Positions 1 to 64,000 of a DNA stretch of 64,000 nucleotides are shown here, one piece after another. The notes under the pieces were generated by a model. It did no database searches. It was not told the origin of the DNA and worked only from the letters and a program-made list of their open reading frames with translations. This DNA comes from an uncultured Clostridium sp. GTDB taxonomy: Bacteria; Bacillota; Clostridia; TANB77; CAG-508. The DNA lies in NCBI GenBank assembly GCA_948469315.1, contig CAOKLQ010000003.1:80007-144006 (forward strand). The letters are read 5' to 3'. The stretch's first letter is position 1. Every line of letters begins with the position of its first letter. A program made the position numbers and the translations under genes.

Positions 1-247
1 TATCTATTGTTAATTTTATTTTACTATTAGCCCCAGTCTTTACTTGGGTTTCTAATATTTCTTCTAAACCATAAACTAATTTTTCATTATCTATACTTTC
101 TTCAATATTAGGACTTTCTCCTATTATTATTACATTTTCGAAATTAGATATTTGATCTGGAATATTTATATCTTCTAATTTTATATTGTTTATATTAAAA
201 TTCTTTGATGTTCTTATTGGTGTTTCGTTTAATTTTAAATTATTCAT
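1..247 (-). CDS. hypothetical protein, N-terminal part (gene runs off window start)
   Basis: ORF reading leftward from ATG at 247 (MNNLKLNETPIRTSK...) with no stop before position 1; no family recognised. Confidence 0.3.
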   Translation of the reverse strand, partial: MNNLKLNETPIRTSKNFNINNIKLEDINIPDQISNFENVIIIGESPNIEESIDNEKLVYGLEEILETQVKTGANSKIKLTID

Positions 248-565
248 TCATAATTCCTTTCAAAAAAATTAAATTATTTCTATTTTCAAAAGGACAAAGG
301 CTTTGCCCTTACCTTTTAATCCCATCCTATTTAAGAACTAAAAGTTCTTAAGTATCTCCAAAGGGATTATTTATAAATTATTTTTCTTCTCTTGCTCGCT
401 CCTCTGTATGAAGATTTTGCAAGTTATAAAATTATTATTAATGCTGTTATAAACAAAATAATAATTAAGATTAATTAATTATTTTATTGGCTTATTATAA
501 TTTGACATTATGTTCATTTTAATATATAATTTATTAAAATTTATCAACCTAAGGAGGCTTTTATT

Positions 566-751
566 ATGAAAAAACGGGCTTGGTTAAAGTTTCTAATCTT
601 ATTTGGAATTTTATTTATTTTGGCACCTATAGTTTTACTTGCTTTGAAAGTTATTGTTATGACTTTCCTTACATTTTTAATACTTATATTTATAGGTGGT
701 TCATGTATTGTTATTGGAAAGTTTTTAGCAATACACTTTCATTTTAAATAG
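566..751 (+). CDS. small hydrophobic membrane protein (61 aa)
   Basis: AAGGAGG RBS 8 nt upstream; MKKR followed by two TM-like segments; contains an in-frame CGG at 575-577 read as Arg if the ORF is real. Confidence 0.35.
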   Translation: MKKRAWLKFLILFGILFILAPIVLLALKVIVMTFLTFLILIFIGGSCIVIGKFLAIHFHFK

Positions 752-796
752 TTTTAACCGTTTTAAATGTCTAGATATTATTTCTAGGCATTTTTT

Positions 797-2198
797 TTAC
801 CCAATTGAGCCTTCTAATTCTAGGTTAATCAAATTATTCATCTCTACTGCATATTCTACTGGTAATTCTTTTGCAATCGGATCTGCAAACCCTCTTACTA
901 TCATTGCTAATGCATCCTCTTGTGATAAACCTCTACTCATTAAATAAAATATTGTTTTATCACTTATTTTTCCTATTTTGGCTTCATGTGAAAATTCTAC
1001 CTCATCTGTTTTTATATCATTTGTTGGTATTGTGTCTGAAATTGATATATCATCTAACATAATCGATTCGCAAGAAACTGATGATTTAGAACCTCTTGCA
1101 TTTTGGTTTATTCTTACTAAACTTCTATAAGTACATTTTCCACCATTTTTTGATATTGATTTTGCATTAACTACACTTGATGTATTTTTACTATTGTGTA
1201 TTACTTTAAATCCATTATCTAAGTTTTGTCCTGCTCCTGCAAACGAGATTCCAGTAAACTGAGTTTTTGCACCTTCACCATTTAATATACTCATTGGATA
1301 TAACATTGATATTTTAGAACCAAATGATCCTGATACCCATTCCATTTTTGCATTTTTTCCTACTACTGCTTTTTTTGTATTTAAGTTTAACATATTTTTT
1401 GACCAGTTTTCTATTGTAGAATATCTTAAATAAGCGTTATCTTTTACATATAATTCAACACATCCTGCATGAAGATTTACTTTGTTATATTTTGGTGCAC
1501 TACATCCTTCTATAAAGTGCAAACTTGCACCTTCCTCTACAATTATTAATGTATGTTCAAATTGTCCTGATTCTGGTGAATTTAATCTAAAATATGATTG
1601 AAGCGGTATATCTACTTTAACATTTTTAGGAACATATACAAATGAGCCACCTGACCAAACTGCACCATGTAAAGCTACAAATTTATGGTCATTTACTGGT
1701 ACACATTTCATAAAATGTTCTTTTACAAGTTCTGGATATTCTTTTATTGCAGTTTCCATATCTGTATATATTACACCTTGCTTTATTAATTCTTTCTTCA
1801 TACTATGATATACAACTTCTGAATCATATTGTGCTCCAACTCCTGCTAAAGATGTTCTTTCCGCTTCTGGTATTCCGCAGTCTATCAAATGTGTTTTTTA
1901 TATCTTCTGGAACATCTTCCCATGAGTTATTTAATTTTGTTTTAGGCCTTACGTATGTTGCAATTTCATCCATATTTAGTTCAGATAAATCTGGTCCCCA
2001 TGTTGGCATTTCTAGTTTATTATATGTGTATAATGCTTTTAATCTAAAAACTCTCATCCATTCTGGGTCATTCTTTTGTTTTGATATTTCTTCTATAATT
2101 TCAGGAGTTAGACCTTTTTTTACTTTGTAATCGTATTCATCTTTATTTTTTATGTTGTATAGATTTATGTTTATTTCGTCTATATTTGTTTTTGACAT
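797..2198 (-). CDS. sufB: Fe-S cluster assembly protein SufB, frame interrupted by a single extra C at an in-frame CGG (1875-1877)
   Basis: Two ORF-track fragments (124 aa N-term + 363 aa C-term) both match SufB (..NTFDRL / GIPEAERTSLAGVGAQYDSEVVYH..). Removing the C of ctg-CGG-aat restores FDRLGIPEAER. Confidence 0.8.
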
Positions 2199-2231
2199 TT
2201 TAATTTCCTTTCAAATAATATTGATTTTGTT

Positions 2232-2963
2232 TTATTTATATTGCTCATACCCATTTTCTTCAATCTCTCTTGCCAATTCCTGTGTTCCTGTTTTAGCTAT
2301 TTTCCCATTAACTAAAACATGTACAAAATCAACCTTTAAACTATGCAATATTTTAGTATTATGTGTAATAATTAAAATTGCATTATTTTGGTTTTTAAAC
2401 ATTTCAATTCCTTTTGAAACTGTCTTTATTGCATCTACATCAAGTCCAGAATCTGTTTCGTCTAGAATTGCAAGTTTTGGATTTAGTACAAGCATTTGTA
2501 AAATCTCGTTTTTCTTTTTTTCTCCACCTGAAAATCCTACATTTAGACTTCTTTCCATATTTTTAGGATTCATATTTAGTTCTTCCATATATTTTTTTAG
2601 TTCATCTTTAAATTCAAATATTTTAACTGGCTTTCCTGTTATTTTGCTTTTTGCAAATTTTAGAAAATCTGTAACTGAAATTCCTGGTATTTCTTCTGGT
2701 AGTTGAAAAGACATAAATATTCCTTTTTTGGCTATCTCATCTGTTTTTAGATTATTTATATTTTCTCCTTCAAATATAATTTCTCCATTTGTTTTTAAAT
2801 ACTGAGAATTATTTAATATAGCATTTGCAGTTGTTGTTTTTCCTGAACCATTTGGTCCCATTATTACATGAATTTCTCCTTTATTTATTTTTAAATTAAT
2901 TCCTTTTAAAATTTCCTTTTCATCTGCATTTACATGTAAATCATTTATCTCTAACAAATTCAT
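2232..2963 (-). CDS. sufC: Fe-S cluster assembly ATPase SufC
   Basis: 243 aa; Walker A GPNGSGKTT, ABC signature FSGGEKKK, Walker B LAILDETDSGLD; immediately upstream of sufB. Confidence 0.9.
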   Translation of the reverse strand: MNLLEINDLHVNADEKEILKGINLKINKGEIHVIMGPNGSGKTTTANAILNNSQYLKTNGEIIFEGENINNLKTDEIAKKGIFMSFQLPEEIPGISVTDFLKFAKSKITGKPVKIFEFKDELKKYMEELNMNPKNMERSLNVGFSGGEKKKNEILQMLVLNPKLAILDETDSGLDVDAIKTVSKGIEMFKNQNNAILIITHNTKILHSLKVDFVHVLVNGKIAKTGTQELAREIEENGYEQYK

Positions 2964-3072
2964 TTTTTATTTTCCCTTTCTTATAGCAGCGAATTTCGTT
3001 CACCCGTTTTTAGTATTTAATATTTACCTAATCTATATTTTTATTTTCTGATCAATGCAATCGACCCATACA

Positions 3073-3528
3073 TTATTTATTTTTTAAATTAGCAGTTTTA
3101 CGTTTGCAACTTCTACACTTTTCTTGATTTATATCATAGTTACAATTTAATTCATAAACTCCTAATATTTTATGAACATATTTTGTAAGTTTATTTAAAG
3201 AATTATCGCTCATTACAGATTTTAGCTTTATAGCTTGATTTTCAGCTTCTTTATTTGGCATCTCCAATACTTCTGTTAAAAATACATAAACTATATCATA
3301 AGCTTCTAATACTTTTTTTGCATATTTTTCTCCTTCATTAGTCAATTCTATTTGACCATAAACTTCATAATTTACTAATCTATTTTCCTTTAAATTTTTT
3401 ATTGCTTTGTTTACACTTGGCTTTGTGCAGTTCATTTTACTTGCAATATCTGTAACACGAATTTCTCCTTTTTGCTTTTTTAATATGTACATTGTTTTTA
3501 GATATTCTTCTAAAGATTTTGATATCAT
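3073..3528 (-). CDS. DtxR/MntR-family metal-dependent transcriptional regulator
   Basis: 151 aa with N-terminal wHTH (SLEEYLKTMYIL..IRVTDIASKMNCTKPSVNKAIKNL) typical of the DtxR family; sits directly upstream of sufC on the same strand. Confidence 0.75.
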   Translation of the reverse strand: MISKSLEEYLKTMYILKKQKGEIRVTDIASKMNCTKPSVNKAIKNLKENRLVNYEVYGQIELTNEGEKYAKKVLEAYDIVYVFLTEVLEMPNKEAENQAIKLKSVMSDNSLNKLTKYVHKILGVYELNCNYDINQEKCRSCKRKTANLKNK

Positions 3529-3541
3529 TTTATTCTCCTTT

Positions 3542-3559
3542 TGTTAACTTCAGTTAACA
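3542..3559. promoter_or_regulatory. perfect inverted repeat TGTTAAC-TTCA-GTTAACA at the 5' end of the DtxR-family gene (candidate operator)
   Basis: 7-bp arms with 4-bp spacer, 14 nt upstream of the regulator start; a second imperfect palindrome gtcaaggataaccttgtc lies at 3583-3600. Confidence 0.4.
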
Positions 3560-3692
3560 TTATATTATGAATATGTTTGTTTGTCAAGGATAACCTTGTC
3601 TTTTATATACTTTTTCTTATTTATAGCACAAATTTAAAGAGAGTTCGTTTTTTAATTGAACTCCCTAACTAATTTATTATATACTTATATAA

Positions 3693-4471
3693 TTATCCTA
3701 ATGCAACATCTAAAATCATCATTACTATAAATCCTATTGCTACTCCTATTGTCCCTATATTTGAATGCTCTCCTGCTTGGGACTCTGGTATTAACTCTTC
3801 TATTACTACATACATCATCGCTCCTGATGCAAATGCTAGTAAATATGGAAGTATTGGTACTATTATATTTGTGAGTATTATAGTAATAATTGCACCTATA
3901 GGCTCTACAATTCCTGATAACATTCCATATAAAAATGACCTTTTCTTTGTCATTCCTTCATTTTTCAATGGCATTGAAATTATAGCTCCTTCTGGAAAAT
4001 TCTGTATTGCTATTCCGTATAGCTAATGCAAATGCCCCCGCTATTGTTATTCCGAGTATTTTCTATCATTGATCCAGAAAGTGTTACTCCTATTGCCATT
4101 CCTTCTGGTATATTATGAAGTGTTACAGCAAATACCATCATAGTTGTTTTCTTTAATTTTGATTTCATTCCTTCTTGTTTTTGACTTTCTAAGTGCATAT
4201 GTGGTATTACAGTATCTAAAATTAATAAAAATACTATTCCAAATAAAAATCCTATAGCAGCAGGAATCCATCCTATTTTTCCTTGCTCCTGAGACATATT
4301 TATAGAAGGTATTATTAAAGACCATATTGATGCTGCTATCATTACTCCTGATGCAAATCCTAATAGTATCTTTTCTATTTTTATATTAATTTTATTTTTC
4401 ATTAAAAATACTGTTGCCGAACCAAGTGTAGTTCCTATAAATGGTATTAATAATCCATAAATAATATTCAT
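3693..4471 (-). CDS. zupT: ZIP-family zinc transporter ZupT, frame interrupted twice at in-frame CGG codons (4052-4054 and 4015-4017)
   Basis: Fragments of 153 aa and 93 aa both match ZupT (HNIPEGMAIG ... GIAIQNFPEGAIISMPLKNEG). Skipping the C at act-CGG-aat and ata-CGG-aat links three frames into one ZupT. Confidence 0.75.
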
Positions 4472-4514
4472 ATTTTGTCCTCACCATTAATTTATACTAA
4501 TTAGCTAATATTTT

Positions 4515-5189
4515 TTATTTAGTATTTCCTGTATAGAATAATCCTGCAAGTTTTGATATTGGCATTGTTTGTAACCATACAGTTCCAGGTCCTGTTAAAG
4601 TTGTTAAAAATAGGCCTTCTCCTCCAAACATTATGTTTTTCATTCCTTTTACTGTTTCAATGTTTAAATTAACATCTTTTGTCATAGCTGCTACATATCC
4701 ATTATCAACTTTTAGTTTTTCTCCTGCTGCAAGTTCTCTTTTTACTACAGAACCATCTATTTCTAAAAATACTTTTCCAGGTCCTGTTATTTTTTGCATA
4801 ATAAATCCTTCCCCTCCAAAGAATCCTGCTCCTAATTTTTTTCTAAATTGCATACTAATATCTACTGTACTTTCAGAACATAGAAAAGCACGTTTTTGTG
4901 CAACTATTGTTTCTCCTTCTTTTAAATCAAATTCCATTATTTGTCCTGGAAAACTAGAAGAAAATGCTATTTCTACATCATCTTTTTGAGCTGTATATAT
5001 ATTCATAAATAAAGATTCTCCAGCAAATGCTCTTCCTATTCCTTTCATGATTCCACCATTAGTAGTAGTTTTCATCTCCATTCCATCGTCCATCCAACTC
5101 ATTCCGCCATTTTCAGTTAATACAGATTCACCTTTTTTTAGTTTCCATACTACAACTGGCAATGAGTCTCCTAATATTTTTGTTTCCAT
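4515..5189 (-). CDS. TIGR00266/AIM24-family protein
   Basis: 224 aa; Gly-rich beta-rich sequence with repeated GEG/GPG motifs matching the conserved bacterial AIM24-like family. Confidence 0.55.
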   Translation of the reverse strand: METKILGDSLPVVVWKLKKGESVLTENGGMSWMDDGMEMKTTTNGGIMKGIGRAFAGESLFMNIYTAQKDDVEIAFSSSFPGQIMEFDLKEGETIVAQKRAFLCSESTVDISMQFRKKLGAGFFGGEGFIMQKITGPGKVFLEIDGSVVKRELAAGEKLKVDNGYVAAMTKDVNLNIETVKGMKNIMFGGEGLFLTTLTGPGTVWLQTMPISKLAGLFYTGNTK

Positions 5190-5299
5190 GTTAACTCCTC
5201 CTTTTATTTTTATGTTAGTATTATATAATACTTTTTATACTTTTGCAATGTATTAACTTACTATATTTTTATAGCTAAATATTGCTTTATTTTTATATG

Positions 5300-6065
5300 T
5301 TATTTTCTCTGTTTTACTGCTTCATATATTATAATTCCTGCTGATATTGATGCATTTAGTGATGTTATTTTTCCTTTCATTGGTATTTTTATCAGAAAAT
5401 CGCAATTTTCTTTTATGAGCCTGCTCATTCCAAAGCCTTCACTACCAATTACTATTGCAAGTGGACCTTTTAAATCTTGATTATAATAATATGTATTTGT
5501 TTCCATGTCTGTACCACAAATCCATACATCATTTTGTTTTAAGTAATTTATTGTTTCATTTAGATTATTTACTCTTGCAATTTTCATATGTTCTACTGCT
5601 CCTGCTGATGTTTTGTTTACTGTGCTATTTACTCCTGCTGCTCTTCTTTTTGGTATTATTAGTCCATGGCATCCTGCTGTTTCTGCTGTTCTTATAATTG
5701 AACCTAAATTGTGAGGATCTTCTATTCCATCTAATATTATTATAAATGGATCTTCATTTTTACTTTTTGCAAAATCTAAAATATCTTCTACATCGCAATA
5801 TTCAAATGGTGGTACTATTGCAATTACTCCTTGGCAGTTCCCAGTTTGCGACATTTGCTCTAATTTACTTCTTTCTTTTTCTACTATAACTATTTTATTT
5901 TCTTTTGCTTTTGCTATTATTTTGTTTATAGATCCGATGTTTTTCTCCTTTTGGTATAAATATTTTGTTTATATCTTTTCCTGATTCTATTAATTCTATT
6001 ACAGAATTTCTGCCTTCAACTTGGTCATCGTAAACCTTTTGTTCTTTTTCGTTAATTTTCCTCAT
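5300..6065 (-). CDS. rlmB: TrmH-family 23S rRNA 2'-O-methyltransferase (RlmB-like), frame interrupted at in-frame CGG (5934-5936)
   Basis: C-terminal 184 aa is a SpoU methylase domain (HNLGSIIRTAE..GCHGLII). The N-term (MRKINEKEQKVYDD..NKIFIPKGEKH) lies in another frame upstream. Skipping the C at cat-CGG-atc joins them (..KH-GSINKIIAKAKENKIVIV..). Confidence 0.75.
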
Positions 6066-6114
6066 AATTTTATATACCTTTCTAATAATAGTACAATAAA
6101 ATAATAATAATTTT

Positions 6115-6255
6115 TGAAAAATTTTGATTGAAAGTAATTGAATTAGAAATTGTTGAAGATATTTTAGGGAAAATGTTCAAACTTGCTTTGAAAGGGTGCC
6201 CTAAAATTCGATTACAATTTCTTATGAAATTAGCCTGAACGATAAATTTCGAATA
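6115..6255. repeat. ~140-bp structured intergenic repeat, copy A
   Basis: About 90% identical to the reverse complement of 12290-12425; nested inverted repeats (tttaggg..ccctaaa; ttcaaag-caag-tttgaa); lies between rlmB and lepA. Confidence 0.7.
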
Positions 6256-6286
6256 AAATTATTATTATTTTATTGTATATAATTTG

Positions 6287-8098
6287 TTAATCCTCATCTA
6301 ATTTTAAAACAGACAAAAATGCTTCTTGTGGTATTTCTACATTTCCGATTTGTCTCATTTTCTTTTTACCTTTTTTTTGCTTTTCAAGTAGTTTTTTCTT
6401 TCTTGTTATATCTCCTCCATAGCATTTGGCAAGTACATCTTTTCTCATTGCAGATATTGTTTCTCTGGCTATTATTTGTCCACCTATTACTGCTTGTATA
6501 GGAATACTAAATAATTGTCTTGGAATGGCTGTCTTTAACTTTTCTATCATTTTCTTTCCTCTATTATAGCTATTGCTTTTATGAACCATAAAAGAAAGAG
6601 CATCTACTGTTTCTCCATTTACACGAATATCTAATTTTACAAGTTCAGACATTTTATATTCTTTAAATTCATAGTCAAATGAAGCATATCCTTTTGTTTT
6701 AGATTTTAAATTATCAAAAAAATCATATATTATTTCATTTAATGGCATTTCATATGTAATTGTAACTCTATTTTCATCTAAGTATTTCATATCTATATAT
6801 ACTCCACGCCTATTTTGACATATTTCCATTATATTTCCTACATATTCTTTTGGAGTTAAAATACTAGCAGTAACAAATGGTTCTTCTATATAAGATATCT
6901 CTTGTGCAGTAGGCAGTTCTGATGGATTATATAATTCTATAATTTCTCCATCTGTTTTGTGTACTTTATATATAACTGATGGTGATGTTGTAATTAAACT
7001 TAAATCAAATTCTCTATCTAATCTTTCTTCTATTATTTCTAAATGTAAAAGTCCTAAAAATCCGCATCTAAATCCATATCCTAGTGCTGATGATGTTTCT
7101 TGTTCATATTCTAATGCTGCATCATTTAGTTTTAGTTTTTCTAGTGCTACTTTTAAATTTTCATAGTCGCTTCCATCCATTGGATATAGTCCACAATATA
7201 CCATTGGATTTACTTTTTTATAACCTGGGAGTGGCTTGCTTGCAGGGCTTAATTTTAATGTTATTGTATCTCCTACATGTATATCTGATAAATTTTTTAT
7301 ACTAGCTGCAACATAACCTACCTCTCCTGCTTTTAACTCTTTTGTAGGTATATATTCTCCTGCTCCAAAATACCCTACCTCTGTTACTGTAAATACTTTC
7401 TTTGCTTGCATAAGTAGTATTTCGTCTCCTATTTTGACTTTTCCATCTTTTACTCTTACATAACTTACAGCACCTTTATAATTATCGTAAAAAGAATCAA
7501 ATATTAAGCATTTAAGCTCACTTTCTTCATCTCCATTAGGACTTGGTATATTAGTTATAATTCTTTCTAAAACCTCATCAACATTTAGTCCAGATTTTGC
7601 TGAAATACAAGGGCAGTTCATAGCTGGAATTCCTATTATATCTTCTATTTCTTGTTTTACTTCATCTGGCCTTGCATTTGGAAGATCTATTTTATTTATA
7701 ACTGGCAAAATTTCTAGATTATTATCTATTGCTAAATATACATTAGCAAGTGTTTGAGCTTCTACTCCTTGGCTACTATCTACAACTAAAATTGCACCAT
7801 CACATGCAGCAAGGCTACGAGATACCTCATAATTAAAATCTACATGTCCTGGTGTATCTATTAAATTTAAAATATATTCATTTCCATCTTTTGCTATATA
7901 TTTCATTCTAACTGCCTGAGATTTTATAGTAATTCCTCTTTCACGCTCAATGTCCATATTATCTAAAACTTGAGATTCCATTTCTCTTTTAGATAAAACA
8001 CCTGTCATTTCAATTAATCTATCTGCTAAAGTAGATTTTCCATGATCTATATGTGCAATTATACTAAAATTTCTAATATACTTTTGTCTATCTTGCAT
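6287..8098 (-). CDS. lepA: elongation factor 4 (LepA)
   Basis: 603 aa; G-domain [22 protein letters not shown] and the conserved LepA C-terminal region. Confidence 0.95.
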
Positions 8099-8212
8099 TA
8101 TTTCCTCCGTTTTTTATATTATTTAGGCTACATTATACATTTTAAATATTATATTGTAAATAGTTTAAATTTTAAAAGATAAATGTGAGTGCTATATAGC
8201 ACTCACATAGTA

Positions 8213-8782
8213 TTACTGAGCATCCAATTTAAATGTCTGTAAAATGGTACCTTTTGGTACATAAATTTTATAACTTACTTCAGGAAGTTCTTTAAAAGCA
8301 TTAAATGAAAGAATAGCTGTCAAAACATTATTCATTTTGGATTTCGTATAGGTTGTATATTTAATTATTAATGGATTACAGTTATCTTGTTCATAAATAA
8401 TAACATTTTTTGATTTAATTTTTCCTTTTTTATATCCATTTTTAAACTTATAGTAAAATGTATATACATCATTCATATCTATAGAAGCATGTACATAAAA
8501 TAAGTTACCATTAGCATGTCCAGATATCTGACTACCATCTTGTATTGATATAAGTTCATATCTTTTTGTTTCTTCTGTTTCTTGATAAGATTTTTTGTCG
8601 ATTTTAACAAGTCCGAAACAGCTTATAAAACACACACATATAGCAATAAATATTGTAATTGCATCGGACCGAACCTCTCTACAGTTACCCTGTGAACAAT
8701 TCCACTTTTTCAACTCAATACAAAAACTAGGAAGGAAAAAAAGTGTGATAATACCAGATACAAATGCGAAAAAAAATAACAT
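8213..8782 (-). CDS. hypothetical membrane-anchored protein
   Basis: AAAGGAGG RBS before MLFFFAFVSG; N-terminal TM then a ~140-aa globular region; contains an in-frame CGG at 8645-8647 that must be read as Arg for the downstream domain to be made. Confidence 0.5.
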   Translation of the reverse strand: MLFFFAFVSGIITLFFLPSFCIELKKWNCSQGNCREVRSDAITIFIAICVCFISCFGLVKIDKKSYQETEETKRYELISIQDGSQISGHANGNLFYVHASIDMNDVYTFYYKFKNGYKKGKIKSKNVIIYEQDNCNPLIIKYTTYTKSKMNNVLTAILSFNAFKELPEVSYKIYVPKGTILQTFKLDAQ

Positions 8783-8982
8783 AATAATTCCTCCTTTAAA
8801 TATCTTGAGGGAACTACCCTCCAAGATTAAAAAATACCACATTGGGTATGTTAAATGTAACTTTTTGTATTATATCATTATCTTACATAAAACGCAAGCT
8901 CAAACGTTCGTTTTGTTTCTATTGACTTTTATATAACTTACATATATAATTTTACTCATGTTAAATTTTGGAGGTTAATATT

Positions 8983-11382
8983 TTGAATAAATTTTATTTA
9001 GAAAAATTGGAATATAATAAAGTATTAGAGATTTTATCAAATTATAGTAAAACATATATTGGAAAAGAATTATGTCTTAGCTTAAAACCTTCTAATATAA
9101 AAGATAAAGTCTTAAAATCATTAAAAGAAACTAGCCAGGCTAATACTTTAATTCAAAGAAAAGGTGCCCTACCTATTGCTTTCATAGAAGACCCTACAGT
9201 TTTTATTAAAGTTGTTAGAGGCAATGCTTGTTTGTCTTGCAAAGGACTTTTAGAGCTTAGTAAAATTTTAAAAATGAGTAGAGAGTTAAAAGAATACTTT
9301 TATTCAAATGATGGATTAGATTTAAATAACTTCTCTATTTTAGATAATTACTTTGGCTCTTTATATACTAATTTAGATATTGAAAAAACTATTTTTACTA
9401 ATATTTTAGATGAAACTACAATTGATGATAATGCTTCTAAAAAGCTTTATAGTATTAGAAAAAATATAAAAAAATTAGAACAAGATATTAAAGATAAGTT
9501 AAATTCATTTATACATTCTTCTACATATTCAAAATATATACAAGAAGCGGTTGTAACAATTAGAGATGGACGATATGTAATACCTGTAAAACAAGAATAT
9601 CGTTCACAAATAAAAGGATTTATACACGATTTTTCTGCAAGTGGCTCTACTGTATTTATTGAACCTATGGCTATTTTTGAGCTTAATAATGAAATAAATA
9701 ATTTAAAGTTTGAGGAAAATTTAGAAATAGAAAAAATATTAAAACAATATACTCAAATGTTTGAGCCTATTATAGATGAAATTGAAAATAATATTAGAGT
9801 AATTGGCAGATTAGATTTTATTTTTGCAAAAGCTAGGTATGCTTTAGATATAGATGCAATAGAACCAGTTTTAAGTGATAAAAAAAGTATAAATTTAATA
9901 AGTGCAAGACATCCATTAATTAATAGTAAAAAAGTTGTTCCAATAGATATTAATTTAGGAATAGATTTTTCGTGTCTTTTAATTACAGGTCCTAATACTG
10001 GAGGAAAAACTGTAACTTTAAAAACTGTTGGTTTACTTTGTTTAATGGCTATGAGTGGACTTCACATTCCTGCAAAAGCAGGTTCTTTTGTGTATGTTTT
10101 TGATAATATATTTGCTGATATTGGAGATGAGCAAAGTATACAAGAATCTTTAAGTACATTTTCTAGCCATATGACAAATATAATTGAGATTTTGAAAAAC
10201 TCTACATCTCAAAGCTTAATTCTACTAGATGAACTATGTTCTGGAACTGACCCTTTTGAAGGAAGTAGCTTAGCAATTAGCCTTTTAGAAAGTTTTTACA
10301 AAAATAATTCTTTAATACTTGCTACCACCCACTACCCAGAAATTAAGAAATATGCTTTAGTAACAAAAGGTTTTAAAAACGCATCTTGTGAATTTAATGT
10401 AGAAAATATGCAACCTACTTATAAATTATTATTAGGTATTCCTGGAAAAAGTAATGCTTTTGAAATTAGTAAAAAATTAGGGCTTGATTTATCTATTATT
10501 AGTAGAGCTAAGAACTTTTTATCTGAAGACTCTATTAATATTGAAGATTTATTAAAAAGTATTTATGATGAAAAACTTGAAATAGAAAAAGAAAAAATAG
10601 AAATGGCAAAGAACTTAAACCAAGTTACTTTACTTAGAAAATCTTTAGAAAAAGATAACTTCGCTTTAGAGAATAAATCTAAAAAGTTAGTAGAAAATGC
10701 AAAACAAGAAGCAAGACAAATTTTATTAGATGCTAAAGATAATGCAACTAAAATTATTAGGCAAATGAAAGATAAATCTAATAATATCAAAGAATTAGAG
10801 AATCTAAGAAATGATTTAAATGAATCTATAAAAAATATAAATTTTATTGAAGATAAACACATACATGCGGGTCGCCAGGGACTTAGTCCCCTACAAGTAG
10901 ATGAAATTAATATTGGAGATAATGTCTTTGTTATACATCTAAATCAAAATGGAACAATACTATCTTTGCCAAACAATAAAAATATGGTACAAGTTCAAGT
11001 TGGAAATATGAAAACAAATGTTAAATTAGACAATTTACAATTAATAAAGAACAGTCAAAATAATACAAATGTAGGGGTTGCTCTCTTGATCAACCCATCG
11101 CCAAAAAAAGCAAAATCTAATTTTAAATCTAAAAATATTTCTACTGAAATTAATGTTATAGGACTAACCGTAGATGAAGCTTTACCTATTATAGATAAAT
11201 ATTTAGATGATGTATATTTATCTAGCTTAACATCTATTAGAATTGTGCATGGCAAAGGAACTGGAAAATTACGAAGTGCAATTCATACATTTTTAAAGAA
11301 AAACTCACATGTAAAATCTTTTAGATTAGGAACTTTTGGTGAAGGTGAAATGGGAGTTACTGTGGTTGAGATGAAAAAATAA
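8983..11382 (+). CDS. mutS2: endonuclease MutS2 (with C-terminal Smr domain)
   Basis: About 800 aa; Walker A GPNTGGKT, DELCSGTDP, C-terminal Smr motif (IVHGKGTGKLR); likely TTG start at 8983 after a GGAGG RBS (the ORF track begins at 8968). Confidence 0.9.
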   Translation: MNKFYLEKLEYNKVLEILSNYSKTYIGKELCLSLKPSNIKDKVLKSLKETSQANTLIQRKGALPIAFIEDPTVFIKVVRGNACLSCKGLLELSKILKMSRELKEYFYSNDGLDLNNFSILDNYFGSLYTNLDIEKTIFTNILDETTIDDNASKKLYSIRKNIKKLEQDIKDKLNSFIHSSTYSKYIQEAVVTIRDGRYVIPVKQEYRSQIKGFIHDFSASGSTVFIEPMAIFELNNEINNLKFEENLEIEKILKQYTQMFEPIIDEIENNIRVIGRLDFIFAKARYALDIDAIEPVLSDKKSINLISARHPLINSKKVVPIDINLGIDFSCLLITGPNTGGKTVTLKTVGLLCLMAMSGLHIPAKAGSFVYVFDNIFADIGDEQSIQESLSTFSSHMTNIIEILKNSTSQSLILLDELCSGTDPFEGSSLAISLLESFYKNNSLILATTHYPEIKKYALVTKGFKNASCEFNVENMQPTYKLLLGIPGKSNAFEISKKLGLDLSIISRAKNFLSEDSINIEDLLKSIYDEKLEIEKEKIEMAKNLNQVTLLRKSLEKDNFALENKSKKLVENAKQEARQILLDAKDNATKIIRQMKDKSNNIKELENLRNDLNESIKNINFIEDKHIHAGRQGLSPLQVDEINIGDNVFVIHLNQNGTILSLPNNKNMVQVQVGNMKTNVKLDNLQLIKNSQNNTNVGVALLINPSPKKAKSNFKSKNISTEINVIGLTVDEALPIIDKYLDDVYLSSLTSIRIVHGKGTGKLRSAIHTFLKKNSHVKSFRLGTFGEGEMGVTVVEMKK

Positions 11383-11395
11383 AACAATATATTTT

Positions 11396-12241
11396 TTACA
11401 ATATTATATCACTTACATCTGTTAGCATTATTGCACCTTGTTTTATTAATTCGTTTGTCCCTTCAGAATTTTTGCTTGCTATATTGCCTGGAACTGCGTA
11501 TATATCTTTACCTTGTTCTATGGCATAATCTACTGTTATCATACTGCCACTTCTTATTTTTGCTTCTACAACAATTATAGCTTTTGAAATACCACTTATT
11601 ATCCTGTTTCTTTGAGGGAAATTTTCTTTATTTGGTTTTGTTCCTACTACGTATTCTGAAATAATAGCTCCTCCTGTTTGTATTATTTTTCTTGCAACTT
11701 CTAAGTTTTCATATGGATACATTATATCTAGACCATTTCCTAATATGGCTATTGTTTTGCCATTTGCTGCCATACATCCAATGTGTGAATATTTATCTAT
11801 TCCTCTTGCTAGACCACTTACTACTGTTATATTGTTTTTGGATAAATTGTAAGCTATTTTTTGAGCTTGAGTTTGTCCATATTTACTGCATAATCTACAA
11901 CCTACCATTCCAATTGACTCTGTATTTAAAATTTCTTTATTTCCTTTTAAATATAAAGCAATTGGTGGGTCATATATTTTTTTTAAATGTTTTGGATAAT
12001 ATTTATCAAAAATAGTTATTAATTCTATTTTATTTTTTAATAAATATTCCTCGTAAACTTCTAAGTTTTTTTTATAGTTTTTATTTACAATCTCTTCTAT
12101 TTCTTCTGTTTCTATCTTCTGTTTTATTAATCCTTTTTTTGATAATTTATATATAATTTCTGGATTTTTATATTTTTGTATTAATTTATATTTTGTATAA
12201 GGTTTTATTTTTATTCTTGTAAGCCAAATCCAATATTTCAT
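11396..12241 (-). CDS. dprA: DNA processing protein DprA (Smf)
   Basis: 281 aa; Rossmann-like DprA core (VVSGLARGIDKYSHIG..TIAILGNGLD..GGAIISEY). Confidence 0.85.
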   Translation of the reverse strand: MKYWIWLTRIKIKPYTKYKLIQKYKNPEIIYKLSKKGLIKQKIETEEIEEIVNKNYKKNLEVYEEYLLKNKIELITIFDKYYPKHLKKIYDPPIALYLKGNKEILNTESIGMVGCRLCSKYGQTQAQKIAYNLSKNNITVVSGLARGIDKYSHIGCMAANGKTIAILGNGLDIMYPYENLEVARKIIQTGGAIISEYVVGTKPNKENFPQRNRIISGISKAIIVVEAKIRSGSMITVDYAIEQGKDIYAVPGNIASKNSEGTNELIKQGAIMLTDVSDIIL

Positions 12242-12289
12242 TTAAAATTCCTCCTATTTATATTTATCTAAATATTAATGAATTTTTTC

Positions 12290-12425
12290 AAAATTTATCG
12301 TTCAAGCTAATCTCATAAGAAATTGTAATTGAAATTTAGGGCACCCTTTCAAAGCAAGTTTGAACATTTTCCCTAAATTACTGCAACAATTTCTAATTCG
12401 ATTACTTTCAATCAAAATTTTTTAA
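12290..12425. repeat. ~140-bp structured intergenic repeat, copy B (inverted relative to copy A)
   Basis: Reverse complement aligns with 6115-6255 at about 90% identity, including the gggtgccctaaa core; lies between dprA and folD. Confidence 0.7.
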
Positions 12426-12529
12426 AAATTATTATTATTTAGATTTAAATTTAATAAAAAATGTAAATATAAAAAAATAGAGAGAAATATTAATATTTTC
12501 TCCCTATAAATATTATAAAATCAAATTTC

Positions 12530-13372
12530 TTATTTTCTTTGCTTCGCTGCCTTTACTACATTTTCCATAAGCATTGCTATTGTCATTGGTCCTACTCCTC
12601 CTGGTACTGGCGTTATATATGAAGCTTTTTTAGAAACATTTTCAAAATCTACATCCCCCGTAAGTTTTCCTTCTTCGTTTCTATTTATTCCTACATCTAT
12701 TACAACTGCATTTTCTTTTACCATATCTTCTTTTACAAATTTTGCTTTTCCTATTGCTGATATTAATATATCTGCATTTTTTGTTATTTGACTTATGTTT
12801 TGTGTTTTCGAATGGCAAACTGTAACTGTTGCATTTTTTTGCAGACAGCATTGTATTAATGGTTTTCCTACAATGTTACTTCTTCCAAGAATTACTACAT
12901 TTTTTCCCTGCATATCTATATTATATTCTTCAAGCATTCTTATTACTCCATGTGGCGTACATGGAATAAAGCAATCTTCTCCTATACTTAATTTTCCAGC
13001 ATTTATTGGATGGAAACCATCTACATCTTTGTCTGGCAATATTGCCCTAAATGCTTTGTTTATATCTAAGTGATTTGGCACTGGACTTTGAAGTAATATT
13101 CCATCTATATTAGGATTATTATTTAAACTCTCTATTAAATCTAATAATTCTTGCATTGTTGTATTAGAATTTAACAAATATTCCTCATATTCAATTCCTA
13201 TTTCTTCACAAGCTCTGCTTTTATTTCTTACATATACTTTAGATGCGCTATCATCTCCAACCATTATTACTGCAAGTTTAGGATTTATTCCTTCTTTTTT
13301 CAAATCTTCAACTTCTAATTTTAAGTTTTCTCTTATCTTTTTTGCTAAAGCTTTTCCATCTATAATTTTCAT
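12530..13372 (-). CDS. folD: bifunctional methylenetetrahydrofolate dehydrogenase/cyclohydrolase FolD
   Basis: 280 aa; MKIIDGKALAKKIRE.., YVRNK, GVGPMT motifs. Confidence 0.95.
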   Translation of the reverse strand: MKIIDGKALAKKIRENLKLEVEDLKKEGINPKLAVIMVGDDSASKVYVRNKSRACEEIGIEYEEYLLNSNTTMQELLDLIESLNNNPNIDGILLQSPVPNHLDINKAFRAILPDKDVDGFHPINAGKLSIGEDCFIPCTPHGVIRMLEEYNIDMQGKNVVILGRSNIVGKPLIQCCLQKNATVTVCHSKTQNISQITKNADILISAIGKAKFVKEDMVKENAVVIDVGINRNEEGKLTGDVDFENVSKKASYITPVPGGVGPMTIAMLMENVVKAAKQRK

Positions 13373-13463
13373 ATTGTTCTCCTATTTTAATTATTTGTTT
13401 TTTATAATGTATCATGTTTTTATAAATTTTACAACGATTTTAAATAATAATTATATTTTTAAG

Positions 13464-14267
13464 TCATTTTAATATTTTTTCTAAAAACACTGCAACTCCA
13501 TCTTCATCATTAGATAAAGTAATCTCATCTGCTTTTTCTTTAACAATATCAATTGCATTACCCATAGCTACTTTATATCCTACTTGTTCAAACATTGATA
13601 AATCGTTATTATCATCTCCAATTGCAATAGTTTCTTCTCTTTTAATATCTAAAATTTCTAGCATCTTTTTTACTGCAATTCCTTTATTAGAATCTATATT
13701 AGCAATATCACAAAATACAGTTTTATCATCTTTAAATTTAATATCTAATAAACTTTTGTGTCTATTTTTTATTTCTACATTTTCTACTTTTTCAATTTTA
13801 GGTATTAAATTTTTTATTTTATCAAAGTTGCTATCTGCAATAGTACATTGAACAACATCATTTTTATAAACAAAGTCATTTATATTTTCTTCTAGCTTTC
13901 TCTCTTGATCTGCATGTTTTACTTTGTTTACTACTCTACCTTCTCCAACATTCATAATAAATCTAACATCTTCTGGATTAGCTATTTCATATAATTTTAT
14001 TAATGCTTCTTTATTCATTTTATTTACATATAAAATTTTATTTTGTTCGTAATCATATATATTTCCACCGCTTGAAGTAATTATATATTTACTAGCAAAA
14101 CATTCTCTACTTATTTGTTCAGTATATTTTCTTGGTCTTCCAGAACATAGTATAACTAATGTACCTTTTTCACTAACTTTTCTTATTGTTTCTATTGTTT
14201 TTATTGACAAATTCCTATTACTATCTCTTAATGTTCCATCAATATCTATAAATATTGCCTTTATCAT
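13464..14267 (-). CDS. Cof-type HAD-IIB family hydrolase
   Basis: 267 aa; N-terminal FIDIDGTL, C-terminal GDDNNDLSM motifs. Confidence 0.8.
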   Translation of the reverse strand: MIKAIFIDIDGTLRDSNRNLSIKTIETIRKVSEKGTLVILCSGRPRKYTEQISRECFASKYIITSSGGNIYDYEQNKILYVNKMNKEALIKLYEIANPEDVRFIMNVGEGRVVNKVKHADQERKLEENINDFVYKNDVVQCTIADSNFDKIKNLIPKIEKVENVEIKNRHKSLLDIKFKDDKTVFCDIANIDSNKGIAVKKMLEILDIKREETIAIGDDNNDLSMFEQVGYKVAMGNAIDIVKEKADEITLSNDEDGVAVFLEKILK

Positions 14268-14346
14268 AAATTTAAACTCCTTTTAATCTACTTTTTTGTT
14301 TTAATATAATTTCAGATTAATTTTAAATTTTTCATATAAAAATTTT

Positions 14347-14775
14347 TTAGTTATTTTTCTCTAATATTCTTTCGTAATCTAATAATGCTTTTTTAGTTGT
14401 AATTGTTAGTTCCTCTGGCAGTTGATTTAAATTAAACCATTTCATATCTGAAGCTTTATCTGGTTCCATTATTTTTGGATGCCCCTTTTCTATTTTACAT
14501 AAATAACTCATTGCCACCCAATGTGCATTTTCATCTTGAATGATATGATCACAAATTCCCATTAATTTTATTACTTTTATATCTAAATCTGTTTCCTCTT
14601 TAGTTTCTCTAATAACTGCATGTTCTAATGTTTCAAACATTTCTAATCTACCACCTGGTATACACCAATGATCTTTTTCTGCTGGTACTGCTCTTTTCTG
14701 TAATAATAATTCATTATCTTCATTTAAAATAAATGCACCTACACCTACTCCAATATAATCTTTTCCTATTTTCAT
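14347..14775 (-). CDS. NUDIX hydrolase
   Basis: 142 aa; Nudix box GGRLEMFETLEHAVIRETKEETDL. Confidence 0.8.
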   Translation of the reverse strand: MKIGKDYIGVGVGAFILNEDNELLLQKRAVPAEKDHWCIPGGRLEMFETLEHAVIRETKEETDLDIKVIKLMGICDHIIQDENAHWVAMSYLCKIEKGHPKIMEPDKASDMKWFNLNQLPEELTITTKKALLDYERILEKNN

Positions 14776-14815
14776 TTTTTATTAATCCTTTCATTGTCTG
14801 GTTTTGTTATATTTT

Positions 14816-15697
14816 CTACAATTCATCCTTTTTATCTAAAATTCCATATACCATTGCTATATCAGTTGGAACTATATACTTTGCTCCTATTTCTTTTGCA
14901 ACTACTAATGCAAAAGCACTCATTGCTCTTGTTGCATACCACCAATCTGGATCATTTACTCTATTTCTTATTTCATCTAAAGAAATAGCTTTATAATATC
15001 TTTCTGTTTCGCTTTTTCTTGTTTCTATATCCATCATAATCGGAGAAGCCTCATCCTTATATAAAGTATTTGTTTCATATTTTATTCCAGAATGTCTTGC
15101 AAATTTTTCGTGTCCTCCACCTGCTAATATTAATATGTCTGCTTTTTCTTTTGGTAGATTTAGTTTTTCTTTTATAAAATTCTTTACTGTTTCGAGATTA
15201 GTTGTTGCAAAGTTTTCTGCTAAATCTGGAAATTCTTGCATTACATCTATAACACCAACTTTTGAATTTATACTTTCTTTTATTCCTTTATCATAAATTG
15301 CAATTTCAGTAGAACCTCCACCACCTATAAATACACATACTTTATCTTTCACATATCTAGTTGTTCCAAAAACTGTTAATTCATTTTCTTTCTTTTGAGA
15401 AATAATATTAAATTCGTATCCAGTGTCTTTTTTGAATCTATTTAAGAATTCCTTTCTTTCTGTATCATTTAATGTTCTAAAAATGCTTGTACCACAAACA
15501 TATATATCTTGTGAAATATTTTTCAAGTCATTTATACTAGAAATTAATTCTACAACATCACTTTCTCTTAATTTTTTATCTTCATTGTAATGTTTTTTGA
15601 ATTGTATTGTCTTTCCCTCTAATTTCTCGATATTACTACCATCAAACTTGTCAACTTTAGTACAAGTTGATCCAACTTCAACAATTATTTTATCCAT
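14816..15697 (-). CDS. Ppx/GppA-family phosphatase-like protein (actin-like ATPase fold)
   Basis: 293 aa; FIGGGGSTEIAIYD and CGTSIFRTLND resemble the DIGGGSTE and ATSA(L)R motifs of Ppx/GppA N-terminal domains. Confidence 0.5.
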   Translation of the reverse strand: MDKIIVEVGSTCTKVDKFDGSNIEKLEGKTIQFKKHYNEDKKLRESDVVELISSINDLKNISQDIYVCGTSIFRTLNDTERKEFLNRFKKDTGYEFNIISQKKENELTVFGTTRYVKDKVCVFIGGGGSTEIAIYDKGIKESINSKVGVIDVMQEFPDLAENFATTNLETVKNFIKEKLNLPKEKADILILAGGGHEKFARHSGIKYETNTLYKDEASPIMMDIETRKSETERYYKAISLDEIRNRVNDPDWWYATRAMSAFALVVAKEIGAKYIVPTDIAMVYGILDKKDEL

Positions 15698-15722
15698 ATA
15701 ATTTTTTTCCTCACAAATATTA

Positions 15723-16373
15723 CTATTCTTTCTTTAAATTTAATAAATCATTACCTTTTATATAATTTGCTATTTCCTTGAATACTTTTTCTGTATATAT
15801 TGGTCTATCATTTTCAATAAATAAATCTGCAACTGTTTTTTCTCCATTATTTAATAATTTTTGAACTCTGGAGTCTTTAAGAAGATTCGCATTTTCTTTT
15901 CTATTTATATCAATAGACTTTTCTTCACAATATAATTTACATTGTATATCTGCTTCCAGTTTATCACACATTTTTGCAACAATAGATTCTTTTGTTTTCA
16001 TGTTTTCAAATTCTTCTATTAATTCTATATATTGTACTTTTTTATCTAAAGTGCTTAACACTTCTTCTACTGCTTCTTTTCCTATCTTTCTTTTTTCTTC
16101 TTTCGTAACTTGGTCAAATGGTGTTAAATCTCCTATTTTAATTTCTTCTATTTCATGTAATACAAGCATTATTATTACTTTATATAAATCAATATCTAAT
16201 TTAAATTGAGAATCTATTGATATTGCTAAAATACATGTACCATAAATATGTTCTGCAACACTTTCTACTCTTTGTCTATCTATATTCCATACTTTCCATC
16301 CACTTCTAATTTTGTCCTTAAGCTCTGTTGCTAGTAAATAGAATTGAAGTAAGTTTTTTATTTTATTCTCCAT
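15723..16373 (-). CDS. HD-domain hydrolase (YfbR-like 5'-deoxynucleotidase family)
   Basis: 216 aa; HxxE..HD pattern (AEHIYGTC...VLHEIEEIKIGDLTPFD). Confidence 0.7.
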   Translation of the reverse strand: MENKIKNLLQFYLLATELKDKIRSGWKVWNIDRQRVESVAEHIYGTCILAISIDSQFKLDIDLYKVIIMLVLHEIEEIKIGDLTPFDQVTKEEKRKIGKEAVEEVLSTLDKKVQYIELIEEFENMKTKESIVAKMCDKLEADIQCKLYCEEKSIDINRKENANLLKDSRVQKLLNNGEKTVADLFIENDRPIYTEKVFKEIANYIKGNDLLNLKKE

Positions 16374-16386
16374 TTTTTATTCCATC

Positions 16387-17181
16387 CTATTTCCTATCTT
16401 TTAAATATTTCTTTACTGTTTCAATTACTTCATTATGTACTTTTCCATTACTAATAACTGCTCCATTTATGCTTTCATCATATCTTTGTTCATTTCCAAA
16501 TAAATCTGTAACTTTTCCTCCTGCTTCTTCTACTATAACCTTAACTGCTGCAATATCACAATTTTTATGTTTTGTACCAGGAAAAATAGCAAGACTAAAA
16601 TCTCCAGAAGCAACACACATACAAGCTCTTATAATGCTTCCTAATCCAATAATATATGTTTTATTTCCTAATTCTTGTAATACATTAGATATATTATAAT
16701 CTGCTCCAACCCATAAATCATAATGACATACAGTTTTCATATCATCTAATTCATAGTCATTTACAGTTATTTTTTCTCCGTTTTTATATGCACCTTGTCC
16801 TTTTATAGCAGTATATAAGCTATCTGTAAAAGGATCATATACTAATCCAACTGCTGATTTTCCCTTAATAACTAAAGCTAGTGAAAATACTGCTACTGGA
16901 ATATGTGTAGCATACATTGCTGTTCCATCAACTGGATCACATACCCATACATAATCACTTTTTCCAAATTGTTCTTCTTCTCCATCTACTGAATGAGAGG
17001 GATATTTTTCTTTAACTCTTTTTATCAAATATGAATTTATTTCTGTATCTGCTAATGTTACAATAGTCTTATCTCCTTTTTAACTTGCACCATTATTTTG
17101 TTTGAAATATTTAAGCATTACTTCTCCAGCATGTCTTGCTATATCTTTTGCAAAGTCTAAGTATTCTTCTAGTGTCTCCAT
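16387..17181 (-). pseudogene. inositol monophosphatase family protein with in-frame TAA stop (17080-17082)
   Basis: The ORF track only gives the C-terminal 213 aa. Upstream in the same frame is METLEEYLDFAKDIARHAGEVMLKYFKQNNGAS-TAA-KGDKTIVTLADTEINSYLIKR, a normal IMPase N-terminus interrupted by a nonsense codon where Tyr is expected. Confidence 0.55.
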
Positions 17182-17182
17182 A

Positions 17183-17755
17183 TTAATTTTCCTCCAATTC
17201 CATTGCTTTACTTATAGTTTCTCTTTGTTCTTCAAAGTTAGCTTTTATTACTGGTATTCTTGCATACATTTCAGTTTTCAAAAAGTAATTTAGTGTATCA
17301 AATGCCATTAATGTTTCTTCTGTTCCACTACCACTTCCACCAGCACAAGCAATGCAGACAATTTTCTTTCCTTTTATTTTCGAATCATCCTTAAAAGCAT
17401 CGCATCTTTTTAATCTATCAAAAAATGTTTTTGCTGATTCGCTCATTTCATGAAAATACACTGGAGTAATAAAAATGTAAGCATCAAAGTTTTCCATATA
17501 CTTATAAATCTCATTGAAATCATCTTTTTGAATACAAATATGTTCATCTAAACAAATTCCCCAGCCTCTTTTTCCACATGCAATACATTTCTTTATATTC
17601 TTTTTATTTATACAAATATGTTCATATTCATATTTTAGCATTTTTAGTTGTTTTTCGCATTCTTCAACACAAGAAAATGTTAATCCTATTTTATTTGGTA
17701 CAAAGCTATCTTCATTTACTTGATTACTGCTAAAACTTAATATTAAAACTTTCAT
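17183..17755 (-). CDS. flavodoxin-like fold / NADPH-dependent FMN reductase family protein
   Basis: 190 aa; MKVLILSFSS.. and ITPVYFHEMSESAKTFFDR typical of the flavodoxin-like oxidoreductase family, plus an extra Cys cluster. Confidence 0.55.
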   Translation of the reverse strand: MKVLILSFSSNQVNEDSFVPNKIGLTFSCVEECEKQLKMLKYEYEHICINKKNIKKCIACGKRGWGICLDEHICIQKDDFNEIYKYMENFDAYIFITPVYFHEMSESAKTFFDRLKRCDAFKDDSKIKGKKIVCIACAGGSGSGTEETLMAFDTLNYFLKTEMYARIPVIKANFEEQRETISKAMELEEN

Positions 17756-17792
17756 ATTCTACTCCTATTTATAAATAATGTTACAGTTGCTT

Positions 17793-18452
17793 TTATTCTA
17801 TTTCGATGCTTTCATCATTTTCCAATATCTCATATTCAATTTCATTTTTATCAAACATTTCCTTTACAAAATCAAAATTTACAGGATATTTAGGACTATC
17901 TGCATGTAGAGGAATTACTAATTTGGCATTAGTTTCTTTTGTAAATAATGAGGCTTCAAAAGCTCCCATTACTACTCCATAATCTGAAACTGGAACACAT
18001 AAAATATCACATTTATATTCATTTTGGAAACAAATAGTATCACTTGTTATATATACTCTTGTTTCGTTATCATCTATTATATAACCTATGTTTTCAATAA
18101 CTTTTGCTCCTGTTTTCATTGGTGGTATATATCCATGTTCAGCATGTACTACTTCTATTTTTATTTTATTTTCAATACTAATTTCATCATTTTCTTTAAC
18201 AATATTTATATCTAATGTTGGATGAGCATTTTTTACTTCGTTACTTGAATATATTTTGATATTCTTATCTATTTTTTCTAATATCTCTGTATTACAATGA
18301 TCTCGATGTTTGTGTGTTATTAAAATTATATCTACAGTATTCCATATATTAAAATACTCCTCTTTATATTTTAAATTTCCTGGATCAACTAATATCTTCT
18401 TTCCTTTTGTTTCTATTAATAAACATGATTGTGGAAATTTTGTAATCTTCAT
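17793..18452 (-). CDS. MBL-fold metallo-hydrolase
   Basis: 219 aa; ILITHKHRDH metal-binding motif. Confidence 0.7.
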   Translation of the reverse strand: MKITKFPQSCLLIETKGKKILVDPGNLKYKEEYFNIWNTVDIILITHKHRDHCNTEILEKIDKNIKIYSSNEVKNAHPTLDINIVKENDEISIENKIKIEVVHAEHGYIPPMKTGAKVIENIGYIIDDNETRVYITSDTICFQNEYKCDILCVPVSDYGVVMGAFEASLFTKETNAKLVIPLHADSPKYPVNFDFVKEMFDKNEIEYEILENDESIEIE

Positions 18453-18554
18453 AATTTATCAAATCCTTTCTTTTTTTATTAATCTTATTTATATTATGAG
18501 TTGTATTTATTATTATCAAATATTTCTATGTATTCCATTATTTCTCTCCTAATA

Positions 18555-19172
18555 TTAAAAAAATATATTATCTTCTAAATCATCTGGATGTTCTAATTCT
18601 GTTTGTAAATCTTCCCAAAGAAATAAAGGATAAAAGTATTCTACATCTAATTCTTTACATTTTTCTTTGCTAAATTCATTATTACCATTATAATAAAATG
18701 CTACATCTTCATATTCTGCAATATCTTTAAAATCTCTACTACCATATTCCTTTGTTAAGCAAACATATAATATTTTTGCATTTTTATATTTATTCTTTAT
18801 TTCATTTATACAAATCTCCACACTTGTTCCTGTACTGTGCATTGCTTCAACTACTAAAAATACTGGCTCTTTTTTATTTATTTCTATTGAACCAAATGGA
18901 TTAAAAATCATTTCAATTTTATTTTCTCCATTTTTATAAGCAACATGTTTTACTTGTATAGGTAAAAACTTTACAATATTTAATTTGTTGGAAATATATA
19001 CTGCTGGTACTGCACCACTTCTTAAAACAGGACATATATAATCTATTTTTATGTTATTATCTTGAATATATTTTCTTAAATGGTTGCATAATTTGTCTAT
19101 ATGTTGTAAAAATTCGTTATGCTCCATTCTTTTATAATTTTTCTGCATTTTTATTCTCCTAATCATTTTCAA
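18555..19172 (-). CDS. hypothetical protein (possible phosphoribosyltransferase-like fold)
   Basis: 205 aa ORF with no strong motif; weak PRTase-like hydrophobic-acidic stretch (VFLVVEAMHSTGTS). Confidence 0.3.
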   Translation of the reverse strand: MKMIRRIKMQKNYKRMEHNEFLQHIDKLCNHLRKYIQDNNIKIDYICPVLRSGAVPAVYISNKLNIVKFLPIQVKHVAYKNGENKIEMIFNPFGSIEINKKEPVFLVVEAMHSTGTSVEICINEIKNKYKNAKILYVCLTKEYGSRDFKDIAEYEDVAFYYNGNNEFSKEKCKELDVEYFYPLFLWEDLQTELEHPDDLEDNIFF

Positions 19173-19556
19173 TTATTTCTACTAATATTCCATCTGGATC
19201 TTTTATAAAGAAATATGGTTCTCCTAATCTTCCAACTTTTATTTCTATATCATTTGCAATCTCATTTTTAATTACAAATTCTTTTGCTTGTTCAATATTT
19301 TCTACTCCTAATGCAAAATGTTTTGTTCCTAATACTGGCAAATCTGTAGCTGTTGATTTTGCCATTTCTGACAATTTTGTATATTCTTTATAGCAAAATA
19401 TTTCTAAAACTGTATTATTTAACTTTAGCATATTTATTTTTATACTTTCATCTTCTGCTTTCCAAGATTTAAATCTTCAAATCCAAATTTTTTATAAAAT
19501 TCTATACTCTTTTCAGCATTTGTTACACTTATTGCAACATGATTAATATTAAACAT
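19159..19556 (-). pseudogene. VOC/glyoxalase-family protein with a 1-nt frameshift (near 19465-19480)
   Basis: N-term MFNINHVAISVTNAEKSIEFYKKFGFEDLN is in one frame and the 90-aa C-terminal ORF (..WKAEDESIKINMLKL..) in another. Restoring one T in ctt(t)gg rejoins them. This break is not CGG-type. Confidence 0.5.
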
Positions 19557-19557
19557 T

Positions 19558-20289
19558 TTACATTCCTCCATCTACTTTTATTACTGTACTATTAATATAT
19601 TCTGCATCATCTGATGCTAAAAAACAAATTACTTTTGCTATTTCTTCTGGCTTAGCAAATCTCTTTTTATATATTTTTTCTGTTTCTTCTTTTATCAAGT
19701 CTTCTGTTAGTTCTTTATTCATCTCTGTATTTACCCAACCTGGTGCTACTGCATTTACATTTATATATGGTGCAAATTGTATTGCTAAATTATATGTTAA
19801 GTTTATAATTGCTGCTTTTGATGCATCGTAATCTATACTTGATGGAAAAAATGTATTTATTCCATTTGTTGAAGATATATTTATTATTTTCCCACTTTTA
19901 TTTTTCATCATGTTTTCACTTACATATTTTGATACTAGAAAAGTTCCTATTGTATTCACTTCTAATGTTTTTTTCCAATCTTCGACTGTTCTATCCTCAA
20001 ATTCTTTATCTATTGCTATCCCTGCATTATTTATAAGTACATCTATTCTTCCAAATTTATTTATGGTTTCTTGTACCATATTTTTAACTTGTTCTTCATC
20101 TGATACATCTGCTTTAATTACCAATGTTTCCGTTTTGTATTCTTCTTTTAAATAGCTTGATAATTTTTCTGCATTTTCTTTATCTGTCAAATAGTTTATT
20201 ACTAATTTGTACCCTAATTTTGCAAACTCTACAGCTGTGGCCTTTCCAATACCTTTACTACTTCCAGTTATCAATACAACATTTTCCAT
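19558..20289 (-). CDS. SDR-family oxidoreductase (FabG-like)
   Basis: 243 aa; TGSSKGIGKA cofactor motif, NNAG, catalytic Y-x3-K (YDASKAA). Confidence 0.85.
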   Translation of the reverse strand: MENVVLITGSSKGIGKATAVEFAKLGYKLVINYLTDKENAEKLSSYLKEEYKTETLVIKADVSDEEQVKNMVQETINKFGRIDVLINNAGIAIDKEFEDRTVEDWKKTLEVNTIGTFLVSKYVSENMMKNKSGKIINISSTNGINTFFPSSIDYDASKAAIINLTYNLAIQFAPYINVNAVAPGWVNTEMNKELTEDLIKEETEKIYKKRFAKPEEIAKVICFLASDDAEYINSTVIKVDGGM

Positions 20290-20521
20290 TATCTACACCT
20301 CACACTTTATATAATAAAAAGTTTTACATATTCTTTAGTTTTATTTACTTTTGAAATTTTAATCATCTTATCTCCTTAATTAGTTTTCTATGTCATAATC
20401 TTATCATGAGTTTACATTTTTTACAATAAAACAATTAAAAAAAACATATTATTAAACTATGATTACCATAATCTAATTAATATGTTTCATTTGACTAACT
20501 TTATAAATATAATTTTAAGCT

Positions 20522-20767
20522 CTATACCTCTGGTATCCCTACTTTGTATTCAATATCTTCCATAAAAGGAAACATTTCTTTTACTCTTTTTTTTGTTATT
20601 ACTATTTGTCTTGGTTGTGGATTTTTTTCATTATATGATATTAGTTTTTGAGTATAGCAATTTTCAGCTGTTTTAAATAATAAATATCTATTTCTTACAT
20701 AAGTAAAAAATATTTGATATCCTTTATCTAATTCTTCTTCAAGTCTTTCAAAAGTATAATTTTCCAT
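20522..20767 (-). CDS. small hypothetical protein (81 aa)
   Basis: Compact ORF between the SDR and ligA genes; no recognisable family. Confidence 0.35.
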   Translation of the reverse strand: MENYTFERLEEELDKGYQIFFTYVRNRYLLFKTAENCYTQKLISYNEKNPQPRQIVITKKRVKEMFPFMEDIEYKVGIPEV

Positions 20768-20782
20768 TTTGCTTCCTTTCTG

Positions 20783-22783
<2,001 letters not shown>

Positions 22784-22834
22784 TTAATTAACCTCTTTAA
22801 GTTATTTTATATTGTAGGAAACTTTTCCTATATT

Positions 22835-23764
22835 TTATGCCTTATTTGAAGAACCAAATACATCTCTTATTTTGTGCTCTACTGTTCTTTTTATAGATTC
22901 TCTTGCAGGTGTTAGATATTTTCTTGGATCAAATACTGCAGGATCTTCTGCAAAAACCTCTCTTATTTCAGATGTCATTGCGAGTCTTAAATCTGTATCT
23001 ACATTTATTTTTGATACTCCTGATTTACTTGCCTGATGTAGCATTACATCTGGTACTCCTTTTGCTCCCGGAATTTTTCCTCCATATTTATTACATTTTT
23101 CTACAAGTTCTGGTATTACTGTTGATGCTCCATGTAGTACTATTGGTGTATTTGGTATCTTTTCTTTTATTTGTTTTAATATATCAAACCTAAGTTTTGC
23201 ATCTCCTTTAAATTTGTATGCCCCATGACTTGTTCCTATTGCTATTGCTAAGGAATCGCATTTGGTTCTTCTTACAAATTCTTCTGCTTCATCTGGGTTA
23301 GTATACATTGCATCTTTGGCATCTACATTTACATCATCTTCAACTCCTGCTAGTTTTCCAAGTTCTGCTTCAACTACAACACCTTTCATATGTGCATATT
23401 CTACTACTTTTTTTGTTAATGAAACGTTTTGTTCAAAATCGTATTTTGAACCATCTATCATTACAGATGTAAAACCATTATCTATACACATTTTACATGT
23501 TTCATAATCAGGTCCATGGTCTAAATGTAGTGCTATTGGAATATCATGTTCTTCTAGTGCCGCTTCCACCATTTTTCTTAAATATCCTATTCTTGCATAT
23601 TTTATCGCACTTGCAGATGCTTGCAAGATTACTGGTGAATTTTCACTTGCTGCTGCATCTACTATTGCTTGTATTATTTCCATGTTATTTACATTAAATG
23701 CTCCTATTGCAAAATTCTCTTTCATTGATTTTTCAAACATTTCTTTTGTTGTTACTAGTGGCAT
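22835..23764 (-). CDS. fba: class II fructose-bisphosphate aldolase
   Basis: MPLVTTKEMF...GAFNVNN...HLDHG motifs; AAAGGAGAG RBS before the MPLV start (ORF track extends 6 codons further upstream). Confidence 0.9.
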   Translation of the reverse strand: MPLVTTKEMFEKSMKENFAIGAFNVNNMEIIQAIVDAAASENSPVILQASASAIKYARIGYLRKMVEAALEEHDIPIALHLDHGPDYETCKMCIDNGFTSVMIDGSKYDFEQNVSLTKKVVEYAHMKGVVVEAELGKLAGVEDDVNVDAKDAMYTNPDEAEEFVRRTKCDSLAIAIGTSHGAYKFKGDAKLRFDILKQIKEKIPNTPIVLHGASTVIPELVEKCNKYGGKIPGAKGVPDVMLHQASKSGVSKINVDTDLRLAMTSEIREVFAEDPAVFDPRKYLTPARESIKRTVEHKIRDVFGSSNKA

Positions 23765-23915
23765 TTTAATCTCTCCTTTCAATTGAAAAACATATTCAAT
23801 TTCTAAAATAAATTTAAATTAGTAAGATGTGCATTTTTGAAAGATAATCAAGACGAAGTCATGTCAGGTTTGATTAATAAATCAAAAATGTGCAGATTGC
23901 TGATTTAAATTTGTT

Positions 23916-24263
23916 TTAATCAACAATTTTTTCTCCTAATTTCTTCCCACCCAATAAATGATAATGCAAATGCATTACTTCTTGACCTGCATCTTTTCCA
24001 CAGTTTACTATTACTCTATATCCTGTATCTTCTAATCCTTGCTGTTTTGCTATGTCTTTTATTTTTGTATATATCTTTCCTACTAGTAATTCATCTTGCT
24101 TTTCTAATTTATTTATTGATTCTATATGTTTTTTTGGTATTACTAGTATGTGTATTGGTGCTGCTGGCTGTATGTCTTTAAATGCTAATATTTCTTCATC
24201 TTCATATACAATATCTGCTGGTATTTGTTTTTTTATTATTTTACAAAATAAACAATCTTGCAT
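23916..24263 (-). CDS. HIT-family protein
   Basis: 115 aa; histidine triad HLHYHLLGG. Confidence 0.85.
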   Translation of the reverse strand: MQDCLFCKIIKKQIPADIVYEDEEILAFKDIQPAAPIHILVIPKKHIESINKLEKQDELLVGKIYTKIKDIAKQQGLEDTGYRVIVNCGKDAGQEVMHLHYHLLGGKKLGEKIVD

Positions 24264-24292
24264 TTTTTTACCTCCAAATTATTTATCTTTAA

Positions 24293-25312
24293 TTAATTCT
24301 CAACTATTACATTACTTTCATTATAAGCTGATCCATAAATATTTAAACATATAGTAGTACAACCTTTTATAAGTATTGTTCCATTTAGATTATATATTCT
24401 CCCTACAATTCCGCCATTTCTATATACTGCATCTTCTTTAGAATTATTATTAACATTACCATTATTTGTACAATTTATTACATATGTTTTAGTATTTAAT
24501 GTTGTAGCTTCACCTATATATCCTATTATTGCTCCTGCATTTTTAGGAGAATTTATATTACCAGTATTTGTACAATTTTTTATACTAGAGTTTGATAATC
24601 TACAAACTATTCCACCAGCATTATATTCTATAGAATATATATTTGCTTCATTTATACAGTTTTCAATTGTACTATTATTTATTTCTCCCGCTATAGCTCC
24701 AACTCTCTGATTAGCCAATATACTACTTTTTTCTGAAGAAATCCTTATATTTTTTATTATACTTTGTTCTGCATATCCAAATAATCCAACATTGTTAGCT
24801 GTTTCGTCTTTAAAAAATAAGCCTCTTATTAAATGGTTATTTCCATTAAAATTCCCTTTAAATTTATTATTTTCTGTTCCTATTGGTAACCAATTCTTAG
24901 TTGAATCTAATTCTATATCATTTACTAATGCAAACCATATTCCTTCAAAGTTTCTTCCACCATTTACTAGATTTGATAATGCTAATAATTGATCTGCATT
25001 TGTTATATTATATGGTTTTTCTTCTGTTCCATTTCCTTGCGTTGCTTCTATTCCATATAATGTTCCTACATTTTCTTGTCTTCCTATACTTAAATAGTTT
25101 TCTAACTTTTGTAATTCTTTTTCTTCATCTATTTGAGATTGATTTGTTTTTTGTTTTGCAATTTTTGCTTTTGTTATTATTCCATTTTCTCCTAATACCA
25201 TATTTAAACTTACTGCTGATAATATTAATAATACTATTATCGTGATAATTAGGACAATTAGGGTTATTGCAGAATTTGATATTAATTTATTTGTAGGCTT
25301 TTTCTTTTTCAT
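24293..25312 (-). CDS. membrane-anchored surface protein with parallel beta-helix-like NxG / GG(A/I)(I/V) repeats
   Basis: 339 aa; N-terminal KKKKPTNK then a hydrophobic anchor; body built of repeats such as IENCINEANIYS..NAGGIV, IKNCTNTGNINS..NAGAIIGY, INCTNNGNV. Confidence 0.45.
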   Translation of the reverse strand: MKKKKPTNKLISNSAITLIVLIITIIVLLILSAVSLNMVLGENGIITKAKIAKQKTNQSQIDEEKELQKLENYLSIGRQENVGTLYGIEATQGNGTEEKPYNITNADQLLALSNLVNGGRNFEGIWFALVNDIELDSTKNWLPIGTENNKFKGNFNGNNHLIRGLFFKDETANNVGLFGYAEQSIIKNIRISSEKSSILANQRVGAIAGEINNSTIENCINEANIYSIEYNAGGIVCRLSNSSIKNCTNTGNINSPKNAGAIIGYIGEATTLNTKTYVINCTNNGNVNNNSKEDAVYRNGGIVGRIYNLNGTILIKGCTTICLNIYGSAYNESNVIVEN

Positions 25313-25364
25313 TTATTTTCCTTCTTTCTTGTAAGTTGCTTTATTATAACCCTTACATAGAATT

Positions 25365-27119
25365 TTAATCTTCTATTAAAATTCCTTTTATTCTCCTTAT
25401 TCCCGCTGAACTTGCTTCTTCTTTTTTTATTTTAAATGTTCCAAGTTCATTTGTATTTTTTACATGTGGGCCTCCACATAATTCTTTTGATACATCTCCT
25501 ATTGTATATACTGTAACTTCATCTGGATATTTTTCTATAAACATACATTCTGCTCCTGATTTTATTGCATCTTGCTTCTTCATTGTTTCTACTGTTACTT
25601 TTATTCCTTGTTTGATCCATTTATTTACTAATTCTTCTACTTGCATTTTTTCTTCATTTGTTAATTTATGATCACAGTTAAAATCAAATCTCATTCTATC
25701 TACTGTTATGTTTGAACCTCTTTGATGCGTATCTGGTCCAAGTACTTTTTTTAATGCTGCATTTAATAGATGTGTTGCAGTATGATATTTTATTGTTGTT
25801 TTGTTTTGCTCAGATAATCCTCCTTTAAATTTTGCCTCTGAGCCTTGTCTTGATTTTTCTTGATGCTTTCTAAATAATTTGTTAAATTCTTCTAATTCTA
25901 TTTTCATCCCATTTTCTTTTGCAAGCTCTTTTGTTACTTCTGGTGGAAATCCATATGTATCATATAACTTAAATACTATATTTCCATCTATTTTATCTTT
26001 TCCTTCTTGTTTTGCTTTATTCATTGCTTTTGTAAATTCTTTTTCTCCATGTGATAATGTTTTTACAAATTTATCTTTTTCATCTAATATTGTTTGTTTT
26101 ATTATTTCTTTGTTTGTTTCAAGTTCTGGATACATTTCATTTAAGTTTTTAATATTTATATCTATTATATTTGATAATTCATTTAAATCTATTTGCAGTT
26201 TATTCATATGTCTTATCATTCTACGAATTAATCTTCTTAAAATATATCCTCTATCTACATTACTTGGTCTTCCTCCGTCTGATATTATCATCATGCTAGA
26301 ACGAAGGTGTTCTGCAATTATTCTTCTGCTTTCTATTAAGTCTACTTTTTGCAAATCTTCTAGTTTTTCCATTATTGGTTTAAAGATTTCTGTATCAAAT
26401 GGAGTTTCTTTACCTTGCAAAAGCATTGCCATTCTCTCTAATCCTAGACCTGTATCAACATTTTTTTGATCTAATTTTGTATATGTGCCATCTTTTGATT
26501 TAAAATATTCCATAAATACATTATTCCAAATTTCTACATACTTGCCACAATCGCAACAAGGTTCACAATTTGGAGAGCATGCTGGTTTTCCTGTATCATA
26601 AAATATTTCTGAATCTGGTCCACATGGACCTTCTTCTCCTGCTATCCACCAATTCTCATCTTTACCATAGTAATATATATGTCCATCTAATATTCCTGCT
26701 TTTTTCCAGCATTTGGCTGCTAGTTCATCTTTAGGACAATTTTCATCTCCTGCAAATACTGTTACAGATAATTTTTCTACTGGGATGTTTAGCTCTTTTG
26801 TCAAAAATTCAAAACTCATTGCTATTGTTTCTTCTTTAAAATAGTCTCCTAAAGACCAATTTCCAAGCATTTCAAAATATATTAAATGCCTATTATCTCC
26901 AACCTCATCTATGTCGGTTGTTCTAACACATTTTTGATAATCTGTAAGACGCTTTCCTTCTGGATGTGCTTGTCCTAATAAATATGGAACAAGTGGCTGC
27001 ATTCCTGCTATGTTGAATAAAACCGATGGATCATTTTCTGGAATTAGCGGAGCGCTTGGTATTACTTTATGTCCATGTTTTTCAAAAAAGTCTAAATATT
27101 TATTTCTAATTTCTATTGC
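25365..27119 (-). CDS. alanyl-tRNA synthetase-like protein (catalytic + editing domains, no C-terminal C-Ala domain)
   Basis: About 584 aa starting MKAIEIRNKYLDFFEKHGH after an AGGAGG RBS; class II AlaRS motifs, editing-domain HxxxH (HTATHLL) and CGGPHV; ends about 280 aa short of canonical AlaRS. Confidence 0.7.
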   Translation of the reverse strand, partial: AIEIRNKYLDFFEKHGHKVIPSAPLIPENDPSVLFNIAGMQPLVPYLLGQAHPEGKRLTDYQKCVRTTDIDEVGDNRHLIYFEMLGNWSLGDYFKEETIAMSFEFLTKELNIPVEKLSVTVFAGDENCPKDELAAKCWKKAGILDGHIYYYGKDENWWIAGEEGPCGPDSEIFYDTGKPACSPNCEPCCDCGKYVEIWNNVFMEYFKSKDGTYTKLDQKNVDTGLGLERMAMLLQGKETPFDTEIFKPIMEKLEDLQKVDLIESRRIIAEHLRSSMMIISDGGRPSNVDRGYILRRLIRRMIRHMNKLQIDLNELSNIIDINIKNLNEMYPELETNKEIIKQTILDEKDKFVKTLSHGEKEFTKAMNKAKQEGKDKIDGNIVFKLYDTYGFPPEVTKELAKENGMKIELEEFNKLFRKHQEKSRQGSEAKFKGGLSEQNKTTIKYHTATHLLNAALKKVLGPDTHQRGSNITVDRMRFDFNCDHKLTNEEKMQVEELVNKWIKQGIKVTVETMKKQDAIKSGAECMFIEKYPDEVTVYTIGDVSKELCGGPHVKNTNELGTFKIKKEEASSAGIRRIKGILIED

Positions 27120-27189
27120 TTTCATAATTTTCCTCCTATATTTTACATATCTATTAATATAACAAGTATTATATTTTAGCATGTTTTTA

Positions 27190-28249
27190 TTAAATTATTC
27201 TTATTTCTTTGCTAGCTTTTGTTAATCTTTGATAAGTTTGTTTTTGTACTAATACTGTATCTTCTATTCTTATTCCAAATATTCCTGGAATATATATTCC
27301 TGGCTCATTTGTTATTATCATATTTTCTTTTAGATTAAAATCTTTTTTTCCTATATATGGCATTTCATGAACTTCTAAACCTACTCCATGTCCTAGTGCA
27401 TGGTCTAATGTATATCCATTTATTTTAAAATCACTTTCTACCATCATTGTTAGAGTTCTAACATTGCTATCCTCTCTTATTTGTCTTAATACTTTTTCTT
27501 GGTTTGTTAGTACTAAATTATAAATCTTTTTCTCACTATCTGTTATTCCATCTACAAATATAGTTCTTGTCATATCTGACGAATAACCCTTATATTTACA
27601 TCCAAAATCTATTAATATAACATCATTCGACTCAATTTTTCTATTTGTTGGAACAGCATGTGGCATTGATGAGTTTTCTCCTGACGCTATTATTGTTTCA
27701 AACGCTATGTCACTTGCACCTAATTCATACATATGGTTTTCAAGCTCTCTTGCAATTTGTATTTCCGTCATTCCTTTTTTTATGTATTTACAAATATATT
27801 CAAAACTGTTATCTGTAATTTCACATGCTTTTTTTATTTTTTGTATTTCTTCATCATCTTTTATCATTCTTTGTTCTTCTATTATGTTTTCTGTTTCTAC
27901 CAAATTATTAATTTTGTATATGTGCATATATTCTTTATATTTTGCGTATGTTACATAATTTTCCTCAAATCCAACATTTTCGCAAAACATAAAAAAATTT
28001 TCAAAATCATTTGAATCTATATCTCTTATATTATATACTACAATTTCATCTTCTAATGTTAATGTTTTATTTACAGTTTCAATATACCTTGGGTCAGTTA
28101 TATAAATGTTTTCTTTCCTTGTAATTAAAAGTACCCCTTCGGCTTCTATTCCGTGTTAGATACTTTATATTAATAGGATTAGACACAATCATTCCTTCCA
28201 TATCTAATCCTCTTATTTTATTTCTTAAACATATTATTTTATCATTCAT
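27190..28249 (-). CDS. Xaa-Pro aminopeptidase (M24 family), frame interrupted at in-frame CGG (28151-28153)
   Basis: C-terminal 266 aa has the M24 motifs (HGVGLEVHE, NEPGIY). The N-term MNDKIICLRNKIRGLDMEGMIVSNPINIKYLT lies in another frame. Skipping the C at aca-CGG-aat gives YLTGIEAEGVLLITRKENIYITDPRY. Confidence 0.75.
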
Positions 28250-28290
28250 AAAACTATTTCCTTCAAATTAATATTATTCTTAAGAGAAAT

Positions 28291-29046
28291 CTATTCTTTG
28301 TACATTCCTAATGTAAAAATTTTTAGTAATGCTAGTAATATAAAGTCAAATGGTACAAATATTGTTATAAATACCGCTATTATTATAAATGGTCCAAATG
28401 GTATATATTCATCTATTTTTTTAATTTTACTTACTAATAGTATTATACTAAGTATTGCTCCTATTAAAAATGACATTACCGAAATTGCTATTATATTTTG
28501 AAATCCAAATATTAACCCTAATACTCCCATTAGTTTTACATCACCAAATCCCATTGCTTCTTTTCCTGCAATCATTGAGCCTATTATAGTAATTGTTAAA
28601 AATATACCTGCTCCTGTTACCATTCCAAGTAGCATATTAACAGCCATATTTATGTTTGATTGCCCATGTATAAACATAAATAATAGTGCTACTTCAAACA
28701 TTGTTAAAACTAATCTATTTGGTATTATTTGTAATTTATAATCTATAATAAATGCACATAATAGCATTGGTGTTAATATTATGTATTTTATAAGTTCTAT
28801 ATTATTACTTATATTCTTATTGCTCCAACCAAATTTATATAATAAAGCCACAAATATAAAACATGTTATAAAAATTAATATGTAGTTTGGTTTAAACTCT
28901 CTTTTATATTCTAATAGAATTTCTTTTGAAAATACTTTTTTATATTCTGGCAATCTTTTATTTGCCCAGTCTATTAATTGTCCTGTAATTATACCTCCTA
29001 TTATAACCAAAGCATAATAGAATATACTAATATTGTTAATATACAT
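28291..29046 (-). CDS. A24-family prepilin peptidase
   Basis: 251 aa polytopic membrane protein with the GFGDVKLMGVLG catalytic-Asp motif. Confidence 0.7.
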   Translation of the reverse strand: MYINNISIFYYALVIIGGIITGQLIDWANKRLPEYKKVFSKEILLEYKREFKPNYILIFITCFIFVALLYKFGWSNKNISNNIELIKYIILTPMLLCAFIIDYKLQIIPNRLVLTMFEVALLFMFIHGQSNINMAVNMLLGMVTGAGIFLTITIIGSMIAGKEAMGFGDVKLMGVLGLIFGFQNIIAISVMSFLIGAILSIILLVSKIKKIDEYIPFGPFIIIAVFITIFVPFDFILLALLKIFTLGMYKE

Positions 29047-29049
29047 AAT

Positions 29050-29550
29050 TTATGTATTCTCCTTTGTTTTTTTATAATTTTCTATTATCTTATTTTCTAT
29101 TGGTCTTTTTAAAACAGTAATCCAAATGTCTTTTTCAGAAATTGGCTTTACTAAAATTGAAAACATTTTACATCTATTTGCCCCTAATACATCTGTAAAT
29201 ATTTGATCTCCAACAACGCCTATATGTTTACTGTCTATTTGAAGTTTTTTTTGTATTTTTCTAAAGCCATGTTTTAAAGGTTTCATTCCAAAATAAAAGT
29301 AGTCTATATTTAGCTTTTTAGCAATTTTTTCTACTTTATTTGCATCATTGGAATTTGACAAAATATAAAATTTTATTCCATTTTGTTTCATGGTATATAT
29401 CCATTGTTCTAATCCTTTAATTATATTTTTTTCTATATCTATTAATGTATTATCTACATCTAAAATTAATGCTTTTATATTATTCTTTATTAAAAATTCA
29501 GTATCTATATCTGTTATTTTTTCAAAATATTTTTTTGGATATAAAATCAT
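29050..29550 (-). CDS. YqeG-family HAD-IIIA phosphatase
   Basis: 166 aa; ILDVDNTL motif and family-typical size. Confidence 0.75.
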   Translation of the reverse strand: MILYPKKYFEKITDIDTEFLIKNNIKALILDVDNTLIDIEKNIIKGLEQWIYTMKQNGIKFYILSNSNDANKVEKIAKKLNIDYFYFGMKPLKHGFRKIQKKLQIDSKHIGVVGDQIFTDVLGANRCKMFSILVKPISEKDIWITVLKRPIENKIIENYKKTKENT

Positions 29551-29577
29551 TTTCTTCTCCTAGTTTATGCAAAGTAT

Positions 29578-30210
29578 TTATTTTATACTCTTTATAGCTT
29601 TTTTTCTTATTCTTTGAATCGCATTGTCTATAGACTTAACAGGAGTATTTAATTTAGTTGCTATATCTACATAACTTTCCCCTTGAATATATCTATCTAG
29701 TACTTGTTTTTCAAAATCACTTAAGTTTTTGTCTATTGCATCTTCTATAGATTCATAATATTCTTTTTTTGTTATTGTTTCTAATGGATCTTCAACTGTT
29801 TTACTATTAAATACTTCTATTAATTCTGTATCTTCATCATTATCATATGCAGAATTATTTAATGACAAATAAGAATTAAGTGGCATATGTTTTTGTCTAT
29901 TTGAAGTTTTTATTGCGGTAATTAGTTGTCTTTCTATACACATATTTGCAAATGATTTAAAACTATTTTTCTTATCATTACTATAACTTTTTATAGCTTT
30001 ATATAATCCAATCATTCCTTCTTGAACTATATCTTCCTTTTCTGCTCCAATTATGAAATATTTACTAACTTTCATATTTACAAGTTCTTTATATTTTCCT
30101 AATAAATATTCTAAAGCGTGTTTATCCCCTAATGAAGCTTTATCTACTAAATCTTCATCAGGCATATTCTCATATAAATCTAAAGAATAATACACACCAT
30201 TTTTGTTCAT
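29578..30210 (-). CDS. sigma-70 family sigma factor, SigH-like
   Basis: 210 aa; region 2 (DIVQEGMIGLYKAIKSY) and region 4 HTH (ESYVDIATKLN..KSIDNAIQR) with the spacing typical of clostridial SigH. Confidence 0.7.
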   Translation of the reverse strand: MNKNGVYYSLDLYENMPDEDLVDKASLGDKHALEYLLGKYKELVNMKVSKYFIIGAEKEDIVQEGMIGLYKAIKSYSNDKKNSFKSFANMCIERQLITAIKTSNRQKHMPLNSYLSLNNSAYDNDEDTELIEVFNSKTVEDPLETITKKEYYESIEDAIDKNLSDFEKQVLDRYIQGESYVDIATKLNTPVKSIDNAIQRIRKKAIKSIK

Positions 30211-30329
30211 ATATATTATGTACCTCCTGCTTAATATCTGTTTAGAATTATATTCAACAAATCTAGATGTGTCAATACATTTTTGGTTTTTTTGTAATAA
30301 TTTATACTATATTGCAATTTTAAAGCTAT

Positions 30330-31143
30330 TTATAATTCTATTTTACTTATTTCAACCTTTTTACCTAATAGTTTTTCAGCTACATTTATGAAATTACATT
30401 CTGTGTCTGTTAGATTTATTTCATATTTTTGAGAGTAACTACAGTTACCTCCATTTTCCCCTCTACAGTTTAATATTTGGTTTTCTTCTAAATATCTCTT
30501 TAGGTATTTGGCCATTTGCTTTCCTGTGTTTATAGTTTCTACTTTATTTCCTAGTTCTTCTTGTATTAATTTTTCAAATAATGGATAATGTGTACAACCT
30601 AATATTAATTTTTCTATTTTTGTATTTTTAAATTTACTCATATATTCTTTTATTGCCATTTTTGCAACATTATTTCCGGATCCATCCTTCTTCTGCCATA
30701 GGTGCTAAAAGCGGCGTTTGTATTGATATTGTCTCTATTTTATTATTTTTTAACTTTATTTGTTTTTCCCACTGTGCACTTCTTATACTTCCTTTTGTTG
30801 CTATTATTCCAACACTTTTTGTATTTTTATTAATACAATTTTGGATTGTTGGCTCTATTATTCCAATTATTGGTATTTTATATATCTTCCTTAATTCTTC
30901 TAAAGCCTGACTTGTTGCAGTTCCACAAGCTATCACTATTAATTTTACATCTTGCATAATTAGATAATTTATTATTTGTTTTGAAATAGATATTATACTT
31001 TCTTTAGACTTATTTCCAAATGGAAATCTTTTTGTATCTCCTATATATATTATATCCTCATTTGGCAAAGTTTTAGTTATCTCTGAAAAGACTGTTAATC
31101 CACCAACTCCAGAATCAAATATACCTATTTTTCTATTATCCAT
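30330..31143 (-). CDS. murI: glutamate racemase MurI, frame interrupted at in-frame CGG (30676-30678)
   Basis: 157-aa N fragment (IGIFDSGVGGLTV, IACGTAT) and 109-aa C fragment (LGCTHYPL) both match MurI. Skipping the C at atc-CGG-aaa gives EEGWIGNNVAKMAIKE. Confidence 0.8.
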
Positions 31144-31264
31144 ATTATTTTTCCTTTCATTATAATGTATTTAATATAATAACAAATAATAACATTTTTT
31201 TCAAATATACATAAAATATATTAAGCAAATGCTTAGAATTTTTTAGAAAGGAAAGAAAATAATT

Positions 31265-31729
31265 ATGGAATTTGATAAAAAACCTATGTGTCCAATTGTT
31301 GGTGTAGATGGATTTATTGAATCTGGAAAACAATTTGATTTAGATATTACTTTACCAGAAGATAATAGAAATGTTATTTATGGAATAGTTAAAGATTGTT
31401 ATAAAGAACCAGTTTGTGATGCAGTTGTTAAACTTATTGAAGTTGTTAAAGATTGTGGAAAAGTAGAAAAACGTCCTGTTTCTCATACTTTTACAGATAA
31501 AGATGGAAGCTTTGTATTTGGACCACTTTGTCCAAATAAATTTTATGAAGTACAAATTTGGGCTGACCAAGTTGAACATTATAAAATTTGCGCTAGTGGA
31601 AAACATGAAGGAAAATGTTTACGTGGTGAAAAAATGGATTGCTGTGACTTTGATTTAAGACTAGAAAAACCATGTTGCCCAAGAGAAGAAGAATGTGAGC
31701 AAGAAGAATCTAGCGAATGTTGTAAGTAG
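31265..31729 (+). CDS. Cys-rich protein with a prealbumin-like (carboxypeptidase-regulatory-like) motif; possible spore surface protein
   Basis: 154 aa; TDKDGSFVFGPL motif; 14 Cys including paired CC and CxxC; acidic C-terminal tail ending SSECCK. Confidence 0.45.
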   Translation: MEFDKKPMCPIVGVDGFIESGKQFDLDITLPEDNRNVIYGIVKDCYKEPVCDAVVKLIEVVKDCGKVEKRPVSHTFTDKDGSFVFGPLCPNKFYEVQIWADQVEHYKICASGKHEGKCLRGEKMDCCDFDLRLEKPCCPREEECEQEESSECCK

Positions 31730-31742
31730 ATAATAAAAATTA

Positions 31743-31772
31743 AGGAAGTGGCACACCACCTCCTTAATTTTA
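31743..31772 (+). terminator. hairpin plus T-rich tail after the Cys-rich gene
   Basis: aaggaagtgg-cacac-ccacctcctt followed by aatttta. Confidence 0.4.
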
Positions 31773-31976
31773 TATTATAAATAATTAATTTATTTTTTAA
31801 AACGAGTTCGACATTTAGCCATTTAACATTTAATACAGTTAAAATGTGTATCTATAATTTAAATATTTTCTATATTAAACGCCTTGGATGCTGGAGTTAT
31901 TTGAACGAAGTGAATTACAAATCCAGTAAGCTTTAGCTGAACGGAATTCAAAAAATAAATTAATTATTTAAGTTAT

Positions 31977-32366
31977 TTAAAACACATTTTTAATTATAAA
32001 TTTATATTTTTCCTCTATATGTCTTAATATAAAAATCGTCTCTTCTAAATCTTGCGTTGTTTCTTCGTAAGAAGTATTTTCTATATTTCCTTTTATTAAA
32101 TTTATTTTAGATCCTACCTTTTCTAATTCGTCATGTTCAATATAATAGGCAAGTTTACTTTCTTTTTGTTTCCACAAAATATCAAGTTCATCCATTTTGA
32201 CTTTTACTATTTCTTCATTTAATTCTTCTTTTATTGTTTCTTGTTTTATTTCTTCTAACTTATTAATTAATAAATTTACACTTTCTTTTGTATAGTTCTG
32301 AGTAATATAATTTAACATTATTATAAATACTAACATTAATAATGTAATTATAATTTCTTTTTTCAT
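31977..32366 (-). CDS. DUF4363-family protein
   Basis: 129 aa with N-terminal TM, directly downstream of a DUF421 gene as is usual for this pair. Confidence 0.55.
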   Translation of the reverse strand: MKKEIIITLLMLVFIIMLNYITQNYTKESVNLLINKLEEIKQETIKEELNEEIVKVKMDELDILWKQKESKLAYYIEHDELEKVGSKINLIKGNIENTSYEETTQDLEETIFILRHIEEKYKFIIKNVF

Positions 32367-33095
32367 TTAATTTTTCTCCTTTTTCTGACAAAATATATTA
32401 CCCTTTCCATCAAATGTTACAATTAACGCTTCTTCTGATTTTATATTAAATTTCTCTAACTGCTTTTTAAGCCAATTTTCGTCTTTTCCAATTTTTAGCA
32501 AATTCTTTCTCATTATTTCTCCATCTATTACTAAATCATATGGTATCCCTTCATACTCTGCTTCTATATTAAAATCTTCTGGAGTTGTAGTTCTTTTATT
32601 TGGTTTTGGTATAACGGTTATTTGTCCACTTGTTTCTAATATTGCATACTCTACATCTCCTAAATTCATTATATTGGCTCCTCTTAGCCTTTCTTCTAAT
32701 TCATTTATTGTAAATCTTTCCTTTTTTAGGGCTTTTTCATCTATTTTTCCTCTATATATTAAAATGTTAGGTTTGCCACAAATTATTTGTCTAAATTTTA
32801 TACTTTTCATATTTAAGACAGAAATTAATAAATGCATAAGTAATAATCCTAAAATTGGAATTATTCCATTTGTAATTGGTATTCCAAGTTCAGACATTGG
32901 AATACTAGCTAAATCTGCTATCATTATAGAAATTGCAAGTTCAAATGGTTGAAGCTGTCCTATTTCTCTTTTTCCCATAAAGCGCATTACTATTAGAACT
33001 AATATGTATAAAATTATTGTTCTTACTAAAATAATTAGCATTCTAACCTCCTTATTTTGAATTGATTTTATTTTTTCTAGAACATAGAATTCCAT
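32367..33095 (-). CDS. DUF421 (YetF-like) membrane protein
   Basis: 242 aa; N-terminal TM helices then a YetF C-terminal domain. Confidence 0.65.
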   Translation of the reverse strand: MEFYVLEKIKSIQNKEVRMLIILVRTIILYILVLIVMRFMGKREIGQLQPFELAISIMIADLASIPMSELGIPITNGIIPILGLLLMHLLISVLNMKSIKFRQIICGKPNILIYRGKIDEKALKKERFTINELEERLRGANIMNLGDVEYAILETSGQITVIPKPNKRTTTPEDFNIEAEYEGIPYDLVIDGEIMRKNLLKIGKDENWLKKQLEKFNIKSEEALIVTFDGKGNIFCQKKEKN

Positions 33096-33284
33096 GTTCT
33101 TACATATATAATATTTATTTTTTATTACTAGATTTTTTTATTTAATTTTATTTTCTTCAAATTCATATAAATTATTCAGGTTTGAATAATAATTTATTTT
33201 CTGTAAATAATACTAATAACTGTGATGAATTTTTATTTTCTTCACAATTTATAATTTTACTCTTTTTAAGGAGGTTTAAGTAAA

Positions 33285-33662
33285 ATGGCAAATAGTCAGA
33301 GTAGCTCTAACTCAGAAAGTACAATGGGAGCTGTAGGTCAAGTTATTTGGCGTTTAGTAACAGCTGCTGTTGTTCTTGCAATAACTGCATTTTTTACTCC
33401 TGGTTTTAGTATAAATAATTTTTGGACTTTAGCAATAGCTGCTGTTGTTTTAACTGCAATAGACTATTTAATTGTTAAATTTACAGGTCTTCATGTAAGT
33501 AGCTTTGGTAAAGGTTTTGTAGGTTTTGTTTTAGCAGCAGTTACATTATATGTAACTCAGTTCTTTGTAGCTGGTTATACTATTTCTTGGATGGCCGCTA
33601 TTATTGGTGCTTTAATCTACGGTGTAATTGATTATTTTATTCCAGGCGAGCAAAATATGTAA
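33285..33662 (+). CDS. small 4-TM membrane protein (phage-holin-family-4-like)
   Basis: 125 aa; AGGAGG RBS; four hydrophobic segments with small-residue motifs (GxxxG-like) and a short charged C-terminus. Confidence 0.4.
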   Translation: MANSQSSSNSESTMGAVGQVIWRLVTAAVVLAITAFFTPGFSINNFWTLAIAAVVLTAIDYLIVKFTGLHVSSFGKGFVGFVLAAVTLYVTQFFVAGYTISWMAAIIGALIYGVIDYFIPGEQNM

Positions 33663-33669
33663 TAAAAAA

Positions 33670-33707
33670 TTACAGGTAGAAAATTAACTTCTACCTGTAA
33701 TTTTTTA
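33670..33707 (+). terminator. rho-independent terminator
   Basis: tacaggtag-aaaattaact-ctacctgta followed by TTTTTT. Confidence 0.8.
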
Positions 33708-33790
33708 TACTATTGTAGTCGAAAATAAAAAAATTATCATATTTAAACTCACTTATTAAGAAATAAGTTTAATTAGATAATTCTTTAAAT

Positions 33791-33865
33791 TGGCTGGGCT
33801 GGCTAGATTCGAACTAGCGCATGCCAGAGTCAAAGTCTGGTGCCTTACCGCTTGGCTACAGCCCA
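33791..33865 (-). tRNA. tRNA-Gln (UUG)
   Basis: Reverse complement folds as a cloverleaf with anticodon loop cuUUGac, T-loop GTTCGAATC and 3' CCA. Confidence 0.85.
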
Positions 33866-33880
33866 ATATAAAATTAAAAC

Positions 33881-33958
33881 TGGGGTGGAAGATGGGACTC
33901 GAACCCACGATCTCCAGTGCCACAAACTGGCGCGTTAACCAACTACGCTACATCCACC
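33881..33958 (-). tRNA. tRNA-His (GUG)
   Basis: Reverse complement has anticodon stem-loop ccagt-ttGTGgc-actgg, T-loop GTTCGAGTC, 3' CCA and an extra 5' G. Confidence 0.8.
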
Positions 33959-34066
33959 ATGTTTAAATGCACCTCTTGTGAGCACATTATTTATTTTAAA
34001 CTATATTGATAGTGTTTGTCAATTAGATTTTATATAAAGTCTTTAAAACTTTAATAAAGGCTAAAT

Positions 34067-34150
34067 TGGTGCGGATGAAGGGACTCGAACCCCCACGCCT
34101 AAGGCACTGGTTCCTAAGACCAGCGCGTCTACCAGTTCCGCCACATCCGC
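34067..34150 (-). tRNA. tRNA-Leu (UAG)
   Basis: 84 nt with long variable arm; anticodon loop cuUAGga; T-loop GTTCGAGTC; 3' CCA. Confidence 0.85.
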
Positions 34151-34369
34151 ATATCATATTAATTATAATACTACAATATCAGTAGTTTGTCAATACAATT
34201 TTTTTCTAAGTTTCAAGATCAAATTTCTAATTTTTATTTAAATAATCCTTATATTTATTTTTCTTCCTTAAAATAGTTTATCTTTATAAATTTTTACTTG
34301 TTCTATCATATGTCCAATATTGCCTTCTCCTGCAAATTGGATTTAGGTCAGTTATTTAGACACATATTT

Positions 34370-35240
34370 TCACACTTTTTTATAAAGATTATGCCGTTTT
34401 TTCATAGTATAATCTTTCTTTTCATTCGGTGTTATATATCCTAAACTACTATGTATTCTTTTGTTATTATACCAACTTTCTATAAATTCAAATATTGCTA
34501 ATCTTGCTTCTTCAAATGTTATGTATCTTCTTTGATTTACTTCTTCTTTCTTTAATATGGCATTGAAGCTTTCCATACTTGCATTATCATATGGATATCC
34601 CTTTTTTACTATATGAATGCTTTATATTTAATGTTTTTAATAACTCTTCATAATCATTTGATGTGTATTGACTTCCTAAATCTGAATGAAATACCATTCC
34701 TTCTTCTATTCCTACATTACATACAGCATTGTTTAATGCTTGTATTACTAAATTTGCTGTCATATGCTTTCCATATGAGTATCCTATTATTTTTAAATCA
34801 TATAAATCCATTACTATTGCTAAATATGTCCATCCTATTTCTTTTGTATAAATATATGTTATATCTCCAACCCATTTTTCCTTTGACTTTATTGCATTCA
34901 AATTTTGTTCTAATAAGTTGGGTTTATTTGTATCATCTACTCTTTTATTTTCAGCATAATTATATTTTTTCACTACTATACTTCGTATTCCTAGTTTTCT
35001 CATCCTTCTTGCTACTCGCTTTTGACTTGTTTTTGTTCCTTTACTTGCTAGTACCTTCTGTATTTTGGGTGATCCATATCTTCTTTTTGATTCAGTATAT
35101 ATTTCCAGTATTTTTTTGTCTAATTCTTTATTATTTTCCTTATATCTGTTTGTTTTGTTATTTTTGTGATAGTAATATACTGAATGATGTATTCCCATAC
35201 ATTTGCATAAAAGTCCTATGCTGTGTTTATCTTTCATCAT
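34370..35240 (-). pseudogene. IS3-family transposase orfB (integrase core), broken by a frameshift in a G-run near 34578
   Basis: 217-aa ORF (..HSDLGSQYTS..) and 68-aa ORF (MESFNAILKKEE..RIHSSLGY) are the two halves of one rve-domain protein. The aaaaaaggg run carries one extra base. A CGG at 34391-34393 in the distal fragment is in frame. Confidence 0.7.
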
Positions 35241-35256
35241 ATCAATAAATTTTATT

Positions 35257-35541
35257 TTATCTTCTATTTTTGTGTGAATATGACCATTGCTTTTTTAATA
35301 TTTCATTTTCTTCTTGTAATCTCATATTTTCTTTTTTTAGTTTTAATAATTCATCATTATTTGTTATTAATCCTGTTTCTGTCTTTACTTTTCCATATTT
35401 TTTTATCCAATTATATATTAACTTTTTTTCTAGGTCATATTCACTTACTAATTCTGCTACTTTTTTCCCTGATTCGTACAAGGCTACTATTGTTTTCTTA
35501 TATTCTTCTGTATAACTGTTATATTGTTTACTCATACACAC
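35257..35541 (-). CDS. IS3-family transposase orfA (HTH plus leucine zipper)
   Basis: 94 aa; HTH region then a heptad Leu/Lys-rich C-terminus; 3' end overlaps orfB. Confidence 0.75.
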   Translation of the reverse strand: MCMSKQYNSYTEEYKKTIVALYESGKKVAELVSEYDLEKKLIYNWIKKYGKVKTETGLITNNDELLKLKKENMRLQEENEILKKQWSYSHKNRR

Positions 35542-35619
35542 TTACCTCTTTTCTGTTTTTATTTTAACATCTTTTTTTGTAAGTGTAAAATTTTGTGTCT
35601 ATATTTCTATTCTAATACC

Positions 35620-35715
35620 ATTTTCACATTCACTAAATGAACTTTTTTCTAAAAATTAAGTACACTTGGTGAACTAAATCTAAAATATTTTATAAAAATC
35701 GAGTACACTCGGTTT
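35620..35715. repeat. partial copy (R0) of the palindromic 16-mer repeat family seen at 40905-41170 and 48580-48760
   Basis: agtacacttggtgaact and aaaatcgagtacactcgg (about 18 nt identical to 41046-41066) abut the IS right end and overlap the stop of the truncated ATPase ORF. Confidence 0.55.
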
Positions 35716-35926
35716 GAATTTCTTCTACATTTACATCATTTTTTTCAATTTTAACTACACCTTTTCCATCGTCAAAAAATATGTCAAGTGCTTCTAAAAT
35801 CGTTGATTTTCCTACATCATTTTTTCCAACAAATACAGTTAAATCATCAAATTTTATTTCTACTTCTTCCCTATATCCTCGAAAGTTTTTTATTTTTACT
35901 GATACAATTTTCATTTTCTTCTCCAT
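35690..35926 (-). pseudogene. N-terminal fragment (78 aa) of an OLD/AAA_15-type ATPase
   Basis: MKIVSVKIKNFRGYREEVEIKFDDLTVFVGKNDVGKSTILEALD is a typical OLD-family or SMC-like ATPase N-terminus with Walker A; the ORF ends inside the R0 repeat, so the rest of the gene is missing. Confidence 0.6.
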
Positions 35927-35934
35927 TCTCTAAA

Positions 35935-36543
35935 TTATAATTTTCTATTTATTTCATCTATCCAACTTTCATCATCACTTTCAAAGTGTTCAACAAACTT
36001 CAATATATTGGTGCTAGAAGTTATATTGTCATCTGTTGATAACTTAGCTACATTTTCCTTCATTTTTTCATAATTACTTCTTTTAATTTTGCTAAATAAT
36101 TCTTTTCTTTGCTCATCTGTAGCTTTATAGTTATCAATGCCAACATACTCCTTTATATACTTACTATTTATAACTTTGCTTTGACTTGTTAATTTTATTT
36201 CAGCAAAATGTGAAAGTATTATTTGCATTGTACATGGATTTCCAAATATTACTATGTCATCTGCTACATCTTCTCCATGAAAGTCATTTATTTTTTGTTT
36301 AATTTCTTTATATTTTTCTGATGGTCCTTTATCTGTATCACAGAATATTAAAACCAAAGAATATGAATCTGATTGATATTTTTCTTGATACCTTGCTATT
36401 ATTGTGTTTATTGATTTTGCATTTACTGTGATAAAATCATATTTGTTGGAAAATATGGCTTTACTTTTTAAAGTCTCAATATAATCTAATTCTTCATATC
36501 CTTCACATATAATGCATATTTTCTTTCCTTTATATTTCCTCAT
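35935..36543 (-). CDS. RloB-like (AbiLii-like) protein
   Basis: 202 aa; N-terminal KKICIICEGYEELDYIETL matches the RloB-like family signature; gene overlaps the upstream AAA ATPase gene by 14 nt. Confidence 0.6.
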   Translation of the reverse strand: MRKYKGKKICIICEGYEELDYIETLKSKAIFSNKYDFITVNAKSINTIIARYQEKYQSDSYSLVLIFCDTDKGPSEKYKEIKQKINDFHGEDVADDIVIFGNPCTMQIILSHFAEIKLTSQSKVINSKYIKEYVGIDNYKATDEQRKELFSKIKRSNYEKMKENVAKLSTDDNITSSTNILKFVEHFESDDESWIDEINRKL

Positions 36544-37780
36544 TATCCACCTCCAATAAGGTAGATATTAAGTCTGGTTCAGGTATTGCTCCAAATTCAC
36601 CTTTAATATATTTTTCTTGTATATTTGATGTATCTCTTACTCCATTTTCTGCATAACTAAATTCTTTTAGCGAATATAAATCTGTTCCATTTTCATCTTT
36701 GTCTGTAAACCATATTTGCTCTTTTCTAAACATTCTCTTGCAGTCTAACAAACTTATATCATGAAGAGTAGCTATTAATTGTGCTTTTTTATTTATTTCA
36801 TTATTAAACATACTGATTATTGCTCTTGTAATTTTAAAATGCAAACTACTATCTAATTCATCAATTACTAATGTTTTGCCTTGTTCAATTGCTTCTATTA
36901 CATAACTTGCAAGAGCTGCAAATTTTCTTGTTCCTAATGAATCAAATATAATACTTGGCACTGCTTGCCCTTTATAAACTGACACAATTTTTATTTGATC
37001 CATAAAGTTTTGATTTTTTAGAATTTTCTCATCTACAACTTTTCCATCTATCTCCACATTTAAGTCTTCAATATACATATAATCTTCCAAATACAAATCG
37101 GCATTTTTAATAAACTCAACAACTTTTTTTGTTTCATCATCTTTATTTTTTAACATTTGTATTGTTTTTGAATTTGGTATTTTATTCATATCTACTATTT
37201 CAATACTATTTGCTATACCTGTTAATATGGTTTTTATTTTTTCTAATATTGGGAATTTTTCAATTTGTACTGTATATATTAAAATATTGTTATTAGAAGC
37301 TATATTTAATACTTTTGCTAATTCTTCATCTTGTGGACATTCATATTTTTCATTAATTGTATCTTTTAAAAATATTAGTTCTTCTTTTTCATTATTATAT
37401 TGGTCTTTAACTATTTGACACATTTTTTCATATATATACATCATTTTTTTATCATCAAATTTATATTCATATAAATACTCTTTGTTATCATATATAAATG
37501 AAATTGCTTCCTCGCAAATATTGCTGTCTGTAAATATATTTGAATCTAAGTGAATTTCCTTATTTAGTAAAGTTCCTTTAATCGCTTTAATACAATTTAT
37601 TAAAGTAGTTTTTCCTGTATTGTTTGGACCATAAATAGCTGTGGATTTCAATATATTTAGGTTATCATTTATATTAGTTACATTTGATGAAAATTTTTTT
37701 GTTCTCATATCTGCTTTTAAACTCATTTCTATAGTATTATTAAAAGCAAAGCAATTATTAAATTTTAAACTTGTTATCAT
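36530..37780 (-). CDS. AAA_21-type ATPase (AbiLi/RloA-like abortive-infection ATPase)
   Basis: 416 aa; Walker A GPNNTGKTT near the N-terminus, Walker B/D-loop LVIDELDSSLH near the C-terminus, and the long insert typical of ABC-like AAA_21 ATPases that pair with RloB-like proteins. Confidence 0.65.
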   Translation of the reverse strand: MITSLKFNNCFAFNNTIEMSLKADMRTKKFSSNVTNINDNLNILKSTAIYGPNNTGKTTLINCIKAIKGTLLNKEIHLDSNIFTDSNICEEAISFIYDNKEYLYEYKFDDKKMMYIYEKMCQIVKDQYNNEKEELIFLKDTINEKYECPQDEELAKVLNIASNNNILIYTVQIEKFPILEKIKTILTGIANSIEIVDMNKIPNSKTIQMLKNKDDETKKVVEFIKNADLYLEDYMYIEDLNVEIDGKVVDEKILKNQNFMDQIKIVSVYKGQAVPSIIFDSLGTRKFAALASYVIEAIEQGKTLVIDELDSSLHFKITRAIISMFNNEINKKAQLIATLHDISLLDCKRMFRKEQIWFTDKDENGTDLYSLKEFSYAENGVRDTSNIQEKYIKGEFGAIPEPDLISTLLEVDNEEI

Positions 37781-37914
37781 AATAAAACCTCCAATTTGTT
37801 ATTAGTATATCATATTTTTATTTTTTATGCAATAATAATGCATAAAAAATATTGTTTATTATATAATATGCCCACTTTCAATTTAAATACACTAATATCT
37901 AAAAAATTGCCGTT

Positions 37915-38128
37915 TTAATTCGTAAATTTTATTCGATTTACGAACTATAACGGCAAAATATTAAAAATACTTACTCTTAAATTTTATATCAAGTATTTAT
38001 ATTTACTTGTCGGAAATCTTCGTAAATACCAAATAATTTACGAAAGTTTCCGACATATTTAATTCCCATATTACTAAAATTAGTGATTTTTCGTAATAAA
38101 GATTTTTGTATTACGAATTTTTCACTTT
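37915..38128. promoter_or_regulatory. array of inverted repeats with TCGTAAAT / ATTTACGA half-sites between the ALDH 3' end and the AAA-ATPase start
   Basis: ttcgtaaatttt-attcg-atttacgaa (37921-37946), tgtcggaaatcttcgtaaat-accaaataa-tttacgaaagtttccgaca (38008-38056, 20-bp arms), tttcgtaataaag..gtattacgaa (38088-38120) and ttttcgtaat (38130). Confidence 0.45.
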
Positions 38129-38158
38129 TTTCGTAATATAACTCTTATAAGTAACTTA

Positions 38159-39526
38159 CTACTTTTCAAATGTAACTACTTTAATGTTGCATAATCCTCT
38201 TAATCCCCATTTTCCACGAGTTCTTCCTAAACCTGATTTTTTAACTCCACCAAATGGATTATAAGGTGCAGAATATGCCAAATTATTGCAAGCTACCATT
38301 CCAGTTTTTAATTCTTTACTTATTTTTTCAAAATCTTCTTTATTTGTAGTAAATACATATCCGCCTAAACCATAAATAGTATCATTTGCAAGTTCAATCG
38401 CTTCTTCTATTGTTTTAAAGCTAACAATAGGTAATATTGGTCCAAATACTTCCTCTTTCCACACTTTCATATCTTTTGTAATATTTGTTAAAATTGTTGG
38501 TTCAAAATAATTTTCTTTTTCTTCTGGTTGTTTTCCACCACAAACAATATTTGCACCTTTGTTTACTGCATCATCAAATTGTTCTAATAAAGTATTAATT
38601 TGCTTTGTATTTACAAGAGGACCTATTGTTGTATTTCTATCAAGTGGATTTCCTATAATTTGTGATTCAACAATATTTTTAAGTTTTTCTACAACTTCAT
38701 CAAATATACTTTCGTGAACAATTAACCTTTTTAATGCATGACATAATTGCCCACTATTTGAAAATTTCTTTTTAAATATTCCTTGAATAACACTATCAAT
38801 ATCTGCATCTTCACATACAATTCCTGGTGCAGAACCTCCTAATTCCATAAGAACTGGAAGCATTTTATTTGCTGCTACTTTATATAGATATTCTCCTGTT
38901 TTTGTATTTCCTGTAAAACAAATCATTTCAATATCTTGTTCTACTAAAAAACTTCCTATTTCTTTTCCTCCAAATACAAACTGCCATACTCCATTTGGTA
39001 ATCCTGAGTTATTCAATAGTTCTTCTAAAAGTTTATAAAGAAGTGGTAAATTAGGATCTGGTTTACTAATTACAACATTACCAACAATTAGATTTTGAAA
39101 AGCTATTGCACAGCATAATGAAAGTGGATAATTAAATGGTGAAATTGCTACAATTATACCTTTTGGTTCATAAAAAATTTTTTGTATTTCTTTATCACCT
39201 TCAAATGTAATCTCTGGAGCAATACAATTCTTTGCATTTTCTAAGTCCCATTTTATATTTTTTAATGTAGACTTTATTTCGTTTTCTGATTGAACAATTG
39301 GTTTTCCCATTTCTAATGATATTAAATTCGCAATTTTATCTATATTTTCTTCAAATTTGTTATATATTTCTTTTAGCACTTCAATTCTTTTCTCTATCTC
39401 CCAATTAGCCCATTTACTTTGCACAGACTTTGCTAAATTTACTTTTTCTATAACTTCTTCCTTTGTAGTTTCTTCAATTTCTCCTAAAACTTCTTTGTTT
39501 GCTGGATTAATAGATATAATTTTCAT
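38159..39526 (-). CDS. NAD(P)-dependent aldehyde dehydrogenase
   Basis: 455 aa; ALDH glutamate and cysteine active-site regions (ELGGSAPGIV ... FSNSGQLCHA). Confidence 0.85.
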   Translation of the reverse strand: MKIISINPANKEVLGEIEETTKEEVIEKVNLAKSVQSKWANWEIEKRIEVLKEIYNKFEENIDKIANLISLEMGKPIVQSENEIKSTLKNIKWDLENAKNCIAPEITFEGDKEIQKIFYEPKGIIVAISPFNYPLSLCCAIAFQNLIVGNVVISKPDPNLPLLYKLLEELLNNSGLPNGVWQFVFGGKEIGSFLVEQDIEMICFTGNTKTGEYLYKVAANKMLPVLMELGGSAPGIVCEDADIDSVIQGIFKKKFSNSGQLCHALKRLIVHESIFDEVVEKLKNIVESQIIGNPLDRNTTIGPLVNTKQINTLLEQFDDAVNKGANIVCGGKQPEEKENYFEPTILTNITKDMKVWKEEVFGPILPIVSFKTIEEAIELANDTIYGLGGYVFTTNKEDFEKISKELKTGMVACNNLAYSAPYNPFGGVKKSGLGRTRGKWGLRGLCNIKVVTFEK

Positions 39527-39675
39527 ATATTATATGACCTCCTTAAAAAAAATTTCTTATAATTTATTTTCTATTCTCATTTAAATAATTTTCTATGTTA
39601 CTAATAATTTGCTTCGTAGCCCTCTTATAGCATTGCTTTGTATCTCCTGTAATCATATCTATGTATATTACATTT

Positions 39676-40494
39676 TCATAGTCTTTTATGTGATATTGGG
39701 TCTATTGTAAATGTTTTTCCCATTAAAACATCTCCAATATATTTTTCATTTTTTAGTATTCCCCTTACGGTTGATTCGCACCATTTATCTCCACCTTTTG
39801 GAGTTTTTATTCCTTTAGCTGTTAGTTCTTTTGCTATGGTACTTGATCCTATTCCTTCTACATATCTTTCAAACATATATCTAACAATATTTGCTTCTTC
39901 TTCATTGATTGTTATTTCTTTTGTTTCAAGATTGTAGTTATATCCATAACAACCATTATAGCCAATTAATTCTCCTCTATCTTTCTTCATTTTTAATCCT
40001 AATAGAACATGTGAAGATATATTCTCGCTTTCTTGTTGTGCCATTGCACTTAGTAGTGTTAATACTAGTTCTCCTTGACCTGAACCTGTATTGATATTTT
40101 CTTCTTCAAATAGTATTGCAACATTTTTCTCTTTTAGCATTCTTACATATTTCAAAGTATCTAATGTGTTTCTAGCAAATCTTGATATTGATTTTGTTAG
40201 TATCATATCAATTTTACCTTCCATGCTATCCTGTATCATTTTCATAAAGTTTGTTCTTTTAAAATCTAATGTTCCAGATATTGCTTCATCTGCATATATT
40301 CCAGCAAATTGCCATTCTGATTTGCTATTTATTTTTTCATCATAATACTTTAATTGTGATTGATAACTATTTAATTGTTCTTCACCCGCTGTGCTTACTC
40401 TACAATATGCACATACTCTTAGTCTTTCTTTTATTGTTGTTCCTGTTACTCTGTTGATTCTTCCGTTTGTTTTCTCTATGACTTGAATTTCCAT
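39676..40494 (-). pseudogene. large serine recombinase, C-terminally truncated copy
   Basis: 272 aa about 70% identical to the N-terminal 275 aa of the 574-aa recombinase at 46412-48136 (catalytic CAYCRVST Ser motif, GYNGCYGY); ends at ..IDPISHKRL where the full copy continues into its zinc-ribbon and coiled-coil domains. Confidence 0.7.
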
Positions 40495-40565
40495 CTTTCC
40501 TCCATTCCGCCTAGAGATAAAACTTAATAATTTTATATCATTTTTTAGGTAAAAAGTAAATTGAA

Positions 40566-40743
40566 TTTATAAAAGTTTGTAATCTTTTAATATTTTTCTT
40601 TTTATTTCTTGTTGCTCCGAATCTAGTATTAAGTTTTCTCTAAACAGATTATTTAAAAGTGATAGTTCCACGCTACAATTTAGCATAGTATTATCTTTTA
40701 ATTGTTTAGAGTTATCTACTTCTATTTCATAATCATGTAGCAT
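40566..40743 (-). CDS. small conserved protein (59 aa) upstream of the truncated recombinase
   Basis: MLHDYEIEVDNSKQLKDNTMLNCSVELSLLNNLF.. is homologous to the 61-aa ORF at 48204-48389 (MLYEINFDNTKNIKLNEKIFNCSIKIAILNKTF..), which sits in the same position before the intact recombinase; below the ORF-track length cutoff. Confidence 0.5.
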
Positions 40744-40904
40744 GAAATTTCTCCTTTTCCTTTAAATTTGAAAAGAAAAAGAGCAGAGAAATTAGTTTTT
40801 AAGCTAATCTCTTTGCTCTTTCTTTTTCATGCTATCATTATATTATTGTGTTTTTATAAAATCAATTCCCTTTTTATTCCCTATTTTCTATTTCTAATAT
40901 AATT

Positions 40905-41300
40905 TTTAATAAGTACACTAAGTGAACTAAAAAAAATATGATTTGAAATCACAAGTTCACTAAGTGTACTTATAAAATTTAGATTTAGTTCACTTGGTGT
41001 ACTTGAAAACTTTTTACTCTTTTCACATTCACTTAGTGAACTTACTTTATGAAAATCGAGTACACTCGGTGAACTTTTGCCTAAAATGAGTGAACTTTTT
41101 TAAATTTTTAGTTCACCATTTTCAATTTTAACGAAGAATAGCGGGTTTGAGCCTGTTCACTCGGTGAATTTTTACATCATATTTGCTTAAAATTTTTGTT
41201 TCTTTATTAACTCTTGAAGGCTTGTCCTTCAATGTGTGTAAGCGATATGTTAATACCGCTTTCCTGCCCTCATTTCTAATGAGGTATTTTGAGTTTTAAT
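40905..41300. repeat. R1: array of palindromic 16-mers (GTWCACT-NR-GTGWAC) plus a conserved ~85-nt block with hairpin
   Basis: Six copies (agtacactaagtgaact, agttcactaagtgtact, agttcacttggtgtact, ttcacttagtgaact, gagtacactcggtgaact, gttcactcggtgaat). The block gcttaaaatttttgtt..cttgaaggcttgtccttcaatgtgt..cgctttcctgcc is about 90% identical to 48783-48865. Confidence 0.7.
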
Positions 41301-41476
41301 AGTGCTTATGTCTACTTAGTTAAATATACTTATCCTTAAATCCTCTTAATTGAAAAATAATGTGCTTTTAAAATTAAGTCAAGGTTGTGCGACAGCACAT
41401 TCACTTTAACCTTGACTTGATTTTATAAGGCACATTAGAATTATTACATATGATTTAAGTATTTTTATAATTTGCT

Positions 41477-42865
41477 TTATACTACTCTTATATGTAAATA
41501 TTTTCCATTATCATTTATTCCTTTATTTATATTAATATTTTTATATGTAAATTCATTTTTGTTATTTTCTTTCATTTTTTTTATACATTCAAAAAAATTA
41601 TTATTATTAAATTGTTCTACAAAATCATTTTCGTGTTTATCTGGTACAAAAATAATAGTATACTCTTTTAATTTCTCTTTTCCTTCAAAATATCCTATCA
41701 ATTCAAATAATTCATAAAGTATATTTATTGTCATTTCAGTATTATTTAATGTTTTCATAAGTGGACCTGTATATCTCATTAACTTTATATTATACATATC
41801 ATCTACAAGCTGCCTTTTTTCAATATTATATTTATTTAAAATATAATCAAAATCCATAGTTAACTTTTCAACTTTATTTTCTCCTACTATATCGCAAATT
41901 CTTTCAATAGCTACTATTTCTTTATTTCGGGTTGTTTTTTCACCATAAGTAATTTGTTTAAAGAAATTAAAACAATCCTTTATTCTTTCGTATTTTTCTA
42001 TGTTCATCAAACTTTCATCAACTGCAATTACATCTGCATATGCTAATAACCATAAAATTTGAGGAATCTCGCTTTTTATATCATCAATTTTAGGTAATTC
42101 TGATAGTAATTTTTCATATTCATTTTGTACATATAAATCACTACTTTCAGATGATAAAGATGTTATTAAAGTATGATATTTTATAATTTCTTTTAAAATT
42201 TTTGTAAAATCTTTTAAATTCAATGACATTTTTGACTTGTCAATTCCTATTTCACTCAAAACTTTTGTTACAAATTTAGCACCTAATTTATCATGAAATT
42301 TTATATCTTCTATAACACCAATGTCATGAATTAATGTAAAAACTTTCAACAAAAGTTTTGATTCTTTGTTTAATTTATTATATATATCATGAAGTTCTCT
42401 TATTTGTTTTATATTCTCTTTATTTCCATTAAAGTTTACTAATTCTTTATTATATGCGATATTATAGTTTACAATTTGATATACATATAAACTATGTGCC
42501 ATCCAGCCATTTAATTTATATGTATTTATTCCTCCACGAATTATTTTATTTTCTTGCTTTAAAGTATCACTAATCCTATCAATGTAATTCTCTCCATTCT
42601 CATATTTACTATATAAAATCCATAAATACTTAGAAGATTTTTCGCTTTTTAAAATATTTATAAAATTACATTTTAATACATTAATATCAATATGTACATT
42701 ATATAATAATTCATCTAACTCTTTCGCTTTTTGTTTTTTTATCAAATTACTCTCATCATCTGTTTTAGCTTTTTTCAATTGTATTCCTGTTTCTCTATAA
42801 AACTTATCATAATTAAAATTTAATTGCTTTTCAGTTACATTCTTTATTCCATAAGCCTCTAACAT
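41477..42865 (-). CDS. orphan HD-domain protein of unknown function
   Basis: About 462 aa from MLEAYGIK after a GGAGG RBS; central HD motif (KVFTLIHDIGVIEDIKFHDKLGAKF) and a later LLAYADVIAVDE; no other recognisable domain. Confidence 0.55.
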   Translation of the reverse strand: MLEAYGIKNVTEKQLNFNYDKFYRETGIQLKKAKTDDESNLIKKQKAKELDELLYNVHIDINVLKCNFINILKSEKSSKYLWILYSKYENGENYIDRISDTLKQENKIIRGGINTYKLNGWMAHSLYVYQIVNYNIAYNKELVNFNGNKENIKQIRELHDIYNKLNKESKLLLKVFTLIHDIGVIEDIKFHDKLGAKFVTKVLSEIGIDKSKMSLNLKDFTKILKEIIKYHTLITSLSSESSDLYVQNEYEKLLSELPKIDDIKSEIPQILWLLAYADVIAVDESLMNIEKYERIKDCFNFFKQITYGEKTTRNKEIVAIERICDIVGENKVEKLTMDFDYILNKYNIEKRQLVDDMYNIKLMRYTGPLMKTLNNTEMTINILYELFELIGYFEGKEKLKEYTIIFVPDKHENDFVEQFNNNNFFECIKKMKENNKNEFTYKNININKGINDNGKYLHIRVV

Positions 42866-43331
42866 AATTTCTTTCCTCCGTATTAAAATAAGTATTTGTT
42901 CACATTTTATCACACATTAATCAAAAAATAAAGCATATAACAAATCAAATTATTACATACTTTACATTTTAAGTTTTACCTCTAAACATTCATATATTTT
43001 AATAAACAATTATACTACTCCGCACACCATATCAACTTCTATCGTTACCCTAATTTTATTATTTTCTACTCGTTTAATCTTATTTTTGCCTTTTCTCTCA
43101 AAACTAATAAAATCCTCAAAAGCAGTAAACTCAACTATTGTATCGTATCTTTTAGATATAGCACCGAGCAACACTCCACGTGCGTGGTGGTCACTCCGTT
43201 GAATAGTAGCCCTCAATGTGGTATCCTGACGGTTGATAGGTCAAAAGTAAAAGTTCTATATTCTCTTTTATTAAGTTTCTTATAGTATCAAATCTTAAAA
43301 TACTTAATGTTGACATTTTCAATTTACTAGT

Positions 43332-45092
43332 CTACTTCTCATTATTAATATTTCTTATTATATTAGAGTCTATTTTATAATTTCTTTCTGCATCCATTAA
43401 ACCATTTATTTCTTGTTGAACATCTGTTAACTGAGTATAACAATAACCTGATACATATGGTATTTTTTTTATTGCATTTGTAAGTTTAGTAAATCTTTCT
43501 ATAAGTTCCTTTTCATTCTTTACTTGTTTACCATATCCCCATCCTTCTTCTGAATTAATTGCAATACCACCATATTCACTCATTATAACTGGTTGTCCTT
43601 CGTATTTATATCCATTAGCAAATAATCTATGTTTTCCATTATATTCTTCTAAATTATTTAATACTTTCATCTCTTTATCTGTATATTCTTGATAAAGTAA
43701 TTCCTCATCTTGTTTATAATCATGTATTGTAATAATGTCTGATATTGTATGTTCCCAACCATCATTTGAAATTACTGGTCTAGTATCATCTATTGCTCTA
43801 GTTAAATAGTATAAAGTAGTTGCAAAATTCTGCTCTTTTTTACATATACTAACATCTGGTATTCCCCATGATTCGTTAATAGGAACCCATGTTATTATAG
43901 ATGGGTGATTATAATTTTGTTTAACAACTCTTATCCATTCATTTGTAAAATTTTGTAATGAATTATCATCAAAATTATAGCAATTTGCCATTTCACTCCA
44001 AACTAATACGCCTTTTACATCGCACCAATATAAAAATCTTTCATCTTCTACTTTTTGATGTTTTCTAATTCCATTGTATCCAAACGATAAAACACTTTCT
44101 ATATCTTTTATTAAGCTTTCTTCATTTGGTGGTGTTAAATGTGATTCTTTCCAATATCCTTGATCTAATATTAATTTTAAATATAATTCTTCTCCATTCA
44201 AGTATATTTTATTTCCTTTAATTGCCATTTCTCTTATCCCAAAATAAGAATTTACATTATCTATGACTTTATCTTCGCAATATAATTTATAATTAATATC
44301 ATATAAATTAGGATTTTTAATTGACCATTTTTGTATATCATGTTCTATCTCTTCTTGCACTATATCTATCTCCATTTTTTGATAATTGCTATTTATTATT
44401 TTTCTTGTTGAATTTAATATTTGATTATTAAATGATATTTCTGTTCCGATATAATATTTTTGTTTTTCTATATCTTGTTCTGATAAATTAATTTCAATCT
44501 CTAATTGTACTTTATTGGTTTTTGGTGTAATTTTAACTCCTTTTAAATATTTTTTAGATACATATTCTATCCAAACTGTTTTCCATATTCCTGTTGTTTG
44601 TATATACCAACATTTCCAACTTTCTTTTTTATATCTTTGTTTTCCTCTAGGCTGGTCTTTTGATAAAGAATCTTCTACTTTTATTGTAATGTCATTTTCT
44701 CCCTCTACAATATATTTTTCTATATCAAATGAAAATCTTGAATATGCACCTATATTTTCTCCTATATACTTTCCATTAATCCATACTTTTGTTTTATAGT
44801 CACTACCTTCAAAATTTAGTATTGCTTTTTTGTCTTGTATTTGATTTTTTGTTACATTTATTTTTCTATTATACCATACTATATAGTGTACACTTTCATC
44901 TTCTATGCCACTTAATTTAGTTTCATATGTAAATGGCACACAAATCTTTTTGAACTTTGGAAAATCTAAAAAATATTTTTTTATTTCACCTTCATCATTA
45001 TCATCAAATATAAAATTCCATTTTCCATTAAGATTCTCCCATTCTTTTCTTACAAATTGTGGTCTTGGATAATCTTTTATATAACATTTCAT
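43332..45092 (-). CDS. glycoside hydrolase family 2 protein (beta-glucuronidase/beta-galactosidase-like)
   Basis: 586 aa; GH2 sugar-binding N-terminal region and TIM-barrel catalytic region (NGIRKHQ, WSEMANC, MSEYGG). Confidence 0.75.
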   Translation of the reverse strand: MKCYIKDYPRPQFVRKEWENLNGKWNFIFDDNDEGEIKKYFLDFPKFKKICVPFTYETKLSGIEDESVHYIVWYNRKINVTKNQIQDKKAILNFEGSDYKTKVWINGKYIGENIGAYSRFSFDIEKYIVEGENDITIKVEDSLSKDQPRGKQRYKKESWKCWYIQTTGIWKTVWIEYVSKKYLKGVKITPKTNKVQLEIEINLSEQDIEKQKYYIGTEISFNNQILNSTRKIINSNYQKMEIDIVQEEIEHDIQKWSIKNPNLYDINYKLYCEDKVIDNVNSYFGIREMAIKGNKIYLNGEELYLKLILDQGYWKESHLTPPNEESLIKDIESVLSFGYNGIRKHQKVEDERFLYWCDVKGVLVWSEMANCYNFDDNSLQNFTNEWIRVVKQNYNHPSIITWVPINESWGIPDVSICKKEQNFATTLYYLTRAIDDTRPVISNDGWEHTISDIITIHDYKQDEELLYQEYTDKEMKVLNNLEEYNGKHRLFANGYKYEGQPVIMSEYGGIAINSEEGWGYGKQVKNEKELIERFTKLTNAIKKIPYVSGYCYTQLTDVQQEINGLMDAERNYKIDSNIIRNINNEK

Positions 45093-45168
45093 ATTTTCTT
45101 CTTCTCTTTCTATAATTTAATTCATTATTATATTAACTTAACTTTCCACTTTATATACTGATACATAC

Positions 45169-46125
45169 CTAACCATTTAAAAAGTTCATAATTAAATCTA
45201 TTATAACATCTTTTTCTTTTGGATTTGATTCAGCAGTTAATAAAGTTAATGCTGTTAAAGTATTATTATCAATAACTTGTTTTCCATCTTTTATCAAAAT
45301 ATCATAATAGTTTAAAAAATATATAAATAGTGTTGCAGCAATTCTTTTGTTTCCATCTATGAAAACATGATTCTTAACTATTAAATATAAAAAATTTGCC
45401 GCTTTCTCTTCAATACTTTTATAAATATCTTGTCCATCAAAACTTTGATAAATATTTCCAATTATTGATTCTAACCCTTTGTCTCGTTCAATAGCAAATA
45501 TATCACTCTCTTCGTTGAATCTTAATTTTGTTATAATTTTAATACATTCAGTATATGATATTTTTCTATTATCTATATTTCCTTCAACTTTTTTTAATGT
45601 TTTATGGTCATAATCATCTAACAAATCTAATGCCTTTGAATATTCCCCAATAACTTTTAGTATTCCATTTGCATCTTTATTTTCTAATTTCTCATCTATC
45701 CTATTTGCTATATCTATTAATTTTATAGTTTTTTCTAAATATTCTAATCTTTTCTGATTTACTGCATATCCTTTTAATATATATTCTTTTAAAACTTTAT
45801 TCGCCCATCTTCTGAATATAATACCCTTCTCTGATTTAACTCTGTAACCAACACTTAAAATCATATCTAAATTATAATATTCAATATTTCTTGTAACTTC
45901 TCTTTTTCCTTCTTTTTGAACTGTCGCAAAATTTGCGACAGTTGGTATATCTTTTAATTCTTCTTTTAAAGCATTATTTATATGTTTTCCAATTGTTTTT
46001 ATATCTCTATGAAATAATTTAGATAATTGTTGTCTATTTAGCCACACAGTTTCATCTTTCATACTTACTTCTAGTTTTATTTCTCCATCTTCAAATAAAA
46101 TAATTTCGTTTTTCTTTTTTTCCAT
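45169..46125 (-). CDS. RhuM-family / Fic-domain protein
   Basis: 318 aa; RhuM-type N-terminal region (..FEDGEIKLEVSMKDETVWLNRQQLSKLF..) and Fic motif HVFIDGNKRIA. Confidence 0.75.
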   Translation of the reverse strand: MEKKKNEIILFEDGEIKLEVSMKDETVWLNRQQLSKLFHRDIKTIGKHINNALKEELKDIPTVANFATVQKEGKREVTRNIEYYNLDMILSVGYRVKSEKGIIFRRWANKVLKEYILKGYAVNQKRLEYLEKTIKLIDIANRIDEKLENKDANGILKVIGEYSKALDLLDDYDHKTLKKVEGNIDNRKISYTECIKIITKLRFNEESDIFAIERDKGLESIIGNIYQSFDGQDIYKSIEEKAANFLYLIVKNHVFIDGNKRIAATLFIYFLNYYDILIKDGKQVIDNNTLTALTLLTAESNPKEKDVIIDLIMNFLNG

Positions 46126-46411
46126 AGAATCACCACCTTTTTGTTTTATTTCTATTTTTCTAAACTATATCATAACTTTATATTTTTCTCAATTTAATCT
46201 TCAAAATTTTACATTAATCTTTATAATTTTTAAAACAACAAATAAAGCACTTCTATGTGTTTTATTACTGTAAGGTGGATTGCCCATTTATTTTTTTACC
46301 ATTCAACCATTTACCATTTCAAATTTTCTATAAAATAAATGGTTTTTATATTTAATTTTTTATTTTTCTAAATCTTTTAAAGTATTGGTATTACTTGTTT
46401 TTTCTTCTTTT

Positions 46412-48136
46412 CTACCCATCACCGCAACACATTCCACGTGGCTCACACATAGGCTGTAGATAGTTTTTGCTTACCTCGTATGATGACTGTTGATTTTTTT
46501 GTTCTTTTTCATCATCTTTGCACTTGATTTCGTTTCCAGATTTTAGGATAAATGTTATTACTCTTGGATTTGTTTCTCCATTACTTCCTTTTTCTCCTAT
46601 TATAACTTTTTCTATCATTAGTTCAAAAACATCTTTATCAAATTCTGGCATAATTTCGTTGTCTTTAAACAATGTTTTAAACTTGTTTAATCCTTGATTT
46701 AAACTTATTGAATCTTCTAATTCTATTTGCAAATGCTCTTGTTCTTTTTCTATATTATTTATTTTGTTTTGTAGTTTTGCTTTCTTTTCTTGCAGAGTTT
46801 CTAATGTTATTGTTCCATTTAAGTTTAAATCAATTAGCTTGTCTATCTTTTCTTTTAATATTTGTTTTTCTTCCTCCAGTCTTTTAATAGAACTTTCGTT
46901 ACTCTCTTCTTGTATAATTTCTTCTATTTCGTTTAAGAATGTTTGGATTAGTTCTTTATTGTTATTACATAGTAGTCTGTAACTTTCTGTAAATGCTTCT
47001 TCTATAATACTTTCTTTCATAGCTTTGCAATGTGGACAATTTTCTTTTCCATGTTTTACAAACTCCATACAATGCCAAACTGTAATACTATTTTTTGTTC
47101 CAGAATGCCAGTTTCTCCTTGTTAATAAACTACCACAAAATCCACAATATAATCTACTACTAAAAGGATATTTTCTACTAAAGTTGCCTTTTCTTCTTCC
47201 AGAGCCTCTTACTCCTCCTCGTTTTTGTAAAATTTCTTGTACTTGATTAAACATTCTTTCAGAGATGATTGGCTCATGATGTTCTTGTATATAGTATTGA
47301 TTTTCTTCTCCCATATTGACTACTCTTCTATGTGATATTGGATCTGTTGTATATGTTTTTCCTTGTAAGACATCTCCTTTGTATTTTTCGTTTTTCAAGA
47401 TACCTCTTATTGTTGATTCGTGCCACTTTTTCTTTCCTGTTGGAGTTTTGTATTTCATATTTGTTAGTTCTTTTGCTATTCTTGTACAGCCTACTCCTTG
47501 GCAGTATCTTTCAAAGATATATCTTACTATTTCTGCTTCTTCATAATTGATTGAGATTTCTTTTGTGTCTTTATCATATACATATCCTAAACATCCGTTA
47601 TATCCAATTAATTCTCCTCTTTTTTGTTTCATTTGTAATCCTAGCTTTACATGAGAAGATATATTTTCGCTTTCTTGTTGTGCCATTGCACTTAATACTG
47701 TTAGCATGATTTCTCCTGATATTTCTAAAGTATTAATTTTTTCTTCTTCAAAATAAATAGCAATTCCCTTCTCTTTTAGTAGTCTTACATATTTTAAAGT
47801 ATCTACTGTATTTCTTCCAAATCTTGATATTGATTTTGTAATTATCATATCAAATTTGCCCATTGTTGCATCTTGCATCATTTTCATAAAACCATCTCTT
47901 TTATAGTCTAATGTTCCTGTTATTCCTTCATCTGCATAAATACCAACATATTTCCAATTACTATTGCTTTTGATTTTTTCTTCATAATACTTTAATTGAG
48001 AATTGTAACTGTTTATTTGTTCTTCTTTTTCTGTACTTACTCTTGCATAAGCACACACCTTTAAATTACCATTTATTTCTTCTCCTGTTGTTCTATTAAT
48101 TCGACATTTTTTCTTCTCTATAACTTGTACTTTCAA
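46412..48136 (-). CDS. large serine recombinase (intact)
   Basis: 574 aa; resolvase catalytic domain (CAYARVST), recombinase domain, Cys4 zinc ribbon (CGFCG..WHC..C..C) and a long coiled coil; the last 8 codons overlap the 24-bp att-like core. Confidence 0.85.
   Translation of the reverse strand: MKVQVIEKKKCRINRTTGEEINGNLKVCAYARVSTEKEEQINSYNSQLKYYEEKIKSNSNWKYVGIYADEGITGTLDYKRDGFMKMMQDATMGKFDMIITKSISRFGRNTVDTLKYVRLLKEKGIAIYFEEEKINTLEISGEIMLTVLSAMAQQESENISSHVKLGLQMKQKRGELIGYNGCLGYVYDKDTKEISINYEEAEIVRYIFERYCQGVGCTRIAKELTNMKYKTPTGKKKWHESTIRGILKNEKYKGDVLQGKTYTTDPISHRRVVNMGEENQYYIQEHHEPIISERMFNQVQEILQKRGGVRGSGRRKGNFSRKYPFSSRLYCGFCGSLLTRRNWHSGTKNSITVWHCMEFVKHGKENCPHCKAMKESIIEEAFTESYRLLCNNNKELIQTFLNEIEEIIQEESNESSIKRLEEEKQILKEKIDKLIDLNLNGTITLETLQEKKAKLQNKINNIEKEQEHLQIELEDSISLNQGLNKFKTLFKDNEIMPEFDKDVFELMIEKVIIGEKGSNGETNPRVITFILKSGNEIKCKDDEKEQKNQQSSYEVSKNYLQPMCEPRGMCCGDG
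46420..46443. repeat. 24-bp direct repeat (att-like core) shared with the rumA 3' end
   Basis: caccgcaacacattccacgtggct is identical at 46420-46443 and 54515-54538, in the same orientation, each inside the last codons of a minus-strand gene (serine recombinase; rumA). Confidence 0.8.
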
Positions 48137-48203
48137 AATTAACCTCTCTTTCTCAAGTTTAGAGAATCTTTATGTGCTTATTATACATCAAAATATTAAA
48201 TTT

Positions 48204-48389
48204 TCAAATACCTATATGAGTTAAATTATATTCTTGCAAGATATTTTGTTTAAGTTCTAAATATCTCTTTTCTTTAATTAGTCCTGCATTAAATGTTTTG
48301 TTTAGTATTGCTATTTTAATACTGCAATTAAAAATTTTTTCATTTAGTTTGATGTTTTTCGTATTATCAAAATTGATTTCGTACAACAT
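48204..48389 (-). CDS. small conserved protein (61 aa) upstream of the intact serine recombinase
   Basis: Homolog of 40566-40743; candidate recombination directionality factor or regulator. Confidence 0.5.
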   Translation of the reverse strand: MLYEINFDNTKNIKLNEKIFNCSIKIAILNKTFNAGLIKEKRYLELKQNILQEYNLTHIGI

Positions 48390-48539
48390 AAAAATTCTCC
48401 TCCTTGAATAATTTAAATTTCAAAAAAGGCAACAGAAAAAGCCAGTCGTGCTAGCTTCGACTGACTTGATTGTTTTTACATTTTTTGATAATACGATTAT
48501 ATTATGCTGTTCTATAAAGTTCAATTCCCGTTTTTTTCC

Positions 48540-48880
48540 CTTTTTTCTATTTTGGCTATTAAAGTGTTGATTTTTAAATAAGTACACTAAGTGAACTTGT
48601 ATAAAATTTTTTTAAATCTCTAGTTCACTTGGTGTACTTTTCTTTTAAATTTCAATCAAATTCAAGTACACTTGGTGAACTAATTATTGTATTTTTATAA
48701 AATTTAGTACATTTAGTGAACTTTCGCACTCTAATAGGCATTTTTTAGTGGTTTATTGGGTGAATTTCTGTATCAAATCTGCTTAAAATTTTTGTTCTTT
48801 TATTAATTCTTGAAGGCTTGTCCTTCAATGTGTATAGGCGATGTGTGAACACTCGCTTTCCTGCCTTTAGTTTAACTAAT
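48540..48880. repeat. R2: second array of palindromic 16-mers plus the conserved ~85-nt block
   Basis: agtacactaagtgaact, agttcacttggtgtact, agtacacttggtgaact, agtacatttagtgaact, then the conserved block (48783-48865) ending ..cgctttcctgcc. Confidence 0.7.
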
Positions 48881-48889
48881 TTTAATCAC

Positions 48890-50884
48890 TTATTGTTTAT
48901 TTCTTATATTATAATATTTTAATTGTTTTTCCATAAAAAGATCATCTAAAATTACTATTTTACTTTGAGTACATTTTGCTAAATATTCTATATCTTTTTC
49001 AAGTTGTTCATCGAATTTTATTGGACATATTGCTCCAATAATACCTATTCTCTGTCTATCTTGTGATGCCACCAACATTTGTTGTATCATCTCTCTCGCT
49101 TCTTTACTAGAACGAGTTAAATTACAACTACTTTTAGCTATACCCACAAATTCAAATTGTTTATTTTTATAAGTAACTTTGAAATTAATATCTCCAAATT
49201 CGTGACCATGGTGTGGACCTGGTCTATATCCTTCATATGTTGTAAATAACTTAAGTATACACATATTCTTATCATCACAATTAATACATTTTTCTTTAGT
49301 AGGATATGTACACTTTTCCTTAATTTTTTTCAAATTACTGTCTAATATTTCTTTTTCATGCGTATCTATTTCAGTTGATAGAATAGCTTCAAATTCTTTT
49401 ATTTCTGACAATTTTAATAAACATCCATTTGATTTTTCTAATATTTGTAAATTGTTGTTAATAATAGAAATACATCCATCAAATTGTATTTTTAAATTTT
49501 CATATAAAAAATCGATAATATCTGTATATAACTTTGAATTTGGTATTAAATAGATGTTAATATTTTCTATGTTACTAACATTTATTTTATGCCCTTCTTC
49601 ACATTCTAGATAATTTAATGTGCTTCCACAATTTGAACAAATAATAGTTTTATTAGCTGTCATTTTAATATCGTAACTTCCACAATTACATTTTGGAACA
49701 CAATATGAATCATTACATTCATTGCAATTAATAAAAATCTTATTCATAAAGTATTTCGATAATTTTGAATAATCTAATTTTGTTTGTATAATTGAATTAT
49801 AGTTTTTATCTTTTGAAAAACATATTATCTTAAATATAATTTCTTCTATAATCTTTTTTTGCTCTGTTGTATAATTAGTCCACTTTTCATTACTCATAAT
49901 ATTTTTAGATTTAAATATTTCAAATTCCGTTTCATGACTTGCAATATATTTTATAATTTCTCTAATAGTAGTTATACTCCATTTTCTAAAAGATGTTGCC
50001 GCCATATTTTTAGTAAGATGAATTTTGCCTTTTGAATTATTTATTCCTAAAGTGTTTATTACATCTTCAACATTAATTTCAAGTGTTTCACTAGTTGTAG
50101 TATATGGTTCTAATTGTTTCTTTAGTTCTTCCTTTTCATCAAGCTTAGAATCTGAAATCATTATTTTTTCCGCTTCTTTTTCATTTGCATTGAGATTTAT
50201 ACCTGAAACTTTTTTTCTTCTATCTCCAAATACTTTTTTAACCAATTCTTTAGTTAATACTATAGGATATAATTCCGCTTCATAAATCTGTGAAATTGCT
50301 AAACTTAATTTTTTTATTACTCTTTCATCACAATTTTTAATTGCAACAAAATTATCTTCTATACTAATCCATACAAAAGTTTCTTTCAATTCATATATAT
50401 ATGTAGGCTCTTCCTTTTCATTAATATATGAATACTTTTTTAAGTAATAAAAAGAGTACTCTGTTAAATTTTCTTCTTTTAAATATTCACTATTATTATA
50501 TATTATATTTTTTATTGCAGGTTGTTCATCTTCATTATTAGTAATCTCTTTCAATTTTTCTTGTATTTTAGTACATACTTGATTTGTAGATAATTTTTTA
50601 CTACTTTTAAAAGAAAAGATTGAAAAACCAGGCTTTAGTCCATATCTATATTCTTCATAACATGTATCAATTTCTTCTTTCGTTATATTACTTGATTCTA
50701 TAATTATTGTAAGTTGTGCTCTAGATAACTTATAAATTGCTTTACTGTCTTTTGGTGTAGTTTTAGTAACATTATATATTTTACTAATAACATCCTCTTC
50801 ATCATATTTACTTAATATTAATTTACATAGTCCCTCTAACCTAATTAAGTCTAACTTTGTTTTTAATTGCTTTGTTAATTTCAT
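48890..50884 (-). CDS. large Cys-rich hypothetical protein (about 664 aa)
   Basis: Likely start MKLTKQLK (GGGGGA RBS); the ORF track extends to 50959. Central CxxC..CxC..CxxC cluster, second Cys cluster, C-terminal region ..PGPHHGHEFGDINFKV..FEFVGIAKSS..ILDD with a possible nuclease-like D..E..K arrangement; no confident family. Confidence 0.5.
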   Translation of the reverse strand: MKLTKQLKTKLDLIRLEGLCKLILSKYDEEDVISKIYNVTKTTPKDSKAIYKLSRAQLTIIIESSNITKEEIDTCYEEYRYGLKPGFSIFSFKSSKKLSTNQVCTKIQEKLKEITNNEDEQPAIKNIIYNNSEYLKEENLTEYSFYYLKKYSYINEKEEPTYIYELKETFVWISIEDNFVAIKNCDERVIKKLSLAISQIYEAELYPIVLTKELVKKVFGDRRKKVSGINLNANEKEAEKIMISDSKLDEKEELKKQLEPYTTTSETLEINVEDVINTLGINNSKGKIHLTKNMAATSFRKWSITTIREIIKYIASHETEFEIFKSKNIMSNEKWTNYTTEQKKIIEEIIFKIICFSKDKNYNSIIQTKLDYSKLSKYFMNKIFINCNECNDSYCVPKCNCGSYDIKMTANKTIICSNCGSTLNYLECEEGHKINVSNIENINIYLIPNSKLYTDIIDFLYENLKIQFDGCISIINNNLQILEKSNGCLLKLSEIKEFEAILSTEIDTHEKEILDSNLKKIKEKCTYPTKEKCINCDDKNMCILKLFTTYEGYRPGPHHGHEFGDINFKVTYKNKQFEFVGIAKSSCNLTRSSKEAREMIQQMLVASQDRQRIGIIGAICPIKFDEQLEKDIEYLAKCTQSKIVILDDLFMEKQLKYYNIRNKQ

Positions 50885-51056
50885 AAAAATCCCCCACTTT
50901 TTTAACATCCATAGTATATCATATATCGACATTTTTCTCAACATTTCCTTTATTAGCATATTTTCAAAAAAACAAAAGTTCTGTTTTTTGTCAAAAACTA
51001 TTGATTTTTTGTATATTTTTGTTATAATAAATCATACTAGAAAGGATGTTTGATAT

Positions 51057-51599
51057 ATGCAAGAATTATTAAATATTTTAAATGATACTAAAAGTACTTT
51101 AGATAATTATTATGAAGTACATAGAAATGAAGATTTTTCTAATAAGAGGAATACTCCTAAAGATTATCTTAAATGGATTGGTAAGAAAACTAAAATTATA
51201 CTTAATTCTCCTGAATTTATAGAAAAATCAAAAGAATATATTGTTCGTGGAGATGTAGTTTGGGTTGAATTTGGATTTAATATAGGTGAAGAGTTTAGCG
51301 GTAGACATCCTGCTATAGTTTTAAAAAACGGTGGTAAAACATTATTAGTTTTACCTATTACAAGTAAGCAACCAACAGAAAAACAACTTGCTAGTAAAAC
51401 TTATATTGAACTTGGCAAAATATATAATTTTAAGACAATGAAAAGATGGGTAAATATCTTCAACATTAATCCTGTAAGTATTGAAAGAATAGATTTCACA
51501 AAGAAAAAAGGAAATATTAAGGGAGTTGATTTAGACACTATATCAAAAGCATTTTTAGATTCTGACCTCTTTAAATATAGACCTTCTAAGAATAATTAA
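51057..51599 (+). CDS. PemK/MazF-like toxin domain protein with ~60-aa N-terminal extension
   Basis: 180 aa; core RGDVVWVEFGFNIGEEFSGRHPAIVL..GKTLLVLPITSKQP matches the MazF/PemK fold signature; no adjacent small antitoxin ORF. Confidence 0.6.
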   Translation: MQELLNILNDTKSTLDNYYEVHRNEDFSNKRNTPKDYLKWIGKKTKIILNSPEFIEKSKEYIVRGDVVWVEFGFNIGEEFSGRHPAIVLKNGGKTLLVLPITSKQPTEKQLASKTYIELGKIYNFKTMKRWVNIFNINPVSIERIDFTKKKGNIKGVDLDTISKAFLDSDLFKYRPSKNN

Positions 51600-51728
51600 T
51601 GATTTTTCAGAATTTTTGCATAAAATTCTTGATTTTTACATAAAAATATAGTATCATTTAATTAATAGGAAATCTATTTAATTAGATGACTGAGAAGGCT
51701 CATTTTGGTGAGCAGTTATGATTTAGAA

Positions 51729-51767
51729 TGTAGCTTATATAGAAATATATGAGCTACAGTTTTTTAT
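51729..51767 (+). terminator. rho-independent terminator after the MazF-like gene
   Basis: gtagcttatat-agaa-atatgagctac followed by TTTTTTATTTTT. Confidence 0.7.
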
Positions 51768-51936
51768 TTTTAAATTTATTAAAAAATATTGATTTTTATT
51801 AAAATACTTATTATAATTTTATTACATTTAATGTTGCACACTTATACAGTGTGGAGTTTGTTTCATCTTTTATAAAGATGCTTAAAAGCCTTCTATCAAA
51901 AGAAGGTTTTACTTATAAATAACTTACTTTTCTCCC

Positions 51937-52833
51937 TTAATATATTTCACTAATCACATAATCTACAAATATTTCTGCCACATTCTTTCCACTCAATTCT
52001 TCTATATCACAAATAGCTGGATCTGCATTCACTTCACAAACTATTGGCTTATTTTCATTACTCATAAAAAAGTCAACCGAACAATAATCTAAATCTAATT
52101 CATTTGCTATCTTTTCTGCAATTTCCTTATATTCATTTGAAACTTCATAAGGCAATGCTTTTCCACCTAATGATATATTTGAGCGATAATCATTCTCATT
52201 TATTCTCATAAATGAACCTACTACTTTCTTCCCTGCAACTACAACTCTAATATCTTTTCCTACATTTTCTGGAATAAACTGTTGAAATAAATATTGTGAA
52301 CCACTTAATTTATTACATATATCATTAAATTCTTCTCTATTATTTATTTTGTATATATCTCTACCACCCTTACTATTACATTTTTTAGTTATAAAAGGAT
52401 ATTTTAAAGTTCTTTCAACATATTTCTTGAATTCTTCATTTATATTATCTTCTTTAATGTTTTCTACTCCAAAATTTATACTACCTAATATTGTATGTGG
52501 CAAGTTTATATTTTTATTTGACAATATAACATAAGTCATCATTTTATCATCACAGTTTTCTATCGCATTATAAGAGTTAAATGACCTTATTCCATTTTTG
52601 CAAAGTTCTTCATTTATATATTTATCTTTAACAAGTTGTATACAAAAATCATATTCTTTAACATCTATATTTACCTTTCCATTTATTACACTCGTATATT
52701 GTTCATCAACTTTTAATTTATCTATACTAATGCCTTTTTTGTTAAATTCTTCAATAAGTCTGTTGTATTGATATTGTTTTGCTTCATTTTGAAAACCTGG
52801 ATAAATTAATATTAATCCCTTTTTATTTTTCAT
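51937..52833 (-). CDS. RimK-type ATP-grasp ligase
   Basis: About 298 aa from MKNKKGLILIYPG after a GGAGGTG RBS; ATP-grasp motifs DIRVVVAGKKVVGSFMRINENDYRSNISLGGKA and CSVDFFMS..EVNADP. Confidence 0.7.
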   Translation of the reverse strand: MKNKKGLILIYPGFQNEAKQYQYNRLIEEFNKKGISIDKLKVDEQYTSVINGKVNIDVKEYDFCIQLVKDKYINEELCKNGIRSFNSYNAIENCDDKMMTYVILSNKNINLPHTILGSINFGVENIKEDNINEEFKKYVERTLKYPFITKKCNSKGGRDIYKINNREEFNDICNKLSGSQYLFQQFIPENVGKDIRVVVAGKKVVGSFMRINENDYRSNISLGGKALPYEVSNEYKEIAEKIANELDLDYCSVDFFMSNENKPIVCEVNADPAICDIEELSGKNVAEIFVDYVISEIY

Positions 52834-53347
52834 TCTTTTCCACCTCCCATCTTCTTTCTTCATCTATCTTTTCTTTTAGATATTGTGCAAAATAATTATA
52901 ATATTTGTCTTGTAATTCTTTTATTTTCCAGTCATATCCTGTAACAATTTTACGACAGTTTTTTGAACCACATGTACATTCAAATTTATAATCTTCATTA
53001 TCTATAAAAGCATAATCAGTTGTTAACTCTTCATCTTTGTTTATATCTCTTATAGCAACAAAAGTTATTTCTCCTCGTAATCCAACATTCGGATTACACG
53101 AATGATTTTCATACAATTTTATATCTTTTTCTTCCTCTTTATTAGTTGCTCCTAAAAAATAATCATCACTAATTGGAAAGTAACTATTTATTACTCCAGA
53201 TGAAAATATTTCATTTCTTTTTAATATATGTCCACCCTTAATAAATACTATTTCGTCTTTTTTTATTTTCTCTTTAGCAAAAACTCCTTTTCCATTTAAT
53301 CCGTTATCTCTTATTTCCGCTTTATTAGACATTATTGATTTAATCAT
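52823..53347 (-). CDS. SET-domain protein (putative protein-lysine methyltransferase)
   Basis: 174 aa; SET signatures NHSCNPN and ELTTDY plus a post-SET Cys cluster (FECTCGSKNCRK). Confidence 0.7.
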   Translation of the reverse strand: MIKSIMSNKAEIRDNGLNGKGVFAKEKIKKDEIVFIKGGHILKRNEIFSSGVINSYFPISDDYFLGATNKEEEKDIKLYENHSCNPNVGLRGEITFVAIRDINKDEELTTDYAFIDNEDYKFECTCGSKNCRKIVTGYDWKIKELQDKYYNYFAQYLKEKIDEERRWEVEKNEK

Positions 53348-53373
53348 ATTTTTCCTCCTTGCAGTAACTACTT

Positions 53374-53868
53374 TTATACTTTTAACAAGTATATATTTCT
53401 CAAATAATCTCCCAAATTAGTAGTTTTTATAATTTTTGCACCTGTATATTCTGTTGCTTTATTTGATGCAATGTTATCTGGATGAACTGTTATTACTGCA
53501 TATTCATAATCCATTTCTTTTAACTTTGATATTAGTATATCTTCTAAATGTTTCATAATTCCTTTATTCCTATATTCTTCTAATACTAAATAACCTCCAA
53601 ATTCAGCCATCTTATTATTGTTCATATTCAATATTTCTTTTATTTCTGCTGTATATGATTCATCCAAATATAATTGTGCTGTTCCTACTAATTTTTCTTC
53701 ATCCCAAGCACCATAAGTAATGATTTTATCTCCATTAAACATATCTTCTAACTCTTCTTCAGTAAACGGCATAAAAAATTCTTTTCTTTCTAAATTTTCT
53801 AATACTGTATCTATTAATTCTTTTAATTGTTGTTTTTCCTCTACTCTTATTTCTCTATAACTAATCAT
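53374..53868 (-). CDS. GNAT-family N-acetyltransferase
   Basis: 164 aa; acetyl-CoA binding motif A region (LVLEEYRNKGIMKHL). Confidence 0.7.
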   Translation of the reverse strand: MISYREIRVEEKQQLKELIDTVLENLERKEFFMPFTEEELEDMFNGDKIITYGAWDEEKLVGTAQLYLDESYTAEIKEILNMNNNKMAEFGGYLVLEEYRNKGIMKHLEDILISKLKEMDYEYAVITVHPDNIASNKATEYTGAKIIKTTNLGDYLRNIYLLKV

Positions 53869-53984
53869 ATTCTCTCCTCATTATAATATTTATGTCTAAT
53901 TTATATCACAACTTTACAATTTTTCATAGTGTTTTACCAATATTTACAAAACATATTTATCCTTACATTTGCTTAAGTGCCTTA

Positions 53985-64000: not shown

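Follow-up and report, generated by a model that had tools for sequence, protein, structure and literature searches.

Positions 35935-37780 of the 64,000-nucleotide stretch of uncultured Clostridium sp. DNA analysed here (the window) probably hold a two-gene anti-phage module of the AbiL/RloAB type that is intact and likely to be expressed, and that would work by a PARIS-like mechanism. We favour this reading because of the identities of the ABC ATPase and its RloB-like partner, their obligate pairing, the purifying selection on both genes and the variable contexts in which the pair is found. The ORF listing contains three minus-strand ORFs at 36530-37780 (416 aa), 35935-36543 (202 aa) and 35690-35926 (78 aa), exactly where an earlier note on this DNA had placed them, and all of the peptides quoted in that note (GPNNTGKTT, LVIDELDSSLH, KKICIICEGYEELDYIETL and KIKNFRGY...VFVGKNDVGKSTILEALD) were found. 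The first two ORFs had been read there as an AbiL-type ATPase and an RloB-like protein, and HMM, profile, fold and synteny tests all supported this. The 78-aa ORF lies outside the module.

The first gene (36530-37780, minus strand) encodes an AbiLi-like ABC ATPase of the Rad50/SMC (AAA_21) type. In the HMM and PADLOC searches proposed in the earlier note, the protein matched Pfam AAA_21 (PF13304) over the full length of the profile (positions 2-304 of 304) at 76.6 bits, where the cut-off is 27, and matched PADLOC AbiLi (PDLC02335) over residues 1-405 (E 1.2e-64, 216.5 bits). Its Walker A (YGPNNTGKT, residues 50-58), signature-like (SLGTRK, 281-286), Walker B/D-loop (LVIDELDSSLHF, 304-315) and H-loop (TLHD, 338-341) motifs were identified, and the catalytic motifs are kept across 72 members of the family, with identities ranging over 29-99%. 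An AF2 model of only moderate confidence (pLDDT 71.7) resembled Rad50/SMC heads, PtuA, GajA and retron ATPases, with 104 matches at E<=1e-3. AriA was not among the 50 matches listed for this model, and the PADLOC match of the ATPase to 'AriA' was only to the generic AAA_21-derived model. Neither the ATPase nor the 202-aa partner gave a match when its sequence was searched against the PDB.

This fold class is common to Rad50, SMC and RecF, and weak matches of the ATPase to ABC_tran and transporter NCBIfam models could be taken to indicate a housekeeping system, be it the ATPase of a transporter or a repair pair resembling RecF/RecR; RecR also carries a Toprim domain. Such a role is effectively refuted. 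Hits to an ABC transporter or other housekeeping system had been named in the earlier note as evidence that would count against its reading, but transporter models scored ~20 bits against cut-offs above 200, the equivalog models reaching about 15-23 bits where their cut-offs are 190-430 and the best NCBIfam transporter match 22.6 bits against 261. Transporter domains were absent among the 50 fold matches listed for the ATPase, there is no membrane partner, the neighbours of the pair in the window are not permeases, and the genomic location of the pair differs among close relatives.

The second gene (35935-36543, minus strand) encodes an AbiLii/RloB-like Toprim-fold protein of 202 aa. The earlier identification of this partner as RloB/AbiLii holds only at the level of family, profile and fold, whereas the protein itself gave no match to Pfam RloB (PF13707, gathering threshold 31.5 bits) even at E<=10. 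Among 70 members of the partner family, 24 matched PF13707 at E<=0.01 (best 3.1e-10) and 3 matched OLD-like_TOPRIM. The partner matched PADLOC AbiLii (PDLC02337) at E 1.2e-8 and 33.8 bits, in a match restricted to positions 26-112 of the 170-position profile, and the matches of diverse family members to the same profile (57/70, best 6e-14) were weak but consistent. For the AbiL criteria of PADLOC, the pair thereby supplied an AbiLi match, an AbiLii match and adjacent, co-directional, co-inherited genes. With hhalign, the family profile A1 aligned to a C. beijerinckii RloB (PF13707, 150.8 bits) with a probability of 83.5% (E 8e-6) and to Lactococcus proPhi7 ORF56 (89.4 bits) with a probability of 94.6% (E 7e-8, 163 columns). 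In profile alignments with confirmed RloB proteins, the window family shared the motifs CEGxxE, DxD and NPCxxxxxLxHF.

The AF2 model of the partner (pLDDT 96) had a single fold match at E<=1e-3, the viral 'RloB-like protein' A0A8S5LTA7 found by Foldseek in BFVD (E 1.6e-7, TM 0.64/0.61). Foldseek against solved structures in the PDB gave no significant match; the best TM-scores among the listed PDB matches (0.44-0.46, E about 0.01, not significant) were to the C-terminal Toprim region of B. pseudomallei OLD (6nk8), and lumazine synthase and sugar-binding proteins, which ranked through generic alpha/beta similarity, were set aside. The Toprim superfamily includes RloB and is characterised by a catalytic E and a DxD (PMC12065111). 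The partner contains the motifs CEGYEE (E14, E17), FCDTD (D69, D71) and GNPCTMQIILSHF (residues 102-114). E14, G15, E17 and Y139 are invariant in the family, and conservation is >=90% for D69 in the alignment of 70 members and for D71 in the 12-member alignment A2. E14/E17 and D69/D71 lie where the predicted strands E7-13 and E63-69 end, and both the Toprim-type glutamate after strand 1 and the DxD after strand 3 are present. This motif conservation predicts that the partner is a nuclease. Neither the partner nor its family matched AriB or DUF4435.

The two genes overlap by 14 nt (36530-36543, minus strand), as the earlier note had claimed, with the stop codon of the ATPase gene over the start of the partner gene and a GGAGG ribosome-binding site within the ATPase 3' end. 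This arrangement implies that the two genes would be translationally coupled. Close relatives keep the same 14-nt overlap and more distant ones have a short gap between the genes. In both full genes the GGAGG stands 7-8 nt ahead of the ATG. The operon leader (37781-37890, minus strand) carries GGAGG at 37788-37792 and a promoter-like TTTAAA-18-TATAAT running from 37887 to 37858; most close relatives have conserved it together with the pair, and a promoter consensus scan showed no excess over chance across the whole region. Pairing was scored at 80 genome loci, 2 of which were cut by contig ends and unscorable. At 78/78 scorable loci an ATPase homologue lay directly upstream of the partner, with the identities of the two proteins dropping in parallel across loci from 98/98% to about 47/47%. 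The 70-member alignment contained no sufficiently conserved stretch for the first genome scan, and 12 closer members were used instead. Both genes are under purifying selection, with dN/dS of 0.04-0.15 overall (ATPase 0.04-0.15, partner 0.05-0.12).

The distribution of the pair is patchy and mobile, and its contexts vary, often being mobile DNA or defence islands. In the window, it belongs to a serine-recombinase mosaic beside a PDC-S23 Fic/RhuM gene, with an aldehyde dehydrogenase gene, an ATPase stump and an IS3 element as immediate neighbours. One relative lies beside NTPase_I-T and DUF218 genes, another copy stands between ligA and folD, alone among housekeeping genes, and a third (L018) is accompanied by a serine recombinase, an ATPase of OLD type and another AbiLi-like ATPase. 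A further relative is on a tyrosine-integrase element, where a pair of small ORFs, spanning about 600 nt, separates it from an MmeI-type restriction-modification gene. The last case bears on the possibility that the pair is a restriction-modification accessory, as RloA/RloB would be in Campylobacter type I R-M loci, and active only with R-M enzymes. RloA/RloB shows the same pairing of ATPase and RloB, and the name RloB comes from hsd loci (PMC10440598, PMC12065111). Unlike RloA/RloB, the window pair lies outside any hsd locus, and its partner falls under the PF13707 threshold. We consider the accessory role very improbable: no methyltransferase or restriction gene flanks the pair in the window, and across the 78 loci only the two genes are conserved, with flanking DNA homology stopping 0-400 nt from them. 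The earlier note had likened the pair to AbiL-type and RM-associated modules; the AbiL-type pairing stands, and no R-M genes were found beside the pair in the window.

Compared with known systems, the pair is a divergent but ordinary member of the AbiL/RloAB class and no new kind of system. AbiL itself (AbiLi and AbiLii, from Lactococcus lactis plasmid pND861) likewise consists of two co-directional, overlapping or tightly coupled genes on mobile DNA, and in both systems gene 1 encodes an AAA_21/Rad50-like ABC ATPase and gene 2 an RloB/Toprim-like protein. The window pair is nevertheless very distant from it, annotated lactococcal and plasmid analogues being 22-30% identical in the ATPase. Its partner is compact (202 aa), scores below Pfam RloB and matches about half of the AbiLii profile, and its hosts are uncultured gut Clostridia in which the pair is known here from sequence. 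Analogues of the same architecture include an 'ATP-binding protein + RloB family protein' pair with a 13-nt overlap on a C. beijerinckii plasmid, and ORF55/56 of the Lactococcus prophage proPhi7, both annotated 'abortive phage resistance protein'. OLD and Gabija GajA, which are single-chain ATPase-Toprim nucleases, contain the same two catalytic modules, but in the window these are on separate polypeptides and without a helicase partner. PARIS (AriA ABC ATPase with AriB, a DUF4435 Toprim nuclease; class 4 OLD-like) shares the split ATPase/effector architecture and a toxin-antitoxin-like logic, and differs in that the window effector is RloB-type and not DUF4435. The PARIS substrate is tRNA-Lys. 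Published work placed AbiL in the same AAA15/21 tree as PARIS (PMC11464382) and grouped it with PARIS and MADS3-4 among ABC ATPase plus Toprim systems (PMC11464382; PMC13064643).

By analogy with PARIS (AriA/AriB) and with a Clostridium AAA:RloB-type toxin-antitoxin pair, the most likely scheme is one in which the ATPase would bind the Toprim effector in the uninfected cell and keep it silent. A phage-derived cue sensed by the ATPase would then release or activate the effector, which may cut nucleic acid, either by nicking DNA as in OLD/GajA or by cleaving tRNA/RNA as in AriB. Phage production would be halted, with the infected cell paying the cost. The scheme is put forward only as an analogy because AbiL's own mechanism is unknown (PMC13064643). 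Among experimentally tested systems, the one that comes closest to this logic is the C. algidicarnis TOPRIM_OLD(D44, RloB node):AAA(D29) pair, for which toxin and antitoxin activity was validated (Ernits et al. 2023, PMC10440598); it is likened to the window pair by logic, and is known as a toxin-antitoxin system and not by a phage phenotype.

That this related Clostridium pair acts as a toxin-antitoxin system in E. coli (PMC10440598) also suggests that the window genes could be mainly a selfish addiction cassette, with a Toprim toxin and an ATPase antitoxin but no dedicated phage sensing, which would stabilise the mobile islands or chromosomal segments carrying it. Consistent with this, a phage screen of a sister AAA system gave no hits (PMC10440598), copies of the pair are scattered over many unrelated sites and have ragged boundaries, some standing by themselves among housekeeping genes in a way that suits an addiction module no less than a defence system, and the order of a neutraliser gene followed by an overlapping toxin gene is typical of toxin-antitoxin pairs. 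We nonetheless regard a purely selfish cassette as unlikely, since the founding member AbiL was, going by the citation of Deng 1999 in PMC13064643, found through an anti-phage phenotype, relatives of the pair are often in defence islands, and PARIS shows a single mechanism behind both defence and toxin-antitoxin behaviour.

Downstream of the anti-phage module, the 78-aa ORF is what remains of another ATPase gene, distinct from the pair and formerly located after it. The earlier note had called it the N-terminus of an OLD/AAA_15-like ATPase. The AAA_15 assignment stood (PF13175, 92.5 bits, profile positions 1-75 of 374), but 'OLD-like' proved too specific because the closest intact relatives show no Toprim domain. 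The remnant corresponds to the first 67 codons (35714-35914, minus strand) of an AAA_15 ABC ATPase gene of ~515 aa and retains only the N-terminal strand and a Walker A motif (GKNDVGKST). Its start is most likely the internal ATG at 35914 (MKIVSV...), since the AAA_15 profile begins there, public calls are of 74 aa and the upstream 'ATGGAG' doubles as a putative ribosome-binding site. The remnant is collinear with longer versions at two other loci (L087 and L088) through ...NVEEIQ and then diverges, and no other piece of the gene was found anywhere in the window.

A homologue search with the 78-aa fragment returned short fragments only and did not reveal the parent, which was traced via P0124, searched in plasmids and metagenomes. 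Intact relatives of the parent have a median length of 515 aa, and the closest of them (L098, 515 aa) is 80% identical over 132 aa. Only residues 1-398 of this protein align with an E. coli protein that carries OLD-like_TOPRIM, and the PDB OLD match of the parent family covers the ATPase part only. The C-terminal ~110 aa of the family contain a conserved EYIR[HN]QIHHPEN block, and an E...DxD signature was not found there. The parent was thus probably a stand-alone ~515-aa AAA_15 ATPase without a detectable Toprim domain. A 616-aa AAA_15/Old-type gene that follows the L018 pair was rejected as an intact parent (only 42% identical over 43 residues), and a 608-aa E. coli ATPase with OLD-like_TOPRIM was superseded as parent model by the much closer 515-aa Toprim-less relatives. 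The downstream AAA_15 gene was under strong purifying selection in the past, and every sampled lineage that retains any of it has it cut at a different place, at about 3, 7, 16, 67, 112 and 132 codons.

The reading frame of the remnant ends inside a palindromic repeat, as the earlier note had observed. The repeat pattern AGTACACTNRGTGAACT had 21 matches against 0.61 expected by chance, and three copies of the 17-nt palindrome AGTWCAC-TNRG-GTGWACT form a partial cluster at 35627-35717. The outermost copy (35696-35717) is the junction with the truncated gene and encodes the last 7 codons of the ORF and its stop (TECTRFL*); its 18-mer AAATCGAGTACACTCGGT at 35696-35713 is identical to 41053-41070. 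The adjoining IS3-family insertion sequence (about 34331-35626, minus strand; Pfam HTH_Tnp_1, HTH_21, rve and rve_2) carries orfA at 35257-35541 and an orfB split by a 1-nt frameshift into 34587-35240 and 34370-34576. Its termini are imperfect TG...CA inverted repeats in the inverted-repeat alignment, no target-site duplication was found, and the same IS3 junction is present in an independent sample (L006). The element is a neighbour of the module and not part of it. The earlier note had attributed the cut to element insertion or recombination beside IS3. The cut does lie in a repeat copy, but IS3 was rejected as the direct cause because the breakpoint (~35713) is within that copy, 87 nt from the IS3 end at 35626. 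Instead, a rearrangement with its end point in the palindrome of a serine-recombinase-associated module would have removed the AAA_15 gene from codon ~68 on in this lineage, and IS3 may later have come to sit 87 nt from the breakpoint. A conserved 'X' sequence adjoins the repeat clusters. A structured RNA in it was unsupported (one compensatory pair only, covariation term -0.35), and Rfam identified tRNAs and tmRNA only across the whole window.

Two further readings are doubtful but conceivable. In one, the pair and the ~515-aa AAA_15 ATPase formerly made up a three-gene unit, and the varied AAA_15 cuts could mean repeated recent loss through incompatibility, or partial-cassette transfer. In the other, the clusters of 17-nt palindromes, which adjoin serine-recombinase genes, would be recombination sites of a cassette-accreting system that shuffles defence genes beside the tRNA genes.

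At 90% identity, the partner family contains at least 982 clusters and the ATPase family more than 3000, mostly from gut Clostridia and Lachnospiraceae, and most public copies are nameless or annotated 'hypothetical protein'. The present analysis allows this large family to be recognised as an AbiL/RloAB-type ATPase-Toprim module missed by standard Pfam annotation. Whether all ABC ATPase plus Toprim systems act like PARIS has been stated as open (PMC13064643), and the compact 416 + 202 aa pair, with its confidently modelled RloB-type effector, suits testing whether such systems work in a PARIS-like way. Recognising the family as AbiL/RloAB-type improves defence-system annotation in gut anaerobes.

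The segment at 35935-37780 encodes an ATPase-Toprim module of the AbiL/RloAB type that is intact, under selection and divergent within its known class. On the minus strand, the ORF of a 416-aa AbiLi-like ATPase (36530-37780) shares 14 nt with that of a 202-aa partner (35935-36543), each gene has a GGAGG ribosome-binding site 7-8 nt before its ATG, and a 78-aa ORF, here called the stump, lies beside them on the same strand at 35690-35926. We recovered the three ORFs, the overlap and the peptide motifs quoted in the earlier note exactly as it had described them. The G+C content is ~26% from end to end of the window. Upstream of the ATPase gene, the region 37880-38140 holds ~7 copies of TTCGTAA/TTACGAA, palindromes at 37880-37983 and 38008-38055 among them; part of this region stays with the cassette in close relatives, and the repeats could be an operator array.

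The ATPase matched Pfam AAA_21 over the full profile (76.6 bits, cut-off 27) and the PADLOC AbiLi model (1.2e-64), in agreement with the AbiL/RloAB-type pair proposed from the sequence. Four motifs were kept across an alignment of 72 family members taken from related loci (29-99% identity): a Walker A (YGPNNxGKT), a signature-like motif (S-x-GT-x-K), a Walker B/D-loop (DELDSSxHF) and an H-loop (TxHD). The AlphaFold model (pLDDT 71.7), confident in its core and ill-defined in the insertion at 228-282, gave 104 structure matches at E<=1e-3, including Rad50/SMC heads, and matched the defence ATPases PtuA, GajA and the retron Eco7, Ec78 and Eco8 complexes. The alternative that the ATPase belongs to a transporter, which the earlier note had named among the refuting cases, finds some echo in transporter equivalog models, but their scores of ~15-23 bits lie far below cut-offs of ~190-430, and transporter domains were absent among the 50 fold matches listed for the model.

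Assignment of the partner to RloB/AbiLii is secure at family level, although its own sequence gave no match to Pfam RloB at E<=10; the earlier call thus stands by family, profile and predicted fold. The partner itself matched PADLOC AbiLii modestly (1.2e-8, about half of the profile covered). At 90% identity its family falls into at least 982 clusters, and at 50% identity 333 representatives stand for it; among 70 diverse full-length members 57 matched PADLOC AbiLii, 24 matched PF13707 and 3 matched OLD-like_TOPRIM. With hhalign, the family profile aligned to two confirmed RloB proteins, those of a C. beijerinckii plasmid and of the Lactococcus prophage proPhi7, at 83.5% and 94.6% probability, bringing together three motifs: CEGxxE, CDTD with FDVD/FDYD, and NPCTMQIILSHF with NPCFELWYLMHF. 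The partner's structure model was very confident (pLDDT 96); its one significant match in a viral structure library was an annotated RloB-like protein (E 1.6e-7, TM 0.64). None of the solved structures in the PDB matched significantly, and the top TM-scores among the PDB matches listed (0.44-0.46) fell on the Toprim-containing C-terminal region of B. pseudomallei OLD. The 70-member alignment shows no variation at E14, G15, E17 or Y139 and a conservation of at least 90% at D69; D71 reaches that same level in a closer 12-member alignment. This conservation matches the Toprim arrangement described for RloB, in which strand 1 is followed by a Glu and strand 3 by a DxD (PMC12065111).

An ATPase homologue lay directly upstream of the partner in 78 of 80 loci from named genomes, the remaining two being cut off where their contigs end. 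Sequence identity drops in step for the two proteins, from 98/98% down to ~47/47%, and dN/dS values of 0.04-0.15 for both genes, taken from unsaturated dS only, indicate purifying selection. The hosts are chiefly gut Clostridia, Lachnospiraceae and relatives. In close relatives DNA homology covers only the two genes and 0-400 nt upstream, with ragged ends on both sides, and the neighbourhoods differ: adjoining NTPase_I-T and DUF218 genes; ligA and folD on either side; a place on a tyrosine-integrase element beside an MmeI-type R-M gene; at the related locus L018, a further AbiLi-like ATPase together with an Old-type ATPase and a serine recombinase; and, in the window, a mosaic that also holds two serine-recombinase genes, one PDC-S23 Fic/RhuM gene and one MazF-like gene, adjoined by tRNA-Leu/His/Gln. 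This is how an accessory cassette for defence or of the toxin-antitoxin kind behaves, and not how a housekeeping system does. The second L018 ATPase (2818-4498; PADLOC AbiLi 1.8e-91) is directly upstream of the AbiL-like pair there and is followed by a 128-aa protein without a family match; together these may be another ATPase-effector variant. In an otherwise identical ligA-folD insertion, L092, the ATPase gene (3819-5070) is broken up into two ORFs of 307 and 93 aa beside an intact partner, through either pseudogenisation or assembly error, which bears on the question of whether the partner alone is toxic.

The 78-aa ORF is a genuine gene remnant, and of a different ATPase family from that of the pair. 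It matches AAA_15 profile positions 1-75 of 374 (92.5 bits) and is collinear with longer versions at two related loci, L087 (112 aa) and L088 (132 aa), up to ...NVEEIQ, beyond which the window changes over to a repeat copy; the breakpoint is at ~35713, and the reading frame ends in the palindromic repeat near the IS3 element, as had been noticed. No further pieces of the parent gene were found in the window, and an intact parent was absent from every sampled genome with the pair, where relatives keep its 5' end at varied length (none, ~10, 20 or 46 nt, 112 or 132 codons). The window and L088 versions show 16 synonymous and just 3 nonsynonymous differences; the truncations are therefore either recent and independent or the outcome of partial transfer from donors with the whole gene. 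Elsewhere the gene has intact relatives, 73 complete ORFs (median 515 aa); the nearest has 80% identity across 132 aa, and none of the 73 lies beside an AbiL pair. Their alignment to an E. coli OLD-like protein with a Toprim domain covers the ATPase part only, and their C-terminal ~110 aa contain a strongly conserved EYIR[HN]QIHHPEN block (L098:4001-5548; L099-L177) and no Toprim signature. Consequently "AAA_15 ATPase stump" is accurate, whereas the earlier label "OLD-like" had recognised a real remnant but named it too specifically. The conserved block has an Rx4H, HEPN-like pattern; this parent family of the stump is a stand-alone AAA_15 ATPase of ~515 aa, and in L098 it sits among ordinary genes.

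The repeat is a 17-nt imperfect palindrome (AGTWCAC-TNRG-GTGWACT) found in clusters of 3-6 copies spaced ~33-45 nt apart, one partial (35627-35717) and two full (40912-41170 and 48581-48722). Each full cluster has on one side a conserved ~115-nt sequence (41155-41268 and 48751-48865) and on the other a small ORF, after which comes a large serine-recombinase gene; the closest related genomes carry this module too. Positions 41053-41070, within another cluster, repeat the 18-mer of 35696-35713 exactly. Because the breakpoint falls in a repeat copy and the clusters belong to recurring recombinase modules, the stump has been joined to an incomplete module of this kind; the proposed cut by insertion or recombination stands, with the repeat module and not IS3 as the element. 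The IS3-family element (~34331-35626) ends 87 nt from the breakpoint and lacks a target-site duplication, its flanks being TCC and CAT, and this suggests that a rearrangement took place next to it. Near 34580 a 1-nt frameshift within a poly-A run interrupts its orfB, which gives the canonical KKGYPYDNASMESFN when read with the shift; alternatively, the frameshift could be an assembly error in the homopolymer. The modules look like a tandem accretion of recombinase islands by tRNA-Leu/His/Gln, and the palindromes are candidate recombination sites or operators. An RNA-structure test of the conserved sequence by the clusters was negative (one compensatory pair). The two large serine-recombinase paralogues, one truncated (39676-40494; 272 aa, Resolvase and part of the Recombinase domain) and one full length with a zinc ribbon (46412-48136; 574 aa), share 76% nucleotide identity over 815 nt. 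Two large ORFs, 41477-42913 (478 aa) and 48890-50959 (689 aa), each end just upstream of a conserved-sequence/repeat-cluster module and had no Pfam or PADLOC matches. A 318-aa RhuM/Fic-domain protein (45169-46125; PADLOC candidate defence family PDC-S23, 2e-124) sits in a recombinase-bounded segment adjoining that of the AbiL-like pair.

The pair shares its ABC ATPase plus Toprim architecture with PARIS, MADS3-4 and AbiL, which have been grouped on that basis (PMC11464382), and whether AbiL and RloAB act like PARIS has been posed as a still-open question (PMC13064643). In Clostridium algidicarnis, toxicity neutralisation validated a pair made up of a TOPRIM_OLD toxin (RloB node) and an AAA ATPase antitoxin (PMC10440598). 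The order of the two genes and their overlap of 14 nt would fit stoichiometric co-production of the proteins. By analogy with this grouping and the C. algidicarnis pair, the ATPase may sequester its partner and act as a sensor, and the RloB-type Toprim protein would be a nuclease effector released or activated upon infection.

Follow-up and report, generated by a model that had tools for sequence, protein, structure and literature searches.

Results

Two divergent genes in a serine-recombinase island

The analysed window is a 64,000-nt stretch of DNA from an uncultured Clostridium sp., in which two divergently transcribed ORFs lie beside a large serine recombinase (Table 1). Both ORFs of the first-pass annotation are present where it placed them, a 689-aa ORF at 48890..50959 on the minus strand and a 180-aa MazF-like ORF at 51057..51599 on the plus strand. 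The large gene starts at the ATG at 50884, with the Shine-Dalgarno sequence GGGGGA 5 nt upstream, giving a 664-aa product; this start is consistent with homologue lengths of 661-666 aa, and the database protein P0001 is 664 aa long and 100% identical. The 37 close homologues span 661-684 aa. The spacing to the MazF-like gene is therefore 172 bp, and the 97-bp gap given in the first-pass annotation derives from the 689-aa reading.

The same annotation described an atypically long MazF-like protein without a preceding antitoxin gene in a recombinase-bounded element, and this description stands; the island is mobile and rich in defence genes. There is no small protein antitoxin gene immediately upstream of the toxin in the window, nor is there an antitoxin-like ORF of at least 20 aa upstream or downstream; in about 45 loci the upstream neighbours are divergent and mutually unrelated.

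Table 1. Positions of genes, domains and RNA elements in the window.
Feature	Coordinates	Strand	Basis or content
Large serine recombinase	46412-48136	-	Pfam Resolvase + Recombinase + Zn_ribbon_recom
61-aa ORF of recombinase island	48204-48389	-	Within 46412..48389
Iteron cluster GTACAYTTRGTGAAC and conserved left border of slot	48582..48873	.	Motif count and conservation
664-aa Cys-rich protein gene	48890..50884	-	ORF and Shine-Dalgarno sequence; variable cargo, candidate stand-alone defence nuclease
Cys4 cluster and C-terminal alpha/beta domain, aa ~523-661	48902..49318	-	Putative PD-(D/E)xK-like nuclease; conserved residues, weak Foldseek matches
Zinc-ribbon region, aa ~379-448	49541..49750	-	Invariant C387, C390, C401, C416, C419, C428, H432
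Beta-rich domain, aa ~86-290	50015..50629	-	RdgC / CENP-N / TBP-like fold; AF2 secondary structure and Foldseek
5' region of large gene	50885..50969	.	Part of cargo unit, outside MazF unit; promoter-like TTGAGA-17-TATACT at 50941-50913, minus strand
Bipartite 0.8-kb cassette	50970..51780	+	Promoter P1, long MazF-like ORF, promoter P2, small RNA, terminator; blastn borders
Promoter-like site P1 of MazF-like gene	51001..51028	+	TTGATT-16-TATAAT with TG
180-aa MazF/PemK-family protein	51057..51599	+	Pfam PF02452, AF2 fold
N-terminal extension, aa 1-63	51057..51245	+	Predicted helices 2-22, 34-50, 52-58 (AF2); Y37-x2-W40-x3-K44 motif
PemK/MazF core, aa 64-166	51246..51554	+	Signature VWVEFGFNIGxEF(S/G)G(R/K)HPA
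Promoter P2 of small RNA	51629..51657	+	TTGATT-17-TATCAT
Small RNA, ~105 nt, candidate RNA antitoxin	51660..51764	+	5' end inferred from P2; conservation and covariation
Repeat 1 single-stranded motif UUAGAUGACUGAGAAGG	51682..51698	+	Nearly invariant columns
Internal hairpin SL2	51698..51713	+	GCUCA-UUUUGG-UGAGC
Repeat 2 single-stranded motif UUAUGAUUUAGAAUG	51716..51730	+	Alignment and RNAalifold
Intrinsic terminator common to MazF mRNA and small RNA	51729..51758	+	13-bp stem and T-run

The long MazF-like protein

The MazF-like gene has an AGGA ribosome-binding site about 9 nt before its ATG. The Pfam PemK_toxin model (PF02452) matches residues 64-166 of the product (E 2.5e-11; 44.2 bits against a cut-off of 23.1), leaving an N-terminal extension of about 63 aa, close to the 60 aa first proposed, and five distant relatives also exceed the gathering score of this model. 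The predicted structure matches MoxT (4hke), SaMazF (4mzp) and YdcE (1ne8), with TM-scores normalised to the target of 0.70-0.78 and rmsd of 2.3-3.9. Because only one of the five AF2 models is confident (77.0, compared with 38.8-51.2 for the others), the prediction gives no usable packing information. We collected 97 close homologues; the wider family comprises 188 clusters at 90% identity.

Alignments to the 1ub4, 3nfc and 7d28 chains pair His84 (51306-51308), which is invariant in the family, with the catalytic Arg29 of E. coli MazF (R25 in B. subtilis); Arg/Lys83 stands one position before it. The catalytic Arg that precedes a conserved Pro in characterised MazFs is absent from the MazF-like protein. 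Thr102 falls at the position of E. coli MazF Thr52, where 'LPITSK' aligns with 'CPVTSR'; position 102 is Thr or Ser, and S103 is invariant. The protein is probably a true PemK/MazF-family RNase with a His in place of the catalytic Arg; given that replacement, its RNase activity is assumed.

The N-terminal extension is found in every family member, at lengths of 60-170 aa. Among relatives of 30-69% identity, W40 of its motif is invariant and Y37 and K44 are nearly so; searches of the extension against PDB and Pfam returned no match. Codon positions 1 and 2 are more conserved than position 3 (identity 0.887 versus 0.731), which argues that the extension is translated and under selection.

A small RNA gene follows the MazF-like gene

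Directly 3' of the MazF-like stop codon lies a small RNA gene that the first-pass annotation overlooked. The RNA consists of two imperfect repeats, each a purine-rich motif followed by a hairpin; in the window, repeat 1 matches repeat 2 at 10 of the 14 motif positions. Its promoter P2 is replaced by TTGACA-17-TATAAT/TATCAT at the same place in distant relatives.

Several lines of evidence support a structured, selected RNA. The alignment of the small RNA (A3) has a mean column identity of 93%, and RNAalifold predicts 24 pairs, 10 of them with compensatory changes; 99.3% of cells are paired, and the observed level of covariation was reached by none of 500 shuffles. Three of the six pairs of SL2 carry double compensatory changes, with 100% of cells paired, and 7 of the 13 pairs in the terminator stem carry compensatory changes. 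The MFE z-score is -3.86, and a covariance model of the RNA (R1) finds a single copy in the window, at 127 bits.

Conservation across 47 cassettes is as high in the RNA as in the protein. Identity is 0.96 in the P2 stretch (51620-51659), compared with 0.65 in the preceding 20-nt spacer; it is 0.926 for the RNA and 0.935 for the terminator, and 0.917 at ORF codon positions 1 and 2 versus 0.725 at position 3. By these values, purifying selection acts on the small RNA and its promoter no less strongly than on the protein.

Rfam models had no match in 48100-52000, whether at the gathering score or with E relaxed to 5, and none in 12 related loci at E up to 1. The extended complementarity to the toxin mRNA that marks a type I or antisense RNA antitoxin is also missing: the best duplex between the small RNA and the toxin mRNA (-38.6 kcal/mol) is at the level of 200 shuffles (-37.3 +/- 3.7), and the RNA lies on the same strand as the mRNA.

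The gene and the RNA are inherited as one cassette

We defined the cassette borders by blastn over 45 loci from GTDB species representatives together with the loci collected earlier. Homology starts between 50961 and 50994, mostly at 50970 or 50971, and ends between 51765 and 51780 in over 30 loci whose flanks are unrelated. Identity inside these borders is 0.75-0.96, compared with 0.35-0.38 in the 10-16 nt flanks. An inverted-repeat, att-like region follows the RNA segment in at least 14 loci.

The small RNA was never found without the MazF-like gene or at least a remnant. When metagenomes were scanned for the RNA motif, 14 matches resulted, 11 with an intact ORF directly upstream; the other three are truncated at the edge of a contig or locus, and one of them still shows the 3' end of the ORF. 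Toxin-deleted remnants that keep the RNA occur at L072 (metagenome scan) and L062 (genome scan), and the protein is likewise pseudogenised with the RNA retained at P0126 and P0133. One exception counts against reading the two as a module: in MAG L053, P2 and the final 12 codons are missing but the RNA body is kept.

The arrangement extends beyond close relatives, recurring in those of 30-46% identity. The same promoter and two-repeat RNA follow the gene in L058, L059, L060, L061, L063, L089, L091, L094 and L095, in a Heyndrickxia plasmid and in Geobacillus virus E3 GP38; down to about 30% identity, the layout is found in Clostridia, Bacilli, one Mycoplasmatota genome, a phage, a plasmid and an ICE-like conjugative region. 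The RNAs of L089, L094 and L095 carry near-identical 14-nt repeats, AUAUCUAAAAAAGA, arranged as 2 x 2 repeats in L089 and L094. The repeat motif changes along with the protein clade. The small RNA is the sole partner that is always present with the MazF-like gene.

The large gene occupies a variable cargo slot

The first-pass annotation had suggested that the two divergent genes could form one non-canonical module for toxin-antitoxin function or defence; the large protein would then act in trans, whether as antitoxin, as sensor or as another partner. This proposal, which we now consider very improbable, has been largely refuted by the distribution of the genes. Co-occurrence in other genomes shows them mostly apart: the full-length large gene is present at 2 of the 45 GTDB species loci that carry the MazF-like gene (L038, L055) and an internally deleted remnant at 2 more (L036, L041), and about 40 species have an intact MazF-RNA cassette without it. 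A role as trans-acting partner fits poorly with L036, L041 and L070, where aa ~32-578 are missing from the large gene beside an intact MazF-like gene. MazF is never near the large-protein clades of 61% and 41% identity, whose neighbours are hsdS/hsdR, GmrSD_N, DUF4268 and dndBCDE. The cassette border at about 50970 falls between the promoters of the two divergent genes. The pair is kept together in one sub-lineage (the window, L001-3, L038, L055, L069 and L078-81), in which the large protein is 72-100% identical and at least three different outer flanks are found, so a lineage-specific functional link is conceivable. On this distribution, the two genes appear to be evolutionarily independent units that are neighbours here.

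The other side of the large gene is also bounded by conserved sequence. The iteron motif has 15 matches in the window, compared with 0.34 expected, and a paralogous copy of the iteron and border region lies at 40823-41268. Orthologues of the recombinase and the 61-aa ORF, at 90-93% identity, lie less than 3 kb from the MazF cassette in L031, L035 and L051, and the border at 48665-48873 is conserved beside different cargo in these three loci and in L040. L031 and L035 retain the recombinase, the 61-aa ORF, the iterons and this border, with NB-ARC+TPR or HamB replacing the large gene; elsewhere the cargo is AbiP2 (L050, 3.7e-184) or NACHT/STAND proteins (L020, L024, L026). PADLOC v2.0 matches PDC-S23, AbiL, HamB and AbiP2 among neighbouring and slot-sharing genes, and no PADLOC v2.0 family is matched by either the 664-aa or the MazF-like protein. 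The comparison thus delimits 48874-50969 as a variable cargo slot, held here by the 664-aa gene and elsewhere by Hachiman, AbiP2 or NACHT/NB-ARC STAND ATPases; this exchange of unrelated cargo in one slot is a further argument against a pair.

The 664-aa protein is a candidate defence nuclease

The large protein is Cys-rich, as first described, and has no match in Pfam, NCBIfam, PADLOC or PDB sequences. Its family includes 360 cluster representatives at 50% identity, and a Pfam search of 66 members gave no hit apart from occasional matches to Zn_Ribbon_TF or A2L_zn_ribbon. The AF2 model has a pLDDT of 84.5 and a pTM of 0.82. The best Foldseek matches in PDB are to RdgC (2owl/2owy; E 1e-5 to 2.6e-5, TM-score normalised to the target 0.46), followed by CENP-N/L and Iml3-Chl4; aligned length and secondary structure would place these matches on aa ~86-290.

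The zinc-ribbon-like Cys clusters noted at the outset are real and conserved among homologues, and C525, C533, C536 and C542 form a second cluster. The suggestion of a nuclease-like C-terminus is also plausible. Its predicted fold is beta-beta-alpha-beta-alpha-beta, with an Asp and a Lys 19 residues apart and a conserved Glu, His and Gln, and Foldseek relates this region weakly to the nuclease domains of FokI, Avs4 and Cdn1 (E 0.05-0.3). Among 66 homologues of 17-41% identity, C542, H558 and D565 are invariant, and E523, C525, C533, C536, E562, G564, K584 and Q602 are at least 90% conserved; H558, E562, D565, K584 and Q602 are thus (near-)invariant down to 17% identity. Residue 582 is Ile, so the acid of the (D/E)xK motif lies away from its canonical place and a canonical ExK is absent.

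Given this architecture (an RdgC/TBP-like domain, zinc ribbons and a PD-(D/E)xK-like C-terminus) and the neighbours found elsewhere (type I R-M, GmrSD and dndBCDE), the protein is most likely a candidate stand-alone, DNA-targeting defence nuclease of the zinc-ribbon/PD-(D/E)xK-like kind, independent of the MazF module. Its C-terminus, with the conserved Asp, Lys, Glu, His and Gln, may resemble FokI and the Mrr-like domain of Avs4, and its N-terminal beta-rich domain matches RdgC/CENP-N-type folds. In contrast to these proteins, it has no canonical ExK and no PADLOC model, and the matches themselves are weak (nuclease E 0.05-0.3; RdgC TM 0.46).

Discussion

We lean towards the view that this locus combines a self-contained MazF-RNA module, in which the RNA would serve as antitoxin, with an independent variable cargo slot that holds a putative 664-aa defence nuclease. 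The small RNA is probably the missing antitoxin of the MazF-like RNase. A strong promoter of its own, just after the toxin gene, would drive its transcription. As the antitoxins of type III systems do, it would associate with the RNase, which may also process it. RNA binding or oligomerisation is probably aided by the N-terminal extension, and the module may act as an addiction device, an abortive-infection device or both for the mobile island.

Type III systems are listed as three families only, ToxIN, CptIN and TenpIN (PMC12283969). Like these, the module pairs a predicted endoribonuclease toxin of Kid/MazF-like fold with the gene of a small, structured, repeat-containing ncRNA that is adjacent to it and strictly co-inherited with it; it also shares the lack of a protein antitoxin, the mobile-element or defence context and an RNA motif that co-varies with the toxin clade. 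It differs in the toxin, which belongs to PemK_toxin (PF02452) and not ToxN_toxin, the fold search returning MazF proteins and not ToxN. It differs as well in gene order, since type III RNAs lie upstream under one promoter with a terminator in between, whereas this RNA lies downstream with its own sigma-70-like promoter. Finally, type III RNAs contain 2-5.5 near-identical repeats, whereas two imperfect repeats are found here (2 x 2 in L089 and L094), far fewer and looser than in ToxI; the toxI, cptI and tenpI Rfam models have no match in the window region or at related loci. No described type III system is laid out in this way, which counts against the reading.

A bolder possibility, which we advance tentatively, is that this is an undescribed fourth type III family and the first built on a bona fide PemK/MazF RNase. 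Its active site would be His-based and its N-terminal extension would bind RNA; the antitoxin would be encoded after the toxin under its own promoter. The family would range over Clostridia, Bacilli, phages, plasmids and ICE-like elements, and would serve as the conserved anchor of a hotspot for swapping defence genes. If so, the purine-rich, Shine-Dalgarno-like repeat (UGARAAGG, hairpin and AGU) may be a decoy of the cellular target site of the toxin.

The protein shares with the toxins of type II MazEF/PemIK systems the PemK_toxin domain, the MazF fold, the Thr/Ser at the Thr52 position and the N-terminal core motif 'GDhhWVxF...G.E..G.RP'. In contrast to those systems, the module has no upstream MazE/PemI, and the toxin has an extension of 60-170 aa and an invariant His at the Arg29 equivalent; it scores 21 bits with the NCBIfam MazF equivalog, compared with a cut-off of 120.

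EzeT and CapRel(SJ46) are fused toxin-antitoxins. They resemble the MazF-like protein in having a toxin domain and an extra conserved domain on one chain with no separate antitoxin gene, and differ in that they are not known to have an obligatory RNA partner. Such a likeness raises the alternative, already among the suggestions of the first-pass annotation, of a fused antitoxin: the N-terminal extension would neutralise or autoinhibit the toxin in cis, and the RNA would be a regulator of expression or unrelated. The extension is universal in the family, is under purifying selection and has an invariant Trp motif, and a protein antitoxin gene is absent; even so, we consider this explanation unlikely. 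It leaves unexplained that conservation in the cassette peaks at the RNA and its promoter, that the RNA is retained in the toxin-deleted L062 and L072, and that the repeat motif changes with the protein clade, and AF2 modelling, with only one confident model in five, lends it no packing support.

We regard as somewhat more doubtful the idea that this is no toxin-antitoxin system and that the MazF-fold protein binds or processes the small RNA as part of a regulatory ribonucleoprotein of the mobile element, controlling, for example, expression of the recombinase or cargo. The exchange of the catalytic Arg for His, the strict RNA-protein linkage, the position of the module at the edge of recombinase islands beside inverted-repeat, att-like DNA, and the GenBank label 'putative transcriptional regulator' on the E3 homologue would all be compatible with regulation. 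Against this, the cassette is also found at a distance from any recombinase and in unrelated settings, among them the ICE-like region, the phage and the plasmid; the Ser/Thr and basic active-site positions are conserved; and a protein that is often pseudogenised while its RNA is kept behaves as a toxin would.

It is highly improbable that the downstream segment is a DNA-level signal, such as a recombination or attachment site, an element end or a strong terminator with an outward promoter: it does lie at the right-hand border of the conserved unit, next to an att-like inverted repeat in at least 14 loci, but compensatory base changes preserve two hairpins, the layout is kept with unrelated primary sequence in distant lineages without a nearby recombinase, and the putative promoter is directed into a structured segment that ends in a terminator.

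The pemK RNA motif, a structured RNA that takes its name from the pemK genes it accompanies in Firmicutes, was reportedly among the candidate RNAs of Weinberg and colleagues in 2017. It differs from the RNA described here in lying upstream of pemK genes, and its covariance model has no match in the window region or 12 related loci even at E up to 1-5. The motif exists as an Rfam family (bioRxiv 10.1101/2024.10.12.618037).

The slot itself resembles known defence-gene hotspots, where conserved borders (here 48665-48873 and 50970 onward) likewise flank interchangeable defence genes; it differs in having the toxin-RNA module as one of its anchors and, as its vehicle, a large-serine-recombinase island of gut Clostridia. 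Because the slot marked by the cassette exchanges Hachiman, AbiP2 and STAND ATPases, its occupant here, the 664-aa protein, is a concrete new anti-phage candidate, from a family of 360 representatives at 50% identity without a Pfam or PADLOC model.

Annotation routinely treats 'orphan' MazF/PemK toxins as type II toxins whose antitoxin is missing, and labels members of this subfamily only as 'PemK/MazF family toxin'. Our comparisons suggest that the whole subfamily, 188 clusters at 90% identity, may be under the control of a small RNA that is invisible to gene callers. If this is true, it would bridge the two best-known classes of RNase toxin, MazF and the ToxN type, and would take type III toxin-antitoxin biology past three known families and a fixed gene order; it would also make a compact RNA-protein pair available for experiments from two cultured sources, namely Geobacillus virus E3 GP38 and the Heyndrickxia oleronia plasmid.

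The MazF-like gene and the large gene are separate units

An ORF listing of the window, which is AT-rich (GC 0.21-0.31) and has its closest relatives among MAGs of uncultured gut Clostridium, places both ORFs where the first-pass annotation had put them. The minus-strand ORF at 48890..50959 encodes 689 aa and has, further in, an ATG at 50884 with GGGGGA 5 nt ahead of it; starting at this ATG yields the 664-aa product, which is 100% identical to a database protein and agrees with the lengths of its homologues (661-666 aa). Given that the large gene starts at 50884, the coding regions lie 172 bp apart; the 97 bp reported before holds only for the 689-aa reading. Within the 180-aa ORF at 51057..51599 (+), Pfam assigns residues 64-166 to a PemK_toxin domain (E 2.5e-11), and the unannotated stretch before this domain confirms that the MazF-like core carries an N-terminal extension. 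The lack of an adjacent antitoxin gene also stands, as none of the flanking ORFs of at least 20 aa fits.

The same annotation had suggested that the two genes could form a toxin-antitoxin or defence module, one option being that the large protein acts in trans. We looked for each gene beside the other. A search with the MazF-like protein, covering one genome for each GTDB species, yielded 45 loci, mostly at 70-96% identity, and the full large gene adjoins the MazF-like gene at only two of them (L038 and L055; L numbers denote compared loci in other genomes, metagenomes or viruses). L036 and L041 carry a remnant of the large gene with an internal deletion that fuses window positions 48907-49150 to 50790 onward; at both, and at the metagenome locus L070, the MazF-like gene is intact beside the deleted large gene. 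At the remaining loci its neighbors are unrelated. In the reverse search, large-protein relatives at 78-100% identity are paired with the MazF-like gene; those at 61-62% identity lie at the 3' ends of type I R-M clusters, accompanied by GmrSD or DUF4268, and a relative at 41% is transcribed divergently from dndBCDE, in both cases without MazF.

The borders of the MazF unit, the cassette that includes the MazF-like gene, are sharp: across more than 30 loci with differing flanks, DNA homology starts at 50961-50994, most often at 50970/50971, and stops at 51764-51780. The left border lies between promoter-like sites at 50941-50913 (-) and 51001-51028 (+). By their co-occurrence in both directions and by these borders, the two genes are therefore separate evolutionary units; on this distribution, the MazF-like protein cannot have the large protein as its obligatory partner or as its antitoxin.

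A conserved, predicted small RNA follows the MazF-like gene

Overlooked in the first-pass annotation was a conserved block of ~145 nt located 3' of the MazF-like stop codon. In an alignment of 290 nt around the stop codon, taken from 38 distinct loci, variation is seen in the last codons and in the first ~20 nt past the stop; the ~145-nt block that follows is almost invariant, and similarity drops abruptly past a T-run. The predicted features and their conservation are listed in the table.

Features of the MazF-RNA cassette in window coordinates, with mean pairwise identity among 47 distinct cassettes
Feature	Position	Strand	Basis	Identity
Promoter P2 (sigma-70-like), TTGATT-17-TATCAT	51629-51657	+	sequence	0.96
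Transcribed segment (small RNA, predicted)	~51660 to 51764	+		
RNA body				0.926
Internal hairpin	51698-51713	+	RNAalifold	
Intrinsic terminator	51729-51758	+		0.935
ORF codon positions 1+2				0.917
ORF codon position 3				0.725
Post-stop spacer				0.65
Flanks				0.35-0.38

RNAalifold folds the small RNA into the internal hairpin and the terminator, with double compensatory changes in 10 of 24 pairs; 99.3% of cells in the alignment are paired, and none of 500 shuffles reached the observed covariation. Folded as a single sequence, the window copy has a z-score of -3.86. The single-stranded parts are nearly invariant and hold two imperfect repeats, UUAGAUGACUGAGAAGG and UUAUGAUUUAGAAUG, with a hairpin and then AGU after each. 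Rfam 15 gave no match at gathering scores, and a search of the region at E values up to 5 likewise gave none, including to toxI, cptI, tenpI and the pemK motif. A covariance model built from this RNA (CM R1) finds exactly one copy in the window.

Antisense action on a target mRNA, as in type I systems, appears unlikely, since the RNA lies on the same strand as the toxin gene and its pairing with the MazF mRNA, or with the 5' end of the large gene, is no better than that of shuffled sequence. We rejected the reading of the block as a peptide gene (an 11-codon ORF with its ATG at 51686) because the ORF is conserved in neither length nor sequence in other clades, and has no properly spaced SD, and because the substitutions in the stems are compensatory.

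The RNA is the constant partner of the MazF-like gene

An exact scan for the RNA motif in JGI metagenomes returned 14 matches. A complete MazF-like ORF lies directly upstream on the same strand in 11; the other three are truncated where the contig or locus ends, and one of these retains the 3' end of the ORF. The metagenome match L072 keeps the RNA and only the first 33 toxin codons, and the genome scan found a similar remnant, L062, which has lost 51293-51610 and retains the promoter, N-terminal codons and RNA. L053 is without P2 and the last 12 codons. Among the examined loci, we saw no intact MazF-like ORF without the RNA body.

We also read distant lineages: L058, L059, L060, L061, L063, L089 (an IMG/VR contig), L091, L094 (Mycoplasmatota), L095 (an ICE-like conjugative region), a Heyndrickxia oleronia plasmid and GP38 of Geobacillus virus E3. 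All of them have a near-consensus promoter (TTGACA-17-TATAAT or TATCAT) after the stop codon and, past it, an RNA of 80-120 nt. This RNA consists, in nearly all, of two units of a purine-rich motif plus hairpin, the last unit being the terminator; the exception, L061, has two internal hairpins and a terminator. CM R1 did not detect these RNAs, which we identified by sequence reading and folding on the basis of shared architecture, not of a statistical model. The five that we folded (L058, L059, L060, L061 and L063) have z-scores of -3.6 to -6.7. In the clade of L089, L094 and L095, the repeat AUAUCUAAAAAAGA is identical in both units and the hairpins covary; L089 and L094 have the RNA gene in two tandem copies. 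The motif varies by protein clade around a constant core, UGARAAGG - stem-loop - AGU. We found no protein gene that is conserved beside the toxin throughout these lineages; the RNA alone is a constant partner of the MazF-like gene.

Geobacillus virus E3 (L099, KP144388.1 29435-31140) encodes the long MazF-like protein GP38 with a downstream two-repeat RNA and, 1 kb beyond it, a short canonical PemK-like protein, GP40, preceded by the 57-aa ORF GP39. Because GP38 with its RNA and GP39/GP40 are co-encoded, this virus offers both architectures within one cultured system.

A predicted MazF fold with histidine at the catalytic position

The wider MazF-like family, defined by a ten-sequence alignment (30-69% identity), comprises 188 clusters at 90% identity, whose sole annotation is 'PemK/MazF family toxin'. 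Its members have in common VWVEFGFNIGxEF(S/G)G(R/K)HPA and, within the extension, the motif Y-x2-W-x3-K. It is almost absent from IMG/VR, with no RNA-motif matches and two distant protein matches there. An AF2 model built from 40 homologues (pLDDT 77; only one of five models confident) has three helices leading into a barrel, and the barrel can be superposed on MoxT, S. aureus MazF and B. subtilis YdcE (TM scores of 0.70-0.78, normalised to the target). Aligned with the E. coli MazF chain and with others, the protein has the invariant His84, preceded by Arg/Lys83, at the position of the catalytic Arg29, and Thr/Ser102 at that of MazF Thr52. Histidine is a competent general acid/base in other RNases, and we assume that the MazF-like protein is an active RNase with His84 at this position.

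Judging from codon-position identity, the N-terminal extension is translated and constrained; RNA binding, assembly and autoinhibition are all roles it may have. Neither a search of PDB sequences with a profile of the close family nor a search with the extension alone gave a match. Truncated or frameshifted MazF-like genes occur in several lineages (database relatives P0105, P0108, P0126 and P0133), including 117-aa forms without the C-terminus and most of the extension; this shows that the protein gene of this family decays frequently.

Comparison with type III systems

The bipartite unit is conserved, and its RNA is structured and under selection; from there we infer a mechanism. The small RNA would act as in type III toxin-antitoxin systems, holding the RNase inactive. 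In those systems, the RNase is inactive in complex with its RNA, which often bears the toxin's own recognition site. The cassette resembles this logic in that its RNA is structured and contains repeats, the RNA promoter P2 appears at least as strong as the toxin's own, decayed cassettes lose the toxin and retain the RNA, and the RNA motif co-varies with the toxin clade. In contrast, gene order, toxin family and repeat number differ from type III systems. By sequence and fold the protein belongs to the PemK/MazF family, but unlike characterised type II MazEF it has neither the catalytic Arg nor an upstream protein antitoxin. By analogy, we infer that the MazF-RNA module works most like a type III system. 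In the literature searched, the only type III families described are ToxIN, CptIN and TenpIN (PMC12283969), and no relevant report turned up on a MazF that has an RNA partner or antitoxin, or on a MazF N-terminal extension. Rfam has a 'pemK RNA motif', which does not match the RNA described here.

The large protein occupies a cargo slot

The AF2 model of the large protein is confident (pLDDT 84.5, pTM 0.82) and consists of a helical N-terminus, a beta-rich domain, a zinc-ribbon region, a Cys4 cluster and a C-terminal beta-beta-alpha-beta-alpha-beta domain. The ribbon region and Cys4 cluster, with their conserved cysteines, bear out the Cys clusters previously read from the sequence. The beta-rich domain matches RdgC and CENP-N/L-type folds (E 1e-5). 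Across 66 homologues (17-41% identity), C542, H558, D565, E523, C525, C533, C536, E562, G564, K584, Q602 and two ribbon cysteines are invariant or nearly so. These residues, and weak fold matches to FokI, the nuclease domain of Avs4 and Cdn1, point to a metal-dependent PD-(D/E)xK-like nuclease; the C-terminal nuclease fold suggested earlier is supported to this extent, although the ExK acid is not canonical. The protein had no matches in Pfam, NCBIfam, PADLOC or PDB sequences, and we found no Pfam model for its family, which has 360 representatives at 50% identity, some of them 550-575-aa members without the C-terminal domain.

In the clade at 61% identity, where the large gene lies at the 3' ends of type I R-M clusters, the gene ahead of it on the same strand is always either an unknown one of 218 aa (L004, L087, L088), which may be its partner there, or a DUF4268 gene (L082-L086), and a TnpV-like gene follows within one or two genes.

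At L031 and L035, the recombinase, a 61-aa ORF, the iterons and the 48665-48873 segment are kept at 82-93% and lie ~3 kb from the MazF cassette; the space between holds an NB-ARC+TPR protein or Hachiman (HamB, 2.5e-95), not the large gene. Other loci have AbiP2 (3.7e-184) or a NACHT/STAND ATPase divergent from the cassette, and a few have non-defence genes there. Because other loci hold different genes in it, we read the interval 48874-50969 as a cargo slot, of which the 664-aa protein is, on this comparison, one occupant. Guilt by association with its neighbors and slot-mates makes an anti-phage role most likely, and we regard the protein as an uncharacterised candidate defence gene.

The surrounding mobile island

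The island adjoins tRNA genes: three of them (33794-34150) mark its left border, beside an IS (rve, 34587-35240), and ~5 kb to its right lie a tmRNA gene at 56771-57127 (-) and a tRNA gene at 57269-57341. It contains this IS, a two-gene AbiL system at 35935-37780 (-), with an AbiLi-like AAA_21 ATPase (1.2e-64) and AbiLii (1.2e-8), and, directly downstream of the recombinase gene, a RhuM + Fic/DOC protein at 45169-46125 (-) matching the PADLOC candidate system PDC-S23 (2e-124).

Sequence comparison revealed no defined island ends. In at least 14 other loci, the ~170 bp directly past the MazF-RNA terminator are homologous to window 38001-38174, which lies 13.7 kb left of the cassette here and is rich in inverted repeats (TTCGTAAAT..ATTTACGAA; ATTACGAAAA..TTTTCGTAAT). 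A 17-nt near-repeat, CTTATAARTAACTTACT, occurs at 38146-38167 and 51911-51932, and in related strains (L001, L002, L019) 51932 is joined directly to 38146. The segments 38001-38174 and 51780-51932 may represent the serine-recombinase att site, in which case the island would be a circular permutation around the crossover site.

The 15-nt iteron GTACAYTTRGTGAAC forms three clusters, at 35628-35713, 40913-41074 and 48582-48721 (15 matches versus 0.34 expected). Two of the three lie upstream of a small-ORF plus serine-recombinase operon, and the clusters are probably operator sites. Besides the full large serine recombinase there is a truncated module at 39676-41268, which includes a recombinase fragment of 272 aa, an ORF of ~60 aa (~40550-40745), iterons and a border of 100 bp that is conserved. 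Its identity to 47321-48852 is 74-84%, which indicates tandem or nested elements. Past the second iteron cluster, at a position matching the cargo slot, a 478-aa protein (41477-42913, -) with no Pfam or PADLOC match could be another unrecognised defence candidate.
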